Below are positions 1-64,000 of a stretch of DNA of 64,000 bases, in pieces. The position numbers were made by a program, and so were the translations under genes. This DNA comes from Diadema antillarum. Taxonomy: Eukaryota. Under the pieces are notes generated by a model. It saw nothing but the letters and a program-made list of their open reading frames with translations, searched no databases and was not told the origin of the DNA. The stretch lies in assembly GCF_040938485.1 (NCBI RefSeq), contig NW_027270892.1, positions 1,922,001 to 1,986,000 of the forward strand, read 5' to 3'. How positions within the stretch are numbered: the stretch's first letter is position 1; each line of letters starts with the position of its first letter.

Positions 1-11715: not shown

Positions 11716-14700
11716 TTAAGGGATGTTGCTGATGCAGAAGATAAACATCAAGAGGATGAATTAGGCAGAGGACTGGCGTTGACATTCTGTATCTACATCT
11801 ACCCAAGATGCCACGTAAATGTCACGCATGACTATCATACCTATTAATCGTGACGCGCAGATTCCCGGAGCAATCCGCTCGTGCACGGTAGATCCTTATA
11901 ATGTATGAAAAAATGAATATTTTCCGACGTTTATAAAGCTTGTTGCTTTGACATTGCACTGAATAAACTTTGTCAGTTTTTTTTTTTATATTGTCAATTG
12001 CAGAAAGCAATAGACTCCCTCCCCGCAGATTTGTTCCCAGGAAACATGGATGTTAAAACCTTGTCACATTAGATTTAAACTACAATGTAAGTACAGTGTA
12101 GCAGGAAATCGCCACATGATTAGTGTTACCAGGGAGATGAGTTCACCTCCCTGGTGTTACTGAATCACAACCCGCATAATAATTATTCTCGCTCCCCACC
12201 TCCCCATCCCCCCCCCCCCCCAATAAAAGTCTTTGTACCTTCACAGGACAAGGTATTCATATAAGTAGGGGGAGAAAACAACATCATGCTAAAAATAGGG
12301 GTATTTAAGACTATATCACAAGGGTTATTCTCTGTTTACCTCCATACACACCGGCAACGTGGACGACACGTGTAGAGATACAAGCTTCAGTGTTATCTGT
12401 GCATGTCCACGTGTGGCGGAGCGTGAGGGTTACTCGATATAGTTGTGACCGCCTTGTTCCGATTTTGAAACATTAAGATCAGTGCACCATAGTTACATTT
12501 ATTGCAACAAAGTATTCAAAAAGAATGGACTGATACATATACCATCGATTTAGTGCTAATGTTGAAGGGAACTATTCTTCACCTTTCCTCATGGTAAATA
12601 CAAATGCATGATGCGCGCATCATCACACACACGATGGTATGACTATGCTCATGGAGTTCTGCAATAACCAAACATGATTACGATATTAAATCTTATTGAT
12701 CAGTCTGGTGCGTAGGAGGAAGGACAATTAACCTTCAAGCATTGCATCTTCATGTTTTGACGATATATCACGCCAGGCATATAACGAGATGATGGAGGTT
12801 TAGACATCATCCTTCAATCCAGAAGATTTTGTTATTGTCAACCACCAAAAAGAAGTAATAGTTTCATGGCATGCTATATCATGGCACTAGTCAGATTTAA
12901 TCCATGTTAGACTGAGGCGTATAATGAAAAGATAGTAAATTGAATAATAGGATAGAATATTATTTACTGCTCTGTCGCCATATTAAGATAAACAGAAATC
13001 ACTGGATATGCATAGGGTCTACATGTCAATCTCGAAAACGAAGTAATTTAGTCCCCCCTCACCTCTCCTCCCCCCCCCCCCCCCCAGCCCCAAGTGGTTC
13101 GGAATTGTGGTATAGCTTTTTATTCTGAATTCATAAGTAATAACTGTTGCTGGTTGCTGAGGCCTTGCTGGTTGTCGACGCCGTTGTCGTTGTTGTTTTA
13201 ACTGCTTAAGCAAGGGGCCAGACTTTACTAGCATTCATGTTATTTTCTGGTTCCTATTTTCCTTGCTTTTCTGTATGTAACTGAATATGGCAGTAAACGT
13301 GCATAAACAGATTATTTGCTGTATTGGATGATAAAATTCCTTTATTAATTCCTTCTTTCATTCATTCATTCTGTCATTCAATCATTCATTTTTTTCATCC
13401 TTCATAGAAATGATGCCATAATATTGAGACGTCTGTCCAAGACATGTCGATGGTACTTCCTCCCAGTTTTGTGTATTGACAAGTCTGAAACATTAAGAGA
13501 ATCCGAAATCCATGATAATCTGGTATATATGGGATTCAATTCAATTTCCAGAAGTCGATCAAGATGTATATAGGCCTAGATGTTTGTCATTAATGGTACT
13601 CTTCCCTCTTACACTTAGATTTATCGTCATCTCTATATTCATGATTGACAATACAGTAATTATGTGTTATATTCAAATGCTCTGAGAAGTGCTTCCATTT
13701 CATCATGCATCAAATAAAGATTTCGTTTCCCTGTTCATAACGATTTCAAATCAATTAAATTATCGGGTAAACACATTGATAAGTGGTTCTGAACAAATAC
13801 ACGGCAATTTGCACTAAGTGGTCATCGATCGATCAGCGAGTTCGACAATCCGTGAAAAATTGAACAAGCAAACAAACAAACAAGCAAGCAAGCAAAGCCG
13901 GACAGGTAGCCAGATATACCACCCAATTCGCAATATTCAGCATGCTTCCCATCAGATGAGGCATATATACACCTGCACTTCTTCTCCTGACGTCGTTGAA
14001 TATCGCCTTCGACGATATTTTGGCGATGTTTATGAGCGACCTGGTCTACGGAAGTCGCTCAAAGACCAAAAATGACACAAAAAAAAAAGCCTCGCGGAAA
14101 ACAAATCGTGCGCATGGATTATACAAATGAATATTCTTTCCAGTAAATTGCAAAAAAAAAAATCAAATAGTATTTGTGACACGTTGACATATTTATATTC
14201 TATATGTTCAGTTGAATTAATCAAGTTAAGTTGAATAGGCGACCTACCTGAAGAGCAAAATTTTTCCTCAATGTTTGTTAGAAAATAATCATACTTGTCC
14301 TGGAAGACACATTGGATCCTATAATTCCCCTGTTCATTATAGTTTTAGTAATTACTTTTACAGCAGGCCCTTCATTTTGGAATGAGTTATGTCAACCAAG
14401 TCCTCTGTGTTCCTTTGTTCAGAGCCATTTAAAAAAAAAATCTTTATATACGTTTAATTGTTACCCTAATTTGATCAATGAAAATATCTTTGTGTACCCA
14501 TAATGAGGAAGCCTCATTCTGGTTGTTGTACCAAATTGTTACTAAGTTTTATTACAGTAGGTTCAATTATGAACACTCTATAACGTTGTATTTTTTGTTA
14601 TTTCTTTACTACTCTATCGACATTTTGTGTTCTCGTATGTTTCGACATTTTTCGTCACATTATACATTCTGTAAAACTCCTCATTACTATGGAGCCTACA

Positions 14701-15771
14701 TTCTGCACGCTTCTACATTTATTATGAGGTTCTACACGTTATTCATACATGTATTTGTTTATAAAATCCGTCTCAAATTGACTATTTTGTTTTGTACTTT
14801 CTTGATGATTTATCAAATTGAGTGTAAAATTGTATGAAATGTGGATAATGGAAAAATGGATTTAACAAAAAGGAGGTCAGGCTGACAATATTGGGATTTA
14901 TCAAACACCTTGTGTACAGCTCTTGCGTAAGATTCTTGCTACCCGATTGTGCGGCTGGTCGTCATATGTAATTTACTGAATACATTAAGTACCTGTCAAA
15001 GAATTAGAATAATAATGCTTCTCTTTTCGCTGTAACACTGTATTAGTTTATCTTCACGGATTGGTTACACGTAAATCCACTACAAAACATTGCTTGTGCA
15101 ATCCACGTTGTTGGATTTAAATGTTAAAACATCTTGATTGAACCAAATTAGAGAGACAATCTTCTCCATTATAACGGATGTGAGATGATACATTTCCTTT
15201 CAATCATAACAGCATGTAACTCCAACTTTTCTTTGTGTGGCATAATAACCAATCACTGATGTAAGTACATGACCCGGAATTGCATACAATTTTGTATATG
15301 GGGCATTGTGTTTTTGATCATGTTTTTCAATTAAAAAAAATCCTCATTGTGCCAGTCTCCGTCTGTCTCCGTCTCTATCAATCTATTCTTCTTTTTTTTA
15401 AATCTCTCTCTCCCTTTTCTTTCTCTCTCGCTCTCGGCTGCATTTATGACTCTCTTACACTGTATATAAAGATAATCAGACCTTTATCGGCAATTGTCAA
15501 TCTACTGTAAGTTTTATTTTGTCTGTTATGTCTATTTCACCCTCGGGAGTGATTGTAATGTATCTGTGGGTGACCCCCAGGTCTTTGGGCACCATTACGT
15601 CCGTACTGTGTGTGTGTGTGTGTGTGTCTGGCACTATCTCCGTCCCCCCCCCCTCTCTCTCTCTCTCTCTCCAATTTTTTGTACCCCTTTCGTGTGACTC
15701 TGTTTATAGTGCAGGGCTTTATACACAAGTGTTTATTGTGCTTTTGTTCGTACATGCATTCAAATGTAGTA

Positions 15772-16596
15772 CTAGGTGTTACAAAAACATTTCCCACTTT
15801 TGATTCTTAATAGTTCAAAAACTTTGTATCAGATTAAAACTGTCATTGATAAGAGTAATAGCTGAATAGTGTACAATTTAGTTTGAGGTGATTTGAATAT
15901 GAAAGGCTATACAACGTATTAGTTTCATGAAATTAATGATTTATTTCAATGTTAGATTCCAGATTTTGAGCAAATTTTAACCTTCTGTACAAAAATTGAA
16001 CTTTATACAGGAACCAATCATGTGTATGTGAGTGTGTGCTTACAATGACCCCGAACAATGGACATGGCTACCACCTGTTCAGAGCTCCTGCTGCAAGGCA
16101 CATGAATGCTTTATTAATTATTCATGTGGATTGCCCTAAGCACTGCTAGTCTGAATTCATGACACAGGGTGAAATGCATGCACATGAAAAAAGTAAGCAC
16201 ATGTTTCCATGTTTCCATGTGCTTGCATACACCGTATTTCAGAATGAATAAAGACTAGGTGTGATGGTGGAATTCCTCATAAATATGTAATAGAGCATTC
16301 CAATCCTGGCCATTGTCCAGGACCATTGTCTGGGTATCAACAACACACTCCTATCCTATACACACCAATAACCCCCTGTGCAAAGTTGAAGTTTTGTACA
16401 GAGGGTTGAAAATAGAGCAAAATCTGGAACCTAACTGAAAAATTAATGCTGAATCTAATGAAACTGAACCATGCTTTCATTTACCTCCAACAAAATTGTA
16501 CACTATTCAGCTATTGCTCATATCAATGTTAGTGTTATCTAATAGTTTCTGAACTATAAAGGATCAAAAGTAGGAAATGTTTTTTGTAACACCTAG
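15772..16596. mobile_element. TA-flanked MITE (Tc1/mariner-like) with ~240-bp imperfect TIRs
   Basis: TA|CTAGGTGTTACAAAAACATTTC ... GAAATGTTTTTTGTAACACCTAG|TA; inverted similarity continues to ~16010 and ~16380. Confidence 0.75.
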
Positions 16597-19500
16597 TATT
16601 TTAGGGGTTGAACACAGGTAAACTATGGAAACATGCAAGGGCATGCATTAGTGCAATTGCAACCTTTTCATTGCTATAAAAATGGATGAGATTTGCTTTG
16701 GTTAGTTTTCAATACATTGTAGTACATTGTTCTGTACTTCATGCGGAAATACGTACACTAATCATTTGAGATCTATTGTCAAATCTGCATAAATGCACTC
16801 AATGCAGTGTTGCGCGCATGCCTGTGTGTGTGTGTGTGTACATGTGTGTCCATTGGTAATGAAGAGGTCACTCAGAGGTTACACCATAGCTTTTATCACT
16901 TCACATTCATTAACCATCTCTCACGTACAACGGATATACCGCAAAAGTTGCTTCCGTAGCAAGCTTTGCTTCATTCAGTTCACTGGAGCAGTCATCAACC
17001 TGTTCACTCTTACAACTACATTGTACTGAAATTCCTACACGGCCAGGTACATCACAGATACTGACTCGAGAATGACTTGGGAAATTAGAATGATGTGTTA
17101 TTGGATACAATAAACTGCTACAACCTACTTAAGAGGCAGAATAGCACACAAAACACAAAAATAGTTCATTTACAGGTGCAATGTACATGTATATATTTAT
17201 TTCACATCAAGATAAAGCTAGCATATTACCAAATATACCCCTGTACACATCAATGTCTCTACAGAAAAAAAATAATATAATCCATCCATGATGAATGACA
17301 TCATACTGTTTACTCCAAAATTGTCCTTCCAAAGCTGTCATGTTCCCAGTCCAAATCCCATCAAGATTTTTATGATTCTCACACAAATGTACACTAATGA
17401 TCTTTTACACTAACACAGATGTCACCTCTTCTGATTAAATCATCTTTTCTCATTAGTTACCTCATTAAAAGAAATACAGCAATAATTGCTTTTTGTTTTC
17501 ACACCTTACAGGTCACAAAAACAGCTGGAATTTTTTTCTTCCTCTTTCTTTTCTCAGGGAGGCAACATTTGTTCGTTCTTTCTTTAATCACATCACCTTG
17601 ATTCTGTATGTACAGACTGTACAAATGTAACAAATAACAACAGGCATGTTGACGATGAAAATGATTCACATATCTTTGATGTATACATTTCCTCATCTTT
17701 CATTTACCTCTGATGGTCATGATAAGATGTCAAAAAATATATCTATTTTTTGCGATATTAAATGGAGCATAGTTTGGGGGCAATGTACCCTGTAATATTC
17801 TTTATTTTCTTCTTTCTTCTTCAAACACAAGTTTTCAAATGCATTTTACAGGAAAAATTGGGAAACATATATATAAGTTATAACAACCAAGAATACTGAT
17901 AAGGAAATGATATGAACTTGAACTTATGTCATCAACCCACGGGAGCCATCTCAATTAGTAAGGCATATGCACAGGGTGTGTGGTATTGTGGTGAGCTTTG
18001 AAAATACATGTACCCTTACCCGAGAAGCTTTTTTTTTTTTATAAAAGGGGGACAACTCAAAAAAATATAACCACTCTCCAGCTGCCCACACCTCTGATCA
18101 ATAGTTTCACCACTTCTTGCCCTGAGGTGCACAGAAGTTTCTATCACAAAATAGACTCTTCCTGTCTCCAAATAAGCTCATAGAACTCTTTATTTATACA
18201 GCAATCTTATTTACACATTATCTGTTTTCTCAAAGTGAGGTGCATTGTGCATGGCAATTATTGTTGTTTACACAACACAAAATCCTTCAAAGATAAAAAA
18301 ACTAACAAACAAAGTGAACATTCAAACATGTAAGTCTCTGATGAACAATGTACTAACAATCCTTACTAATGTGTTACATGTACTCTGAGGGATCAAGAGG
18401 AAAGTTAATCCACCAGAAACAGTTGGACGTACTGGTTCTCAATGCAAGTCCATGAAAGTGTGATGATGTGCCTTTTTATAAATGACAGAGTAGGATTGGT
18501 CAAATCAGAGCATCTAAATTGCCTAACATGTGTGTCAAGTTCTGCTTCTTTGGAACAATAGCTCTTTCTTTTCTCTGATTGTGCTGTGTATATGTTGTCT
18601 CTTTGATGTTGCAATTGGTTCTAGTTTTTGTATCTCTAATGAAGATGAATGCCTCATCCCATTCACGGTCATTGTTTCAGTATTTCTTAACTCATCAAGT
18701 CGTATTTACAACGCTGCCGAATGGCACACACACACTGAAATACTGTTTGAAAACAAAAATATACTTAACCTAATATTCTACTATAGGTGTAGATTTGAGA
18801 CGTCCGATCCCAGCACACTACACCACCAAGGCACAGATTTACTACAACCACAAGATCTAAAGTCACAATTTCATCATCTGAGAACAGCCCAATGAACCAA
18901 CTGATGACCAACTTTTCACAAGTTTATGCATCAGTTCTAGCACGAGAACAAACTGCATGAAACATAAGTGGCAGAAAATGAGATAAAACAGTTCACTGCT
19001 TTTGTACATTCTTCCTCAAACTGTGAAGCACGACATTGGAGTTACACTTTCAATTCTTAACATGAATCATTTACAAACAACAAAGCTGGTGGAATTGTTC
19101 TACAAAATTAAAATATCTTATCAAAGAAGAATTGGACAAAAACTGCACAAGAGAGAGAGAGGGAGAAAAAAAAAAGGAGGGAGTTGTAGCGACTGTATAC
19201 AGAAAGGACATGATGAAAAGAGAGCAGGATATGCATGTACAATGCTGTTGGAATTGTGTAAGAATACAAAGTTGTATATTGCTTGTCTCAGTAAATGATA
19301 TGAGCATGCCTCTATCTTTGATTGAACTGGTACGATGTTAGGATTGTCATGGCAGCAGCGATAGAAAAGGAAAGTTGCCATGGCGGTACAGCAGTCCATA
19401 ACAATGAGATAATTCAGCATTGTCACAGCAGCATCGTCTGAAATTCAAATGCAAAAAGGAACTACATGTACAATCTCCCATGCAGCACAATGTACCTTAA

Positions 19501-22500
19501 TAGCAAAGCACTACCAGTCGTTCTTCCAAGTGTTAAAATTAGCTCTTCTATTTCTGTATTTGAGGGGTCACGTTCATGACTACTGTGCAGCATTGATTTT
19601 GGCATTATACGTGTAGTAAAGCACCTGCACAGGGAGGTCTAGCTGGCAGTCTGCACCACCAGGAGAAAACCTAGCTTTCCACGTCAATGAATGGCACCAA
19701 TACATTGTATATCTCCCACCATGAGCCCCACACGCTCGTGAAAATGGAATGAACCGGGCAGAGTGCTTCATGCCACAGCGACTGCAAAGGGGTGGATGCA
19801 GGTAATGTAAGGACAGGAGAAACAAAAGCCACCCTACTGTGCTGTAGTTCTCGGCTATCTTTTGTGACTGACACCTTTATCCCTATCAACATCGACTGCA
19901 TATGTGACATGCCAAAACATTCCTATATTATCTGGACATTTATTGAAAATGACAGACAGATACTGGTATAGATCTTGGTTAAGGAGAAAGGGCAGAAAAT
20001 TAAAAAAAAAAGAATGGAAGATACAAAGCCAATTCTTATCAGAATAATCAAGCGTAGGTACACAATGGCACCAACTCATAAATTGTGAGAGCGAGGTTTT
20101 AACAGATCACTTTCTATCACATTTGTACACTGACACATAAACACCCATCAGCAAAACTTGGGTGTTAGTGGCAAAATACACGTACCTTCAATGCGTTGTG
20201 ATTGGATAAAATGTGCCGAATTTGGGTCATCAAACAACAGTCACATCACACTTCCATGAACATCAGGCTATCCAACAAATTATGGACTTGTACAAGAAGA
20301 CTCATTGGCTATTAAAGATGTATTCACCATGTCTACACAATGTGTGCTTTCACTTCTGTCATAGTCAAAGAGCAATGCTCAAGTCCTTCTGGAATTGGGT
20401 GATTGGTGCACACATCTACAATCGGGGGGAAAAAATCTGAGACACCCATACCACACATTAAACTAACTCTACAGCTATCAACATTCACTATGGTGACGTG
20501 AATATCTAGTGTATATCCTCATGTACACATACGGTAATCAGAAACACTGAATTACCAAACCAGCTTTATGCAGGGCTATATCAAGCCGACACCAAAATTG
20601 TCGGACACAAGTCTTCCTAAATTCTTGGGAACACGAAACAATGTTCTGCCAGCTTACAACAGAAAAATAGTACCAATTTGATTCACAATCTCTGGCAGTT
20701 ACCAATTTCCTGAGCATTAAGGTGCACTTGACAAAATGTACCACATTACATGTATCTATTTACAAGTGTGCAGGTGTGCATCTCTATAACACTTGATTTA
20801 TGCTCACTTACTGTGTCTCTCCGCATTTCACATCCATCATCACATCAGATATTTTATCTCCAACCATAACTACAACTCTCTGAAGGACTGCTTGTAAAAC
20901 AAGCTGTATGAATGTTGTTGTTGTTGTTGTTGTTGTTTCAAAGGGGCTACAACAGAAGGGTGGGGTTGGTAAAGACAAGATGAACATGTTCTATGTCCCT
21001 GAATGTGTTAATACAGTATTAAAGGATTTTAATACCGTTATTCTGTTTCCTGTACTTCTTTCTTCTTCATTAACCTGGGCATTCAAATTAAAGCATACTG
21101 TACACACTGCAAATAAAATGGCTTGTAAAACAATGCCCATGTACAAGACTGCTTTACTGACAATCCCCTTTCCCTCTTTATTATTTTTTTCTTTTTGCTT
21201 TATTTTATTTTGTTGCAGGTAGGGGGAAGGTGGTGTGAGGTTACTCCTGGTCATGTAAACACCAAACACAGATACTTGATTACAGTGTCTGTAGGTACAA
21301 AGTATTTACACTTAACACTTTTCATGTAGCTCTCTGACACCAGATTCTCTTGGGTCCTCAAATACTGGTCTGACATTAGCTGCTGGATGAATAATAATGA
21401 AATTTTTAAAAAGAGCATTACATAACAGCCCCAACTCCTCAACCTCCCCCCCCCCCCAAAAAAAAAGCAAACAACCCGGCACAACCACATATCCAAATGT
21501 GATGCATTTGCATTGTTGAAATATCTTGCTTCAGTCAAGTACAGTTTCCATTAGAAGAGGTTTCAGCTGAATATTATCCTCCCATAAAACTGCAACACAG
21601 ACTGTGACATACTTCAGAAGCAATACGCATTTGCCATCACAGAAGCTTCATAGCACATTGATAATATGTGTACTGTAACTTGGCTATGTACAATTAACTG
21701 CAAAGCACAAGGGAAAATCTTGCTTTTCTGATACACTGTACAATTCGCAGCTCTTTGTGCACTATCACCTCCAACAATCAAGTGCAAAGCAAAATCTTAC
21801 AAATATGCACATATGTATACACATACTGTATATTCATCGGCATACCTGTAACTCCTGAATGGACATCTTTTTTGTTACAGTTCAAAATCTCACAATAAAA
21901 ACCAGGAACTTTCTCAAACCCGGCACAAAGACTGGACTTACGTGTAGAAGTTGCAAAATTGAACCTGCTCACAACATAGACGAGTGCTCTCATCTACTCT
22001 CTACATTAATCTTCTTTTTTTGGGGGGTGGGGGTGGGGGGGGGGGGGTGAATTAGAAATGTGTCTTTCCTGATATGGACACATGCTAATATGCATTCACA
22101 TGTGTCAAATGGTAAGACAGCACTTTCTACAATCTAATGACCAACCAGATGCACCAAATAAAAAAAGACACAACTGTGATGCAACATTACGTCATCTTGA
22201 AAATGCGTCAACAGGAGTGGCCAATCAAAAATGCAGGGAACTTGCACGCTGGAATGGCATGGGATACATCATTGTACATGTGTAAGTTTGCACACATGAT
22301 GTGGCTCCAAATTTAAAAAATACCACTGTCTCTTTTTCACAAATTTGTATTTGGTCTTCGCAATAGGTTCTAACATCAGGAAGAAACAAAAACTAAAAAA
22401 AAACTGCCTCTGGCAGAAAGCAAATGAGTATCATTTCATTTCATTTCTTACACGATACTACAGTGGAATACCTACATGTAATCTAAAAATGCCCCCTATT

Positions 22501-23243
22501 AGTCTTTACATTCTCCACTTTGATCAAACTTTGGGGACTTTGTACGCGTGTATGTTGTAAAACTTTTCACAACTTCCCGGGGCAGTCTGCTCACATGGAA
22601 ATGCTTTGAGTTAAAAAAACAACAACAAATATAACAATATATTTAACAGAAAGGGAAAGAAAAGAAATTGGTGGTGTTCACAAATCTGCTGGTACATGCA
22701 GTACATGTAGAACGTGTTGTTATCAGTTAGCCTCATGACAATAGGGCAGGAGACTAAAAGTGCATGGGAGATGTAAAATGTGTGTGATTTGTCTAAATTG
22801 TAACTGCCCAATGTGCAAGATTACTGGTGAAACTGGAGTCTGAAGTACACAATGTATTCCGTGACCAGGTGATAGTTGACTTGGTCAGTGGTAGGACAAC
22901 CATCTCACTGAGATATGGCATGTGTTCATGGACACTTAAGCACTGTCATCGGCTATGACTGTCCAGCATACCAAAATGTCACAAGGGAGCAGCGATCAGC
23001 TCTCACAAATTTGTAGGACTACGTAGAAGGGTAATACGTATCCAGTCATCCCGTAAAAAACAAGAAGCAAATTCTGTCTGGAGCAAAGCCTATATGTTAG
23101 CTGCATTCTTTCTCAGGATTCACTTAGAATGAAAAAGCGTAATCCAAGAGATTATCTTTCACTTGCTTGTGAGAACTGGGTGCAGATAGCTACCAAAACG
23201 ACAACTCTTTGGTTGACATAAAGTACACTGTGCTACAGCAATG

Positions 23244-23680
23244 CTAGTCCATTTTCATCATGTTGAGGCGCTTCTCGTACGTCGCAATTATCTTCTTCAG
23301 TGTGGAATTTTCCTTTTTCAAATCGAGGATATCTTCCTTGAGGGCACCATTTTCTTTCTCAAGGTAAGCTGCTCGGATGACGATTTGATTCTCCTTGATG
23401 CGGCGGGCGTCCCGTGACCTCTTAGCTGCGATGTTGTTCTTCCGTCGCCTCTCCCAGTACCGCTCGTCCTTCTGTTCATCAGGCACGTACACTTTCTTTG
23501 ACTTCTTGATCATGGGCTGCGGTTTCAGCTCCTCCTCAGTGAAATTGCACTCCTTGGGGTCAAACTTATCCTGACCTGGAGCTGTGGCCAGTGCGACATC
23601 AGTGTCGGTCAAGTTGAATTGCACGTCTATGTGAACTGGACTGGGATCTCGCACAGGACTCATTCCACTTGGGATGACAA
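23244..23680 (-). CDS. HLF: PAR-bZIP coding exon 3 (PAR domain and bZIP)
   Basis: Acceptor TTTGCAG|TT; basic region [17 protein letters not shown] and leucine heptads; TAG at 23246-23244. Confidence 0.96.
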
Positions 23681-26600
23681 CTGCAAAGTAGTAGCAGGAA
23701 GAACAAATTAGCCACCAGTTACTAAAAAGTCTCTCTCTTTTAAACATATTATGTACAAATGATACTTTTTATCAAAAAAGTAAATCAAACATGTTTTTCG
23801 ATTGATTATCAGGGGCAAATTTGAAGAACAGTAAGTATCTGGATTCAGATGCTTTGGTTATTGACAAGTTTCTACGAAAATCACAGTGGGCATGCAATAT
23901 CAAGCACTGCCTTTTGTCCCTGAACATTGTAAGATGATGTTATTGTACATGGCAGGCATACATTGTATGAACACTGTGCTACACACAGCAGTGCAACAGA
24001 TTTCTTTGTTAATAAAAAGAAAATCAATCATGGGAGAATATGACTTTTTTTTTTTTTTTTTTTTTACAAGGAAGTTTGTATGATATCAGGAATTCATCTT
24101 TTGGTTTTAGTGTACATACTGATAAACTCACACTCATATTGTAAGGACATTATTTCAAGACAGCAGAATTTTGTGAATGATGTTCACATGCATAAAAATA
24201 CACACATTACATGTACACATACAATGTACATGTGTACACAAGCATGCACAAGTTTTGAAAATTACACTGTCACTATCAAGGAATTTATGAACATACATTA
24301 CTGTGTAAAAAAAAAAAATCTTGGCTAATTGTTCAATGAATGCTTTATTCTACCACATCTGCATTTGGGAATACCCTCTAATGAACATACAGTGCAGGGA
24401 TGCCAAGTTCAAAAACATTTTATGAGTGAGATTTTCATGACTTGGCATCTCGGCGCGCTAATGTGCGCATGAGAGAGGGTGTGGGAGGGCTTTTTCCCCC
24501 CTGTGGCCTCACACGGTAGGGAGCTTTCTCAATTTTAAGCTCTTAATGGTGTGATCAGGTGCATACTAAAAAGTGACTATTTTTTACTTATTTTGAAAGA
24601 CAAAAGGGAAATACACCTCCGATTGCAACTATCACTTTAATCTTTTGAGCTATGCTCATTATCATAGGCCCAAGTTGCAGACTTCGCCCGATGCGTGAGA
24701 AAAATGGGTGCCATGTGTGAGATTGTGAGATGGCACCTAAATGCTTGAGTCTCATGCAGAATGCGCGAGACTTGGTAGCTCTGACAGTGTAGTACAAGTC
24801 TGAGCACTCACAGATGTCACACTTTTTTAAGCAATCAGCATTTACAGTACTTAGCTTAAATCCTACTCCTTGTTTTTTTTTAAGCCTCTTTTAAAAACAA
24901 AATACATGTATCAGGGAATAGGGATACTGATTTCACGACATGTATATGTACTTAGGTACTATACAATGTAGGTACTTTGGTAGGTGGACCATGCAGCTCA
25001 GATGTATATTTTTGTTCACACAGAAACCCTCTTACACAGTACCTTTTAATGCATCTCAGAGAAATTGAAGAGAAAATTGAAGAGAAAGATGAGTGTGAAA
25101 CTGACAGGCATAACGTACTTTGTGACAAGATCCCTCTTTTGAAAACATGGGGAACATTACAATGCACATGTTCCTCATGTAGTATGCTGGTGACAGCAAT
25201 TTATGGTGACCAGCCCTAAACGAGTCTGACCTTACAAGAAATTACCTTAGATTCCACTATGAGTGAAATTAATTCACTGGCATGCAACGGTATTGAGACA
25301 CATCATAACAAGACATGATCTCAAAAAACAAAACAAAAACAAAAACAAAAACTGCTATTCTTGCGTGCAACAAGATATAATTTCAAAGTCCATCAAACTG
25401 CTTAAATTCATGTTGTGTAACACAGATGAAAATGGGAGGGAGAAGAATTCTTAAGCACCAAAGAATTTTTACTACAAAATGTATATACATTTGTATATCA
25501 AACAAGTTGGATATTACATGTACATGTACAATGTACATTGTAGGCCCTACAATATGTATATCTTATGCAAAAGCGCTGCCAATGCAGTATTACTGGACAT
25601 CAAACATACCTTCTGGAATACTGTCAGGAGAGCTAGGGGGAGGTGGACTTGGGGTGGGGGATGGGATGTTCAAAGCGGCCTGAATGGACTGAGGGGACGG
25701 CTGATCGATCTCGGGGTCTGGTGATTGTGGTTCCTCGGTGGGCAAAGCTCTTTCCTCCTGAGACGACTTCTCACTGTTGCCGTTCTTCCCGTCCATAACA
25801 GATATTCCATTTTCGGTCAGGAACTCGTCCAGGTCCATGTACTCTAGCTTGAGGTCGTCGTACGGTGTCTTTTCCCAGAGTGAGGGGCCGAGGAAGGCCG
25901 CTGCCATGTCTTCTGAGCAGTAGTCGAAGCTGTCGAGAAGGCCAGCCTCCTTGTCTTTCTTGCCATCTTTGTCCTTGCCTAAGACACAGGAAAGGAAAAA
26001 AAACATGAAAGAATACGGCTGAAAGTCTCTGTGTGAAGAACAATCATGATATGAAGTGGTCAAATTTTGTAAAAGCAAAGATGACTGTACAATGATACAG
26101 GCATTGTCATACAAAGGTAAATGTATTTCTTGGCATTGCACCCAGTACTATGGTACAGACTGCAGTATGAATTGTACCTGTGATGTACAAGTGATTAAAT
26201 TCCTGATTGTAAAGTACAGCACTGAACAGAGAAATCTACATGTATGTGTACATGTCATGCAGTTTTGAAGTTTGCAGTGCACTGAGCACTGTAGGTGGGA
26301 AGCTAGTACATCCTGATACATTGTATTCATTTTTGCTATAATACAAATTGTGTACACTATATTTCACATTTAGAATGGGCCTTATACATTGTACACTGTA
26401 AGTAACAGGGCATTTCAAAAGTAAAAGTGTACATGTACAATGTACATTTCACTATATAGGGATGTCAATTACAAAGATGATGTGTAATTTTCTGTTTCCA
26501 AGGTACTGTACATGTACAGTACATTGTACACCCCCATATGTTTTCTTTTAGAACAGTTTAATGTCATGAGACTGAGAGAAACAGATCTGTAACTTTGCCC

Positions 26601-29600
26601 AAAATTTTTGCAAAGAAGCAATTAGATTTTTCACGAAAATGAACAATTTGGGGTAACATTAATGATTATGCAATGCTAGACAGCCATCTACAAGTTGTGT
26701 TGACATGTATCATGTACATGTTACTATGATGGTCACTTTAAATAGAGAATGCTCTTTGAATAAAACATTGTTGTTTTTCAACTGAATGGCCTATTATTGA
26801 TTAGAAAAGATAACAGCTCTAAAATACCATTGAACATTGTGTTTCATACCCTTTACATGGCCAGCAAAACCGTGGGGGCCGTGGGGGCTTGGGCCCCCAC
26901 ATTTTTTGTGCACAATACAAAGAAATGCATAAGGTGTTATCACTTTGGGCCCCCACAATTTTTTTAACCCGGAAGTACGTAAGTGGCACTAAATAGAAAT
27001 AGAGATCTTGAAGTGTGAGCCCGGTACCTAGGTTATGTTTTTCCACTGAGGACCTCTTTGTGTGTGTGTGTTTTTTTTTTGCTTGTCAGCTGAACAGTGA
27101 AAAACCCAGAAATGGAAGGGGAGAGATGAGCTGAGCCGAGGACCTTTTTTTTTTTTTGCTTGTTACATTGTAGCTCATGAAACCCAGAAGTGGGCCCCCA
27201 CACTTTTGAAAACGCTGGGTTAAGCCTGCATGTACAAACATGTATAACTAGACAAAACTGACATACACAAGTGTGTAACCATTGCATACTTGCCAACATT
27301 TTGAAATCCTGAAGAGGTAGATTTTGCGAGGGAGCGAAGCGACCAAGCCCGAGCACGCTTGCGCGCGAGGGGGGGGGGTGTGGGAGGGGGGTGTCCCCCC
27401 TCCCGCGGTGTGGACTTTTTTTGTTTTTCAATATCAAAATATGAGATTTGGTGCACGCTTTTTAACCTTTTTAAAGGATTCTTGGTATTGATTAAAAAAA
27501 AGCATATAATCCATGTAAATCTATGAACTATTTTGTAGACTATGAAAATAAAATCAGACATATTGGTAAATAACTTTTGTAGGCTAAGCATATCAATGTG
27601 AAAAATCAAACATATCGTTATCACAAGTTAGATATAAAAATACATGTACGTTTAATACAATCACGTACAATGTACGTACACGGCCGGCCGGCTGGGATCA
27701 TGCCACGCCGTATGCCGCATCGGCCGCACCACGCACACGTGAGCTACCAAAACATTACTATTAAAGCATGGTTCTAGCTACACGTACAATGTACACGTGT
27801 ACAGTAAGTCTTGCACGCACGTAGATATGATAGACTAGTGCGCCACTGCAGTGTGCATACATGTGTGCATATTAGAAGGCTGAATACGGCGTTTTTGAGA
27901 AACGAGTTCCTTGAAATTATTATTAGTATTCTAATTACAATGTACTACAATTTTTGTAGCTTATTTTAGGGAATCAACGCACAATGAAGGGAAAATATGA
28001 CTTCTATTTCATTTTATGGTAGGTTTGCTACTAAATCGGTAGATTGGAAGAGAAAATCGGTAGCCGGTCAAAATCTCTAAAAAAGCGGTGGTCTACCGCC
28101 CAAAGCGGTAGAGTTGGCAAGTATGCCATTGAGTCAAGGGAATATTAAAGGTTCTACTGTTGAATGGCCCTCTACACCAAGTCTTAGACTTTATATGACA
28201 TCATCATACAAACATGTACATACAGTAGGTATTTTAAATTCAGGTGGTGTCTAGGTAATGATTTTCCTGGAACCGAGTGTAAGCCGATTGCCTGCAATGC
28301 ATTTTGTGATAGAGCCCTTACGCCACAGTAATTGCTAATTTGTAATTGTATTTGTATACTGACTATGACTTCTGCTTTACAAAATTTCATTTGCATATGG
28401 GTAGCCATACTGTCCTGTACTAGACTCCCGTTTGTTCAAGCATACATCATATACAATATAATTATGTTCGTCGACTACTGTATTTCCTCGCGTCGCTATG
28501 CTACATTGAATCATTTAATACTAAAACGCCGTATCTGAGGCTGGTTACTCAGTATGCAGTAGGCCTAGGCAGGACGCCGTGCGTGTATGATGCGATTGAC
28601 ACACAAGTGCGTGTGTATCTGTTATCATCAGCTACCCGCGCGCGCGGTTCCTAACTACACACACCTTCCTATACTGAGTACCCAAGGAGGTACAGTGTAC
28701 TTGCCTAGTACCTCCTTGCTATACCATTATCACATGTACACGTTTAGCGCTTCAGATCTTACGTACCGAGTGTTCTCACGTTGCTGGCAACGTGATTGAT
28801 CGCGACTCCGCATAGCGCATGCGTAAAATGCAGACACAATTTCTACGCAGTGTACAGTATCCAGTAGTACGAACGTACAATACACAATACGTATGGATCG
28901 GCATCATAAACAAGTAGGTTTGAAGCATGAGACCGGCCATGCCAAAGTACAGGTGCAGGTACGAGCGAGCGCGAGCACTTGTACTTGCAAACATAATTCA
29001 CACTTCCAATTCTGGCTGGTACAATTTATAACAGAACCAGGCACTACAATTAACATGCCCATATAGTAAGCAGAATCATCCCCTTCGCATAAATGCAGTG
29101 CACAGTTACACATGTATTTAATACTTGGCTTGATAATCGTAACAGTGCTGAATCGTAATCGTATCTCATCAAACTCCGATCATCAACTTGAATGGCGGTA
29201 ATATTTAATCAACACAGTAACAGTCGATCAGTCTACAGCTGTATGTAGATACGATTGAGCTCATTTGCTATTTGCTTCGCTCTCCTGCTCTTTACTTGGC
29301 ATTCACCTTACCAAAATTAGACTCGGATTAAAAAAAAAGGATAAAACAATTAATAAAGGTCCTATAGATCTATAACGTGAAACATTACTAAAAGGGAATT
29401 GAGAAGCTACTTAGTACTGTAGATCTACCGTCAAAACGACAAACGTTATAACTTTAATAGCGTGTTGGACCTCAACCACCCGTCGCTGTAAATTTATAGA
29501 AGTCGCCCAACAACTGTCCAATGACAATACGAAATGTCATCTCTAACGTTAGCCCGACCAGACACTGTTACGCTATGCGAAAACAGAGTCTGACGAGCGC

Positions 29601-31523
29601 GGCATGCAGCCTCAAAGTGAGGAACCTCAATACAACTACAAAACTTAGGAAAATGTATACTTTTCTTCTTTACACAGAATACTTTACTCACGTTAAATGC
29701 ATGTTTCTATTACAAAAGAACAGTTTGCCACACTGGGTCCATGGAGACAACTTGCGAATAGTCCGAGGAAAAAATAAATGACACTTTCTACCGCAAATCC
29801 TGACCATCTCAGGTTCGTCGTTGCAGGATTCAAAATGGCGCATTGACCTCTGCGAATTATGCGCATGCGTGACCGGAAGTGCTCCAGAGCGAGCGCGCGG
29901 CGTGTGCGTTGAAAGTGTCAAACAAACCTTGGCGTCTGCTACAAAATTAACCGTGGTATGGAGCTCAATGCTCCTCGCCCGACCAGACGCCAGCCGCCGT
30001 CGTCAAGCCCAGTACAGTTTATAGCTGTATAGTGTTGTACTAGTATTCTAAACCGTGCTTCGCATTGCGTCTGCATGGTGGTCGACAGCAGGATGACAGT
30101 CAGCAGTTACCATGCTCCATGCCATGCCCCACGCCGTGCAACTTTGCATTTCCTGTAAAAACGCGTTCACGCCGAAAAATGGTGGTTTTTACAGACATAG
30201 AGTGACAGCAGTAGCGTCCCCACGGACGTTTACTGCTGTCTATCGAAAGCCACATCATTATCATCGGAACGCTTTCATTTGCAGGTCATGCTACAAGTTC
30301 CTGATCCCTAAAACGCGCCCTGTGAAACCCGCGAAGGCAGGGAGCAAACGGGGTCATCGGAGGACATTGAAAACTCCAAACCCACATGGTGAGGATAAAT
30401 ATCACGGAATTCTACTAGACCCGTGTGTCAAAACATGACGTTAATTCCAGACCCTATATATAATTGTCATGACGCAACCATTATCCCAAAGGGCGCATTT
30501 GCATTTCCGTCAACTGTTTCGATGCACATTATATGAATGTTTTTTTGAAATAGAATGAAAACAAAACAAATCTTCCTTGCCGAAGATGTAGGCCCTATTG
30601 CAAAAATTAATGAGAACTCTATCAAAACATGGGTTCACGCTTTTTTCAACACTAATTCTACTCGTATAGGGGGTCGTGAGCTCTTACGTTATTTCGCTTA
30701 GATATGAGCGCATCTCATTTCACGTTGTATGTCGAACTACACTGTACTCTCATTCAAGACGGTGGTAACGTGGATATTTCGCCCCATGATGAGACGGAAG
30801 GGGAGCCATCCAGCACTCCGTCAGCAAAGCGGCAAGCATTGTTCCCCACACCGGGTCCGCTTCTCCGTTCCCAAGATCGCCAGATGAACCCGCTATGCCC
30901 CGTTGTGCCAGGTATACTCAATACCTTAATTATTCCAGTACTAAGACATACTAAAATTAAGACCAGCAAACACCACCCCCCCCCCACACACACACTAAAA
31001 TAATAATGATAAAAAACAATATATGTATATTTTATGTATATAAATCAAAACATCCACACAATGTACCAAGACCGTGTAGGGGGAGTGCTTGCGCCCATTT
31101 TTTTCCTTTTAATTTTGTTTAAACAAAAAAAAAGGGGGGCGCGCACGATGCCCCCCCCCCCCCATCCGCTACTGCTCAGAAACAGATTTTCTTTTCCCTT
31201 GTTTATAAGACACAGTTTAAGTTACATTTATGCAAGAGAATTAACGTTCTAAGTCATTGTTCTCAAGCCATTTGTTATGGGGAATTCAATAACAATCAAA
31301 ATCACTTCTTGTGTATGTAAAAAATACTCTCAGAAGATAAAGATGTAACAATAACAAATAGAAGAGGTGGTAATAGGGCCTATATTATGAAAGAATATAG
31401 CACCTACCATATCTGCAGTTAAAGGGAACGCAAACCCAAAGAGTGATGTGGATGGAGTGAAAGCAGCATTATTAGTAAAACACGTCAGTGAAAGTTTGAG
31501 GAAAATATAACAATCGATGCAAT

Positions 31524-31569
<46 letters not shown>

Positions 31570-31878
31570 GAGAGTATTAAGGAGGCGGTAGACGTTGCTT
31601 AATTGAATCCTCACAAGTGATTTTACTTCAAGCTTTCGGGCTTTCTGCCCTTTGTCAAGACTGAGGACAAATCGGACAAAATACAAAACATGGATATCAT
31701 ATATACAAACAATAATGATCAAAACAATAGTAAAAATAATGATAATAATATTTTTGTATATGTAAATATACAATACTGTATATACAGAAGCAACGTCTAC
31801 CGCCTCCTTACTCTCGTTACACACATTCCAAAAAGATGCGACGACCCAGGGGTTCAGTAGCTGAAGACGCACGTCTCA

Positions 31879-31917
<39 letters not shown>

Positions 31918-34900
31918 AGTTTTGGTGTTGGAACCGCTGTTTGAGGAGATAAGAAAAGGTTATGACGTATGAGTGGACAACAAAATACAGAACATAATGA
32001 AAAATATTCAACAAAAATTCCCTTTTTAAGTACTATGAAAGAGCACTCCACTATTTACGCTTTCAGAAAGCAGGAAGAATAATTAATACCCATAACATAT
32101 GTCAGTACAGCAAGTTGATGGAATTTCTAATTTGCATGAAAACAAAATTGTGGGATTTTCTTTTAATTTCCTTATTTTGTTGTCTACTCATACGCCATAA
32201 CCTCTAGTAGTCTCCTCATCCAGCTGTTCCAACAACAAAACTTCAAAATGTGTTACTTTTGCATCGATTGTAAGATTTTCTTCTGATGTGTTCTATAATG
32301 CTACTGCTTTCGCTCAATCCACGTTGCTCTTTGGGTTTGCGTTCCCTTGAGCCTACACTAATCTCGTCATCAATTAGATGCAGCCTAGATGTAATTACCA
32401 GAATTGTAGGCCTTAATTGACAAGCGGTAGAAGGGTATCTTGAATTTTCCCGACTCTCTTCTTTAATTTCATTTCATGTATTTTATTTATTTTTTTGGTG
32501 GGGTGGGGGCAAGTTTCACAAGATACCTGTATTCTTTAATATGGACTACACATAATGTGTTTGTTGTTGAGAGAGTGATGTTCGCCCTAAGAAATAACGA
32601 TAGAAAAATCCTAGGAATGGCATCATTTTGGTCTTCGCTAGTTTTGATTATAGTAGACTAAGCGCCCAACGAGATAACAACATCGAGCTGTATGGTGCCA
32701 TTGTCGTTATTTTTGTTCTTGAGCTGAGATTAGTCTCCATTTAGGCACATACGATTTCCATAGCCCAGATCATACTGGCTAAAAGCGACAGTGATGCTGA
32801 AGGTTTGACATTAATGCTATTTGTCATCGAAAAGTCCGTGGCGTATCTGCAAATATCCTCACCTGATTTCGATCTTATACAGACCAAAGAAAACAGACAG
32901 TTTTCAATTCTATTGTCTGATCTACTATTAGCTATACGAAAGAAGCATCATCTAGCATCAAAGCGCATCAAGGCTTAAATTCGATAACATGTATAAAGAT
33001 GTATTTAGACATGTATTAAAAGTAGAAACATTACAGAATCAATCTAGACAGCTTATTGAAAATCGTTGTGAACATGCATAACAAACGCCAATTATCAATT
33101 TCACAACAGATGGCGAAATTGCCCACGAGAACGTAGGTCCGCCGACTTCACCTACAGCTCTTCTTCAAAGAAAACAAAAAGATGCCGGCGTGCAGACAAA
33201 CTATCCGCCCTCATCATTTCTTCCACACGATGGAGAGCAGTCACTCAGCAGTGAACTGGACGATGATCTTCCTTGTCTACTACCTGAATGCACCGCCGGA
33301 CCAAAAACGCCGAAAGAGACGGCTATAGACTACATCGAAGTATCGAAGTATCGGCTTGCGTTTAGACTCTTATGTTTGAGTTACCCAGCGGCAAAGAAGG
33401 CACTGTCAACAGTGACGCAGGAAATTATAAAGGAAGAAGTAAGAGCACAAAATAAAAACAAAGTGCTACTGTATAGTCAAACAAATTTACATGCGTCTCA
33501 TTTTGATGAACATGCACAAGACAGCAATACTTATTCATTTTGCTCCAGTCGGCCATTTCTTTTCAGTCAAGAACATCCTTGTCATGGAAATTACATTCAT
33601 AATAATTGGAATTCTGTTTTACGTGAATTGGGTGATTACAAGATTGTAATGATTCTAACTTCGGTCATGTCATTATTTGGCTGCAATTTAGTGAAAATGG
33701 TACTTGCCCTGCCGTTTGTTTGTATTTATCAGGTTGGTTTTTTTTTTTTGGACATGTTTTATAGATGTGGTAGGTTCCTACGTGGATGTAGTTTGTCTTA
33801 AAAACAAATACTTCACTTAATAGTTGATATAATAAGTCAGTAGTTCACAATGGCAGCTCCCATTCAGTATGCTTTCCATATTTTCACCGACGTCAATTTG
33901 CTTCTTCTTTTTTATTCTACATAGGTGAAATCCATGAAGCGAAACAACCACAAAAAGAGTGGTTTCAGCCAGCCAATATCATTGGAACGGGTTGAAGAAT
34001 TCCGTTGGGAGAAACTCCTTGATGAAACGGAAAAGGTCATGCCGGTTGCCATTAGCTCCATGTCAGCCATGATGCCATCTATCAAAGAGGTCAAGGCAAA
34101 CAACGGAAAAATCAAAGGAAAGAAAGGCGCAAAGAGGTAAAGAAGAAACGATAGACAAATCATATAAACATGTAATTTAGTGTGGATAACAAATTTGTTA
34201 TTATTATTCGCAAGGTCAGTTTTAATTGCGTTAGCAAAATCATTATGTTTATGTATATTATTATATATTTGTGTGTGTGTGTGATAGGGAAAAAATGATT
34301 CTTGCATGGATATGCCAAAAAACCGCTTGCTCGAGATATAAAATTGCAAAGCACCTTCCAAATGAATTCGTTATAAAGTGGTGACACATTAAATGAATTA
34401 TTCAGAGTTTCAGAAGGCGCAATGAAGGATGAAAACTGTGACATGCCGTTTCATATTCTGCATTATCTCGATGCACATACAAATAGTTGTTATATTCGCA
34501 ACTTGCTGTTCTCTACTTTGCCCCTAACCAGAATTTTCAAGTAATTATACTCTTTTGCGAATTGATCGCCTCTTGTACATAGTTATTAGTAAACGAAATG
34601 TAAATTAGGGAAAAGAAAACAATAAGGATATAAACAGAATGGGGTGCAATATGAATATTATTTAATGAGAACTTGAAATGCGCGGACGTGAGTCCCCAAA
34701 GCGCAGTGCAAAAAAAAATATATATATATAAAAAAAAATAACTTCAAAATTTCGAATCTTCACATTCATGCATAAGAAATAAACAATAGGAGGAACAAAA
34801 TAACTTTTGTTTATCCACCAAGGTGTGTTTCTGACGATGAAGCCAAGGTATTCATTACTCGACGACTGGGTCAAATGGTAGCAATCGGAATGTTCTCGCA

Positions 34901-37900
34901 GGCACCACGCATATTCAAGTTTGTGCAGACATGCATGGGCATCGAGCTATGGCGGCAAGGAGTGTCCCAGAAGGTGTTCAAGACACTGAATCATAGTGGT
35001 ATCACCATCAACGCAAATACCGTGAGGTTACACGTGGATGTTGTCGCGCAAAATCATGACCAGCAGCTGAAAGAGTGGAAGAAGACGGTCGAGGTGATGC
35101 GCTCGTGTGTTCCATTATTTTACACTCTTGTTTCTAATTTAGACCCAATTGTTTTACAGCTAATGTTAAACCAGGGAAGTTGAAAGGTAACGTTGAGAAT
35201 GCACTCAGGAATCCCATAGGAAATACTGAACAAATAGCAACGTACATCTACCTCAATTCTTGGAACTTTGGACTACAAGTACTACTAAAAGGGGCCCAAA
35301 AAATAATAACGTAGAATACTAGAATGAAAAGTTTGGTATTGATCAAAATTACCATCCTTAGTGGATAGATAATGATATATTACGCTCTGCCTATATTTTC
35401 CCCGTTGTATTTTACCAGTTGCATGTTGAAAATATTGTTATTGCGTGTTTCAAGACCTCCTGTCCATGCGTTACGTGATCCACTGACTCAACTCATGCAC
35501 ATACATGGTATTTGTTAATTTACTCCACAAAAGAAAAGTGAAAAAAAGGGGAAAAAAATGTATTACTTTTAATTGGCAAAATATCCCTCCACACAGGAAT
35601 TGCCAACGAAGACAACTCGCCGGAAGCTAAAATTCAGTCCTTCTGCTCCAACGTTTGGGCTGTGCATTGATAACGTGCAGAAGGGAACAGAATCAAAGCA
35701 CCAAGGACTGACACGGGGTAACAAGTTCTTCCTGCAAACCATGTGCTATGCGGCCAAAGACAGGGTGCCACCTCCGATGTCTTCATCCACAGTGCTGGAT
35801 GCCGAAACCCTGGACCCCTTTGTGTTCTTGCCCTCTCCGGACGTCATGGCCAGGCACCGAATGCGCCTAGTGGATGTAGTGGCCAGCATCATGGGGAAGC
35901 ATATGACGTACTTGGAGGATTTATCACGCCACCTCCCCATCACCCAAGAGCATGAAGAGAGTGCCGCTATGTCGAAAAAGTCTGAAATGGTAAGGGAATT
36001 TGTGGAGGCCCAAGCTCCATCGATATGATTGTTGATATCAATAAATTGAGAAAATTTCCATAAGTTATTAATCAAGGTTTCAATATTGGTTAAAAGAAGA
36101 ATCAAAACATAGCTTTCTGGCATACATTAAAAGACAAGCTATTCCTCGATTTAAACAGTAGGACGGCGTGCCCCTCAACCACAATAAGAAAATTGTCCGA
36201 AGATAAATTTAAACTGTCAATTCACTTTTAAAATTGAAAAATTATATGACAATACTTTGAGGGGACTCATATATTTGCCATTCGGGTAATGTAAACGTCA
36301 ATTTTATCCCTGTCCTAGGTGACATTGGGTGTTGTAAACGCTAATCCCAGCACAACACAAGGGATGGTAACAGTGTTACAGCATCTGCAGCAGTATGTTC
36401 CCGAGAAGAGGGGAAGCCCCATTCAGACCCTCGTCAGCGGCGACGGATTGACCATCGAGCGCATCCTACATGCTCAGCGGGCGAGATCGAATGGAGAGAA
36501 CTGGAAGGCCCGACTGGATGCATTCACTCCGGCACCCCAGGAATTTCACAAGGAAATTCTACTTCTGCAGGTATGTCTAACTCTCGTGAAATAAAAGCTA
36601 TGAAAGAATAGACACGAACAACTGATTAATTTCACCATGTTATTTATTATCTTCGCTCCATCCAAGCGAAGAATGATTACGTAAAGCCTGCATTGTACTG
36701 ATAGTGTACAAAGTTGTTTGGCCTATGTTTGTTTTGACACATTATGATCAAAATGTTATTGGTACTACAAAAGCTGCTTCATAACAATGTTTTCTGAAAT
36801 TTTTCTTTCGAATCAAAATATAGACGTTACCATAAGAACTGCTTCCCACATTATTGATAGACAGATATTTCGTGTCAGGTCCATTACAAGTAATACTCCG
36901 ATCTACGTTACACAACTTTGATATCATCAGTTTGTCTGTACTATGTGACATTTCCCAGAGACAATCGAGAAAGGACGAATGAATAATACCGAGAACAATT
37001 ATGTCTGTTCTTTAACGAACACCGGCCACGCGTTGATACAGCTACGAAGCATGATACACAAACAGATGTTAAAGTCATTATATAGTTTTGGTAGAGAACT
37101 AACTTCAAGTTTCTAACATTTTTTTGGGCGACAAAATGCGAAGCAAATTTTGGAATATAAAAGAGCATGTAATTCCAAGAGAATTTACGTGTTTTTTCAT
37201 GAAAATTGGTCATTATATGACTGAGTCACCACAAACAGCAATCCTAATAAAAGGTGGGATGGCTTTGTTCTACGTTGTTTTTGGATGTCTCAGCCATTCC
37301 AAAACAGATTTTGATCGAATGAACTTTCAATTCCTCTTAGACGTAGATATACTCTGTACTCTTTCGTGAAGTGCATGATTTCTCGATATCTCGCAAAAAG
37401 GTGAAAGCCCAATCCTCAGTTCCACCAATATGCCAAACCATCCCTTAACAGAGTGACTGTTTCTGCTAACTAATTATTCAAAAGAACCTATCATTTCAAC
37501 ATAATTTCCTCCTTGTCAAGGACTCAAACAACGTCTTCTTTCGAGGGAAAAGCATTTCTGCCAAAGGGACAATCGCACAGTTGAAGTACGATTACAACCA
37601 CAACTCTTTCCGGAAAGACGTTATGCAAAATGTTCAGCATACCTGGGATATGTATGAGGTAAGACGTTTCATAATTAGCAATTTTAGAGTGGAATGTAGG
37701 GATGACAAGACAGGGATAGGTCACAACCTGTATCTATAGTGTGTAATAGAGGGTGACAGTGTATTTTTGCTCTAATTTCAAAGAAAATGAAACATAATGA
37801 AATGGATGCAACGGAATTTATATAGTATACTCAGTATAGTAAAGCGAGATTAATGATGCATAGGGCAGAAAATGGGGAATCACAAATTTAATGAATGGTA

Positions 37901-40900
37901 GCATCATATTGCATTGTGAATGCATGATATACGCGTAAAGTATATTCATTCTTGTGCCAATTTTCGTGCTGAACAGTTCGTGACAGAGGGATACACGCTC
38001 CTTTGCGCCCTTAAGTTCTGTGGAACATCGTCTCTAAATGAGGTCCCTTACACTTTTCCGGTTGACGGCAGCAAAATGGAACAGCTACAGTGGGTCAAGG
38101 GTGTGGCTCAACAAGTCGTGGACTTCGTCTACCATGAACCAGACAAGTCATCAATACAAGTTGCAGCAGAGGCGTACAAAGATGACGTGGGAGAAGAAAC
38201 AGAGGATGCTCTGGCGTACTGTCACTGTAAAACTGGTTAGTACCCTATGGCAGTACTCCTACTATAAATCACTTCCCCACCATGATTTAAGGTTTGCTTG
38301 TTTTGTCATGTAACGTTAAGTTATCATTCAGAATAAGGATAAACAACCCCCCGCCCCCCCCAAAAAAAAAAACAACAACAACAAACAAACAAACAAACGA
38401 ACTGGTTAGTACCCTATGGCAGTACTCCTACTATAAATCACTTCCCCACCATGATTCAAGGTTTGCTTGTTTTGTCATGTAACGTTAAGTTATTCAGAAT
38501 AAGGATAAACAACCCCCCGCCCCCCCCAAAAAAAAACAAAACAAAACAAAACAAAAACAAAACAAAACCAAAAACAAACGAACGAACAAGCAAACAAAAC
38601 AAAACAAAATTGAAAAAAAGAAAAAAATTCCATGGCGACCGCAATACATCCACTACATATTTATTTATTTATTTATTTATTTGTTTATTCATTCATTTTT
38701 GTACAATACACACTGCCATTGCCACAGGAAGGCGACAATCTCAAATGAACGGCAAATAAACAATATCCGGTACACTATGATATTGTACACAGATTTTCGT
38801 GACATTGTTGAGCGGCATAATATGGAAACAGACAAATCTAATTACATGTATTCTCACTTGACCGTTCTGACTGCATGTATATGATCCCAAACTTTCCATG
38901 TATAATCGCTGAGTGGTAATGCATGTATGAATTCCAAGTCCAACAGGACTGATAAGCGTATATATTCATTTTTTTTTTCAGTATATGGAATAGCGTCACC
39001 CGAGCATAAGCTAATCCAATTTCGATACTTTGTTAACATTGACGTAAGGGCTCAAAACTGCTCTTAGATACATGAACGGTACATTCAGGTACCGCATTGT
39101 AGGCATAAAGCGGAAAAATGAGAGGAAACAAGTAAATGTGCTCAGGAGTGTACTCTTAGTGTAAATATTTCGATTGAACCGCAGTTTGCATAGTTTACAG
39201 AAAAATTCATGTATAATTCCGGAATAAGAACATACATGTACTTTGAAACTTACATCATATCGACATAGAAAATCTGGTAATTGTTCATGTTTCTAATCTT
39301 CTCGCCGATTTTGATTATGTGACATGTGCATGAATCCTTTCTCAATTATCTGTGTAGAGAAAGACGAGGAGATGGTTCAGTGCTGCAGTTATGCATGCCA
39401 CAAAGCCTGGTTTCATCTGGGTTGTGTCGGATTAGCATCTGCTCCAGATGACGACTGGTACTGCAGCGCCGATTGTGAAAGCAGTCCAAGCTACGTCTAC
39501 TGTGTGTGTAAGCTGAAAGTTGATCCAGAAGGCGGTACAAGAATGGTACAGTGTGCTTTGCAGCGGAATTGCAAGGGTCATGAATGGTATCACTACAGAT
39601 GCGTTGGGCTCCAGGTCACCGATGTACTACCGGGTGAGAAGAATTATGTTCGTGCATAATAAATGTGGAGATCTATGGACGGTGCCAACGATTTATTTAC
39701 AAGCATGAGCTGTTTGTCTTGCGAACTGAATCAGGTAGAAAAATTCTCTCATTACAGCTTATTATCAAATATGCGATAAGTATTCAAGGATGGTGTTGTA
39801 ACACGCTTGATCTAGTACCCATTAAGGCCTATGGAAAAAGGTAAATACTATGTCATTTCACTGTTTCCTGAGACGTGATTTTTTATTACTGTAGACAAAT
39901 GGTACTGTGGAGAAGCATGTGCCCTTGACTCTGAAGACGACGACCATGTGCTGAATCACAGTAAGGCTATCACTCTGGAGGGACTGCGTCATCAGGCAAG
40001 ACGAGCTGCAGTGCGGGCTGGAAATGGACCCGTCATGGTTGACGACTGGAAAATTGATCTCCTATCGTTCTGGTCAAAGAGGCATCCGAAATACCTCATC
40101 AACGCCCACTACTTCCTGGCATGTGAGTCTAGCACAATGTTTCTGTAATAATATAATACAGACAGACATATATTTGAGATATTCAATCACCAGAGGAAAT
40201 AACAGTTCATTTCGGAGAAACTACAGGCCGAGTCTCTCGAGCAGAGATTGTTTTTGGAAAATGCAGATGACTGTCAAAGAGTATTTCAATCAGATTTTAA
40301 TATCTAGAATTTCATTCATTTTTTTTATATCTATTCCAGGTGTAGGAGGATTTGCTCCCCAAAACACACGGACTAGCTTGATCTGGAATAGGGTGATCAA
40401 CGTTGCTGGAAGACGTGGAGGAAACATTGGAATGGACCTTGCCACTGAGCACATCAACTTGGAGTACAAAGGTATTACGTGGTAGATGTGGGAAAATATG
40501 TGAAAATATGTGTGATTAATAATGTGTAATTATTTTTCTACCGATAGTGATACGCGATCTTTCACCATGGAGACGGTACTGTGAGCTGCGTGCATGATTT
40601 CGAATCAAATAGGTTAGTGAGAAGAGTCGTCTTGCCGGTATCGGTCATTTTTGCAAAAGCATGCCCGATTCTGAAACGATCCTTTCCTATCCTTTTCACC
40701 TTCCGCTCCCCGGCAACTGATGAAGAGGGCGGTGTTTTGGGACTAACCTGTCTTTCAATTTCAGTTTTGTTTTGTTTTTGTTTTGTTTTGCTAACTCCTG
40801 ACGGGGTGTCGCCGTTTATTTTGGCCAATGTTTTGGTATTTCATTTATATATAATTATATATATATATATATATATATATACAAACACTATATAATATGA

Positions 40901-43900
40901 ACATATTTATTCATTAATTTATGCATGTATTTCATATTCACCTTTTTTTTTGCAGAGACGATAAACCATTGTCGTGGAAATGTGACAGAGAGGCATGCCG
41001 ACCGATGTGCCAAGATGTCTGGCCCTTTCGGTCGGTACCTGGACGATATGTTCAGTGACGCCGGGATCGTGTCTATGAAAACCCCATCACGAAAAAGGGC
41101 AGAAAACCTGTACAAGCAGGACGTGCTGTCATTCGTCAGTGAGAATCAGCGAGCTGCGCTATTTGAGTACTTGCCCTTCAGAGAACACGATGGTTTCGAG
41201 GGTTTTGATGGCAGACATGTTGTGAAAGCCCCGTGTAAGCTTGGACAGAAGTTGAAGGCCCTTTCCAGAAGAATGGATGCACAACGCCGAACTGTACAAT
41301 TGTGTCGGAATACAGACTCTCACTAGGAAAGACCATGTTAGTGATTCACGGTGTCACAAACTGAGCAGCAGGGACCCACTTGCTCTCTCGTCTGCTCCAT
41401 GCCTGGTACAAACAATGCTTTTAATACAGACTGCCGGATGCAGCATGACAATTTGAGGATGTCGCTCATCTCATCATCAAGCCATCTCTTGTTGACGGAG
41501 CCTGGTGGAAGGTACATGATTGCTCTCCCCCGTCTTCCGTCACGGCCACAGCGTCCCGTCTCCTGCCAGTAACTAAGGACGTCGCTTGGCGGTCCCCAGT
41601 GAATGACAGTGTCCACATCCGGAACATCCACTCCAAGCCCGAAGGCAATGGTTGCGATCACGCAACGAAGTGTAGAGCCCTTGGAAGAAAAGTTCATGCT
41701 TATTCTTTCCTGACTGTCTATGTCCGTGGACGCATGAAACATTTCAGAGAGTCTGTTGTGCACAGTACATGGCTGTTCAGAACCTGTAGAGTGTCCATCT
41801 TTCTGCAGTGATTCATTGATCCAGAGATAAAGTTCACTGACGTGGTCGATATGTCTGTAGGAACAAAACAAAATGATGCCATGTGTCAACATTAAAGCAA
41901 TCTATTTTCTTCACATTTTCTAATTATCTTTTCAAACATAAATTATTGGTTATGAAGAAAATCTAATTTTAAGAAGAAACTGATTTTTCTTTCAAAGTTG
42001 ATTTTCAAAAGATGTAGGGCCTCAGGTGTAGGTCTTCATGCATTACGGTTCTCGTTTGCTTTATAGAAATTGTGGGTACCATATTAATGTATTTTCTGTT
42101 TATCCAAGGTAATGTGCCAAGTATACATGTATATTGGGTATTGGTATGGTCTTCATAATTTAGTTGACGTCGATAAAACGTTTAAAAACTATTTCGGCAC
42201 TCATCTTTAAACACCGCGCCACCAGAATTGATAAGTCATGCAAACAAAAATCGAAGGCTCGATTTTTAGTTTACTTACCGAGCATATATGATGGTTTTCC
42301 GGGCCCTGGTTCCTTTTTGCTTCAGTTCCTCGATGTACCATCCTAGAGCCTCTTGCTTATTGGGGACTCGAGCTATTTCTAGGTGAATGTTTGGCCTGCA
42401 ATATTTGATAAATGGTATATTTATGAGATGTAATATAGGTGTTCGTGAAACAAGTCTGAAGAAAATCATATTTCATAATTACTGTGATTTACAGCGTAAT
42501 TGACTGGCATTCAAATGTATCTATCGGAATCAAATCTCCCTTCAAGTTTACCAGGCCGAGTTCTTGCAGTGGTAAGTTTTCTCCCTTTAAAGTAAATTAT
42601 AATTTATATCAATATAAGTTATAGCTCATAGGAAAACGGGTTGTAATTTACTCTAAACCCAGATCTGGATCATGAGAACGAATGATGACTCCTTTTCATA
42701 TCAGGGAAAATATAATCGACCGGGCGAAAAAGAATTACATATAGCTTGTAGGCCTACATGTATTCGGATACATGAATTTCACAAACTACATAAAGACGGA
42801 AATAAATATTTGGAGAAATGAGTCGTTGTTTGTAGCTTACGGTATTAAAGGGAAGTAGTTGGCTAACAATTTAGAGCCGCGTGATAAAAACACACCGTGT
42901 GCATGTGTTCCCGCTTCAAAAACAACAATACATTGCATTAGGCACAACTGAGCCCACATGTTTTCCTTATGTATTACACAGGCGGCGGTATATGATAGGT
43001 GGGAGAAACCTTTCTTTTACCAGTTACTACGTTGGTCGTGCAGGTTTTATATGCTCCACGGGACATGTGTCGCTGACGTTCAACTTCAGTTATCTGTCTT
43101 AACATCGTGTTCGTGATGAGTGTTATCTGTGCACCGAAAACATTACATTATCATAGCTATAGTGTATCCACTACCAGTAGTAGGAGGATTTTGTTGTGCA
43201 CATACGTTTGTGATTACGTCACCTGCAAGTATACAGCCATGGCGAAAGAAAAAATAAATGGGGTATAAAATGCGGAAGTTCCACGTGTTGTTTTTTTCTA
43301 AAATCCGTGTCATCGCGCATTGAATTGTTGTTGCTGTTGTGTTTTTGTTTGCGTCTCAAAACCACCGTCTGATGACCACAGATGATTTAGTCATAGGTGA
43401 AAGTTGACATATTGGTATAAGCACAGCAGAAATAAGAATCGTTCATCTTGCGCATAACTCTTTAGCTGATTTTAGCGGGTATATGTCTTGAAGAGGAGAA
43501 GCGAGCAAAAGCCTTATACATGAAAGAGAAATATCGGCTGGTATTAATGCGATCGAAGTATCGGGAAAAGGGGAGGCGTCTGTCCACTTGAGGGCTATGA
43601 GCGGAGTAATTTACATGTTATATTTTTGGGACACTGATACATTTCATTTCAATGGATATAGTAGTGTTTCAAACTGACATTCGATGCCTCACATGCATGT
43701 GACTTGATCCCTGAGAACGAAAAAAAAAAGTATTAAAGGATTTTTTTTTTACTTCTGTTCATTACCAATAGATTTATGACATTCCGCGGATGTAACTAGT
43801 ATGAATGAATGAGGCGTCGATGTTAATAAATACCTGTCTGGAGATAAAGCGACGATTTTCACTTCCTCTCGTCGGAGACTCAGATTTTCGCACACAGCAG

Positions 43901-45903
43901 TAACCATTCTGTCAGTGCATGTAGCGGACAGCATTAAGACAGGGCATGTTAGTCTTGATCGCAAAGTATGAACTCTCAGGTACTCCTCTCTGAATGTCAA
44001 TCCCCTGCACATACACGACAGTTAGTCATAGATAGGAAGAACAGTACAATAACAATATTTTACTTCCGTTAAGAAAAAAGAAAGAAAGAAAGATTATGTC
44101 CGTATACAAGACAGAATGTAAACGGGTCTGATGATTTATCGCGTGTTTATTTCTGTAATGACTGTAGTGTGTACATGCAGTTACAACAAACATATAGTTA
44201 TAATCAAAAATCCGGCGATCAGTTAAATGTCCTAGCCATTTATCAATCAGAGCGCTAATAGTACAGAATATGTTCTATATAATTCTTTCATGTAGTATGC
44301 GTAGTTCCTTGCTTAGTTTGGTCACTATAGGCCCATCCTGTGCAAAATTCTAATGTCAAACATCTAGCAAGAAGTGAATCTCAGAAAGCATAACTACAGT
44401 TCCCTCTCACGTGCGCTTGTTTGAAATTTTGATATGCTATAAGGTCATCATCTAACAAAAAAATAAAAAAATAAACAGTTGCATGTTCGACCTCCCCTAT
44501 ATCAAATCAAATTTTAGCTAAATAATAACTATTTCGACATTCGCTACCCCAAAATCACCCAAAGAACGTGGATAGAAAACTTTCCTTTAAATCAGGGCAC
44601 GGTATACAGCCGATAGTTCTTCGGCAGCTGCGTGTTTTAATTATCTAGTCGTCCATATTCTGATTAGGGCCTGTCCCGACATGTCCATGTCCGGATAGGA
44701 GAGGTCGGACTGTATATTCTTCAATCTTTTACCTCAGCTGAAAATATGGAAATACTTTATTTCAGTTTAAATTGGGGTGTCTAGGACTCAGGCATTATGT
44801 TCCCATAACATCGCAAAACCATCTCATTTGATTCATTATACATGTATCTGCAATAAGTATGTTCATCGAGTACGTTCAATTATGGTACAGTTTGAAAAAT
44901 TAATCCAGTTAAGTTGTCAGCAGTTTTATGTATAACATTGCACTTTGGAAGGTATAACGTATAAACTTGCCATTTTGTCAGACAGTGAACTTCGTCAAGT
45001 ACAAGCAAGCAAATCCTTTCTTGGAACTTCCGCACCCATTTCCACCATTTCGGTGACATGATGGCCTCTGGGGACGTGAAAATGAGATCTCTCTCTCCGT
45101 TCATTAGATCTGATGGGTATATAAAGCGAGAAGTTGAAAGTAGAACATAATTCAAACATGCTAATCTACCATCAACTTATATCCCGATTTAGTGCTCATT
45201 AAGAAACGATTATCTTTATAACGTACACTGTATAATGGATACATAACGATTTCAACATTGATATTACGTGTTTTCACTTTCAAAACATATCGATAGATTT
45301 TTCTAACCCGAACTGATATCTAGTTGCTGATTATGATCATTCTATACGAGAGACAGTTTGATTCACCTATCCATTGCGGAGACTAAAGGCTGATTCCGGA
45401 TTAAACTTGTTCGACAAGAGTACAACTGTTTTGTACAGGCATTACGGGAAGAAGCGAGATACTCTTTGTGTGTATATCATACATGGGAAAGGGGGGGGGG
45501 ACAAAGGGTGCAAATTGTCAACAATTATTAGAAAATCGAGAGCAGACTGGGATCAATGAATTTGTTCAAGAACACAGGAAACTTCCGGTAGTTTTCTGAA
45601 TTACCATTTTCTGTCAACCGGTCCATATCCATCCCGGAATGACCGAGAATGGCCGCAGTTCTTATTCCATGTGACTCCCACCTTCGCATCTGATCCATCA
45701 TTAGACTTTTTAGCGGACTGACCACGAGGGTCATGTGTCTTGTCTCTGGATTCAACTGTCAAAAAAAGAAAAAAAAATCTACAATGAGCGACAATGACAT
45801 TGAGATACTGTGACTTTTCATATTGCTGTTATATTTCTATACATTAAAAGTAATGTTAAAATATATAGGCCTATATGTCCATATGACTCGTTATAGGGAT
45901 AAA

Positions 45904-45951
<48 letters not shown>

Positions 45952-46672
45952 GCACCTAGTAGTACAAACTGTTTTCTACTTTATACCTCCCATACACAGC
46001 TCCTTTCCACAGCGGTCCTTCCTAGGATTTATCGAACCAGTCACATTGTCACTTTCATAATGCTTATCTTCTTTTTTCCCCTCTATGATAAATATACGCT
46101 TGATTATATATAATTCTATGGGATTTTTCTCAATACGAATTAAAAGGGGGATCAGCACACAAATAGATTGATAAGTTTGTATCATCATTCAAATTAGCAT
46201 GCCATAAAAATTTATATCATAATGTATAATAGGTCTATTAATGTAATGAATGAATTATGTTGCCACTGTAGTGAATTAAGGTTTTGTAGGTAGGCCCTTT
46301 GGGCTTGTCAGATATTCAAGACCTAAAGACCTTTCCCTTATTCATTCATCCGTATTTCAGTAATTCAATGAGGAAATAATGATAACCAATAATCATCGAC
46401 TGCGAGAGCGCGAGGTGTTTATCAAGCCGAGCCGCAACTTGCCAAAGGCTGATAGACACCTCAAGGATCACCGATCGAGGTTATGTTAGATTTTATCCAT
46501 TACCCGAGAAATAGATGATTATTTGCTTTATATCCAACATCGATTTACAAAGTCGAACGAGATATGATTAAAGAAAAATATTCCATCAACCGTGCGGAAT
46601 ATGTCTACAACTCAGGCATGACAGGTTGCACCGTAAAACCACGGCAATCTGATAAATTAGAGTAGCGTCAAT

Positions 46673-46706
<34 letters not shown>

Positions 46707-47731
46707 AGAGTACACACAAAAAAAACAACAACGACAAATAAACAAAACAACACCTGCCTTGTCCATGAGTGGCCCAAAGAGAACGTACGGGATACTTTTC
46801 CCGTATGCGGTAGGCAAAATGGCCAAGGTGTGACTTCCTCCTGCCAGACTGTCGATTATCTCCACTTGTTTTGTTTTGAGTACGAAACTTTCACCGAACA
46901 TTTCGGTCGCTACTTTACGAATACAAGACTGATTATCCATGTCTAAAATGAGAAGAGTATGTGAGAAGTATACACAAAGGACGCAGGACAAGATGAAGAA
47001 GAAGAAGAAGAAGAAGAAGACAAGGGACCGGAGTGGACAGGTGTACGTGTACGCTTGAGAACGTATTACACAACCTATGGTATGACGTAAGTACTGCCTA
47101 ACGTCGTCTGCTTGTGGAGAGATCTTATGCGTGCGTGCGCGGCTTGAGTGTAGCAGCACGGTCGGCAGCGCGACCTTTTGAAAGGGCATTCACATCACGT
47201 GACCACCCGATATCTGAATTTGGCCTGGCGTGAAAGATTGTGTACCGTGTGGACATGCTGGATATGATGATCAATTTCGGTAAGTTTCATTACGTACATT
47301 TGAATACTGATAGCATCAGATGTAGAGTAAATATTGAAGAGTGTACTCGATGAGTTTGAGGTGACAAAAATGATCGTAAGTATCAAAAGTCAAAGCTATC
47401 GTGATACGATTACGTCGCTCTCCTAGTGGTTGGTGGTCGCACTCGTACAGCCCTGTCGCGACGTACCATGTACAGCGACTGGGCTGTGTATAGTTACTCT
47501 AACGTTAACATTTATTTGTCTGGAACTTGTCTATTCCGACAATTTATTGGTCAAGGTGGTTGAAACAGAAGAAGGCACTTAGATTGCCGATTTTTTTTTC
47601 TTCGTCTCACCTTTTTTCGAATCATTGTTGCCCGATGGAGGCTGCAGAAAACTCGGATTTTCCAGTAACGATTTTAGGGTTATCCCACGAATGTCGCTCA
47701 AGCGCTCTTCCATTCCCTCCATTAGATCCAT
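23244..47731 (-). CDS. HLF: PAR-bZIP transcription factor (HLF/TEF/DBP/Pdp1 family), 308 aa; join(complement 47611-47731, 25610-25978, 23244-23680)
   Basis: Exon 1 reads [28 protein letters not shown] (PAR-family TLxxLLENP-like motif) with donor G|GTGAGA. Exon 2 has [32 protein letters not shown]. Exon 3 has the PAR + basic + zipper region [54 protein letters not shown]. All introns are GT-AG and phase 1/1; total 927 nt with TAG stop. The symbol stands for the single invertebrate family member. Confidence 0.93.
24395..24783. mobile_element. Non-autonomous element with 6-bp TSD (IS3EU-like), in HLF intron 2
   Basis: CAGGGATGCCAAGT / ACTTGGTAGCTCTG with ACAGTG on both sides. Confidence 0.7.
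25610..25978 (-). CDS. HLF: PAR-bZIP coding exon 2
   Basis: Acceptor TCTTAG|GC and donor G|GTATGT; contains the conserved [10 protein letters not shown]...[10 protein letters not shown] block. Confidence 0.93.
26856..27229. mobile_element. Diverged copy of the 599-1147 MITE family, in HLF intron 1
   Basis: Shares GGGCCCCCACA..TTTTTTAACCCGGAAGTACGTAAGTGGCACTAAA..GAGATCTTGAAGT and the right-end CACTTTTGAAAACGCTG; TSD not recognisable. Confidence 0.7.
27285..28125. mobile_element. Non-autonomous element with 13-bp TIR and 6-bp TSD (IS3EU-like), in HLF intron 1
   Basis: CATACTTGCCAAC / GTTGGCAAGTATG with CCATTG on both sides. Confidence 0.78.
29975..30109 (+). mobile_element. 135-bp diverged Academ-type miniature nested at the transposase start codon
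   Basis: Starts TCGCCCGACCAGACGC and ends CAGTTA; flanks CAATGCTCC / CCATGCTCC (8/9). The last 25 nt match the big element's right end at 14/25 positions without gaps. Confidence 0.6.
30112..41326 (+). CDS. Academ transposase with two PHD fingers, ~1115 aa; join(30112-30388, 30702-30911, 33110-33438, 33925-34136, 34823-35093, 35597-35989, 36319-36570, 37521-37658, 37977-38235, 39358-39633, 39895-40122, 40340-40471, 40956-41326)
   Basis: All 12 introns are GT-AG with matching phases; 3348 nt, no internal stop. N-terminal CxxC...CxxC. Putative catalytic motifs CIDNV (exon 6), SGDGLTIER (exon 7) and DLATEHIN (exon 12). PHD1 [30 protein letters not shown]; PHD2 [28 protein letters not shown]. 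The first two exons are least certain (alternative ATG 30124, alternative acceptor 30759). Confidence 0.85.
31423..32347. mobile_element. Kolobok-like non-autonomous element in transposase intron 2, carrying a nested MITE
   Basis: TTAA|AGGGAACGCAAACCCAAAGAG ... CTCTTTGGGTTTGCGTTCCCT|TGAG; same family as 62276-62827. Confidence 0.7.
31567..31818. mobile_element. MITE with ~33-bp TIRs nested in the Kolobok-like copy
   Basis: AACGAGAGTATTAAGGAGGCGGTAGACGTTGCTT / AAGCAACGTCTACCGCCTCCTTACTCTCGTT; next to a (TA)n run. Confidence 0.7.
38231..38560. repeat. 169-bp tandem duplication starting at the exon 9 donor of the transposase gene
   Basis: AACTGGTTAGTACCCTATGGCAGTACTCC... occurs at 38231 and 38400. 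Confidence 0.85.
41338..46940 (-). CDS. RecQ-like superfamily-2 DNA helicase of the AcademH element, 425 aa; join(complement 46758-46940, 45605-45755, 44971-45109, 43834-44004, 42279-42395, 41338-41854); possible extra upstream coding exon 47075-47189
   Basis: Motifs I LPTAYGKS, Ia [69 protein letters not shown], and a C-terminal Cys cluster (CCSVC). 1278 nt uninterrupted when two GC-AG introns are used. Confidence 0.9.
46388..46522. mobile_element. Small palindromic repeat in a helicase intron (10-bp terminal IR plus internal hairpin); family unassigned
   Basis: AATAATCATC / GATGATTATT ends; internal GAGGTGTTTATCAAGCC ... GGCTGATAGACACCTC. Confidence 0.45.
47611..47731 (-). CDS. HLF: PAR-bZIP coding exon 1 (40 codons + 1 nt)
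   Basis: ATG at 47731-47729 with an in-frame upstream stop; [10 protein letters not shown] motif; phase-1 donor matches the phase-1 acceptor at 25979-25980. Confidence 0.88.
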
Positions 47732-48239
47732 GACTGCCAAAATCCGTCGATCAGACTCGTATTGTATTGTTCGTCGTTAGTAGTTTCTAGGTTGATGTCT
47801 GGCGCAATGACGTCTTTCTTTAATCCTAGCTGGTTACGCTGTAGAAAATCATTTGTTTCTCAATTCTAACTGTTACAGAGGACGAGGTAAGAAGGCAAAA
47901 TCACCCGTTTCTCGTCATAAAGATAGCTAGAAACACCAAACGAACGCAATGGATCATAAAACGCCCGCGGCCGCAGCATCAGCTCAATAAACTGCTTGTG
48001 TTGTGGGTGCACGGTGGCTTCCAGTCCTACGTCAAATGTGTGTAAACGACACTACATGTACTGTCCGGTGCGGCACTATCTTTGCGCGAGCGACCTCTCA
48101 TCCGTGGATGGGATACAAAGGCAATACATGCAAAGTGGTCGTTTGCCGAGTGTGTATGCGAATGGTAATCAATAAAATCCGTACTACTCAGTATAATACG
48201 TAAACAGTACACATCTGACAGATAGGGATCGGAGAGCCC

Positions 48240-62275: not shown

Positions 62276-62827
62276 AGGGAACCAAAACTCCATGAGCAAT
62301 GTGGATTGAGAGAAAGCAACATTATTAGAACACATAATGAAAGTTTGAGGAAAATTGGACAATCGATGCAAAAGTTATGAATTTTTAAAGTTTTGGTGCA
62401 GTAATCACTGGATAAGGAGACTACTTCAGTTTATGACATCATGTGTGGACAACAATATAAAGAGAATATAGAGAAAATTCAACATGCTTTTACTTTTCTA
62501 GCGTAATGAAAGAGCACTTGACTAACCTCTTTCAGAAAGCAGGGGGAATGATATTACCCTTAACATATGTCAGTAACAAGTTGATGGAATATGTAATTTT
62601 CATGAAAAACGAATTTTTGTGGAATTCTTCTTTTATTTTCTATATATTGTTGTCCACACATGACATAATGAACTCTAGTAGTCTCCTTATCCAGTCATTA
62701 CAACACCAAAAGTTTAAAAATTCTTAACTTTTGCATCGATTGTCCGATTTACCTCAAACTTTCACCTGTGTTCTGCTAATGTTGCTGCTTTCATTCAATC
62801 CACATTTCTCGTGGGGTTTGGTTTCCT
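62276..62827. mobile_element. TTAA-flanked Kolobok-like non-autonomous element
   Basis: TTAA|AGGGAACCAAAAC ... GTTTGGTTTCCT|TTAA; internal similarity to 31423-32347. Confidence 0.72.
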
Positions 62828-63201
62828 TTAAGGTGAATTCACTCAGTATAGTTTTCGAAATCAACGTGTTAGCTAAGTTACTATTTAATAATGTTTCAAG
62901 TATATTAAAAAATATCTAATAATGTTTCAAGTATATTAAAAAGAACAATATTGGAGCTACATGGTCCTAAATGCCACTAGTATCACTGATATTGTGTAAA
63001 ACTGAAGCTTCAAAAACAAACCAGGCTTAAAAGTGGTTGTTATTATACCCTGGTAATTGTTCAAAGAGGTACAAAAGCTGTGAGTGAGGAGTGAGCAGAT
63101 CTACGTTACTTGATTAAATCCATAGATAGAAAGGTTTCAGCAAAAGTGTAATAGCGCGTTGAAATGAGCTGATGCTATTTACTTGGTGTGATCTCAGTTA
63201 A

Positions 63202-63606
63202 AGGGGATGGCTAGTACCTGATCAGTGGGAATCAATGGGAATGCTGGGGAATGATTGTTCCAATCCTTGTGGGATTCATTTAAGAGTACATTATATATCT
63301 ATTGTTGTTTGAAAATTATTTGCTTCAGAATGGTCTCATATTGAAGTGATGTGCAGTTTAATGTTTCCAGGTTAGCATGCCTGTACAGTGTCGGGGCGAT
63401 CGTTAACGGGCCGTTAACTATCGCCCCTTCACTGTACAGGCATGCTAACCTGGAAACATTAAACTGCACATTACTTGAATATGAGACCATTCTGAAGCAA
63501 ATAATTTTAACACATAATGTACACTTGAATGAACCCCACAAGGATTGGAACAATCATCCCCCAGCATTTCCACTGATTCCCACTGATCAGGTACTAGCCA
63601 TCCCCT
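63202..63606. mobile_element. 405-bp foldback (near-fully palindromic) TTAA-flanked MITE
   Basis: TTAA|AGGGGATGGCTAGTACCTGATCAGTGGGAATC ... GATTCCCACTGATCAGGTACTAGCCATCCCCT|TTAA; the arms pair up to the centre GTTAACGGGCCGTTAAC. Confidence 0.85.
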
Positions 63607-63792
63607 TTAACCTGTCATTGTACGTGACTAAGCCACTGATAAGTGTTTTACTTAAAACTGTAAGGTTGTCTGTTATTTTGTCTTTCCCTCTTTCTTTGAT
63701 GGAATACCCTGTATCAAGAAACAATTCGCTGTGTGTTTGACACGATATCAGCTACTTAGTGAGGTTTTGTATAGCATGTGAACAGGGTATTA

Positions 63793-64000
63793 CAGAGACT
63801 CCAACTCTCCCGTTTTCGACGGGAGATCTCCCGCCGAAAACCCACTTTTGCAAAATCTCCCTTTCTATCGTTTGAGATTTGATTCCTCCCGCCCTGGCTC
63901 AATGTCTCCCGTTGGAAAGGATTTCTTACTTATTGCTATCGTATGTTGCAAAAATAAGCCTTAGATAGCACCAGAGAGCATCTATAACCCTATAGGAACT
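63793..64000. mobile_element. Probable left end of another IS3EU-like element, cut off by the window edge
   Basis: CAGAGACTCCAACTCTCCC start resembles the 24395 and 27285 termini, followed by CTCCC-rich subterminal motifs; no partner end visible. Confidence 0.35.

Follow-up and report, generated by a model that had tools for sequence, protein, structure and literature searches.

The window analysed here (64,000 nucleotides of Diadema antillarum, contig NW_027270892.1, positions 1,922,001 to 1,986,000 of the forward strand) contains a clock-family transcription factor gene of the PAR-bZIP type whose first intron harbours a large DNA transposon with genes for a DDE transposase and a RecQ-like helicase, as well as a miniature derivative of the same transposon (Table 1). 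We read the large element, with a probability of about 85%, as an AcademH-type DNA transposon that is autonomous and complete in structure, belongs to the animal branch with PHD fingers and has inserted in intron 1 of the PAR-bZIP gene.

Table 1. Features of the transposon, its host gene and the mini element (positions in the window)
Feature	Position	Strand	Basis or remarks
Host PAR-bZIP coding exons 2 and 3	23244..25978	-	Exon 2 25978-25610, exon 3 23680-23244; orthologue alignment
Left TSD copy, 9 bp CTCTAACGT	29541..29549	.	Repeat comparison; 9-bp TSDs likewise around three S. purpuratus copies
Whole transposon, 17,947 bp	29550..47496	.	5' TAGCCCGACCAGAC ... GTGTATAGTTA 3'; ends homologous to S. 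purpuratus copies L001-L003 and to the mini element
Left subterminal palindrome, ~10-bp stem	29559..29592	.	Begins 9 nt from the tip; DNA fold z = -3.5
Transposase gene, 13 exons, 1096 aa	30112..41326	+	65% identical over its whole length to S. purpuratus P0151 (1104 aa)
Transposase exons 1-7	30112-30388, 30759-30911, 33110-33438, 33925-34136, 34823-35093, 35597-35989, 36319-36570	+	
Transposase exons 8-13	37521-37658, 37977-38235, 39358-39633, 39895-40122, 40340-40471, 40956-41326	+	
Nested foldback repeat in transposase intron 2	31419..32348	.	Unrelated family, relatives at 62272-62831
Exon 10, two tandem ING-like PHD fingers	39358..39633	+	Pfam PHD; between second D and E of the catalytic domain
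RecQ-like helicase gene, 6 exons, 425 aa	41338..46940	-	65% identical to S. purpuratus product
Helicase exons	46940-46758, 45755-45605, 45109-44971, 44004-43834, 42395-42279, 41854-41338	-	
Right subterminal palindrome, 13-bp stem	47447..47487	.	Stops 9 nt from the tip; DNA fold z = -3.9
Right TSD copy, 9 bp CTCTAACGT	47497..47505	.	Repeat comparison
Host PAR-bZIP coding exon 1, 40 codons + 1 nt	47611..47731	-	92% identical to residues 1-37 of L. pictus TEF-like P0181
Non-autonomous derivative, 103 bp	55157..55259	+	Both ends as in the full element; end comparison

The ends of the element could be set without using the flanking repeat, because TAGCCCGACCAGAC and GTGTATAGTTA match the ends TAGCCTGACCAGAC ... 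GTGTATATTTA of the S. purpuratus copies. With the ends fixed by this homology, the chance of the perfect match (9/9) between the two copies of the target site duplication (TSD) is ~4e-6; the identity of the repeat extends to 11 bp because the TA following the right copy happens to equal the first two bases of the element. The TSD of the mini element is also 9 bp long, with 8/9 positions equal (55148-55156 / 55260-55268), and all three S. purpuratus copies have perfect TSDs. True terminal inverted repeats were ruled out, the two ends having in common only TA and a short motif offset by 10 bp. Each end carries a subterminal palindrome, the left one at an equivalent position in S. purpuratus and D. 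antillarum elements; the position of the palindromes is kept in three urchin families.

All introns of the transposase gene are GT-AG, and its spliced reading frame is unbroken. The protein has a CxxC...CxxC zinc finger at its N-terminus and an intact catalytic triad (D439, D585 and E966, in CIDNVQ, SGDGLT and ATEHIN), whose alignment columns are conserved with those relatives that retain the triad. Pfam detects DUF6589 (113 bits in the full-length homologue) and PHD alone. In a model of the S. purpuratus homologue the first D lies in strand 1, the second right after strand 4 and the E on a helix, as in RNase H-like folds, and the top structural matches of the transposase model were the P element, Hermes, HIV integrase, ISCth4, RAG1 and Transib, with Z of 4.7-8.8 on a scale where 8-9 is middling only, according to the tool's own note. 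Like hAT (Hermes), P element and RAG1/Transib transposases, the protein has an RNase H-like DDE core split by a large helical insertion domain; unlike them, it carries a PHD pair within this domain, whereas they share no sequence similarity with it, have other TSD lengths and come without a helicase partner. All 20 matches to the PHD pair in a PDB sequence search at E<=0.01 were ING/Yng/Png2/Pho23 PHD fingers, and Foldseek matched the pair to ING PHD-H3K4me3 complexes with a probability of 0.99-1.0. A search of protein collections for other copies gave no match to transposase exon 7 above 77% identity.

The helicase gene is convergent with the transposase gene, the two stop codons being 11 bp apart, and likewise has an unbroken spliced frame. 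Its product contains the full SF2 motif set, including PTAYGKS, DEVHC and SAT, and its closest solved relatives in a PDB search are WRN, RecQ, RECQL4, RECQ1 and BLM; the same search with the first exon returned no matches, and the protein collections gave no match to the last-exon ORF above 62% identity. As in the RecQ helicases (WRN, RecQ, RECQ1, BLM), motifs I-VI are present, the DExH motif is DEVHC and a cysteine cluster occupies the position of the Zn-binding subdomain. This cluster is short and gives no Pfam RecQ_Zn_bind match in the window protein, while some relatives carry RecQ_Zn_bind. The protein differs from RecQ helicases in being only 425 aa long, in lacking winged-helix and HRDC domains and in its Walker A, AYGKS. 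The first-pass annotation had proposed an intact 18-kb element with a perfect 9-bp TSD, an intact spliced DDE transposase with two PHD fingers and an intact spliced RecQ-like helicase; the ends, the 13 exons with DUF6589, the D-D-E triad and Pfam PHD, and the six exons with SF2 motifs and RecQ-family PDB matches bear out all of these.

The nearest relative is a family of three 15.6-kb copies in S. purpuratus (XP_030828475.1, that is P0151, with a 423-aa helicase), which are 99.9% identical and each flanked by its own, different perfect 9-bp TSD. This family has the same gene order, convergent orientation and 13 + 6 exons as the window element, and homologous ends; its helicase model, which we rebuilt, agrees with the annotated 423 aa. 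The transposases are collinear across 13/13 exons, seven of them equal in length. The two families differ in that protein identity is ~65%, dS is saturated and introns are not alignable, and intron growth has made the window element longer by 2.4 kb. A dN/dS of 0.107 (transposase) and 0.094 (helicase), with dS > 2 against S. purpuratus, shows that both genes have been under purifying selection. Loci in L. variegatus and D. setosum are long genes with dead DDE triads and decayed helicases, and were of no use for defining ends. In a D. antillarum pair of 20.07 kb, the members of which are 99.7% identical, shifts within 20 bp revealed no TSD of 3-10 bp, a point that counts against our reading of the window element.

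The host protein, 308 aa from three exons, is 77% identical to L. pictus TEF-like. It has a PAR region, bZIP_2 and an N-terminal exon common to orthologues, and its relatives carry PF07716. The membership in the PAR-bZIP family (HLF/TEF/DBP) thus stands; the name HLF, given in the first-pass annotation, holds at the level of the family only, the nearest named orthologue being TEF-like. The insertion had been placed ~110 nt into an intron 1 of 21.6 kb that would measure ~3.7 kb without the element, and this agrees with our measurements: the insertion point is 114 nt into the intron, which is 21,632 nt long and 3,676 nt minus the element and one TSD copy. The helicase gene lies in sense with the host gene. 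The L. pictus orthologue has no such element in its intron 1 of ~1.7 kb; alignment to L. pictus is confined to exons (77-79% nucleotide identity), so that an empty site cannot be demonstrated against this species.

Rust fungi are reportedly, in Kojima's work of 2020, the group where helicase-encoding Academ elements were first seen, and the same work reportedly describes a PHD-bearing animal sublineage of AcademH. In PMC10045372 (citing Kojima 2020, Mob DNA 11:15), AcademH is given TSDs of 9-10 bp and an encoded helicase; AcademX, placed there in the same superfamily, has an XPG nuclease in place of a helicase and a TSD of 3-4 bp. We found no XPG domain in the window element proteins with Pfam. 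The label AcademH with a PHD insertion, already chosen in the first-pass annotation, fits every feature tested, namely the DDE transposase, a separate helicase gene, the 9-bp TSD and two PHD fingers inside the transposase, none of which differs from the PHD-bearing animal branch; membership is by features. Homology to the Academ superfamily is probable, judged from the uncharacterised Pfam family DUF6589 and from architecture. DUF6589 is reportedly enriched in rust fungi (bioRxiv 10.1101/2025.10.24.684071), and the literature searched on DUF6589, Academ with PHD and Academ with sea urchin contained no text tying DUF6589 to Academ. The accessible AcademH literature contained no description of palindromes 9-11 nt from the tips, of the 11-bp stop-codon spacing or of a conserved GC-AG intron. 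The window element adds a new, well-preserved copy to a transposon type that is rare but already described.

This assignment by features leaves a small chance that the element belongs to another superfamily with TSDs of 9-10 bp or a helicase (Mutator/MULE, KolobokH or Helitron), MULEs having TSDs of 9-11 bp. Pfam, however, finds no MULE, THAP or Rep/PIF1 domains in the element proteins, long terminal inverted repeats are absent, the TSD is not TTAA and the helicase is RecQ-like, not PIF1-like; the enrichment of DUF6589 in rust fungi, reportedly the first source of helicase-encoding Academ elements, argues in the same direction. Mutator/MULE was rejected as a candidate, with neither a MULE nor a SWIM match and ends that have only TA and the offset short motif in common. 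Even more improbable, in our judgement, is that the locus resembles the DDE-dead relatives of Diadema and Lytechinus and represents not a mobile element but a gene pair that became fixed and was possibly co-opted. Such catalytically dead, long-spanning relatives in other urchins would accord with co-option, and a dN/dS of ~0.1 fits a host gene as well; the window protein, however, retains D, D and E, the element is bounded by the precise ends of its family and by a perfect TSD, the window also contains a mini derivative, and the 1.7-kb intron 1 of L. pictus is without the element.

Less easily set aside, though still unlikely, is that a complete-looking copy is unable to move itself, being recently dead and at most mobilised by other copies, with expression impaired by a GC donor, nested repeats and a duplicated donor. 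The helicase introns 1 and 3 are GC-AG, and the intron-1 donor is AAG|GCAGGT in the window copy, where S. purpuratus has GT; the helicase frame requires this donor, so that the protein would be lost if it were unused. Transposase introns 2, 7 and 9 are 2-4 times as long as in S. purpuratus. Foreign repeats are nested in introns 2 and 7, and in intron 9 a 169-bp duplication has copied a donor site. Against this, helicase intron 3 is GC-AG in S. purpuratus too, which indicates that the element family tolerates GC donors, and the remaining splice sites are canonical and the exons untouched. We retain the reading of an autonomous AcademH-type transposon. The window copy is probably recent; from its intact ORFs and perfect TSD we reasonably infer that it is young and possibly active or polymorphic.

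For such an element the following course of transposition may be proposed. The transposase would bind ends that lack a real terminal inverted repeat but have a palindrome 9 nt inside each tip, and would cut and join them with a 9-bp stagger, while the helicase would unwind or remodel DNA, either at the ends or during repair. The PHD fingers may anchor the complex to H3K4me3 chromatin close to gene starts. The insertion has given the first intron of the host a gene in sense orientation that comes with splice sites and a terminator of its own. A more speculative version, which we consider doubtful, is a chromatin-guided, hairpin-dependent transposon, in which the PHD pair steers insertion into H3K4me3 nucleosomes downstream of the transcription start site (TSS) and the helicase extrudes the palindromes for end recognition by the DDE transposase. 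Both insertions in the window, the element and the mini element, are close to gene 5' ends; in S. purpuratus TSS targeting is unsupported, because none of the three copies lies at an annotated gene start. If true, this mode would be one not known from any eukaryotic cut-and-paste family.

Academ is, to our knowledge, among the least studied eukaryotic transposon superfamilies, and we know of no member tested at the bench. A complete copy, whose ends are known exactly and whose two genes are readable, is a concrete starting point for a transposition assay; the 103-bp mini element offers a natural substrate, and the model urchin S. purpuratus has a multi-copy sister family of near-identical members. 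Such a copy also opens the question of what roles the helicase and the PHD pair play. As to the host, a PAR-bZIP gene with 18 kb, including a sense-oriented gene, inserted at its very start could have an altered output, if the allele is real and expressed.

A search with one transposase exon returned sea-urchin proteins, including a 1104-aa S. purpuratus protein encoded on six contigs. Three of its loci have in common a 15.59-kb block, 99.9% identical between copies, that begins with TAGCCTGACCAGAC, ends with GTGTATATTTA and is flanked in the three copies by GAGTCTAGA, CGCTAGGCC and GGGCCAGGA, respectively, each perfectly duplicated. The tips of the window element are homologous to the tips of this block exactly where its own 9-bp duplication joins, and its boundaries thus have support beyond the repeat; given ends fixed in this way, the chance of a 9/9 match is ~4e-6. 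The element of ~18 kb with a perfect 9-bp target site duplication (TSD), claimed in the first-pass annotation, was thus borne out: two copies of the nonamer CTCTAACGT enclose 17,947 bp that start with TAGCCCGACCAGAC and finish with GTGTATAGTTA.

Features of the window (coordinates relative to the window)
Feature	Position	Strand	Description
Host coding exons	47731-47611, 25978-25610, 23680-23244	-	308-aa PAR-bZIP protein
TSD	29541-29549, 47497-47505		same nonamer at both junctions
End palindromes	29559-29592, 47447-47487		each from 9 nt inside the tip; fold z -3.5 and -3.9
Convergent gene ends	41324-41340		stop codons of transposase and helicase
Intron repeat	31419-32348		foldback in transposase intron; relatives at 62272-62831
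Second intron repeat	37082-37446		in transposase intron; relatives at 49018-49399 and 54089-54240
Tandem duplication	38231-38568		169 bp, in transposase intron; takes in exon-9 splice donor
Run of N	48240-48454		215 N, ~500 bp upstream of host start codon
Mini element	55157-55259		103 bp; 5' 19-mer as in the window element, one mismatch; 3' end related

Residues 1-1104 of the S. purpuratus protein aligned to window positions 30124-41320 as twelve collinear blocks. Junction optimisation resolved the window transposase into 13 exons, with GT-AG introns throughout and a frame open over 1096 aa; overall identity to the S. purpuratus protein is 65% and rises well above that in the core. A model of the S. 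purpuratus gene whose translation reproduces the database protein exactly likewise has 13 exons, 7 of which equal the window exons in length. The Pfam family DUF6589 was detected both in the exons of the window gene and in the complete S. purpuratus homologue, where it scores 113 bits; candidate D, D and E residues are retained in the motifs CIDNVQ, SGDGLT and ATEHIN. In the AlphaFold model of the homologue's core (mean pLDDT 71.5) strand 1 holds the first D, the second comes directly past strand 4, and a helix further along carries the E. The top VIA-align matches, at middling Z scores of 4.7-8.8, were uniformly DDE enzymes (P element transposase, Hermes, HIV integrase core, ISCth4, RAG1 and Transib). 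The two PHD fingers that had been proposed are encoded by exon 10: all 20 PDB sequence matches at E<=0.01 were ING/Yng/Png2/Pho23 fingers, and Foldseek matched the fingers to ING-H3K4me3 complexes with a probability of 0.99-1.0. Both fingers have, reading by eye, what we take to be the Y...M...W positions of the ING2 methyl-lysine cage. An abstract by Kojima reportedly describes a PHD sublineage of AcademH.

On the minus strand, tblastx against the S. purpuratus element revealed six conserved helicase blocks. The exon 3/4 junction is workable only as a GC-AG intron (ATG|GCAAGT at 44970/44971 in the window; ATG|GCATGT at 21812/21813 of L001, one of the S. purpuratus copies), which follows DEVHCLTKW, is kept in both, and when spliced brings back RecQ-like protein sequence. 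With this junction, the S. purpuratus model is exactly the annotated 423 aa, and the window model is 425 aa, 65% identical to that product. All SF2 motifs are present, and the nearest solved relatives of the last exon are WRN, RecQ, RECQL4, RECQ1 and BLM, in agreement with the earlier RecQ-like designation. Helicase intron 1 requires a GC donor in the window (AAG|GCAGGT, 46757/46758), whereas S. purpuratus has GT. Of the claim of two uninterrupted spliced genes, the open frames stand; this donor is the single respect in which the intactness of the copy is open to doubt.

Compared with S. purpuratus, the transposase has a dN/dS of 0.107 and the helicase one of 0.094 (dS above 2), and both proteins were therefore needed over the whole family history. 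The two genes converge, with stop codons 11 bp apart, as against 27 bp between gene ends in the S. purpuratus family. Past each stop codon, the nearest AATAAA or ATTAAA is 426-565 nt away and inside the partner gene, so that the 3' UTRs must, we infer, overlap tail to tail.

Real terminal inverted repeats were not found at the ends of the window element and are absent from two further urchin families; all three families have palindromes with stems of 10-13 bp at both ends. Those of S. purpuratus (L001, 9633-9659 and 25179-25205; z -5.7 and -5.5) have the same offsets as in the window and a different sequence, and those of a D. antillarum family (copy L007, 6711-6750 and 26725-26755; z -4.7 and -4.3) start 11 nt inside the tips. 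Position is kept and sequence is not, which suggests that the structure itself has a use; any action of the helicase on it is speculative. Two 20.07-kb copies of the D. antillarum family (L007/L008) are 99.7% identical and share the transposase/helicase layout of the window element; no TSD of 3-10 bp was found at them for any boundary shift within 20 bp. The mini element has a 9-bp TSD matching at 8/9 positions, and lies, in either intron 1 or the promoter, ~1.1 kb upstream of the ATOX1 exon (about 56360-56440) encoding the MTCGGC copper-binding motif.

With L. pictus 'thyrotroph embryonic factor-like' the host protein shares 77% identity, and exon 1 shares 92% with the first 37 residues of that protein. 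The name HLF given previously is therefore correct at the family level only. Intron 1 measures 21,632 nt, of which 3,676 nt remain once the element is subtracted, confirming the 21.6 and ~3.7 kb proposed; the L. pictus orthologue has an intron 1 of ~1.7 kb and a total coding span of 3.5 kb. The helicase runs in the direction of the host gene and the transposase is antisense to it. Host exon 1 and helicase intron 2 both end in phase 1, so an in-frame splice from host exon 1 to helicase exon 3 would be possible in principle.

Other Diadema (P0012/P0168 and P0022) and Lytechinus variegatus (P0058/P0177) proteins match single exon blocks of the window transposase at 55-80% and about 30-60% identity, respectively; in each, between one and three of the D, D, E residues are gone. 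The corresponding genes (loci L005 and L006) span 20-72 kb and adjoin decayed helicase remnants. On this sequence evidence these proteins may be Academ transposases that sea urchins have domesticated.

The defining features of AcademH are a helicase and TSDs of 9-10 bp, whereas AcademX has 3-4 bp TSDs and an XPG nuclease (PMC10045372). The window element has a helicase and a 9-bp TSD, so the AcademH assignment made initially holds on both defining features; Pfam found no MULE, THAP, PIF1 or XPG domains in its proteins or in the full-length transposase homologue. In the protein collections, identity did not exceed 62% for the last-exon ORF of the helicase and 77% for exon 7 of the transposase. 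With 4,569 nt of coding sequence in the two genes, and assuming that ~4-5% of substitutions make stops and that the indel rate is ~15% of that of substitutions, a frame would usually be broken once neutral divergence exceeded ~0.3-0.5%. The unbroken frames, together with the perfect TSD, point to a recent insertion of what is a well-preserved member of an already known transposon type.

What the first reader, a model, noticed from the sequence alone, without database searches (positions are those of the whole stretch)
38200..39930. Tandem ING-like PHD fingers plus three start-proximal insertions suggest an H3K4me3-guided transposon
Seen: both PHDs keep the Tyr (YCxC), Met (MVQC) and Trp (WFH/WYH) residues. 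All three family insertions here are next to a 5' gene end: ~110 nt past the HLF exon 1 donor, 62 nt past the ATOX1 exon 1 donor, and exactly on the transposase ATG. Known: in ING-family PHDs these residues form the H3K4me3 aromatic cage, and the RAG2 PHD steers RAG1 to H3K4me3 chromatin. Inference: this transposase may target active promoters by reading H3K4me3, a convergent parallel to RAG. The sample is only three sites in one window.
Basis: partly seen in the sequence, partly recalled or inferred. Interest (0 to 1): 0.88.

Follow-up and report, generated by a model that had tools for sequence, protein, structure and literature searches.

The report
Transposon enzyme with histone-reader fingers
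An intact 18-kb jumping gene in a sea urchin (Diadema antillarum) encodes a cut-and-paste enzyme carrying two zinc fingers that look like readers of the active-gene histone mark H3K4me3; the element type is already described, and the idea that the fingers steer insertion to gene starts remains plausible but unproven.

Summary
Window 29550-47496 is an intact AcademH-type DNA transposon with a perfect 9-bp TSD. It lies in intron 1 of an HLF-like gene of Diadema antillarum. It carries a multi-exon DUF6589 transposase and a convergent DEAD/Helicase_C helicase.

Two PHD fingers are split over three exons (38217-38235, 39358-39633, 39895-39920). By sequence and predicted fold they resemble ING-family H3K4me3 readers most closely. 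The Tyr/Met/Trp triad is present in both fingers. In PHD2 it is unchanged in all 11 transposase-linked relatives aligned, from echinoderms, amphioxus and fish.

- 105 nt past the HLF exon-1 donor
- 51 nt (plus TSD) past the ATOX1 exon-1 donor
- on the putative transposase ATG

A PHD-bearing AcademH sublineage was already published (Kojima 2020, recalled; paper not readable here). This scan also noted AcademH/AcademHP copies elsewhere in this genome.

H3K4me3-guided targeting is only partly supported. No binding or genome-wide test was possible. A clean insertion of a sister family sits 68 nt past the donor of an internal exon. "Just past a 5' splice site" therefore fits the few sites better than "start-proximal".

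Interest is moderate.

The parts
29550..47496 (+). Full-length AcademH-type DNA transposon (17,947 bp). 5' end TAGCCCGACCAGAC; 3' end ...TACAGCGACTGGGCTGTGTATAGTTA; imperfect, offset terminal repeat.
29541..29549 (.). Left copy of the 9-bp target-site duplication CTCTAACGT
47497..47505 (.). Right copy of the 9-bp target-site duplication CTCTAACGT
30111..41326 (+). Multi-exon transposase gene (Pfam DUF6589). The NCBI model P0152 (1022 aa) covers 30704-41326. A further conserved 5' exon at 30111-30388 matches the N-termini of Diadema paralogues.
38217..38235 (+). PHD1 first part: cage Tyr (38217-38219) and the first Cys-x-Cys. The exon ends at 38235 (phase 1).
39358..39633 (+). Exon holding the rest of PHD1 (Met 39372-39374, Trp 39408-39410, last Cys 39474-39476) and most of PHD2 (Tyr 39498-39500, Met 39543-39545, Glu-Trp 39582-39587).
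39895..39920 (+). End of PHD2 (DKWYCGEAC, last zinc ligands). The exon continues into the DUF6589 C-terminal part.
41338..46940 (-). Convergent helicase gene of the element (NCBI model 425 aa, DEAD + Helicase_C)
29975..30108 (+). 134-bp putative non-autonomous family member nested in the element. TSD CAATGCTCC / CCATGCTCC at 29966-29974 and 30109-30117. The target contains the first ATG of transposase exon 1.
55157..55260 (+). 104-bp non-autonomous derivative sharing 19 nt of the 5' end and 18 nt of the 3' subterminus. TSD TTTGCTGCC / TCTGCTGCC at 55148-55156 and 55261-55269. Lies in ATOX1-like intron 1.
47611..47730 (-). Coding part of exon 1 of the HLF-like PAR-bZIP host gene (ATG at 47730, donor after 47611). 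The element lies 105 nt into its intron 1.
55084..55096 (+). Inferred coding part of ATOX1-like exon 1 (ATG GCT GCA CAG | GT). HMA-domain exons follow near 56.4 and 58.7 kb.

Best explanation
This is an intact, recently inserted member of the PHD-bearing lineage of AcademH DNA transposons.

Architecture: its transposase has an RNase H-like DDE core. The motif-level candidates for the catalytic residues, in P0152 numbering, are D365 in CIDNV, D513 in SGDGL and E893 in ATEHIN. Two ING-type PHD fingers (residues 682-788) lie in the long insertion between the second Asp and the Glu.

Proposed mechanism: at least PHD2, and probably PHD1 in this copy, binds the histone H3 tail methylated at Lys4 through a Tyr/Met/Trp pocket. 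The transpososome is thereby held on, or switched on at, nucleosomes of transcribed 5' gene regions. New copies then land preferentially just downstream of first exons.

Shown: the element, its mobility, the finger type and the positions of the sites. Inferred: H3K4me3 binding and its role in target choice.

My odds: AcademH-PHD transposon 0.95; methyl-lysine reading by the fingers about 0.6; reading determines the insertion site about 0.35.
For: Element and mobility:
- Perfect 9-bp TSD and family termini.
- DUF6589 hits, plus DEAD/Helicase_C in the convergent gene.
- A sister family has four copies of about 20 kb that are 98-99.7% identical, with 9-bp TSDs.

Finger type and conservation:
- ING-type fingers by sequence and by fold.
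- All ten long hits of the PHD exon are DUF6589 proteins with the same insert. They come from sea urchins, starfish, amphioxus and fish.
- The PHD2 Tyr/Met/Trp triad is unchanged in 11 of 11 transposase-linked sequences. PHD1 has Trp in 10 of 11 and Met or Leu in 11 of 11.
- Across 149 cluster representatives, the PHD1 Trp is kept in 89%.

Core fold: the best matches are P element transposase (Z 7.4), retroviral integrase cores (Z about 6) and Hermes (Z 5.8). The matches span model residues about 356-547 and about 887-906.

Sites: two host-gene insertions lie 51 and 105 nt past first-exon donors, and one lies on the element's own start codon. By my rough arithmetic, about 1% of the non-element window lies within 110 nt of a first-exon donor, so two independent hits give about 1e-4. 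This is a post hoc estimate.
Against: - No binding data exist.
- The PHD1 cage Tyr is replaced by C, N, L or G in four of 11 relatives. In the window, PHD1 has Cys and Ala where ING fingers have the two H3R2-binding acidic residues (the ING roles are from memory of the 2G6Q and 2JMJ papers).
- The sister-family copy L006, with clean TSD TGTGGGCCC, is in an internal intron after Q_salvage profile position 108 of 285. It is at least about 1 kb from the start codon.
- Two L. variegatus copies have no annotated 5' end within 1.4 kb of their left ends.
- Only three sites lie in the window, found by a reader who was studying the exons, so ascertainment bias is likely.
- 5'-end preference is common in transposons that have no reader domain.
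Confidence: 0.4

Rival explanations
1. The fingers do read methylated H3K4 but do not choose the site. They gate or stimulate catalysis, much as H3K4me3 binding by RAG2 stimulates RAG1. Alternatively they merely give access to chromatin. On this view the 5' bias comes from open, transcribed DNA, as it does for many cut-and-paste elements.
For: The fingers are embedded in the insertion between catalytic residues, a position suited to allosteric coupling. The L006 site is not start-proximal. The TSDs show a sequence bias of their own: CC at positions 8-9 in 6 of 8 sites or half-sites.
Against: The distances to the upstream splice donor are tight (51, 68 and 105 nt). That is tighter than generic open-chromatin preference would predict, although the sample is tiny.
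Confidence: 0.25
2. The PHD pair is not a methyl-lysine reader. It is a structural zinc module, or it binds DNA (as the PHD-like cysteine-rich domain of piggyBac binds its terminal repeats). It might instead bind unmodified H3, or a partner such as the element's helicase.
For: The PHD1 Tyr is not conserved and its H3R2-binding acidic residues are missing. In more distant short hits, the PHD2 Trp is replaced in about a third. The piggyBac precedent is from memory.
Against: The closest relatives by sequence and by fold are all proven H3K4me3 readers. The full triad of PHD2 is invariant in every transposase-linked sequence aligned. This is hard to explain without a pocket function.
Confidence: 0.2
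3. The clustering of sites near 5' exons is chance, ascertainment or retention bias, and says nothing about targeting.
For: There are three sites in one window. One of them (MITE A) is a weak family member nested in the element itself. The added loci gave one clean counter-example to 'start-proximal' and several flanks that cannot be interpreted.
Against: All three verified host-gene sites, in two families, lie within 110 nt after an exon donor. Such zones cover only a few percent of the flanking DNA.
Confidence: 0.15

Closest known systems
AcademH DNA transposons, PHD-bearing animal sublineage (Kojima 2020, Mob DNA 11:15; recalled from the abstract, paper not held)
   Same: A transposase plus a separate helicase gene, 9-bp TSD, and a PHD finger inside the transposase. 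The distribution also matches: invertebrate deuterostomes, with remnants in fish.
   Different: Nothing structural. What this report adds:
- the two fingers are ING-type;
- the pocket residues are conserved, above all in PHD2;
- the pair lies between the second catalytic Asp and the Glu;
- insertion-site positions for two Diadema families.
ING/Yng PHD fingers (ING1-5, Yng1/2, Pho23; e.g. PDB 2G6Q, 2JMJ, 9M4S)
   Same: C4HC3 ligands, the same spacing in PHD1, and Tyr/Met/Trp at the pocket positions. Sequence identity is 36-50%, with RMSD about 2 A over about 50 residues.
   Different: The fingers are tandem and embedded in a transposase, not at the C-terminus of a chromatin-complex subunit. PHD1 lacks the two acidic H3R2 contacts. 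PHD2 has longer loops and keeps one of the two contacts.
RAG1/RAG2 recombinase (Transib-derived); the RAG2 PHD binds H3K4me3
   Same: A DDE cut-and-paste enzyme coupled to a PHD finger with a Tyr/Met/Trp methyl-lysine pocket. It is a possible model for tethering and allosteric activation (established knowledge).
   Different: In RAG the finger is on a separate subunit and is not ING-like. Here it is inside the catalytic polypeptide, and the transposase superfamily is different. Function here is untested.
Chromoviruses (Ty3/gypsy integrases with a chromodomain) and other tethered integrators (Ty5-Sir4, MLV-BET, HIV-LEDGF)
   Same: The concept of a mobile element choosing sites through a chromatin reader or tether.
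   Different: Those are retroelements, and they read other marks (H3K9me, acetyl-lysine or H3K36me3 through host factors).
piggyBac C-terminal cysteine-rich (PHD-like) domain
   Same: A PHD-like zinc module in a DNA transposase.
   Different: It binds transposon-end DNA and has no ING-like pocket triad. It serves here as the precedent for the non-reader rival.

Membership tests
AcademH DNA transposon | Academ-type DDE transposase | tested here: met
   Pfam DUF6589 hits on exons (E 5.7e-10) and on P0152. RNase H-like core: P element transposase Z 7.4, integrase cores Z about 6, Hermes Z 5.8 (middling Z). That DUF6589 equals the Academ transposase is my inference, not a database statement.
AcademH DNA transposon | Helicase gene carried by the element | tested here: met
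   Helicase_C at E 4.7e-13. The NCBI model has 425 aa with DEAD + Helicase_C and lies inside the TSD-bounded element.
AcademH DNA transposon | 9- or 10-bp target-site duplication | tested here: met
   CTCTAACGT on both sides. The MITEs have 8/9 TSDs. The sister family has TGTGGGCCC and CTCTAGACC.
AcademH DNA transposon | Terminal inverted repeats | tested here: inconclusive
   Only an imperfect, offset match links the 5' end (TAGCCCGACCAGAC) to the 3' subterminus (reverse complement CAGCCCAGTCGCTG). The sister family has TAACC at both ends.
AcademH, PHD sublineage | PHD finger within the transposase | tested here: met
   Two fingers at P0152 682-788. All ten long relatives have the same insert in DUF6589.
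ING-type H3K4me3-reading PHD finger | C4HC3 zinc ligands and PHD fold closest to ING | tested here: met
   Ligands are invariant. The top 18 Foldseek PDB rows are ING-family fingers, with target-normalised TM-score 0.45-0.82, about 0.8 for the crystal structures. Best sequence matches are Yng1, ING1/3/4 and AtING2.
ING-type H3K4me3-reading PHD finger | Pocket residues Tyr, Met and Trp | tested here: met
   Present in both window fingers. In PHD2 they are kept in 11 of 11 transposase-linked sequences. In PHD1, Trp is kept in 10 of 11, Met or Leu in 11 of 11, and an aromatic at the Tyr position in 7 of 11.
ING-type H3K4me3-reading PHD finger | Two acidic residues that grip H3R2 | tested here: not met
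   PHD1 has Cys and Ala at these positions. PHD2 keeps only the Glu before the Trp. Residue roles are taken from memory of the ING2 and Yng1 structures.
ING-type H3K4me3-reading PHD finger | Measured methyl-dependent binding of H3K4me3 | not testable with these tools
   Needs peptide binding assays.
   Two host sites and one self site are at 5' ends. One sister-family site is in an internal intron. No genome-wide census, no ChIP and no mutants were available.

The most novel reading that the evidence does not exclude
PHD-bearing AcademH transposases integrate within roughly the first 100 nt of introns, just 3' of 5' splice sites. Verified distances are 51, 68 and 105 nt; possible ones are 23 and 40 nt. 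The proposed cause is that their embedded tandem ING-type fingers read the H3K4 methylation that peaks at the first exon-intron boundary of transcribed genes. Outside RAG, this would be the first DNA transposase with a built-in histone-mark reader that sets the integration site. It would also be a natural promoter- or exon-trapping vector.
Probability: 0.3. Interest if true: 0.8.

Novelty: new member of a known kind. Interest (0 to 1): 0.5.

Why it matters
If the fingers really bind H3K4me3 and bias integration, AcademH would give a second, independent case of a cut-and-paste enzyme coupled to this mark. That bears on how RAG acquired chromatin control. It would explain how a low-copy element survives in gene-rich DNA by landing in introns of active genes. 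It could also offer a self-contained, chromatin-directed integration tool. The intact Diadema copies (this 18-kb element, and a 20-kb sister family whose copies are 98-99.7% identical) make the idea directly testable. If the idea is false, this is simply one more copy of a transposon lineage described in 2020.

Tried and rejected
- **Literature.** Kojima 2020 could not be read. Literature searches found no accessible text on the function of the AcademH PHD. Whether H3K4me3 targeting was already proposed is therefore unknown to me.
- **RNA evidence.** No RNA run was listed. Splicing rests on identity with the NCBI model.
- **Domesticated host gene.** Rejected, because of the perfect TSD, the MITE derivatives and the near-identical multi-copy sister family.
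- **Other Diadema paralogues.** P0001/L002 and P0153/L003 have gene spans of 27-53 kb with repeated exons and no shared termini. They could not be used as insertion sites.
- **L. variegatus copies.** L008 and L009 gave only left ends, more than 33 kb of element, and no annotated 5' gene end within 1.4 kb of the left ends.
- **Sister-family copies.** L004, L005 and L007 have exchanged or missing TSDs, so their flanks are only half-sites.
- **Foldseek of the full-length model.** It gave nothing significant for the core. VIA-align gave only middling Z values.
- **Further family copies.** None were found in about 300 kb of additional Diadema and Lytechinus loci.

Full report
**What is in the window.**

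The window matches Diadema antillarum assembly GCA_040938485.1, contig JBFRCO010000004.1. Locus L001 equals window 20704-51326. NCBI gene models there are:
- a bZIP gene of 308 aa on the minus strand (window 23244-47731);
- a DUF6589 protein, P0152, of 1022 aa on the plus strand (30704-41326);
- a DEAD/Helicase_C protein of 425 aa on the minus strand (41338-46940).

**The element.**

The motif TAGCCCGACCAGAC occurs three times on the plus strand, against 0.13 expected. The copy at 29550 is preceded by CTCTAACGT. The same 9-mer follows ...TATAGTTA at 47497. So 29550-47496 (17,947 bp) is one element with a perfect TSD. It encloses both the DUF6589 gene and the convergent helicase gene.

The termini are only imperfectly and asymmetrically inverted.

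A 104-bp derivative at 55157-55260 shares 19 nt of the 5' end and 18 nt of the 3' subterminus, and has an 8/9 TSD. A 134-bp sequence at 29975-30108 shares 13/14 nt of the 5' end and the terminal AGTTA, and also has an 8/9 TSD.

The element thus has a helicase, a 9-bp TSD, a PHD in the transposase, and relatives in echinoderms, amphioxus and fish. This fits the AcademH lineage and its PHD sublineage as I recall them from the abstract of Kojima 2020. That paper is not held here. Other first-stage notes of this scan also call this and other loci of the genome AcademH or AcademHP.

**The fingers.**

The reading frame ends at 38235 (ACT G|GT). It resumes at 39358 after an AG, ends at 39633 (CCG G|GT) and resumes at 39895. 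The spliced product is identical over 133 of 133 residues to P0152.
- PHD1 runs from Y682 to C727.
- PHD2 runs from Y735 to C788.

Evidence that both are ING-type:
- Against PDB sequences, PHD1 is closest to Yng1 (E 2.6e-9), then ING1, ING3 and ING4.
- PHD2 is closest to Arabidopsis ING2, which was solved with H3K4me3 (E 6e-8).
- An AF2 model of P0152 674-800, built with 15 relatives, has mean pLDDT 78.5.
- Of its 21 best Foldseek PDB rows, 19 (including the top 18) are ING-family fingers. Ranks 19 and 22 are AF10 PZP and PHF7. Target-normalised TM-scores are about 0.8 and RMSD about 2 A for the crystal structures.

**Conservation.**

A search of 1.84 billion cluster representatives with the PHD exon gave 345 hits. 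All ten long hits are DUF6589 proteins with the tandem fingers inserted in the DUF6589 domain. They come from Diadema, Strongylocentrotus, Lytechinus, Acanthaster, Patiria, Branchiostoma and two fishes.

In the 11 transposase-linked sequences aligned:
- the PHD2 Tyr, Met and Trp are unchanged in all 11, and the Glu before the Trp in 9;
- PHD1 keeps Trp in 10 and Met or Leu in all 11;
- the PHD1 Tyr position is aromatic in only 7.

In the window copy, PHD1 also has Cys and Ala where ING fingers carry the two acidic residues that hold H3R2. PHD2 is therefore the stronger candidate reader.

**Place in the enzyme.**

A full-length AF2 model (pLDDT 64; core blocks 70-90) shows strands at 360-367, 387-394, 471-477, 508-512 and 540-544, and a helix at 887-904. 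VIA-align finds P element transposase (Z 7.4, model 340-906), retroviral integrase cores (Z about 6) and Hermes (Z 5.8).

These Z values are middling. They do agree on an RNase H-like core with a large insertion that contains the fingers.

The catalytic candidates are CIDNV, SGDGL and ATEHIN. They are motif-level inference only.

**The sites.**

- **HLF-like gene.** Exon 1 starts at 47730 and ends at 47611 before GTGAGA. The TSD begins 105 nt later.
- **ATOX1-like gene.** The HMA exons lie near 56.4 and 58.7 kb. The only sensible first exon is ATG GCT GCA CAG|GTATGT at 55084-55096, which joins in frame to KYEFKVEMTCGGC. The TSD starts 51 nt after that donor.
- **The nested 134-bp element.** Its target includes the first ATG of an exon whose product is 44% identical to the N-terminus of a D. 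setosum paralogue.

**More sites.**

A sister family (P0005; about 20.07 kb; ends TAACCGCAGCAGC...GACGGGGTTA) has four copies in D. antillarum that are 98-99.7% identical.
- **L006.** It has a clean TSD (TGTGGGCCC). It lies 68 nt after the donor of an internal Q_salvage exon that covers Pfam profile positions 59-108 of 285. At least one further coding exon lies upstream inside the locus, and the start of the gene lies beyond it. This site is donor-proximal but not start-proximal.
- **L004 and L007.** The left flank of L004 and the right flank of L007 carry the same 9-mer, CTCTAGACC. They lie about 170 kb apart on one contig, in opposite orientation. This suggests recombination between copies.
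- **L005.** It has no TSD.
- **Unverified motifs.** Two of these half-sites have GTAAGT motifs 23 and 40 nt before the target, but I could not show that exons end there.
- **Chimeric gene models.** Several NCBI models start or continue inside the elements.

**Assessment.**

The anatomical claim is solid, and the element is of a published kind. The functional claim rests on homology of the fingers and a handful of sites.

The sites are clearly non-random with respect to exon ends. They do not separate three possibilities: reading of H3K4me3, general preference for transcribed open chromatin, or a splice-site-linked feature. Binding assays and a genome-wide census are cheap and decisive.

The N run at 48240-48454 was left as it is.

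Noticed in passing
window 51-105 nt after exon donors; L006:29415-29492: All three verified host-gene insertions of PHD-bearing AcademH elements lie shortly after a 5' splice site. The distances from the donor to the TSD are 105, 51 and 68 nt. One of the three follows an internal exon. GTAAGT motifs lie 23 and 40 nt before the targets at L005:6692 and L004:26816 (minus strand).
   Followed up: partly
TSDs in window, L004-L007: Target duplications end in CC in 6 of 8 sites or half-sites: TYTGCTGCC, CMATGCTCC, TGTGGGCCC, CTCTAGACC, ATTAGGCCC and AGAGTAGCC. This hints at a sequence component of target choice.
   Followed up: no
L004:6689-6697 and L007:30595-30603: The left flank of one family-2 copy and the right flank of another carry the same 9-mer, CTCTAGACC. 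The copies are on the same contig, about 170 kb apart and inverted. This suggests an inversion by recombination between two copies, or a mis-assembly. L005 has no TSD at all.
   Followed up: partly
L004:6700-9460; L005:26360-26762; L007:10001-35285: Four NCBI gene models in these loci are chimeric with the elements:
- a LETM1-like model starts inside the left end;
- a WD40 (WDR26-like) model starts about 400 nt inside the right end;
- a PHO4 domain is fused to the transposase;
- a helicase model runs out into the flank.
The element ends may act as promoters or exon traps.
   Followed up: no
window 38229-38559: The intron that splits PHD1 opens with two tandem copies of about 166 bp. Each begins with the exon-end/donor sequence ACTG|GTTAGTACCC and ends in a C-run plus A-run. 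The second copy offers a duplicate donor near 38403. Similar C-run/A-run tails occur at 1425-1495 and 21440-21497.
   Followed up: no
P0017 (Branchiostoma lanceolatum CAH1248614.1): This protein is named ING4 by its source. It has the tandem transposon-type PHD pair and a weak DUF6589 hit, so it is probably a mis-named AcademH transposase fragment.
   Followed up: partly
window 48240-48454: A 215-nt N run lies about 500 nt upstream of the HLF-like start codon, so the HLF promoter and TSS cannot be examined here.
   Followed up: no
window 7166-8361; 57360-58482; 62338-62764; 63197-63611: Unrelated repeats: 81/169-bp tandem arrays, about 155-bp tandem arrays, and two fold-back inverted repeats (86-94% complementary arms) that look like other MITEs.
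   Followed up: no

What the first reader, a model, noticed from the sequence alone, without database searches (positions are those of the whole stretch)
47440..47496. Asymmetric termini: no true TIR pair, shared motif offset by one helical turn
Seen: the left end reads TAGCCCGACCAGACACTGT and the right end (reverse complement) reads TAACTATACACAGCCCAGTCGCTGTA. Only the terminal TA matches. AGCCC starts at position 2 on the left and position 12 on the right, a 10-bp offset. The ATOX1 miniature reproduces both ends independently; its longer spacer is explained by CTTTG x3 and TAGT x2 micro-duplications. Inference: the ends may pair by a spacer rule reminiscent of 12/23 RSS asymmetry, or be processed differently, possibly with the helicase. 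I cannot say whether other AcademH families have this end structure.
Basis: partly seen in the sequence, partly recalled or inferred. Interest (0 to 1): 0.78.

Follow-up and report, generated by a model that had tools for sequence, protein, structure and literature searches.

The report
Transposon with two unlike ends
An 18-kb jumping gene in a Diadema sea urchin really does have two different ends instead of mirror-image ones, and tiny derivatives carry the same unlike pair, but the proposed one-helical-turn spacing rule is not supported.

Summary
Window 29550-47496 is one 17,947-bp AcademH (PHD-type) transposon with a perfect 9-bp target duplication. Its left end (19 nt) and right end (26 nt) are not inverted copies of each other. 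Many contigs with unrelated flanks break off exactly at 47496. The same unlike pair recurs in the 103-bp miniature (55157-55259) and in three further miniatures of 53-86 bp in D. setosum. All six right-type ends I could inspect have a left-type partner. The last 26-52 bp sits at about 4,000 times single-copy k-mer depth.

The shared AGCCC with its 10-nt offset is expected by chance (p=0.30). A better shared feature is an imperfect 11-mer, CCAG-W-C-R-C-Y-GT. It lies 7 nt from the left tip and 14 nt from the right tip, at the inner edge of conservation (p about 0.02).

In the full-length element each end also has its own palindrome starting at nt 10. Two other TIR-less Diadema families and a S. 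purpuratus AcademH show the same tip-plus-palindrome layout (7 of 8 ends; background 1.7%).

S. purpuratus AcademH elements have true TIRs (321 bp perfect; about 123 bp), so the asymmetry is a Diadema peculiarity. I found no evidence for a 12/23-like rule or for a role of the helicase. Earlier notes of this scan had already flagged this element on this window, not on other DNA.

The parts
29541..29549 (.). Left copy of the 9-bp target-site duplication, CTCTAACGT
   Evidence: Identical to 47497-47505.
29550..29568 (+). Left end, 19 nt (TAGCCCGACCAGACACTGT). This is the minimal left end conserved in all miniatures.
   Evidence: Similarity among miniatures stops right after ...CYGT.
29558..29568 (+). 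Left copy of the imperfect 11-mer CCAGWCRCYGT, 7 nt from the tip
   Evidence: It matches the right copy at 9 of 11 positions (10 of 11 using the miniature's left end).
29559..29592 (.). Left subterminal palindrome: 11-nt arms (10 of 11 paired), 12-nt spacer, starting at nt 10 from the tip
   Evidence: z = -3.5, 0 of 200 shuffles fold as well.
29977..29990 (+). Internal direct copy of the left-end core, GCCCGACCAGACGC (14 of 14 with the miniature's left end). Possibly an extra binding site.
36319..40482 (+). Transposase exons (DUF6589 core with PHD fingers). The annotated product P0103 spans 30704-41323.
41341..47189 (-). SF2 helicase gene (DEAD and Helicase_C domains). Its start lies about 300 bp from the right end.
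47447..47487 (.). Right subterminal palindrome: 13-nt arms (12 of 13 paired), 15-nt spacer. The outer arm starts at nt 10 from the tip.
   Evidence: z = -3.9, 0 of 200 shuffles fold as well. Many contigs of other copies begin to match at 47445.
47471..47496 (-). Right end, 26 nt (reads TAACTATACACAGCCCAGTCGCTGTA from the tip). This is the minimal right end conserved in miniatures and the stretch of highest depth.
47472..47482 (-). Right copy of the 11-mer (CCAGTCGCTGT), 14 nt from the tip
47497..47505 (.). Right copy of the target-site duplication, CTCTAACGT
55157..55259 (+). 103-bp miniature with the same left and right ends. Its 9-bp duplication matches at 8 of 9 positions (55148-55156 and 55260-55268), and its right spacer is 17 bp longer.

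Best explanation
Window 29550-47496 is a single, recently inserted AcademH DNA transposon of the PHD-finger sub-lineage, in Diadema antillarum. Its two ends have diverged into distinct left-type and right-type sequences. The pair is functional: the element itself and its abundant 53-103-bp derivatives always combine one left end (19 nt) with one right end (26 nt) and make 9-bp target duplications.

The two ends share three things: the TA.C tip, an imperfect inverted 11-mer placed 7 nt (left) or 14 nt (right) from the tip, and, in full-length elements, a private palindrome beginning at nt 10.

Inferred mechanism: the transposase reads the short tip plus the inner 11-mer or palindrome rather than a long TIR. 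The transpososome is therefore built on unlike ends with unequal spacing, as in piggyBac, the P element, Mu or Tn7. Because each end keeps its own palindrome, the two ends were free to drift apart in sequence. Binding, cleavage and any role of the helicase are inferred, not shown.
For: - Boundaries and target duplication. Loose ends with unrelated flanks at exactly 47496 appear in three runs.
- Gene content and layout match AcademH. The 9-10-bp duplication is the AcademH hallmark (PMC10045372, quoting Kojima 2020).
- The same left/right pair occurs in independent insertions: the window miniature; D. setosum L008:40305-40357 with its paralog L007:85332-85384 (53 bp); L007:10386-10548, a 69-bp exact deletion derivative with a perfect duplication CACCACTGC; and L007:21440-21525. 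All 6 right-type ends in about 470 kb of Diadema DNA have a left-type partner.
- Summed k-mer depth at 47471 is 38,114 against 9.45 for the single-copy interior in X1, and it is higher still in X3.
- Similarity among the miniatures ends exactly after the 11-mer on both sides. An 11-mer match of at least 9 of 11 has p=0.02, and at least 10 of 11 has p=0.001. The pattern is enriched in the window, 11 hits against 3.6 expected.
- Palindromes start at nt 9-12 in 7 of 8 independent ends (F1 left and right, F2 left and right, M347 left and right, S. purpuratus L010), against a 1.7% background. F1 and M347 keep the pairing through different arm sequences. Many other copies begin to match at 47445, the base of the right palindrome.
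Against: - The shortest miniatures (53 and 69 bp) lack the second arm of each palindrome. The palindromes are therefore not strictly required, or those copies arose in place by internal deletion.
- The 11-mer is only modestly significant, and it was defined after looking at the data.
- Family F2 shows no comparable shared inner motif.
- Copy number is inferred from summed contig depth, which the tool warns is not a copy count.
- No binding or excision data exist.
- Kojima 2020 and Repbase could not be read, so AcademH ends may already be described there.
Confidence: 0.6

Rival explanations
1. The ends obey a 12/23-like spacer rule: a shared signal sits one helical turn further from the tip on the right, and only unlike ends synapse.
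For: AGCCC lies at nt 2 on the left and nt 12 on the right. AGCC lies at nt 2 and nt 11 in the related M347 MITE. All 6 inspected copies are left/right.
Against: A shared 5-mer is expected by chance in 30% of shuffles. The offset is 9 in M347 and absent in F2, and the better-supported 11-mer is offset by 7. The ATOX1 miniature has 17 extra bp in that spacer. One contig in organism C carries a right/right palindromic unit (record 25). On the left AGCC lies in the tip, while on the right it lies in the palindrome arm, so the two are unlikely to be equivalent sites.
Confidence: 0.1
2. End recognition is structural. Each end is recognised as an extruded hairpin or cruciform (a 9-nt tip plus a stem-loop), possibly opened by the element's helicase, so sequence symmetry between the ends is unnecessary.
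For: Palindromes lie at equal offset on both ends in F1 (nt 10 and 10) and F2 (nt 12 and 12), and at nt 9-10 in M347 and S. purpuratus L010. Pairing is kept through different arm sequences. All autonomous members encode a helicase.
Against: The 53- and 69-bp miniatures lack the private palindromes. S. purpuratus L009 has none. Hairpin-recognising transposons of the HUH type make no target duplication, whereas this element makes 9 bp like a DDE enzyme. A palindrome in duplex DNA serves equally well as a dimer-binding site.
Confidence: 0.2
3. The asymmetry has no function. The element is a decaying or chimeric copy whose original TIR was lost, or its boundaries are misplaced.
For: Only one autonomous copy exists in the assembly. 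S. purpuratus relatives have normal TIRs.
Against: The element has a perfect 9-bp duplication. The same left and right ends occur in at least four other independent insertions in two species. The right-end sequence is at very high depth, and the boundary at 47496 is exact in many copies. Two more Diadema families are equally TIR-less, each with several 97.5-99.8% identical copies and 9-bp duplications.
Confidence: 0.05

Closest known systems
AcademH DNA transposons, PHD-finger sub-lineage (Kojima 2020, Mobile DNA 11:15; paper not held, known through PMC10045372 and my own recollection of the abstract)
   Same: A DDE transposase (Pfam DUF6589) with PHD fingers, a separate SF2 helicase gene on the opposite strand, a 9-bp target duplication, an animal host and a low copy number of the autonomous element.
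   Different: There is no TIR beyond TA.C. The two ends are distinct left and right types, and very short (53-103 bp) non-autonomous derivatives are at high copy. I could not check whether the paper describes such ends.
S. purpuratus AcademH copies L010:9531-23731 and L009:1408-25026
   Same: The same gene layout (transposase on +, helicase on -, shown for L010), 9- or 10-bp duplications and a TAAC tip. L010 has a palindrome starting at nt 10.
   Different: They carry true TIRs: 321 bp perfect in L010 and about 123 bp imperfect in L009.
Diadema families F2 (L002-L005, about 20-22 kb) and M347 (347-bp MITE in L002)
   Same: TARC tips, a 9-bp duplication, no TIR beyond 5 bp, and a private palindrome at nt 9-12 of each end. 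M347 shares the left type (TAGCCC..AGAC) and the right type (TAACT..ACAGCC) with F1.
   Different: Different sequences. F2 shows no shared inner 11-mer.
piggyBac and P-element ends (my own knowledge)
   Same: These are eukaryotic DDE transposons in which an internal transposase-binding repeat lies at unequal distance from the two tips: 3 versus 31 bp in piggyBac, and 21 versus 9 bp in the P element.
   Different: Those elements still have perfect terminal TIRs of 13 bp and 31 bp. Here the terminal identity is only TA.C.
V(D)J RSS 12/23 rule, Transib and ProtoRAG
   Same: The idea of two classes of ends that differ in spacer length.
   Different: No heptamer/nonamer-like pair with two fixed spacers is present, the spacing difference is not one helical turn for the best motif, the superfamily is unrelated, and a right/right unit exists.
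Helitron and IS200/IS605 ends
   Same: Unlike ends with subterminal hairpins, and (for Helitrons) an associated helicase.
   Different: Those use HUH nucleases and make no target duplication. This element makes a 9-bp duplication and encodes a DDE-type enzyme.

Membership tests
AcademH | Academ-type DDE transposase | tested here: met
   Pfam DUF6589 matches the exon at 36319-36591 (E = 5.7e-10) and, weakly, 39955-40482. The annotated product P0103 carries DUF6589. Sea-urchin and amphioxus homologs were found. That DUF6589 equals the Academ core is inferred from context.
AcademH | Helicase gene inside the element | tested here: met
   Helicase_C (E = 4.6e-13) and DEAD domains on the - strand at 41341-47189. 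A 425-aa gene is annotated there.
AcademH | 9- or 10-bp target-site duplication (AcademX makes 3-4 bp) | tested here: met
   A perfect 9 bp at the 18-kb element, 8 of 9 at the miniature, and 9 bp at the D. setosum 69-bp miniature and at F2 and M347. The criterion comes from PMC10045372.
AcademH, PHD sub-lineage | PHD finger within the transposase | tested here: met
   PF00628 and PF23011 match 39315-39656.
Typical TIR transposon (as in S. purpuratus AcademH) | Terminal inverted repeats of 10 bp or more | tested here: not met
   Only TA.C is shared at the tips.
12/23-type paired-signal system | The same signal blocks at two fixed spacer lengths that differ by about one helical turn | tested here: not met
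   The AGCCC offset of 10 is at chance level (p = 0.30). The 11-mer offset is 7, the M347 offset is 9, and the miniature has 17 extra bp.
12/23-type paired-signal system | Only unlike ends are used together | tested here: inconclusive
   All 6 copies in the held DNA are left/right, but one right/right unit is seen in an organism C contig. Function is not testable with these tools.
Helitron / IS200-IS605-like hairpin-end elements | HUH nuclease and no target duplication | tested here: not met
   A 9-bp duplication is present, and the protein is DDE-type (DUF6589), not HUH.

The most novel reading that the evidence does not exclude
In Diadema AcademH elements the transposase, perhaps helped by the element's helicase, recognises each end by shape: a 9-11-nt TARC tip followed by a stem-loop-capable palindrome. 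It does not depend on a shared sequence. This would have let the two ends, and whole families, drift apart while staying mobile, and would have allowed 53-bp 'tip-palindrome-tip' units to spread to very high copy number, as the summed contig depth suggests.
Probability: 0.18. Interest if true: 0.7.

Novelty: new variant of a known kind. Interest (0 to 1): 0.5.

Why it matters
Almost nothing is known about how Academ transposases find their ends. This work defines a minimal left end (19 nt) and right end (26 nt), very short natural substrates (53-103 bp), a candidate 11-bp binding motif and a conserved tip-plus-palindrome layout. It also provides a natural contrast between TIR-less Diadema families and TIR-bearing S. 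purpuratus relatives. Together these make end recognition by a helicase-carrying DDE transposon directly testable. The finding also matters for annotation, because TIR-based MITE and transposon finders will miss these abundant Diadema elements.

Tried and rejected
- **Kojima 2020.** The paper could not be fetched by PMC id or by DOI. Other papers that mention Academ say nothing about its termini.
- **Protein search near the right end.** The 173-aa helicase first-exon ORF gave no hits.
- **Metagenome scan.** A scan for the right-end 22-mer returned nothing, so there is no urchin DNA in that collection. I did not use the second scan.
- **Other F1 autonomous copies.** The only annotated F1 protein, P0103, maps back to the window itself. 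L006 is the same locus.
- **L. variegatus L011 and D. setosum L012.** No helicase and no recognisable ends. The flanking inverted pair in L011 is an unrelated common repeat.
- **TSD-capture idea.** I considered that the right tip's extra 10 nt was a captured old target duplication. I rejected this because TAACT is the canonical tip in M347 and in S. purpuratus L010.
- **F2 copies lacking duplications.** This first impression was resolved. The apparent shared 'CC' belongs to the target, L004 has a perfect duplication, and the left flank of L002 matches the right flank of L005, which points to recombination between copies.

Full report
**What is at the coordinates**

The finding's 47440-47496 is the right terminus of a 17,947-bp element that spans window 29550-47496. 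The left string TAGCCCGACCAGACACTGT occurs at 29550 and, with one change, at 55157. The right string occurs once, at 47471-47496 on the - strand. The element is flanked by a perfect 9-bp duplication, CTCTAACGT.

A 103-bp miniature at 55157-55259 has the same two ends and a duplication that matches at 8 of 9 positions.

Inside the large element, the + strand carries a transposase (Pfam DUF6589 at 36319-36591 and 39955-40482, PHD at 39315-39656). The - strand carries an SF2 helicase (41341-47189). RefSeq-style annotation of the same locus (L006, 100% identical to the window) shows the same two genes inside an intron of a bZIP gene. Protein names identify the genome as Diadema antillarum.

A 9-bp duplication plus a helicase plus a PHD-bearing transposase is what defines AcademH and its PHD sub-lineage. 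PMC10045372 quotes Kojima 2020 for the 9-10-bp duplication, and the rest is my recollection of that abstract. The paper itself is not held.

**Is the asymmetry real?**

Yes.
- Local alignment of the left end against the reverse-complemented right end scores no better than shuffles or random genomic pairs (p 0.08-0.25).
- BLAST of 1.2 kb from each end finds nothing.
- The right boundary does not depend on this one copy. When contigs of four public runs were laid on 43000-48239, 19 contigs (X1), 9 (X2) and 1 (X9) ran on into mutually unlike sequence exactly at 47496.
- The interior of the element is single copy (depth 9.45 in X1), but summed depth rises to 38,114 at 47471 in X1 and to about 217,000 in X3, which is another species. 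The terminal 26 bp therefore belongs to a very abundant family.
- A second step is visible at 47445, where 18-27 contigs per run begin to match.

**Other copies**

Protein searches led to annotated loci of D. antillarum and D. setosum. In D. setosum I found three further independent F1-type miniatures.
- A 53-bp copy at L008:40305-40357, with a paralog at L007:85332-85384.
- A 69-bp copy at L007:10386-10548 with a perfect duplication, CACCACTGC. It is an exact deletion derivative, keeping 30 nt of the F1 left end and 39 nt of the right end.
- An 86-bp copy at L007:21440-21525.

Every one combines a left-type end with a right-type end. All 6 right-type ends in about 470 kb of Diadema DNA have a left-type partner. 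The right tip GGGCTGTGTATAGTTA is unchanged in these three D. setosum miniatures, and only the ATOX1 miniature is expanded.

**What the ends share**

The AGCCC pentamer (nt 2 on the left, nt 12 on the right) is what 30% of shuffled end pairs also show.

A better candidate is an imperfect inverted 11-mer, CCAGACACTGT (left, nt 8-18) against CCAGTCGCTGT (right, nt 15-25). It matches at 9 of 11 positions (p = 0.02), or 10 of 11 with the miniature's left end (p = 0.001). Similarity among the different miniatures stops immediately inside this 11-mer on both sides. That defines minimal ends of 19 and 26 nt. The pattern is also over-represented in the window, with 11 hits against 3.6 expected. Its distance to the tip differs by 7 nt between the two ends, not 10.

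**A second layer: private palindromes**

Folding each end as DNA shows a palindrome at both ends, and both start at nt 10.
- Left: 29559-29592, 11-nt arms, 10 of 11 paired.
- Right: 47447-47487, 13-nt arms, 12 of 13 paired.

Both fold far better than shuffles (z = -3.5 and -3.9, 0 of 200 shuffles in each case). The 47445 step in the contig data coincides with the inner base of the right palindrome.

**Generality**

A second AcademH family in D. antillarum, which I call F2, is 20-22 kb long. I found four copies at 97.5-99.8% identity in L002-L005.
- Its ends share only TAACC.
- It makes 9-bp duplications. L004 has TGTGGGCCC on both sides. The left flank of L002 equals the right flank of L005 on the same contig, which implies recombination between copies.
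- It has palindromes starting at nt 12 of both ends.

A 347-bp MITE, which I call M347, occurs twice in L002 with perfect 9-bp duplications. It has a left end of the F1 type (TAGCCC..AGAC) and a right end of the F1 type (TAACT..ACAGCC). Each end has its own palindrome, whose arms differ from those of F1 but still pair.

Two S. purpuratus AcademH copies, by contrast, have real TIRs.
- L010:9531-23731 has 321 bp of perfect TIR, a 9-bp duplication and the same transposase/helicase layout.
- L009:1408-25026 has about 123 bp of imperfect TIR and a 10-bp duplication.

The L010 TIR again shows a 9-nt TAAC tip followed by a palindrome at nt 10. Overall, 7 of 8 independent ends start a palindrome at nt 9-12, against 1.7% of random positions.

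The TIR-less state is therefore a peculiarity of the Diadema families, not of AcademH. It is also not tied to the helicase, which the TIR-bearing elements encode too.

**Interpretation**

Shown:
- unlike ends that are conserved and always paired left with right in the copies I could inspect;
- 9-bp duplications;
- minimal end lengths of 19 and 26 nt;
- the 11-mer and the palindromes.

Inferred: the transposase recognises the TARC tip plus the inner 11-mer or palindrome, and so builds an asymmetric transpososome. Known precedents, from my own knowledge, are piggyBac (3- versus 31-bp spacers) and the P element (21 versus 9 bp). Because each end carries its own palindrome, left and right could drift apart.

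Points against a strict reading:
- The 53- and 69-bp miniatures lack the second palindrome arms. In them the left and right 11-mers themselves form a single palindrome between two tips.
- F2 shows no comparable shared inner motif.
- The 11-mer was defined post hoc.

Points against a 12/23-like rule:
- The offset is inconsistent: 10 in F1, 9 in M347, none in F2, and 7 for the 11-mer.
- The ATOX1 miniature has a 17-bp longer spacer.
- One contig of a more distant species (X9, record 25) carries a right/right palindromic unit next to a 277-bp stretch that is 97.5% identical to the F1 right end.
- An unchecked note of this scan (s1-211246) also mentions a fold-back Academ made of two 3' halves.

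**Limits**

- Summed contig depth is not a copy count.
- The runs' organisms are coded.
- L006 contains letters under the window's masked N stretch (48240-48454). I did not read or search them.

**Verdict**

The specific helical-turn and 12/23 interpretation is not supported, while the broader idea of functionally asymmetric ends with unequal spacing is. This is a new variant of a known kind and is of moderate interest.

Noticed in passing
L002:6335-6708 and L005:30586-30603: Two different Academ-type elements sit in tandem on one 9-bp target: CTCTAGACC, then M347, then CTCTAGACC, then F2. The same 9-mer flanks the right end of the F2 copy in L005, about 170 kb away on the same contig. This suggests an inversion or recombination between F2 copies.
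   Followed up: partly
L007:10386-10548: An 85-bp F2-type miniature (10449-10533, duplication GGCTGTGTA) is nested inside the right tip of a 69-bp F1-type miniature (duplication CACCACTGC).
   Followed up: partly
L010:9531-23731 (S. purpuratus): A 14.2-kb AcademH copy with 321-bp perfect TIRs, a 9-bp duplication (GGGGTAAGC), and transposase and helicase genes. It looks like a recently active copy.
   Followed up: partly
window 29977-30035: An internal direct copy of the left-end core (GCCCGACCAGACGC) lies 428 bp inside the element. It is followed by AAGCCCAGTACAG and TATAGCTGTATAG, which echo words of the right end. These may be extra binding sites.
   Followed up: no
window 29479-29489 and 54968-54980: 11-mer-like or right-end-like fragments lie just outside both insertions: CCCGTCGCTGT 70 bp left of the big element, and TGTACAGCGACTG 190 bp left of the miniature. 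They could be decayed older copies or a sign of local targeting.
   Followed up: no
window 44575-44749, 46500-46674, 47025-47199: These stretches inside the helicase gene region have summed contig depth 20-160 times the single-copy level in X1, and far higher in X3. Other repeats are nested there or shared with non-autonomous families.
   Followed up: no
window 47222-47498 (run X9, record 25): A contig from a species whose host flank does not align at 80% identity carries this 277-bp right subterminal stretch at 97.5% identity. It is followed by a 59-bp right/right palindromic unit. This could reflect horizontal transfer or strong conservation.
   Followed up: no
L001 versus L007: A third DUF6589 family (P0012/P0077) lies in collinear, apparently orthologous regions of D. 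antillarum and D. setosum (about 90-97% identity over about 40 kb). Its gene models are very long and no helicase was detected nearby. It may be an old or domesticated copy.
   Followed up: no
L006:27537-27751: The fetched public locus holds letters where the window is masked with N (48240-48454).
   Followed up: no

Follow-up and report, generated by a model that had tools for sequence, protein, structure and literature searches.

A recent, heterozygous Academ-type insertion in intron 1 of a Diadema antillarum PAR-bZIP gene, with a candidate acceptor for in-frame splicing to the transposon helicase

Results

The window, i.e. the whole stretch of 64,000 nt of Diadema antillarum DNA that was analysed, holds a PAR-bZIP gene on its minus strand, and the first intron of this gene contains a DNA transposon with a transposase gene and a helicase gene. 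We read the minus strand directly from 48000 to 45400 and recomputed the coordinates by script. The host gene has the following parts.

47611-47731, minus strand: coding part of host exon 1 (121 nt, 40 codons + 1 nt, phase 1; ATG at 47731)
47605-47610, minus strand: host intron-1 donor GTGAGA, in the context AAG/GTGAGA
25610-25978, minus strand: host exon 2, the normal partner of exon 1, with acceptor ...CTGTGTCTTAG/GC
23244-23680, minus strand: host exon 3, with the bZIP domain and the stop codon (Pfam bZIP_2, E=1e-15)

The host CDS is therefore made up of 121 + 369 + 437 nt (47731-47611, 25978-25610 and 23680-23244), and its bZIP_2 domain (E=1e-15, Pfam) was found in the ORF 23244-23747. A word search with the exon-2 ORF as query led to a 308-aa RefSeq protein, ‘thyrotroph embryonic factor-like [Diadema antillarum]’ (P0001, which is both XP_071487267.1 and XP_071508642.1). 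The N-terminus encoded by exon 1 is identical to that of P0001 and is conserved in the urchin proteins P0002, P0004 and P0005, and the N-terminal exon is also kept in Lytechinus pictus and in two further echinoid proteins derived from transcripts. The canonical junction, 47611 to 25978, reads ...SKK-G-KDKDG, exactly as in P0001, the RefSeq protein of both haplotypes. The domain match at 1e-15, the RefSeq name and the conserved N-terminal exon together place the product among the PAR-bZIP proteins (HLF/TEF/DBP); ‘HLF’ and ‘TEF-like’ are two names for one PAR-bZIP gene. This gene is single-copy in D. antillarum, and we take it to be a clock-output gene. A literature search on sea urchin HLF and circadian expression gave nothing relevant.

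The transposon and its target site were delimited by comparing the two haplotypes of the assembly.

29552-47496, no strand assigned: Academ-type DNA transposon, 17,945 bp (exact gap in the alignment of the loci L001 and L002)
47497-47507, no strand assigned: target-site duplication, copy nearer to exon 1, reading TAACGTTAGAG in gene sense (once in L002, twice here)
29541-29551, no strand assigned: target-site duplication, distal copy
30704-41326, plus strand: coding span of the transposase gene (1022 aa, DUF6589, PHD fingers)

An exact look-up of P0001 returned two contigs of GCA_040938485.1, L001 and L002. L001 is the window's own contig, and the 215 positions at which it differs from the window are all accounted for by the masked N run at 48240-48454. 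On L001 the host CDS spans 24,488 bp and encloses two genes, one for the 425-aa helicase in its own orientation and one for a 1022-aa DUF6589 protein in the reverse orientation; on L002 it spans 8,581 bp with no nested gene. Alignment of the two loci showed flanks that are 96-99% identical and a clean gap of 17,945 bp, equal to 29552-47496 of the window, and the 11 bases TAACGTTAGAG (gene sense) are single in L002 and flank the element on both sides in L001. The host coding sequence does not differ between the haplotypes; the only differences found in transcribed parts are at 47959 and 47939, provided that these lie in the 5′ UTR, and at 23126 together with an indel near 23054 in the 3′ region. 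The insertion point lies 103-114 nt into host intron 1. The assembly is known to keep both haplotypes of one highly heterozygous individual, with about 703 Mb of haploid genome against 1.75 Gb assembled and 84% duplicated BUSCOs (PMC13511894). The D. setosum orthologue (P0265) extends over 7,647 bp without a nested gene and retains the unbroken site ...AACGTTAGAG.... As the site is empty both in L002 and in D. setosum, the insertion is derived, recent and heterozygous in the sequenced animal, and the initial annotation was justified in speaking of an allele.

The gene annotation on L001 likewise bears out the earlier statement that the helicase is co-oriented with HLF: the helicase and the host gene share one orientation, and the transposase gene converges on the helicase gene and lies antisense to the host gene. 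The 1022-aa transposase carries PF20231 as a precomputed assignment; the direct Pfam match is weak and falls in one exon. The pair of a helicase gene and a convergent DUF6589 gene is also present in Patiria miniata, Glandiceps talaboti and Ptychodera flava, a recurrence that would fit the Academ helicase lineage. Further copies of the 5′ region of the element were looked for in the window, which yielded only terminal matches of about 20 nt to a small derivative near 55150-55234.

The helicase gene has six coding exons, followed by two polyadenylation signals.

46758-46940, minus strand: coding exon 1 (61 aa, region of RecQ motif I; GC donor AAG/GCAGGT)
45605-45755, minus strand: exon 2 (homology-guided boundaries)
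44971-45109, minus strand: exon 3, with the DEVH motif (ends at GC donor ATG/GCAAGT)
43834-44004, minus strand: exon 4, with the SAT motif (homology-guided boundaries)
42279-42395, minus strand: exon 5 (homology-guided boundaries)
41338-41854, minus strand: exon 6, with the Helicase_C domain and the stop codon (homology-guided boundaries)
40815-40911, minus strand: two AATAAA signals, 427 and 518 nt past the helicase stop

The last exon, compared with a representative library, found many relatives, the closest 64% identical and the full-length ones 411-457 aa long. The exon limits were set by tblastn of three full-length relatives against the region; enumeration restricted to GT-AG introns was discarded for these homology-guided boundaries, because it forbids GC donors, which introns 1 and 3 have, and gave wrong models. 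Both AATAAA signals overlap the transposase gene on the opposite strand, within its final coding exon. Pfam found DEAD and Helicase_C pieces in the helicase exons. The exons, as separate rows, were aligned with full-length relatives (alignment A1), and a word search based on this alignment led to P0157, ‘ATP-dependent helicase wrn-1-like [Diadema antillarum]’ (XP_071500236.1, 425 aa; DEAD at 1e-19 and Helicase_C at 6e-14). The translation of the six-exon model is 425 aa long and identical to this protein, which is the single member of its 90% cluster and is found on one contig. The last-exon ORF had no match in an exact look-up, and a word search with a 173-aa ORF that crosses the acceptor region returned nothing either. 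The relatives in A1 (from a sea star, two acorn worms and a scallop) share the N-terminal start and have no host extension, and helicase exon 1 aligns with E. coli RecQ from residue 11. The common N-terminus and this alignment make 46940 a family-typical start, with no need for an upstream coding exon.

Just ahead of this start lies the site on which a fusion would depend.

46943-46944, minus strand: candidate 3′ splice-site AG (score 1.0, 94.5th percentile of AGs on the strand)
46945-47053, minus strand: AG-free tract before the candidate acceptor (109 nt, 79% pyrimidine, with a (TTC)n run and a CTCAC motif)

The AG at 46944-46943 is followed by AC (46942-46941) and the helicase ATG (46940), so that it ends 2 nt before the ATG; the sequence leading up to it reads ...CTCATTTTAG, or, over a longer stretch, ...CTTCTCACATACTCTTCTCATTTTAG. 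AG-free gaps as long as 109 nt are rare on the strand (26 of 3,368, the top 0.8%), and the CTCAC motif, which resembles a branch point, lies about 20 nt upstream of the candidate acceptor. Splicing from 47611 to 46942 would skip 668 nt and join G to AC, giving Asp. Joined by script (47731-47611 plus 46942 onwards), the reading starts MDLMEG..., continues through ...SKK-D-MDNQ... and is in frame without a stop. The initial annotation had given these coordinates and this arithmetic (phase 1, 668 nt, G+AC=Asp, in-frame ATG), and all are correct on re-reading and by script. The joined frame is also open over the 41-aa host leader and 425-aa helicase that it had proposed, and the helicase length is that of XP_071500236.1. 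The match in phase is by itself a 1-in-3 event, and the arrangement is within reach of chance. By arithmetic, helicase exons 1 and 2 would insert 336 nt after exon 1, so that an mRNA joining exon 1, the two helicase exons and host exon 2 also keeps the host frame, which is a further 1-in-3 coincidence.

To rank the splice sites we used a generic weight matrix, which is not a sea urchin model and serves as a ranking device only. On this scale the host exon-1 donor scores 6.7 (99.8th percentile of GT sites on the strand) and the canonical exon-2 acceptor 8.8 (99.85th percentile of the strand), so that to call the site at 46944 a strong acceptor was too generous, its score being 1.0 against 8.8. 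The five annotated acceptors of the helicase gene score 9.4, 1.3, 0.8, 0.3 and 6.6; with three of them at 0.3-1.3, the acceptor at 46944 is inside the working range of this gene. From its sequence we rate it as a moderate site that looks competent; the distal competitor is clearly the stronger of the two but comes about 21 kb later in transcription. A cryptic AG at 47226 scores 1.3, and splicing there meets a stop after ten codons. The donor at 47074 (TAG/GTTGTG), put forward earlier as the element's own and as weaker than the HLF donor, is indeed the weaker of the two (−4.6 against 6.7); we rejected it as the donor of the element, as its score equals the median of all GT sites. Better donors inside the element are ATG/GTACGT at 47466, 30 nt in, and AAT/GTACGT at 47297.

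We inspected 120 nt ahead of the helicase ATG at the loci of Patiria, Glandiceps and Ptychodera, and none of the three has an acceptor-like AG beside the start codon. In Ptychodera the leader is likewise rich in pyrimidines, and its end reads ...CATTTTAAACT-ATG, with no AG. The proposal that the site is a conserved, native acceptor of a 5′-UTR intron of the family was rejected, because these three relatives do not have it. Only one Diadema copy was available for comparison and the site is absent in related species, so the acceptor is not demonstrable as ancestral; it may be a chance AG that ends a T-rich leader.

Existing records were consulted for traces of a fusion. The NCBI annotation of the assembly used 12 RNA-seq runs (PMC13511894), and the resulting RefSeq annotation models two separate genes and no fusion gene. 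In the look-up, which records only the longest product of each gene, the host gene of the insertion haplotype has a longest product of 308 aa and not 466 aa, and the collection holds no 466-aa protein. A profile search covered proteins of 226-719 aa, and D. antillarum was represented among the 120 best hits listed by P0157 and a 230-aa fragment only. In the Logan run assemblies, no transcript contig encodes the full P0001 or the full P0157. The missing fusion model and protein count mildly against an abundant fusion. They are weak evidence, since the RNA-seq animals may lack the insertion or the host gene may be low in the sampled tissues.

Discussion

Judged from the genomic sequence, the structural preconditions for a gene trap all appear to be in place at this locus: the transposon gene runs in sense orientation, the host donor is close to consensus, the 3′ splice site looks usable, the phases match and poly(A) signals follow the stop. 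The account that we prefer, and that we hold with even confidence, is that an autonomous Academ element of 17.9 kb inserted here recently and is still heterozygous, with fusion splicing possible but minor at most. This helicase-type DNA transposon would have entered intron 1 of the single-copy PAR-bZIP gene. Its helicase would be a standard transposon gene that has a start of its own, typical of the family, and that is co-oriented with the host by chance, and its pyrimidine-rich leader would happen to run up to an AG 2 nt ahead of the ATG. Host transcription across the element would let this AG pair, in principle, with the strong donor of exon 1. The resulting in-frame mRNA would encode 40 host residues, Asp and the whole helicase, and would be ended by the helicase poly(A) signals. 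As the helicase stop lies in the last exon with the poly(A) signals after it, such an mRNA, if the junction is used, would be no obvious target of nonsense-mediated decay. We infer that chimeric transcripts are a minor by-product at most, ‘minor’ being our judgement, and that the main products of the allele are the normally spliced exon 1-exon 2 mRNA and, should the element be active, a helicase mRNA with its own initiation. Whether chimeric junction reads would be detectable in carriers seems to us evenly balanced; that the fusion is a major isoform or product of the insertion allele we consider improbable.

This account stands between two others. At one end, most transcripts that contain exon 1 of the insertion allele would be spliced onto 46942 and polyadenylated at the helicase sites. 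The host promoter would then drive a helicase that carries a host leader of 41 aa, and the allele would be a strong bZIP hypomorph. Efficient trapping could follow from the proximal acceptor being transcribed about 21 kb ahead of the canonical one and preceding a real exon with a functioning donor, the donor that the annotated helicase model uses. The near-consensus exon-1 donor, an acceptor just 668 nt away with its 109-nt AG-free pyrimidine tract and branch-point-like motif, and poly(A) signals past the stop, with which nonsense-mediated decay is not expected, all argue for such a trap. So does the layout, which equals that of an engineered trap cassette and repeats the acceptor-before-ORF pattern of known fusions, and an insertion that is young and heterozygous has left selection little time to act against a harmful allele. 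However, the acceptor is far below the canonical one (1.0 against 8.8), the GC donor of helicase exon 1 makes for weaker exon definition, RefSeq has no fusion model, and the acceptor is not conserved among related elements; we thus regard an efficient trap as unlikely.

At the other end, chimeric splicing would not occur at all: the AG would simply close an untranslated leader rich in T, the element would be transcriptionally silent or leave with the intron, and the agreement in phase would be coincidence. The 1-in-3 prior for a phase match counts in favour of this account, and the similar Ptychodera leader without an AG, together with the lack of an acceptor-like site in Patiria and Glandiceps, points the same way. 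The cryptic AG at 47226 scores equally, suggesting that such sites are common, and no fusion model or protein is recorded. Yet sites of similar score are real acceptors in three introns of the same helicase gene, the AG-free tract is unusually long, and chimeric transcripts are documented to arise from sense-oriented intronic transposon genes that have sites of this kind (bioRxiv 10.1101/2020.05.07.082677). We consider a complete absence of chimeric splicing somewhat doubtful, if clearly more plausible than an efficient trap, and retain a minor by-product as the preferred reading.

A bolder proposal takes the reference animal for a host-transposon fusion at birth, in which the promoter and exon 1 of one haplotype drive an in-frame HLF(1-40)::RecQ-like helicase, and further supposes that the helicase of the Academ lineage may routinely trap host first exons near gene starts instead of using its own promoter. 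This is a speculative idea, to which we give little credence. On present sequence evidence, the locus would be a real and well-placed set-up for ‘transposon capture by splicing’ at its earliest stage, with its operation putative.

The consequences depend on whether the junction is used. If it is, host transcripts would end before the bZIP exons, and a complete helicase would gain 41 residues without a recognised domain. A real junction would offer a rare view of the first step of the capture of a transposon by a host gene while it is still polymorphic, with the empty allele of the same animal as an internal control, and the capture would involve a helicase and not a transposase domain. The insertion would then also be a natural allele with partial loss of function, in a keystone reef urchin whose only PAR-bZIP gene this is. 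If the junction is absent, the locus is an ordinary young intronic transposon insertion. New here are the allele status, the exact limits of the element and the exact model of the helicase gene; transposon capture by splicing is already known as a route to fusion genes.

The arrangement invites comparison with several known systems. As in engineered gene-trap cassettes, the order is acceptor, ORF and poly(A) signals, placed in sense in a 5′ intron; unlike in those cassettes, the natural acceptor is moderate and the ORF is split by five introns, two of which have GC donors. Among transposons, the element resembles AcademH, reportedly described by Kojima in 2020, in that one long element carries both a gene for a DUF6589-type transposase and a gene for a RecQ-like SF2 helicase. 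One published account gives the AcademH target duplication as 9-10 bp (PMC10045372); the 11 identical bases of the duplication here come close to this and could be 10 plus a chance match. A model from Pinctada imbricata, KAK3101271.1 (P0118), joins host exons with a sulfotransferase domain to a helicase of this Academ-type family and adjoins convergent DUF6589/PHD genes, just as the helicase here is paired with a DUF6589 gene. It is a submitter annotation and possibly a merged model, and its helicase part has no N-terminal third, so we treat it as a lead, not proof, that such chimeras form.

The closest parallel is with the vertebrate host-transposase fusions, for which the known route runs from insertion in a host gene through alternative splicing via a transposon-borne site to selection (Cosby et al., bioRxiv 10.1101/2020.05.07.082677). 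Like KRABINER, SETMAR and PGBD3-CSB, the present locus has a DNA transposon within a host gene, in an intron and with its ORF in sense orientation, an acceptor (here a candidate) directly before the ORF, and the possibility of in-frame joining. In contrast to these three, the captured ORF would be an accessory RecQ-like helicase and not a transposase DNA-binding domain, the host would give only 40 residues with no recognised domain, and the fusion transcript is a predicted one. The insertion is furthermore polymorphic, missing from the second haplotype and from the sister species D. setosum, so that a fusion here would be neither fixed nor conserved. In terms of the fusion route, the locus shows step one, the insertion, together with what appears to be the sequence set-up for step two, the splicing.

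Helicase gene structure and possible host–element transcripts

Two of the five introns of the helicase gene carry GC donors, AAG|GCAGGT and ATG|GCAAGT (46756–46757 and 44969–44970, minus strand), and only the exon model that uses both yields the 425-aa RefSeq protein. Helicase exon 1, counted from the candidate acceptor, and helicase exon 2 add up to 336 nt (45605–46942, minus strand), so a hypothetical transcript joining host exon 1, these two helicase exons and host exon 2 would stay in the host reading frame. Such a transcript would retain the bZIP domain and gain an insert of 112 aa.

At the other end of the gene, the helicase and transposase coding regions converge on opposite strands with 11 nt between their ends (40815–41338). 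The poly(A) signals of the helicase fall within the last coding exon of the transposase, and the RNAs of the two genes must therefore overlap in antisense at their 3′ ends. The host pre-mRNA is likewise antisense to the whole transposase gene.

Within 668 nt, the 5′ leader of the Academ element has three half-sites (ACGTAA/TTACGT) as well as an E-box that is a perfect CACGTG, compared with about 0.55 per kb window-wide:

47196–47201, 47410–47415, 47290–47295 and 47085–47090, minus strand: E-box and half-sites, 5′ leader of the Academ element

They may act in a promoter or be repeats to which the transposase binds; a full PAR D-box is absent.

Comparison of haplotypes and related loci

The 927-nt host coding sequence (47731–47611, 25978–25610 and 23680–23244) is identical between the window and L002, the haplotype without the element, and the introns around it diverge by 1–4%. 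The sole transcribed-looking differences nearby are at 47959, 47939 and 23126, with an indel near 23054. L002 has its own 2,070-bp insertion in host intron 1 (L002:13426–15495), missing from the window's haplotype, at a site that corresponds to window position ~26342 and precedes host exon 2 by 364 nt; no obvious inverted repeat was seen at its ends.

In a related element of Ptychodera flava (L006:9880–10000), the leader is also pyrimidine-rich and ends in CATTTTAAACT, followed by ATG; this end is similar to CATTTTAGAC in Diadema, except that the AG is missing. In Pinctada imbricata (VSWD01000005.1, L008:10001–41771), the 631-aa gene model KAK3101271.1 combines a sulfotransferase domain with a partial helicase from the same family as the Diadema one, and convergent DUF6589/PHD genes come after it; the model could represent either a host–Academ chimera or a merged annotation.
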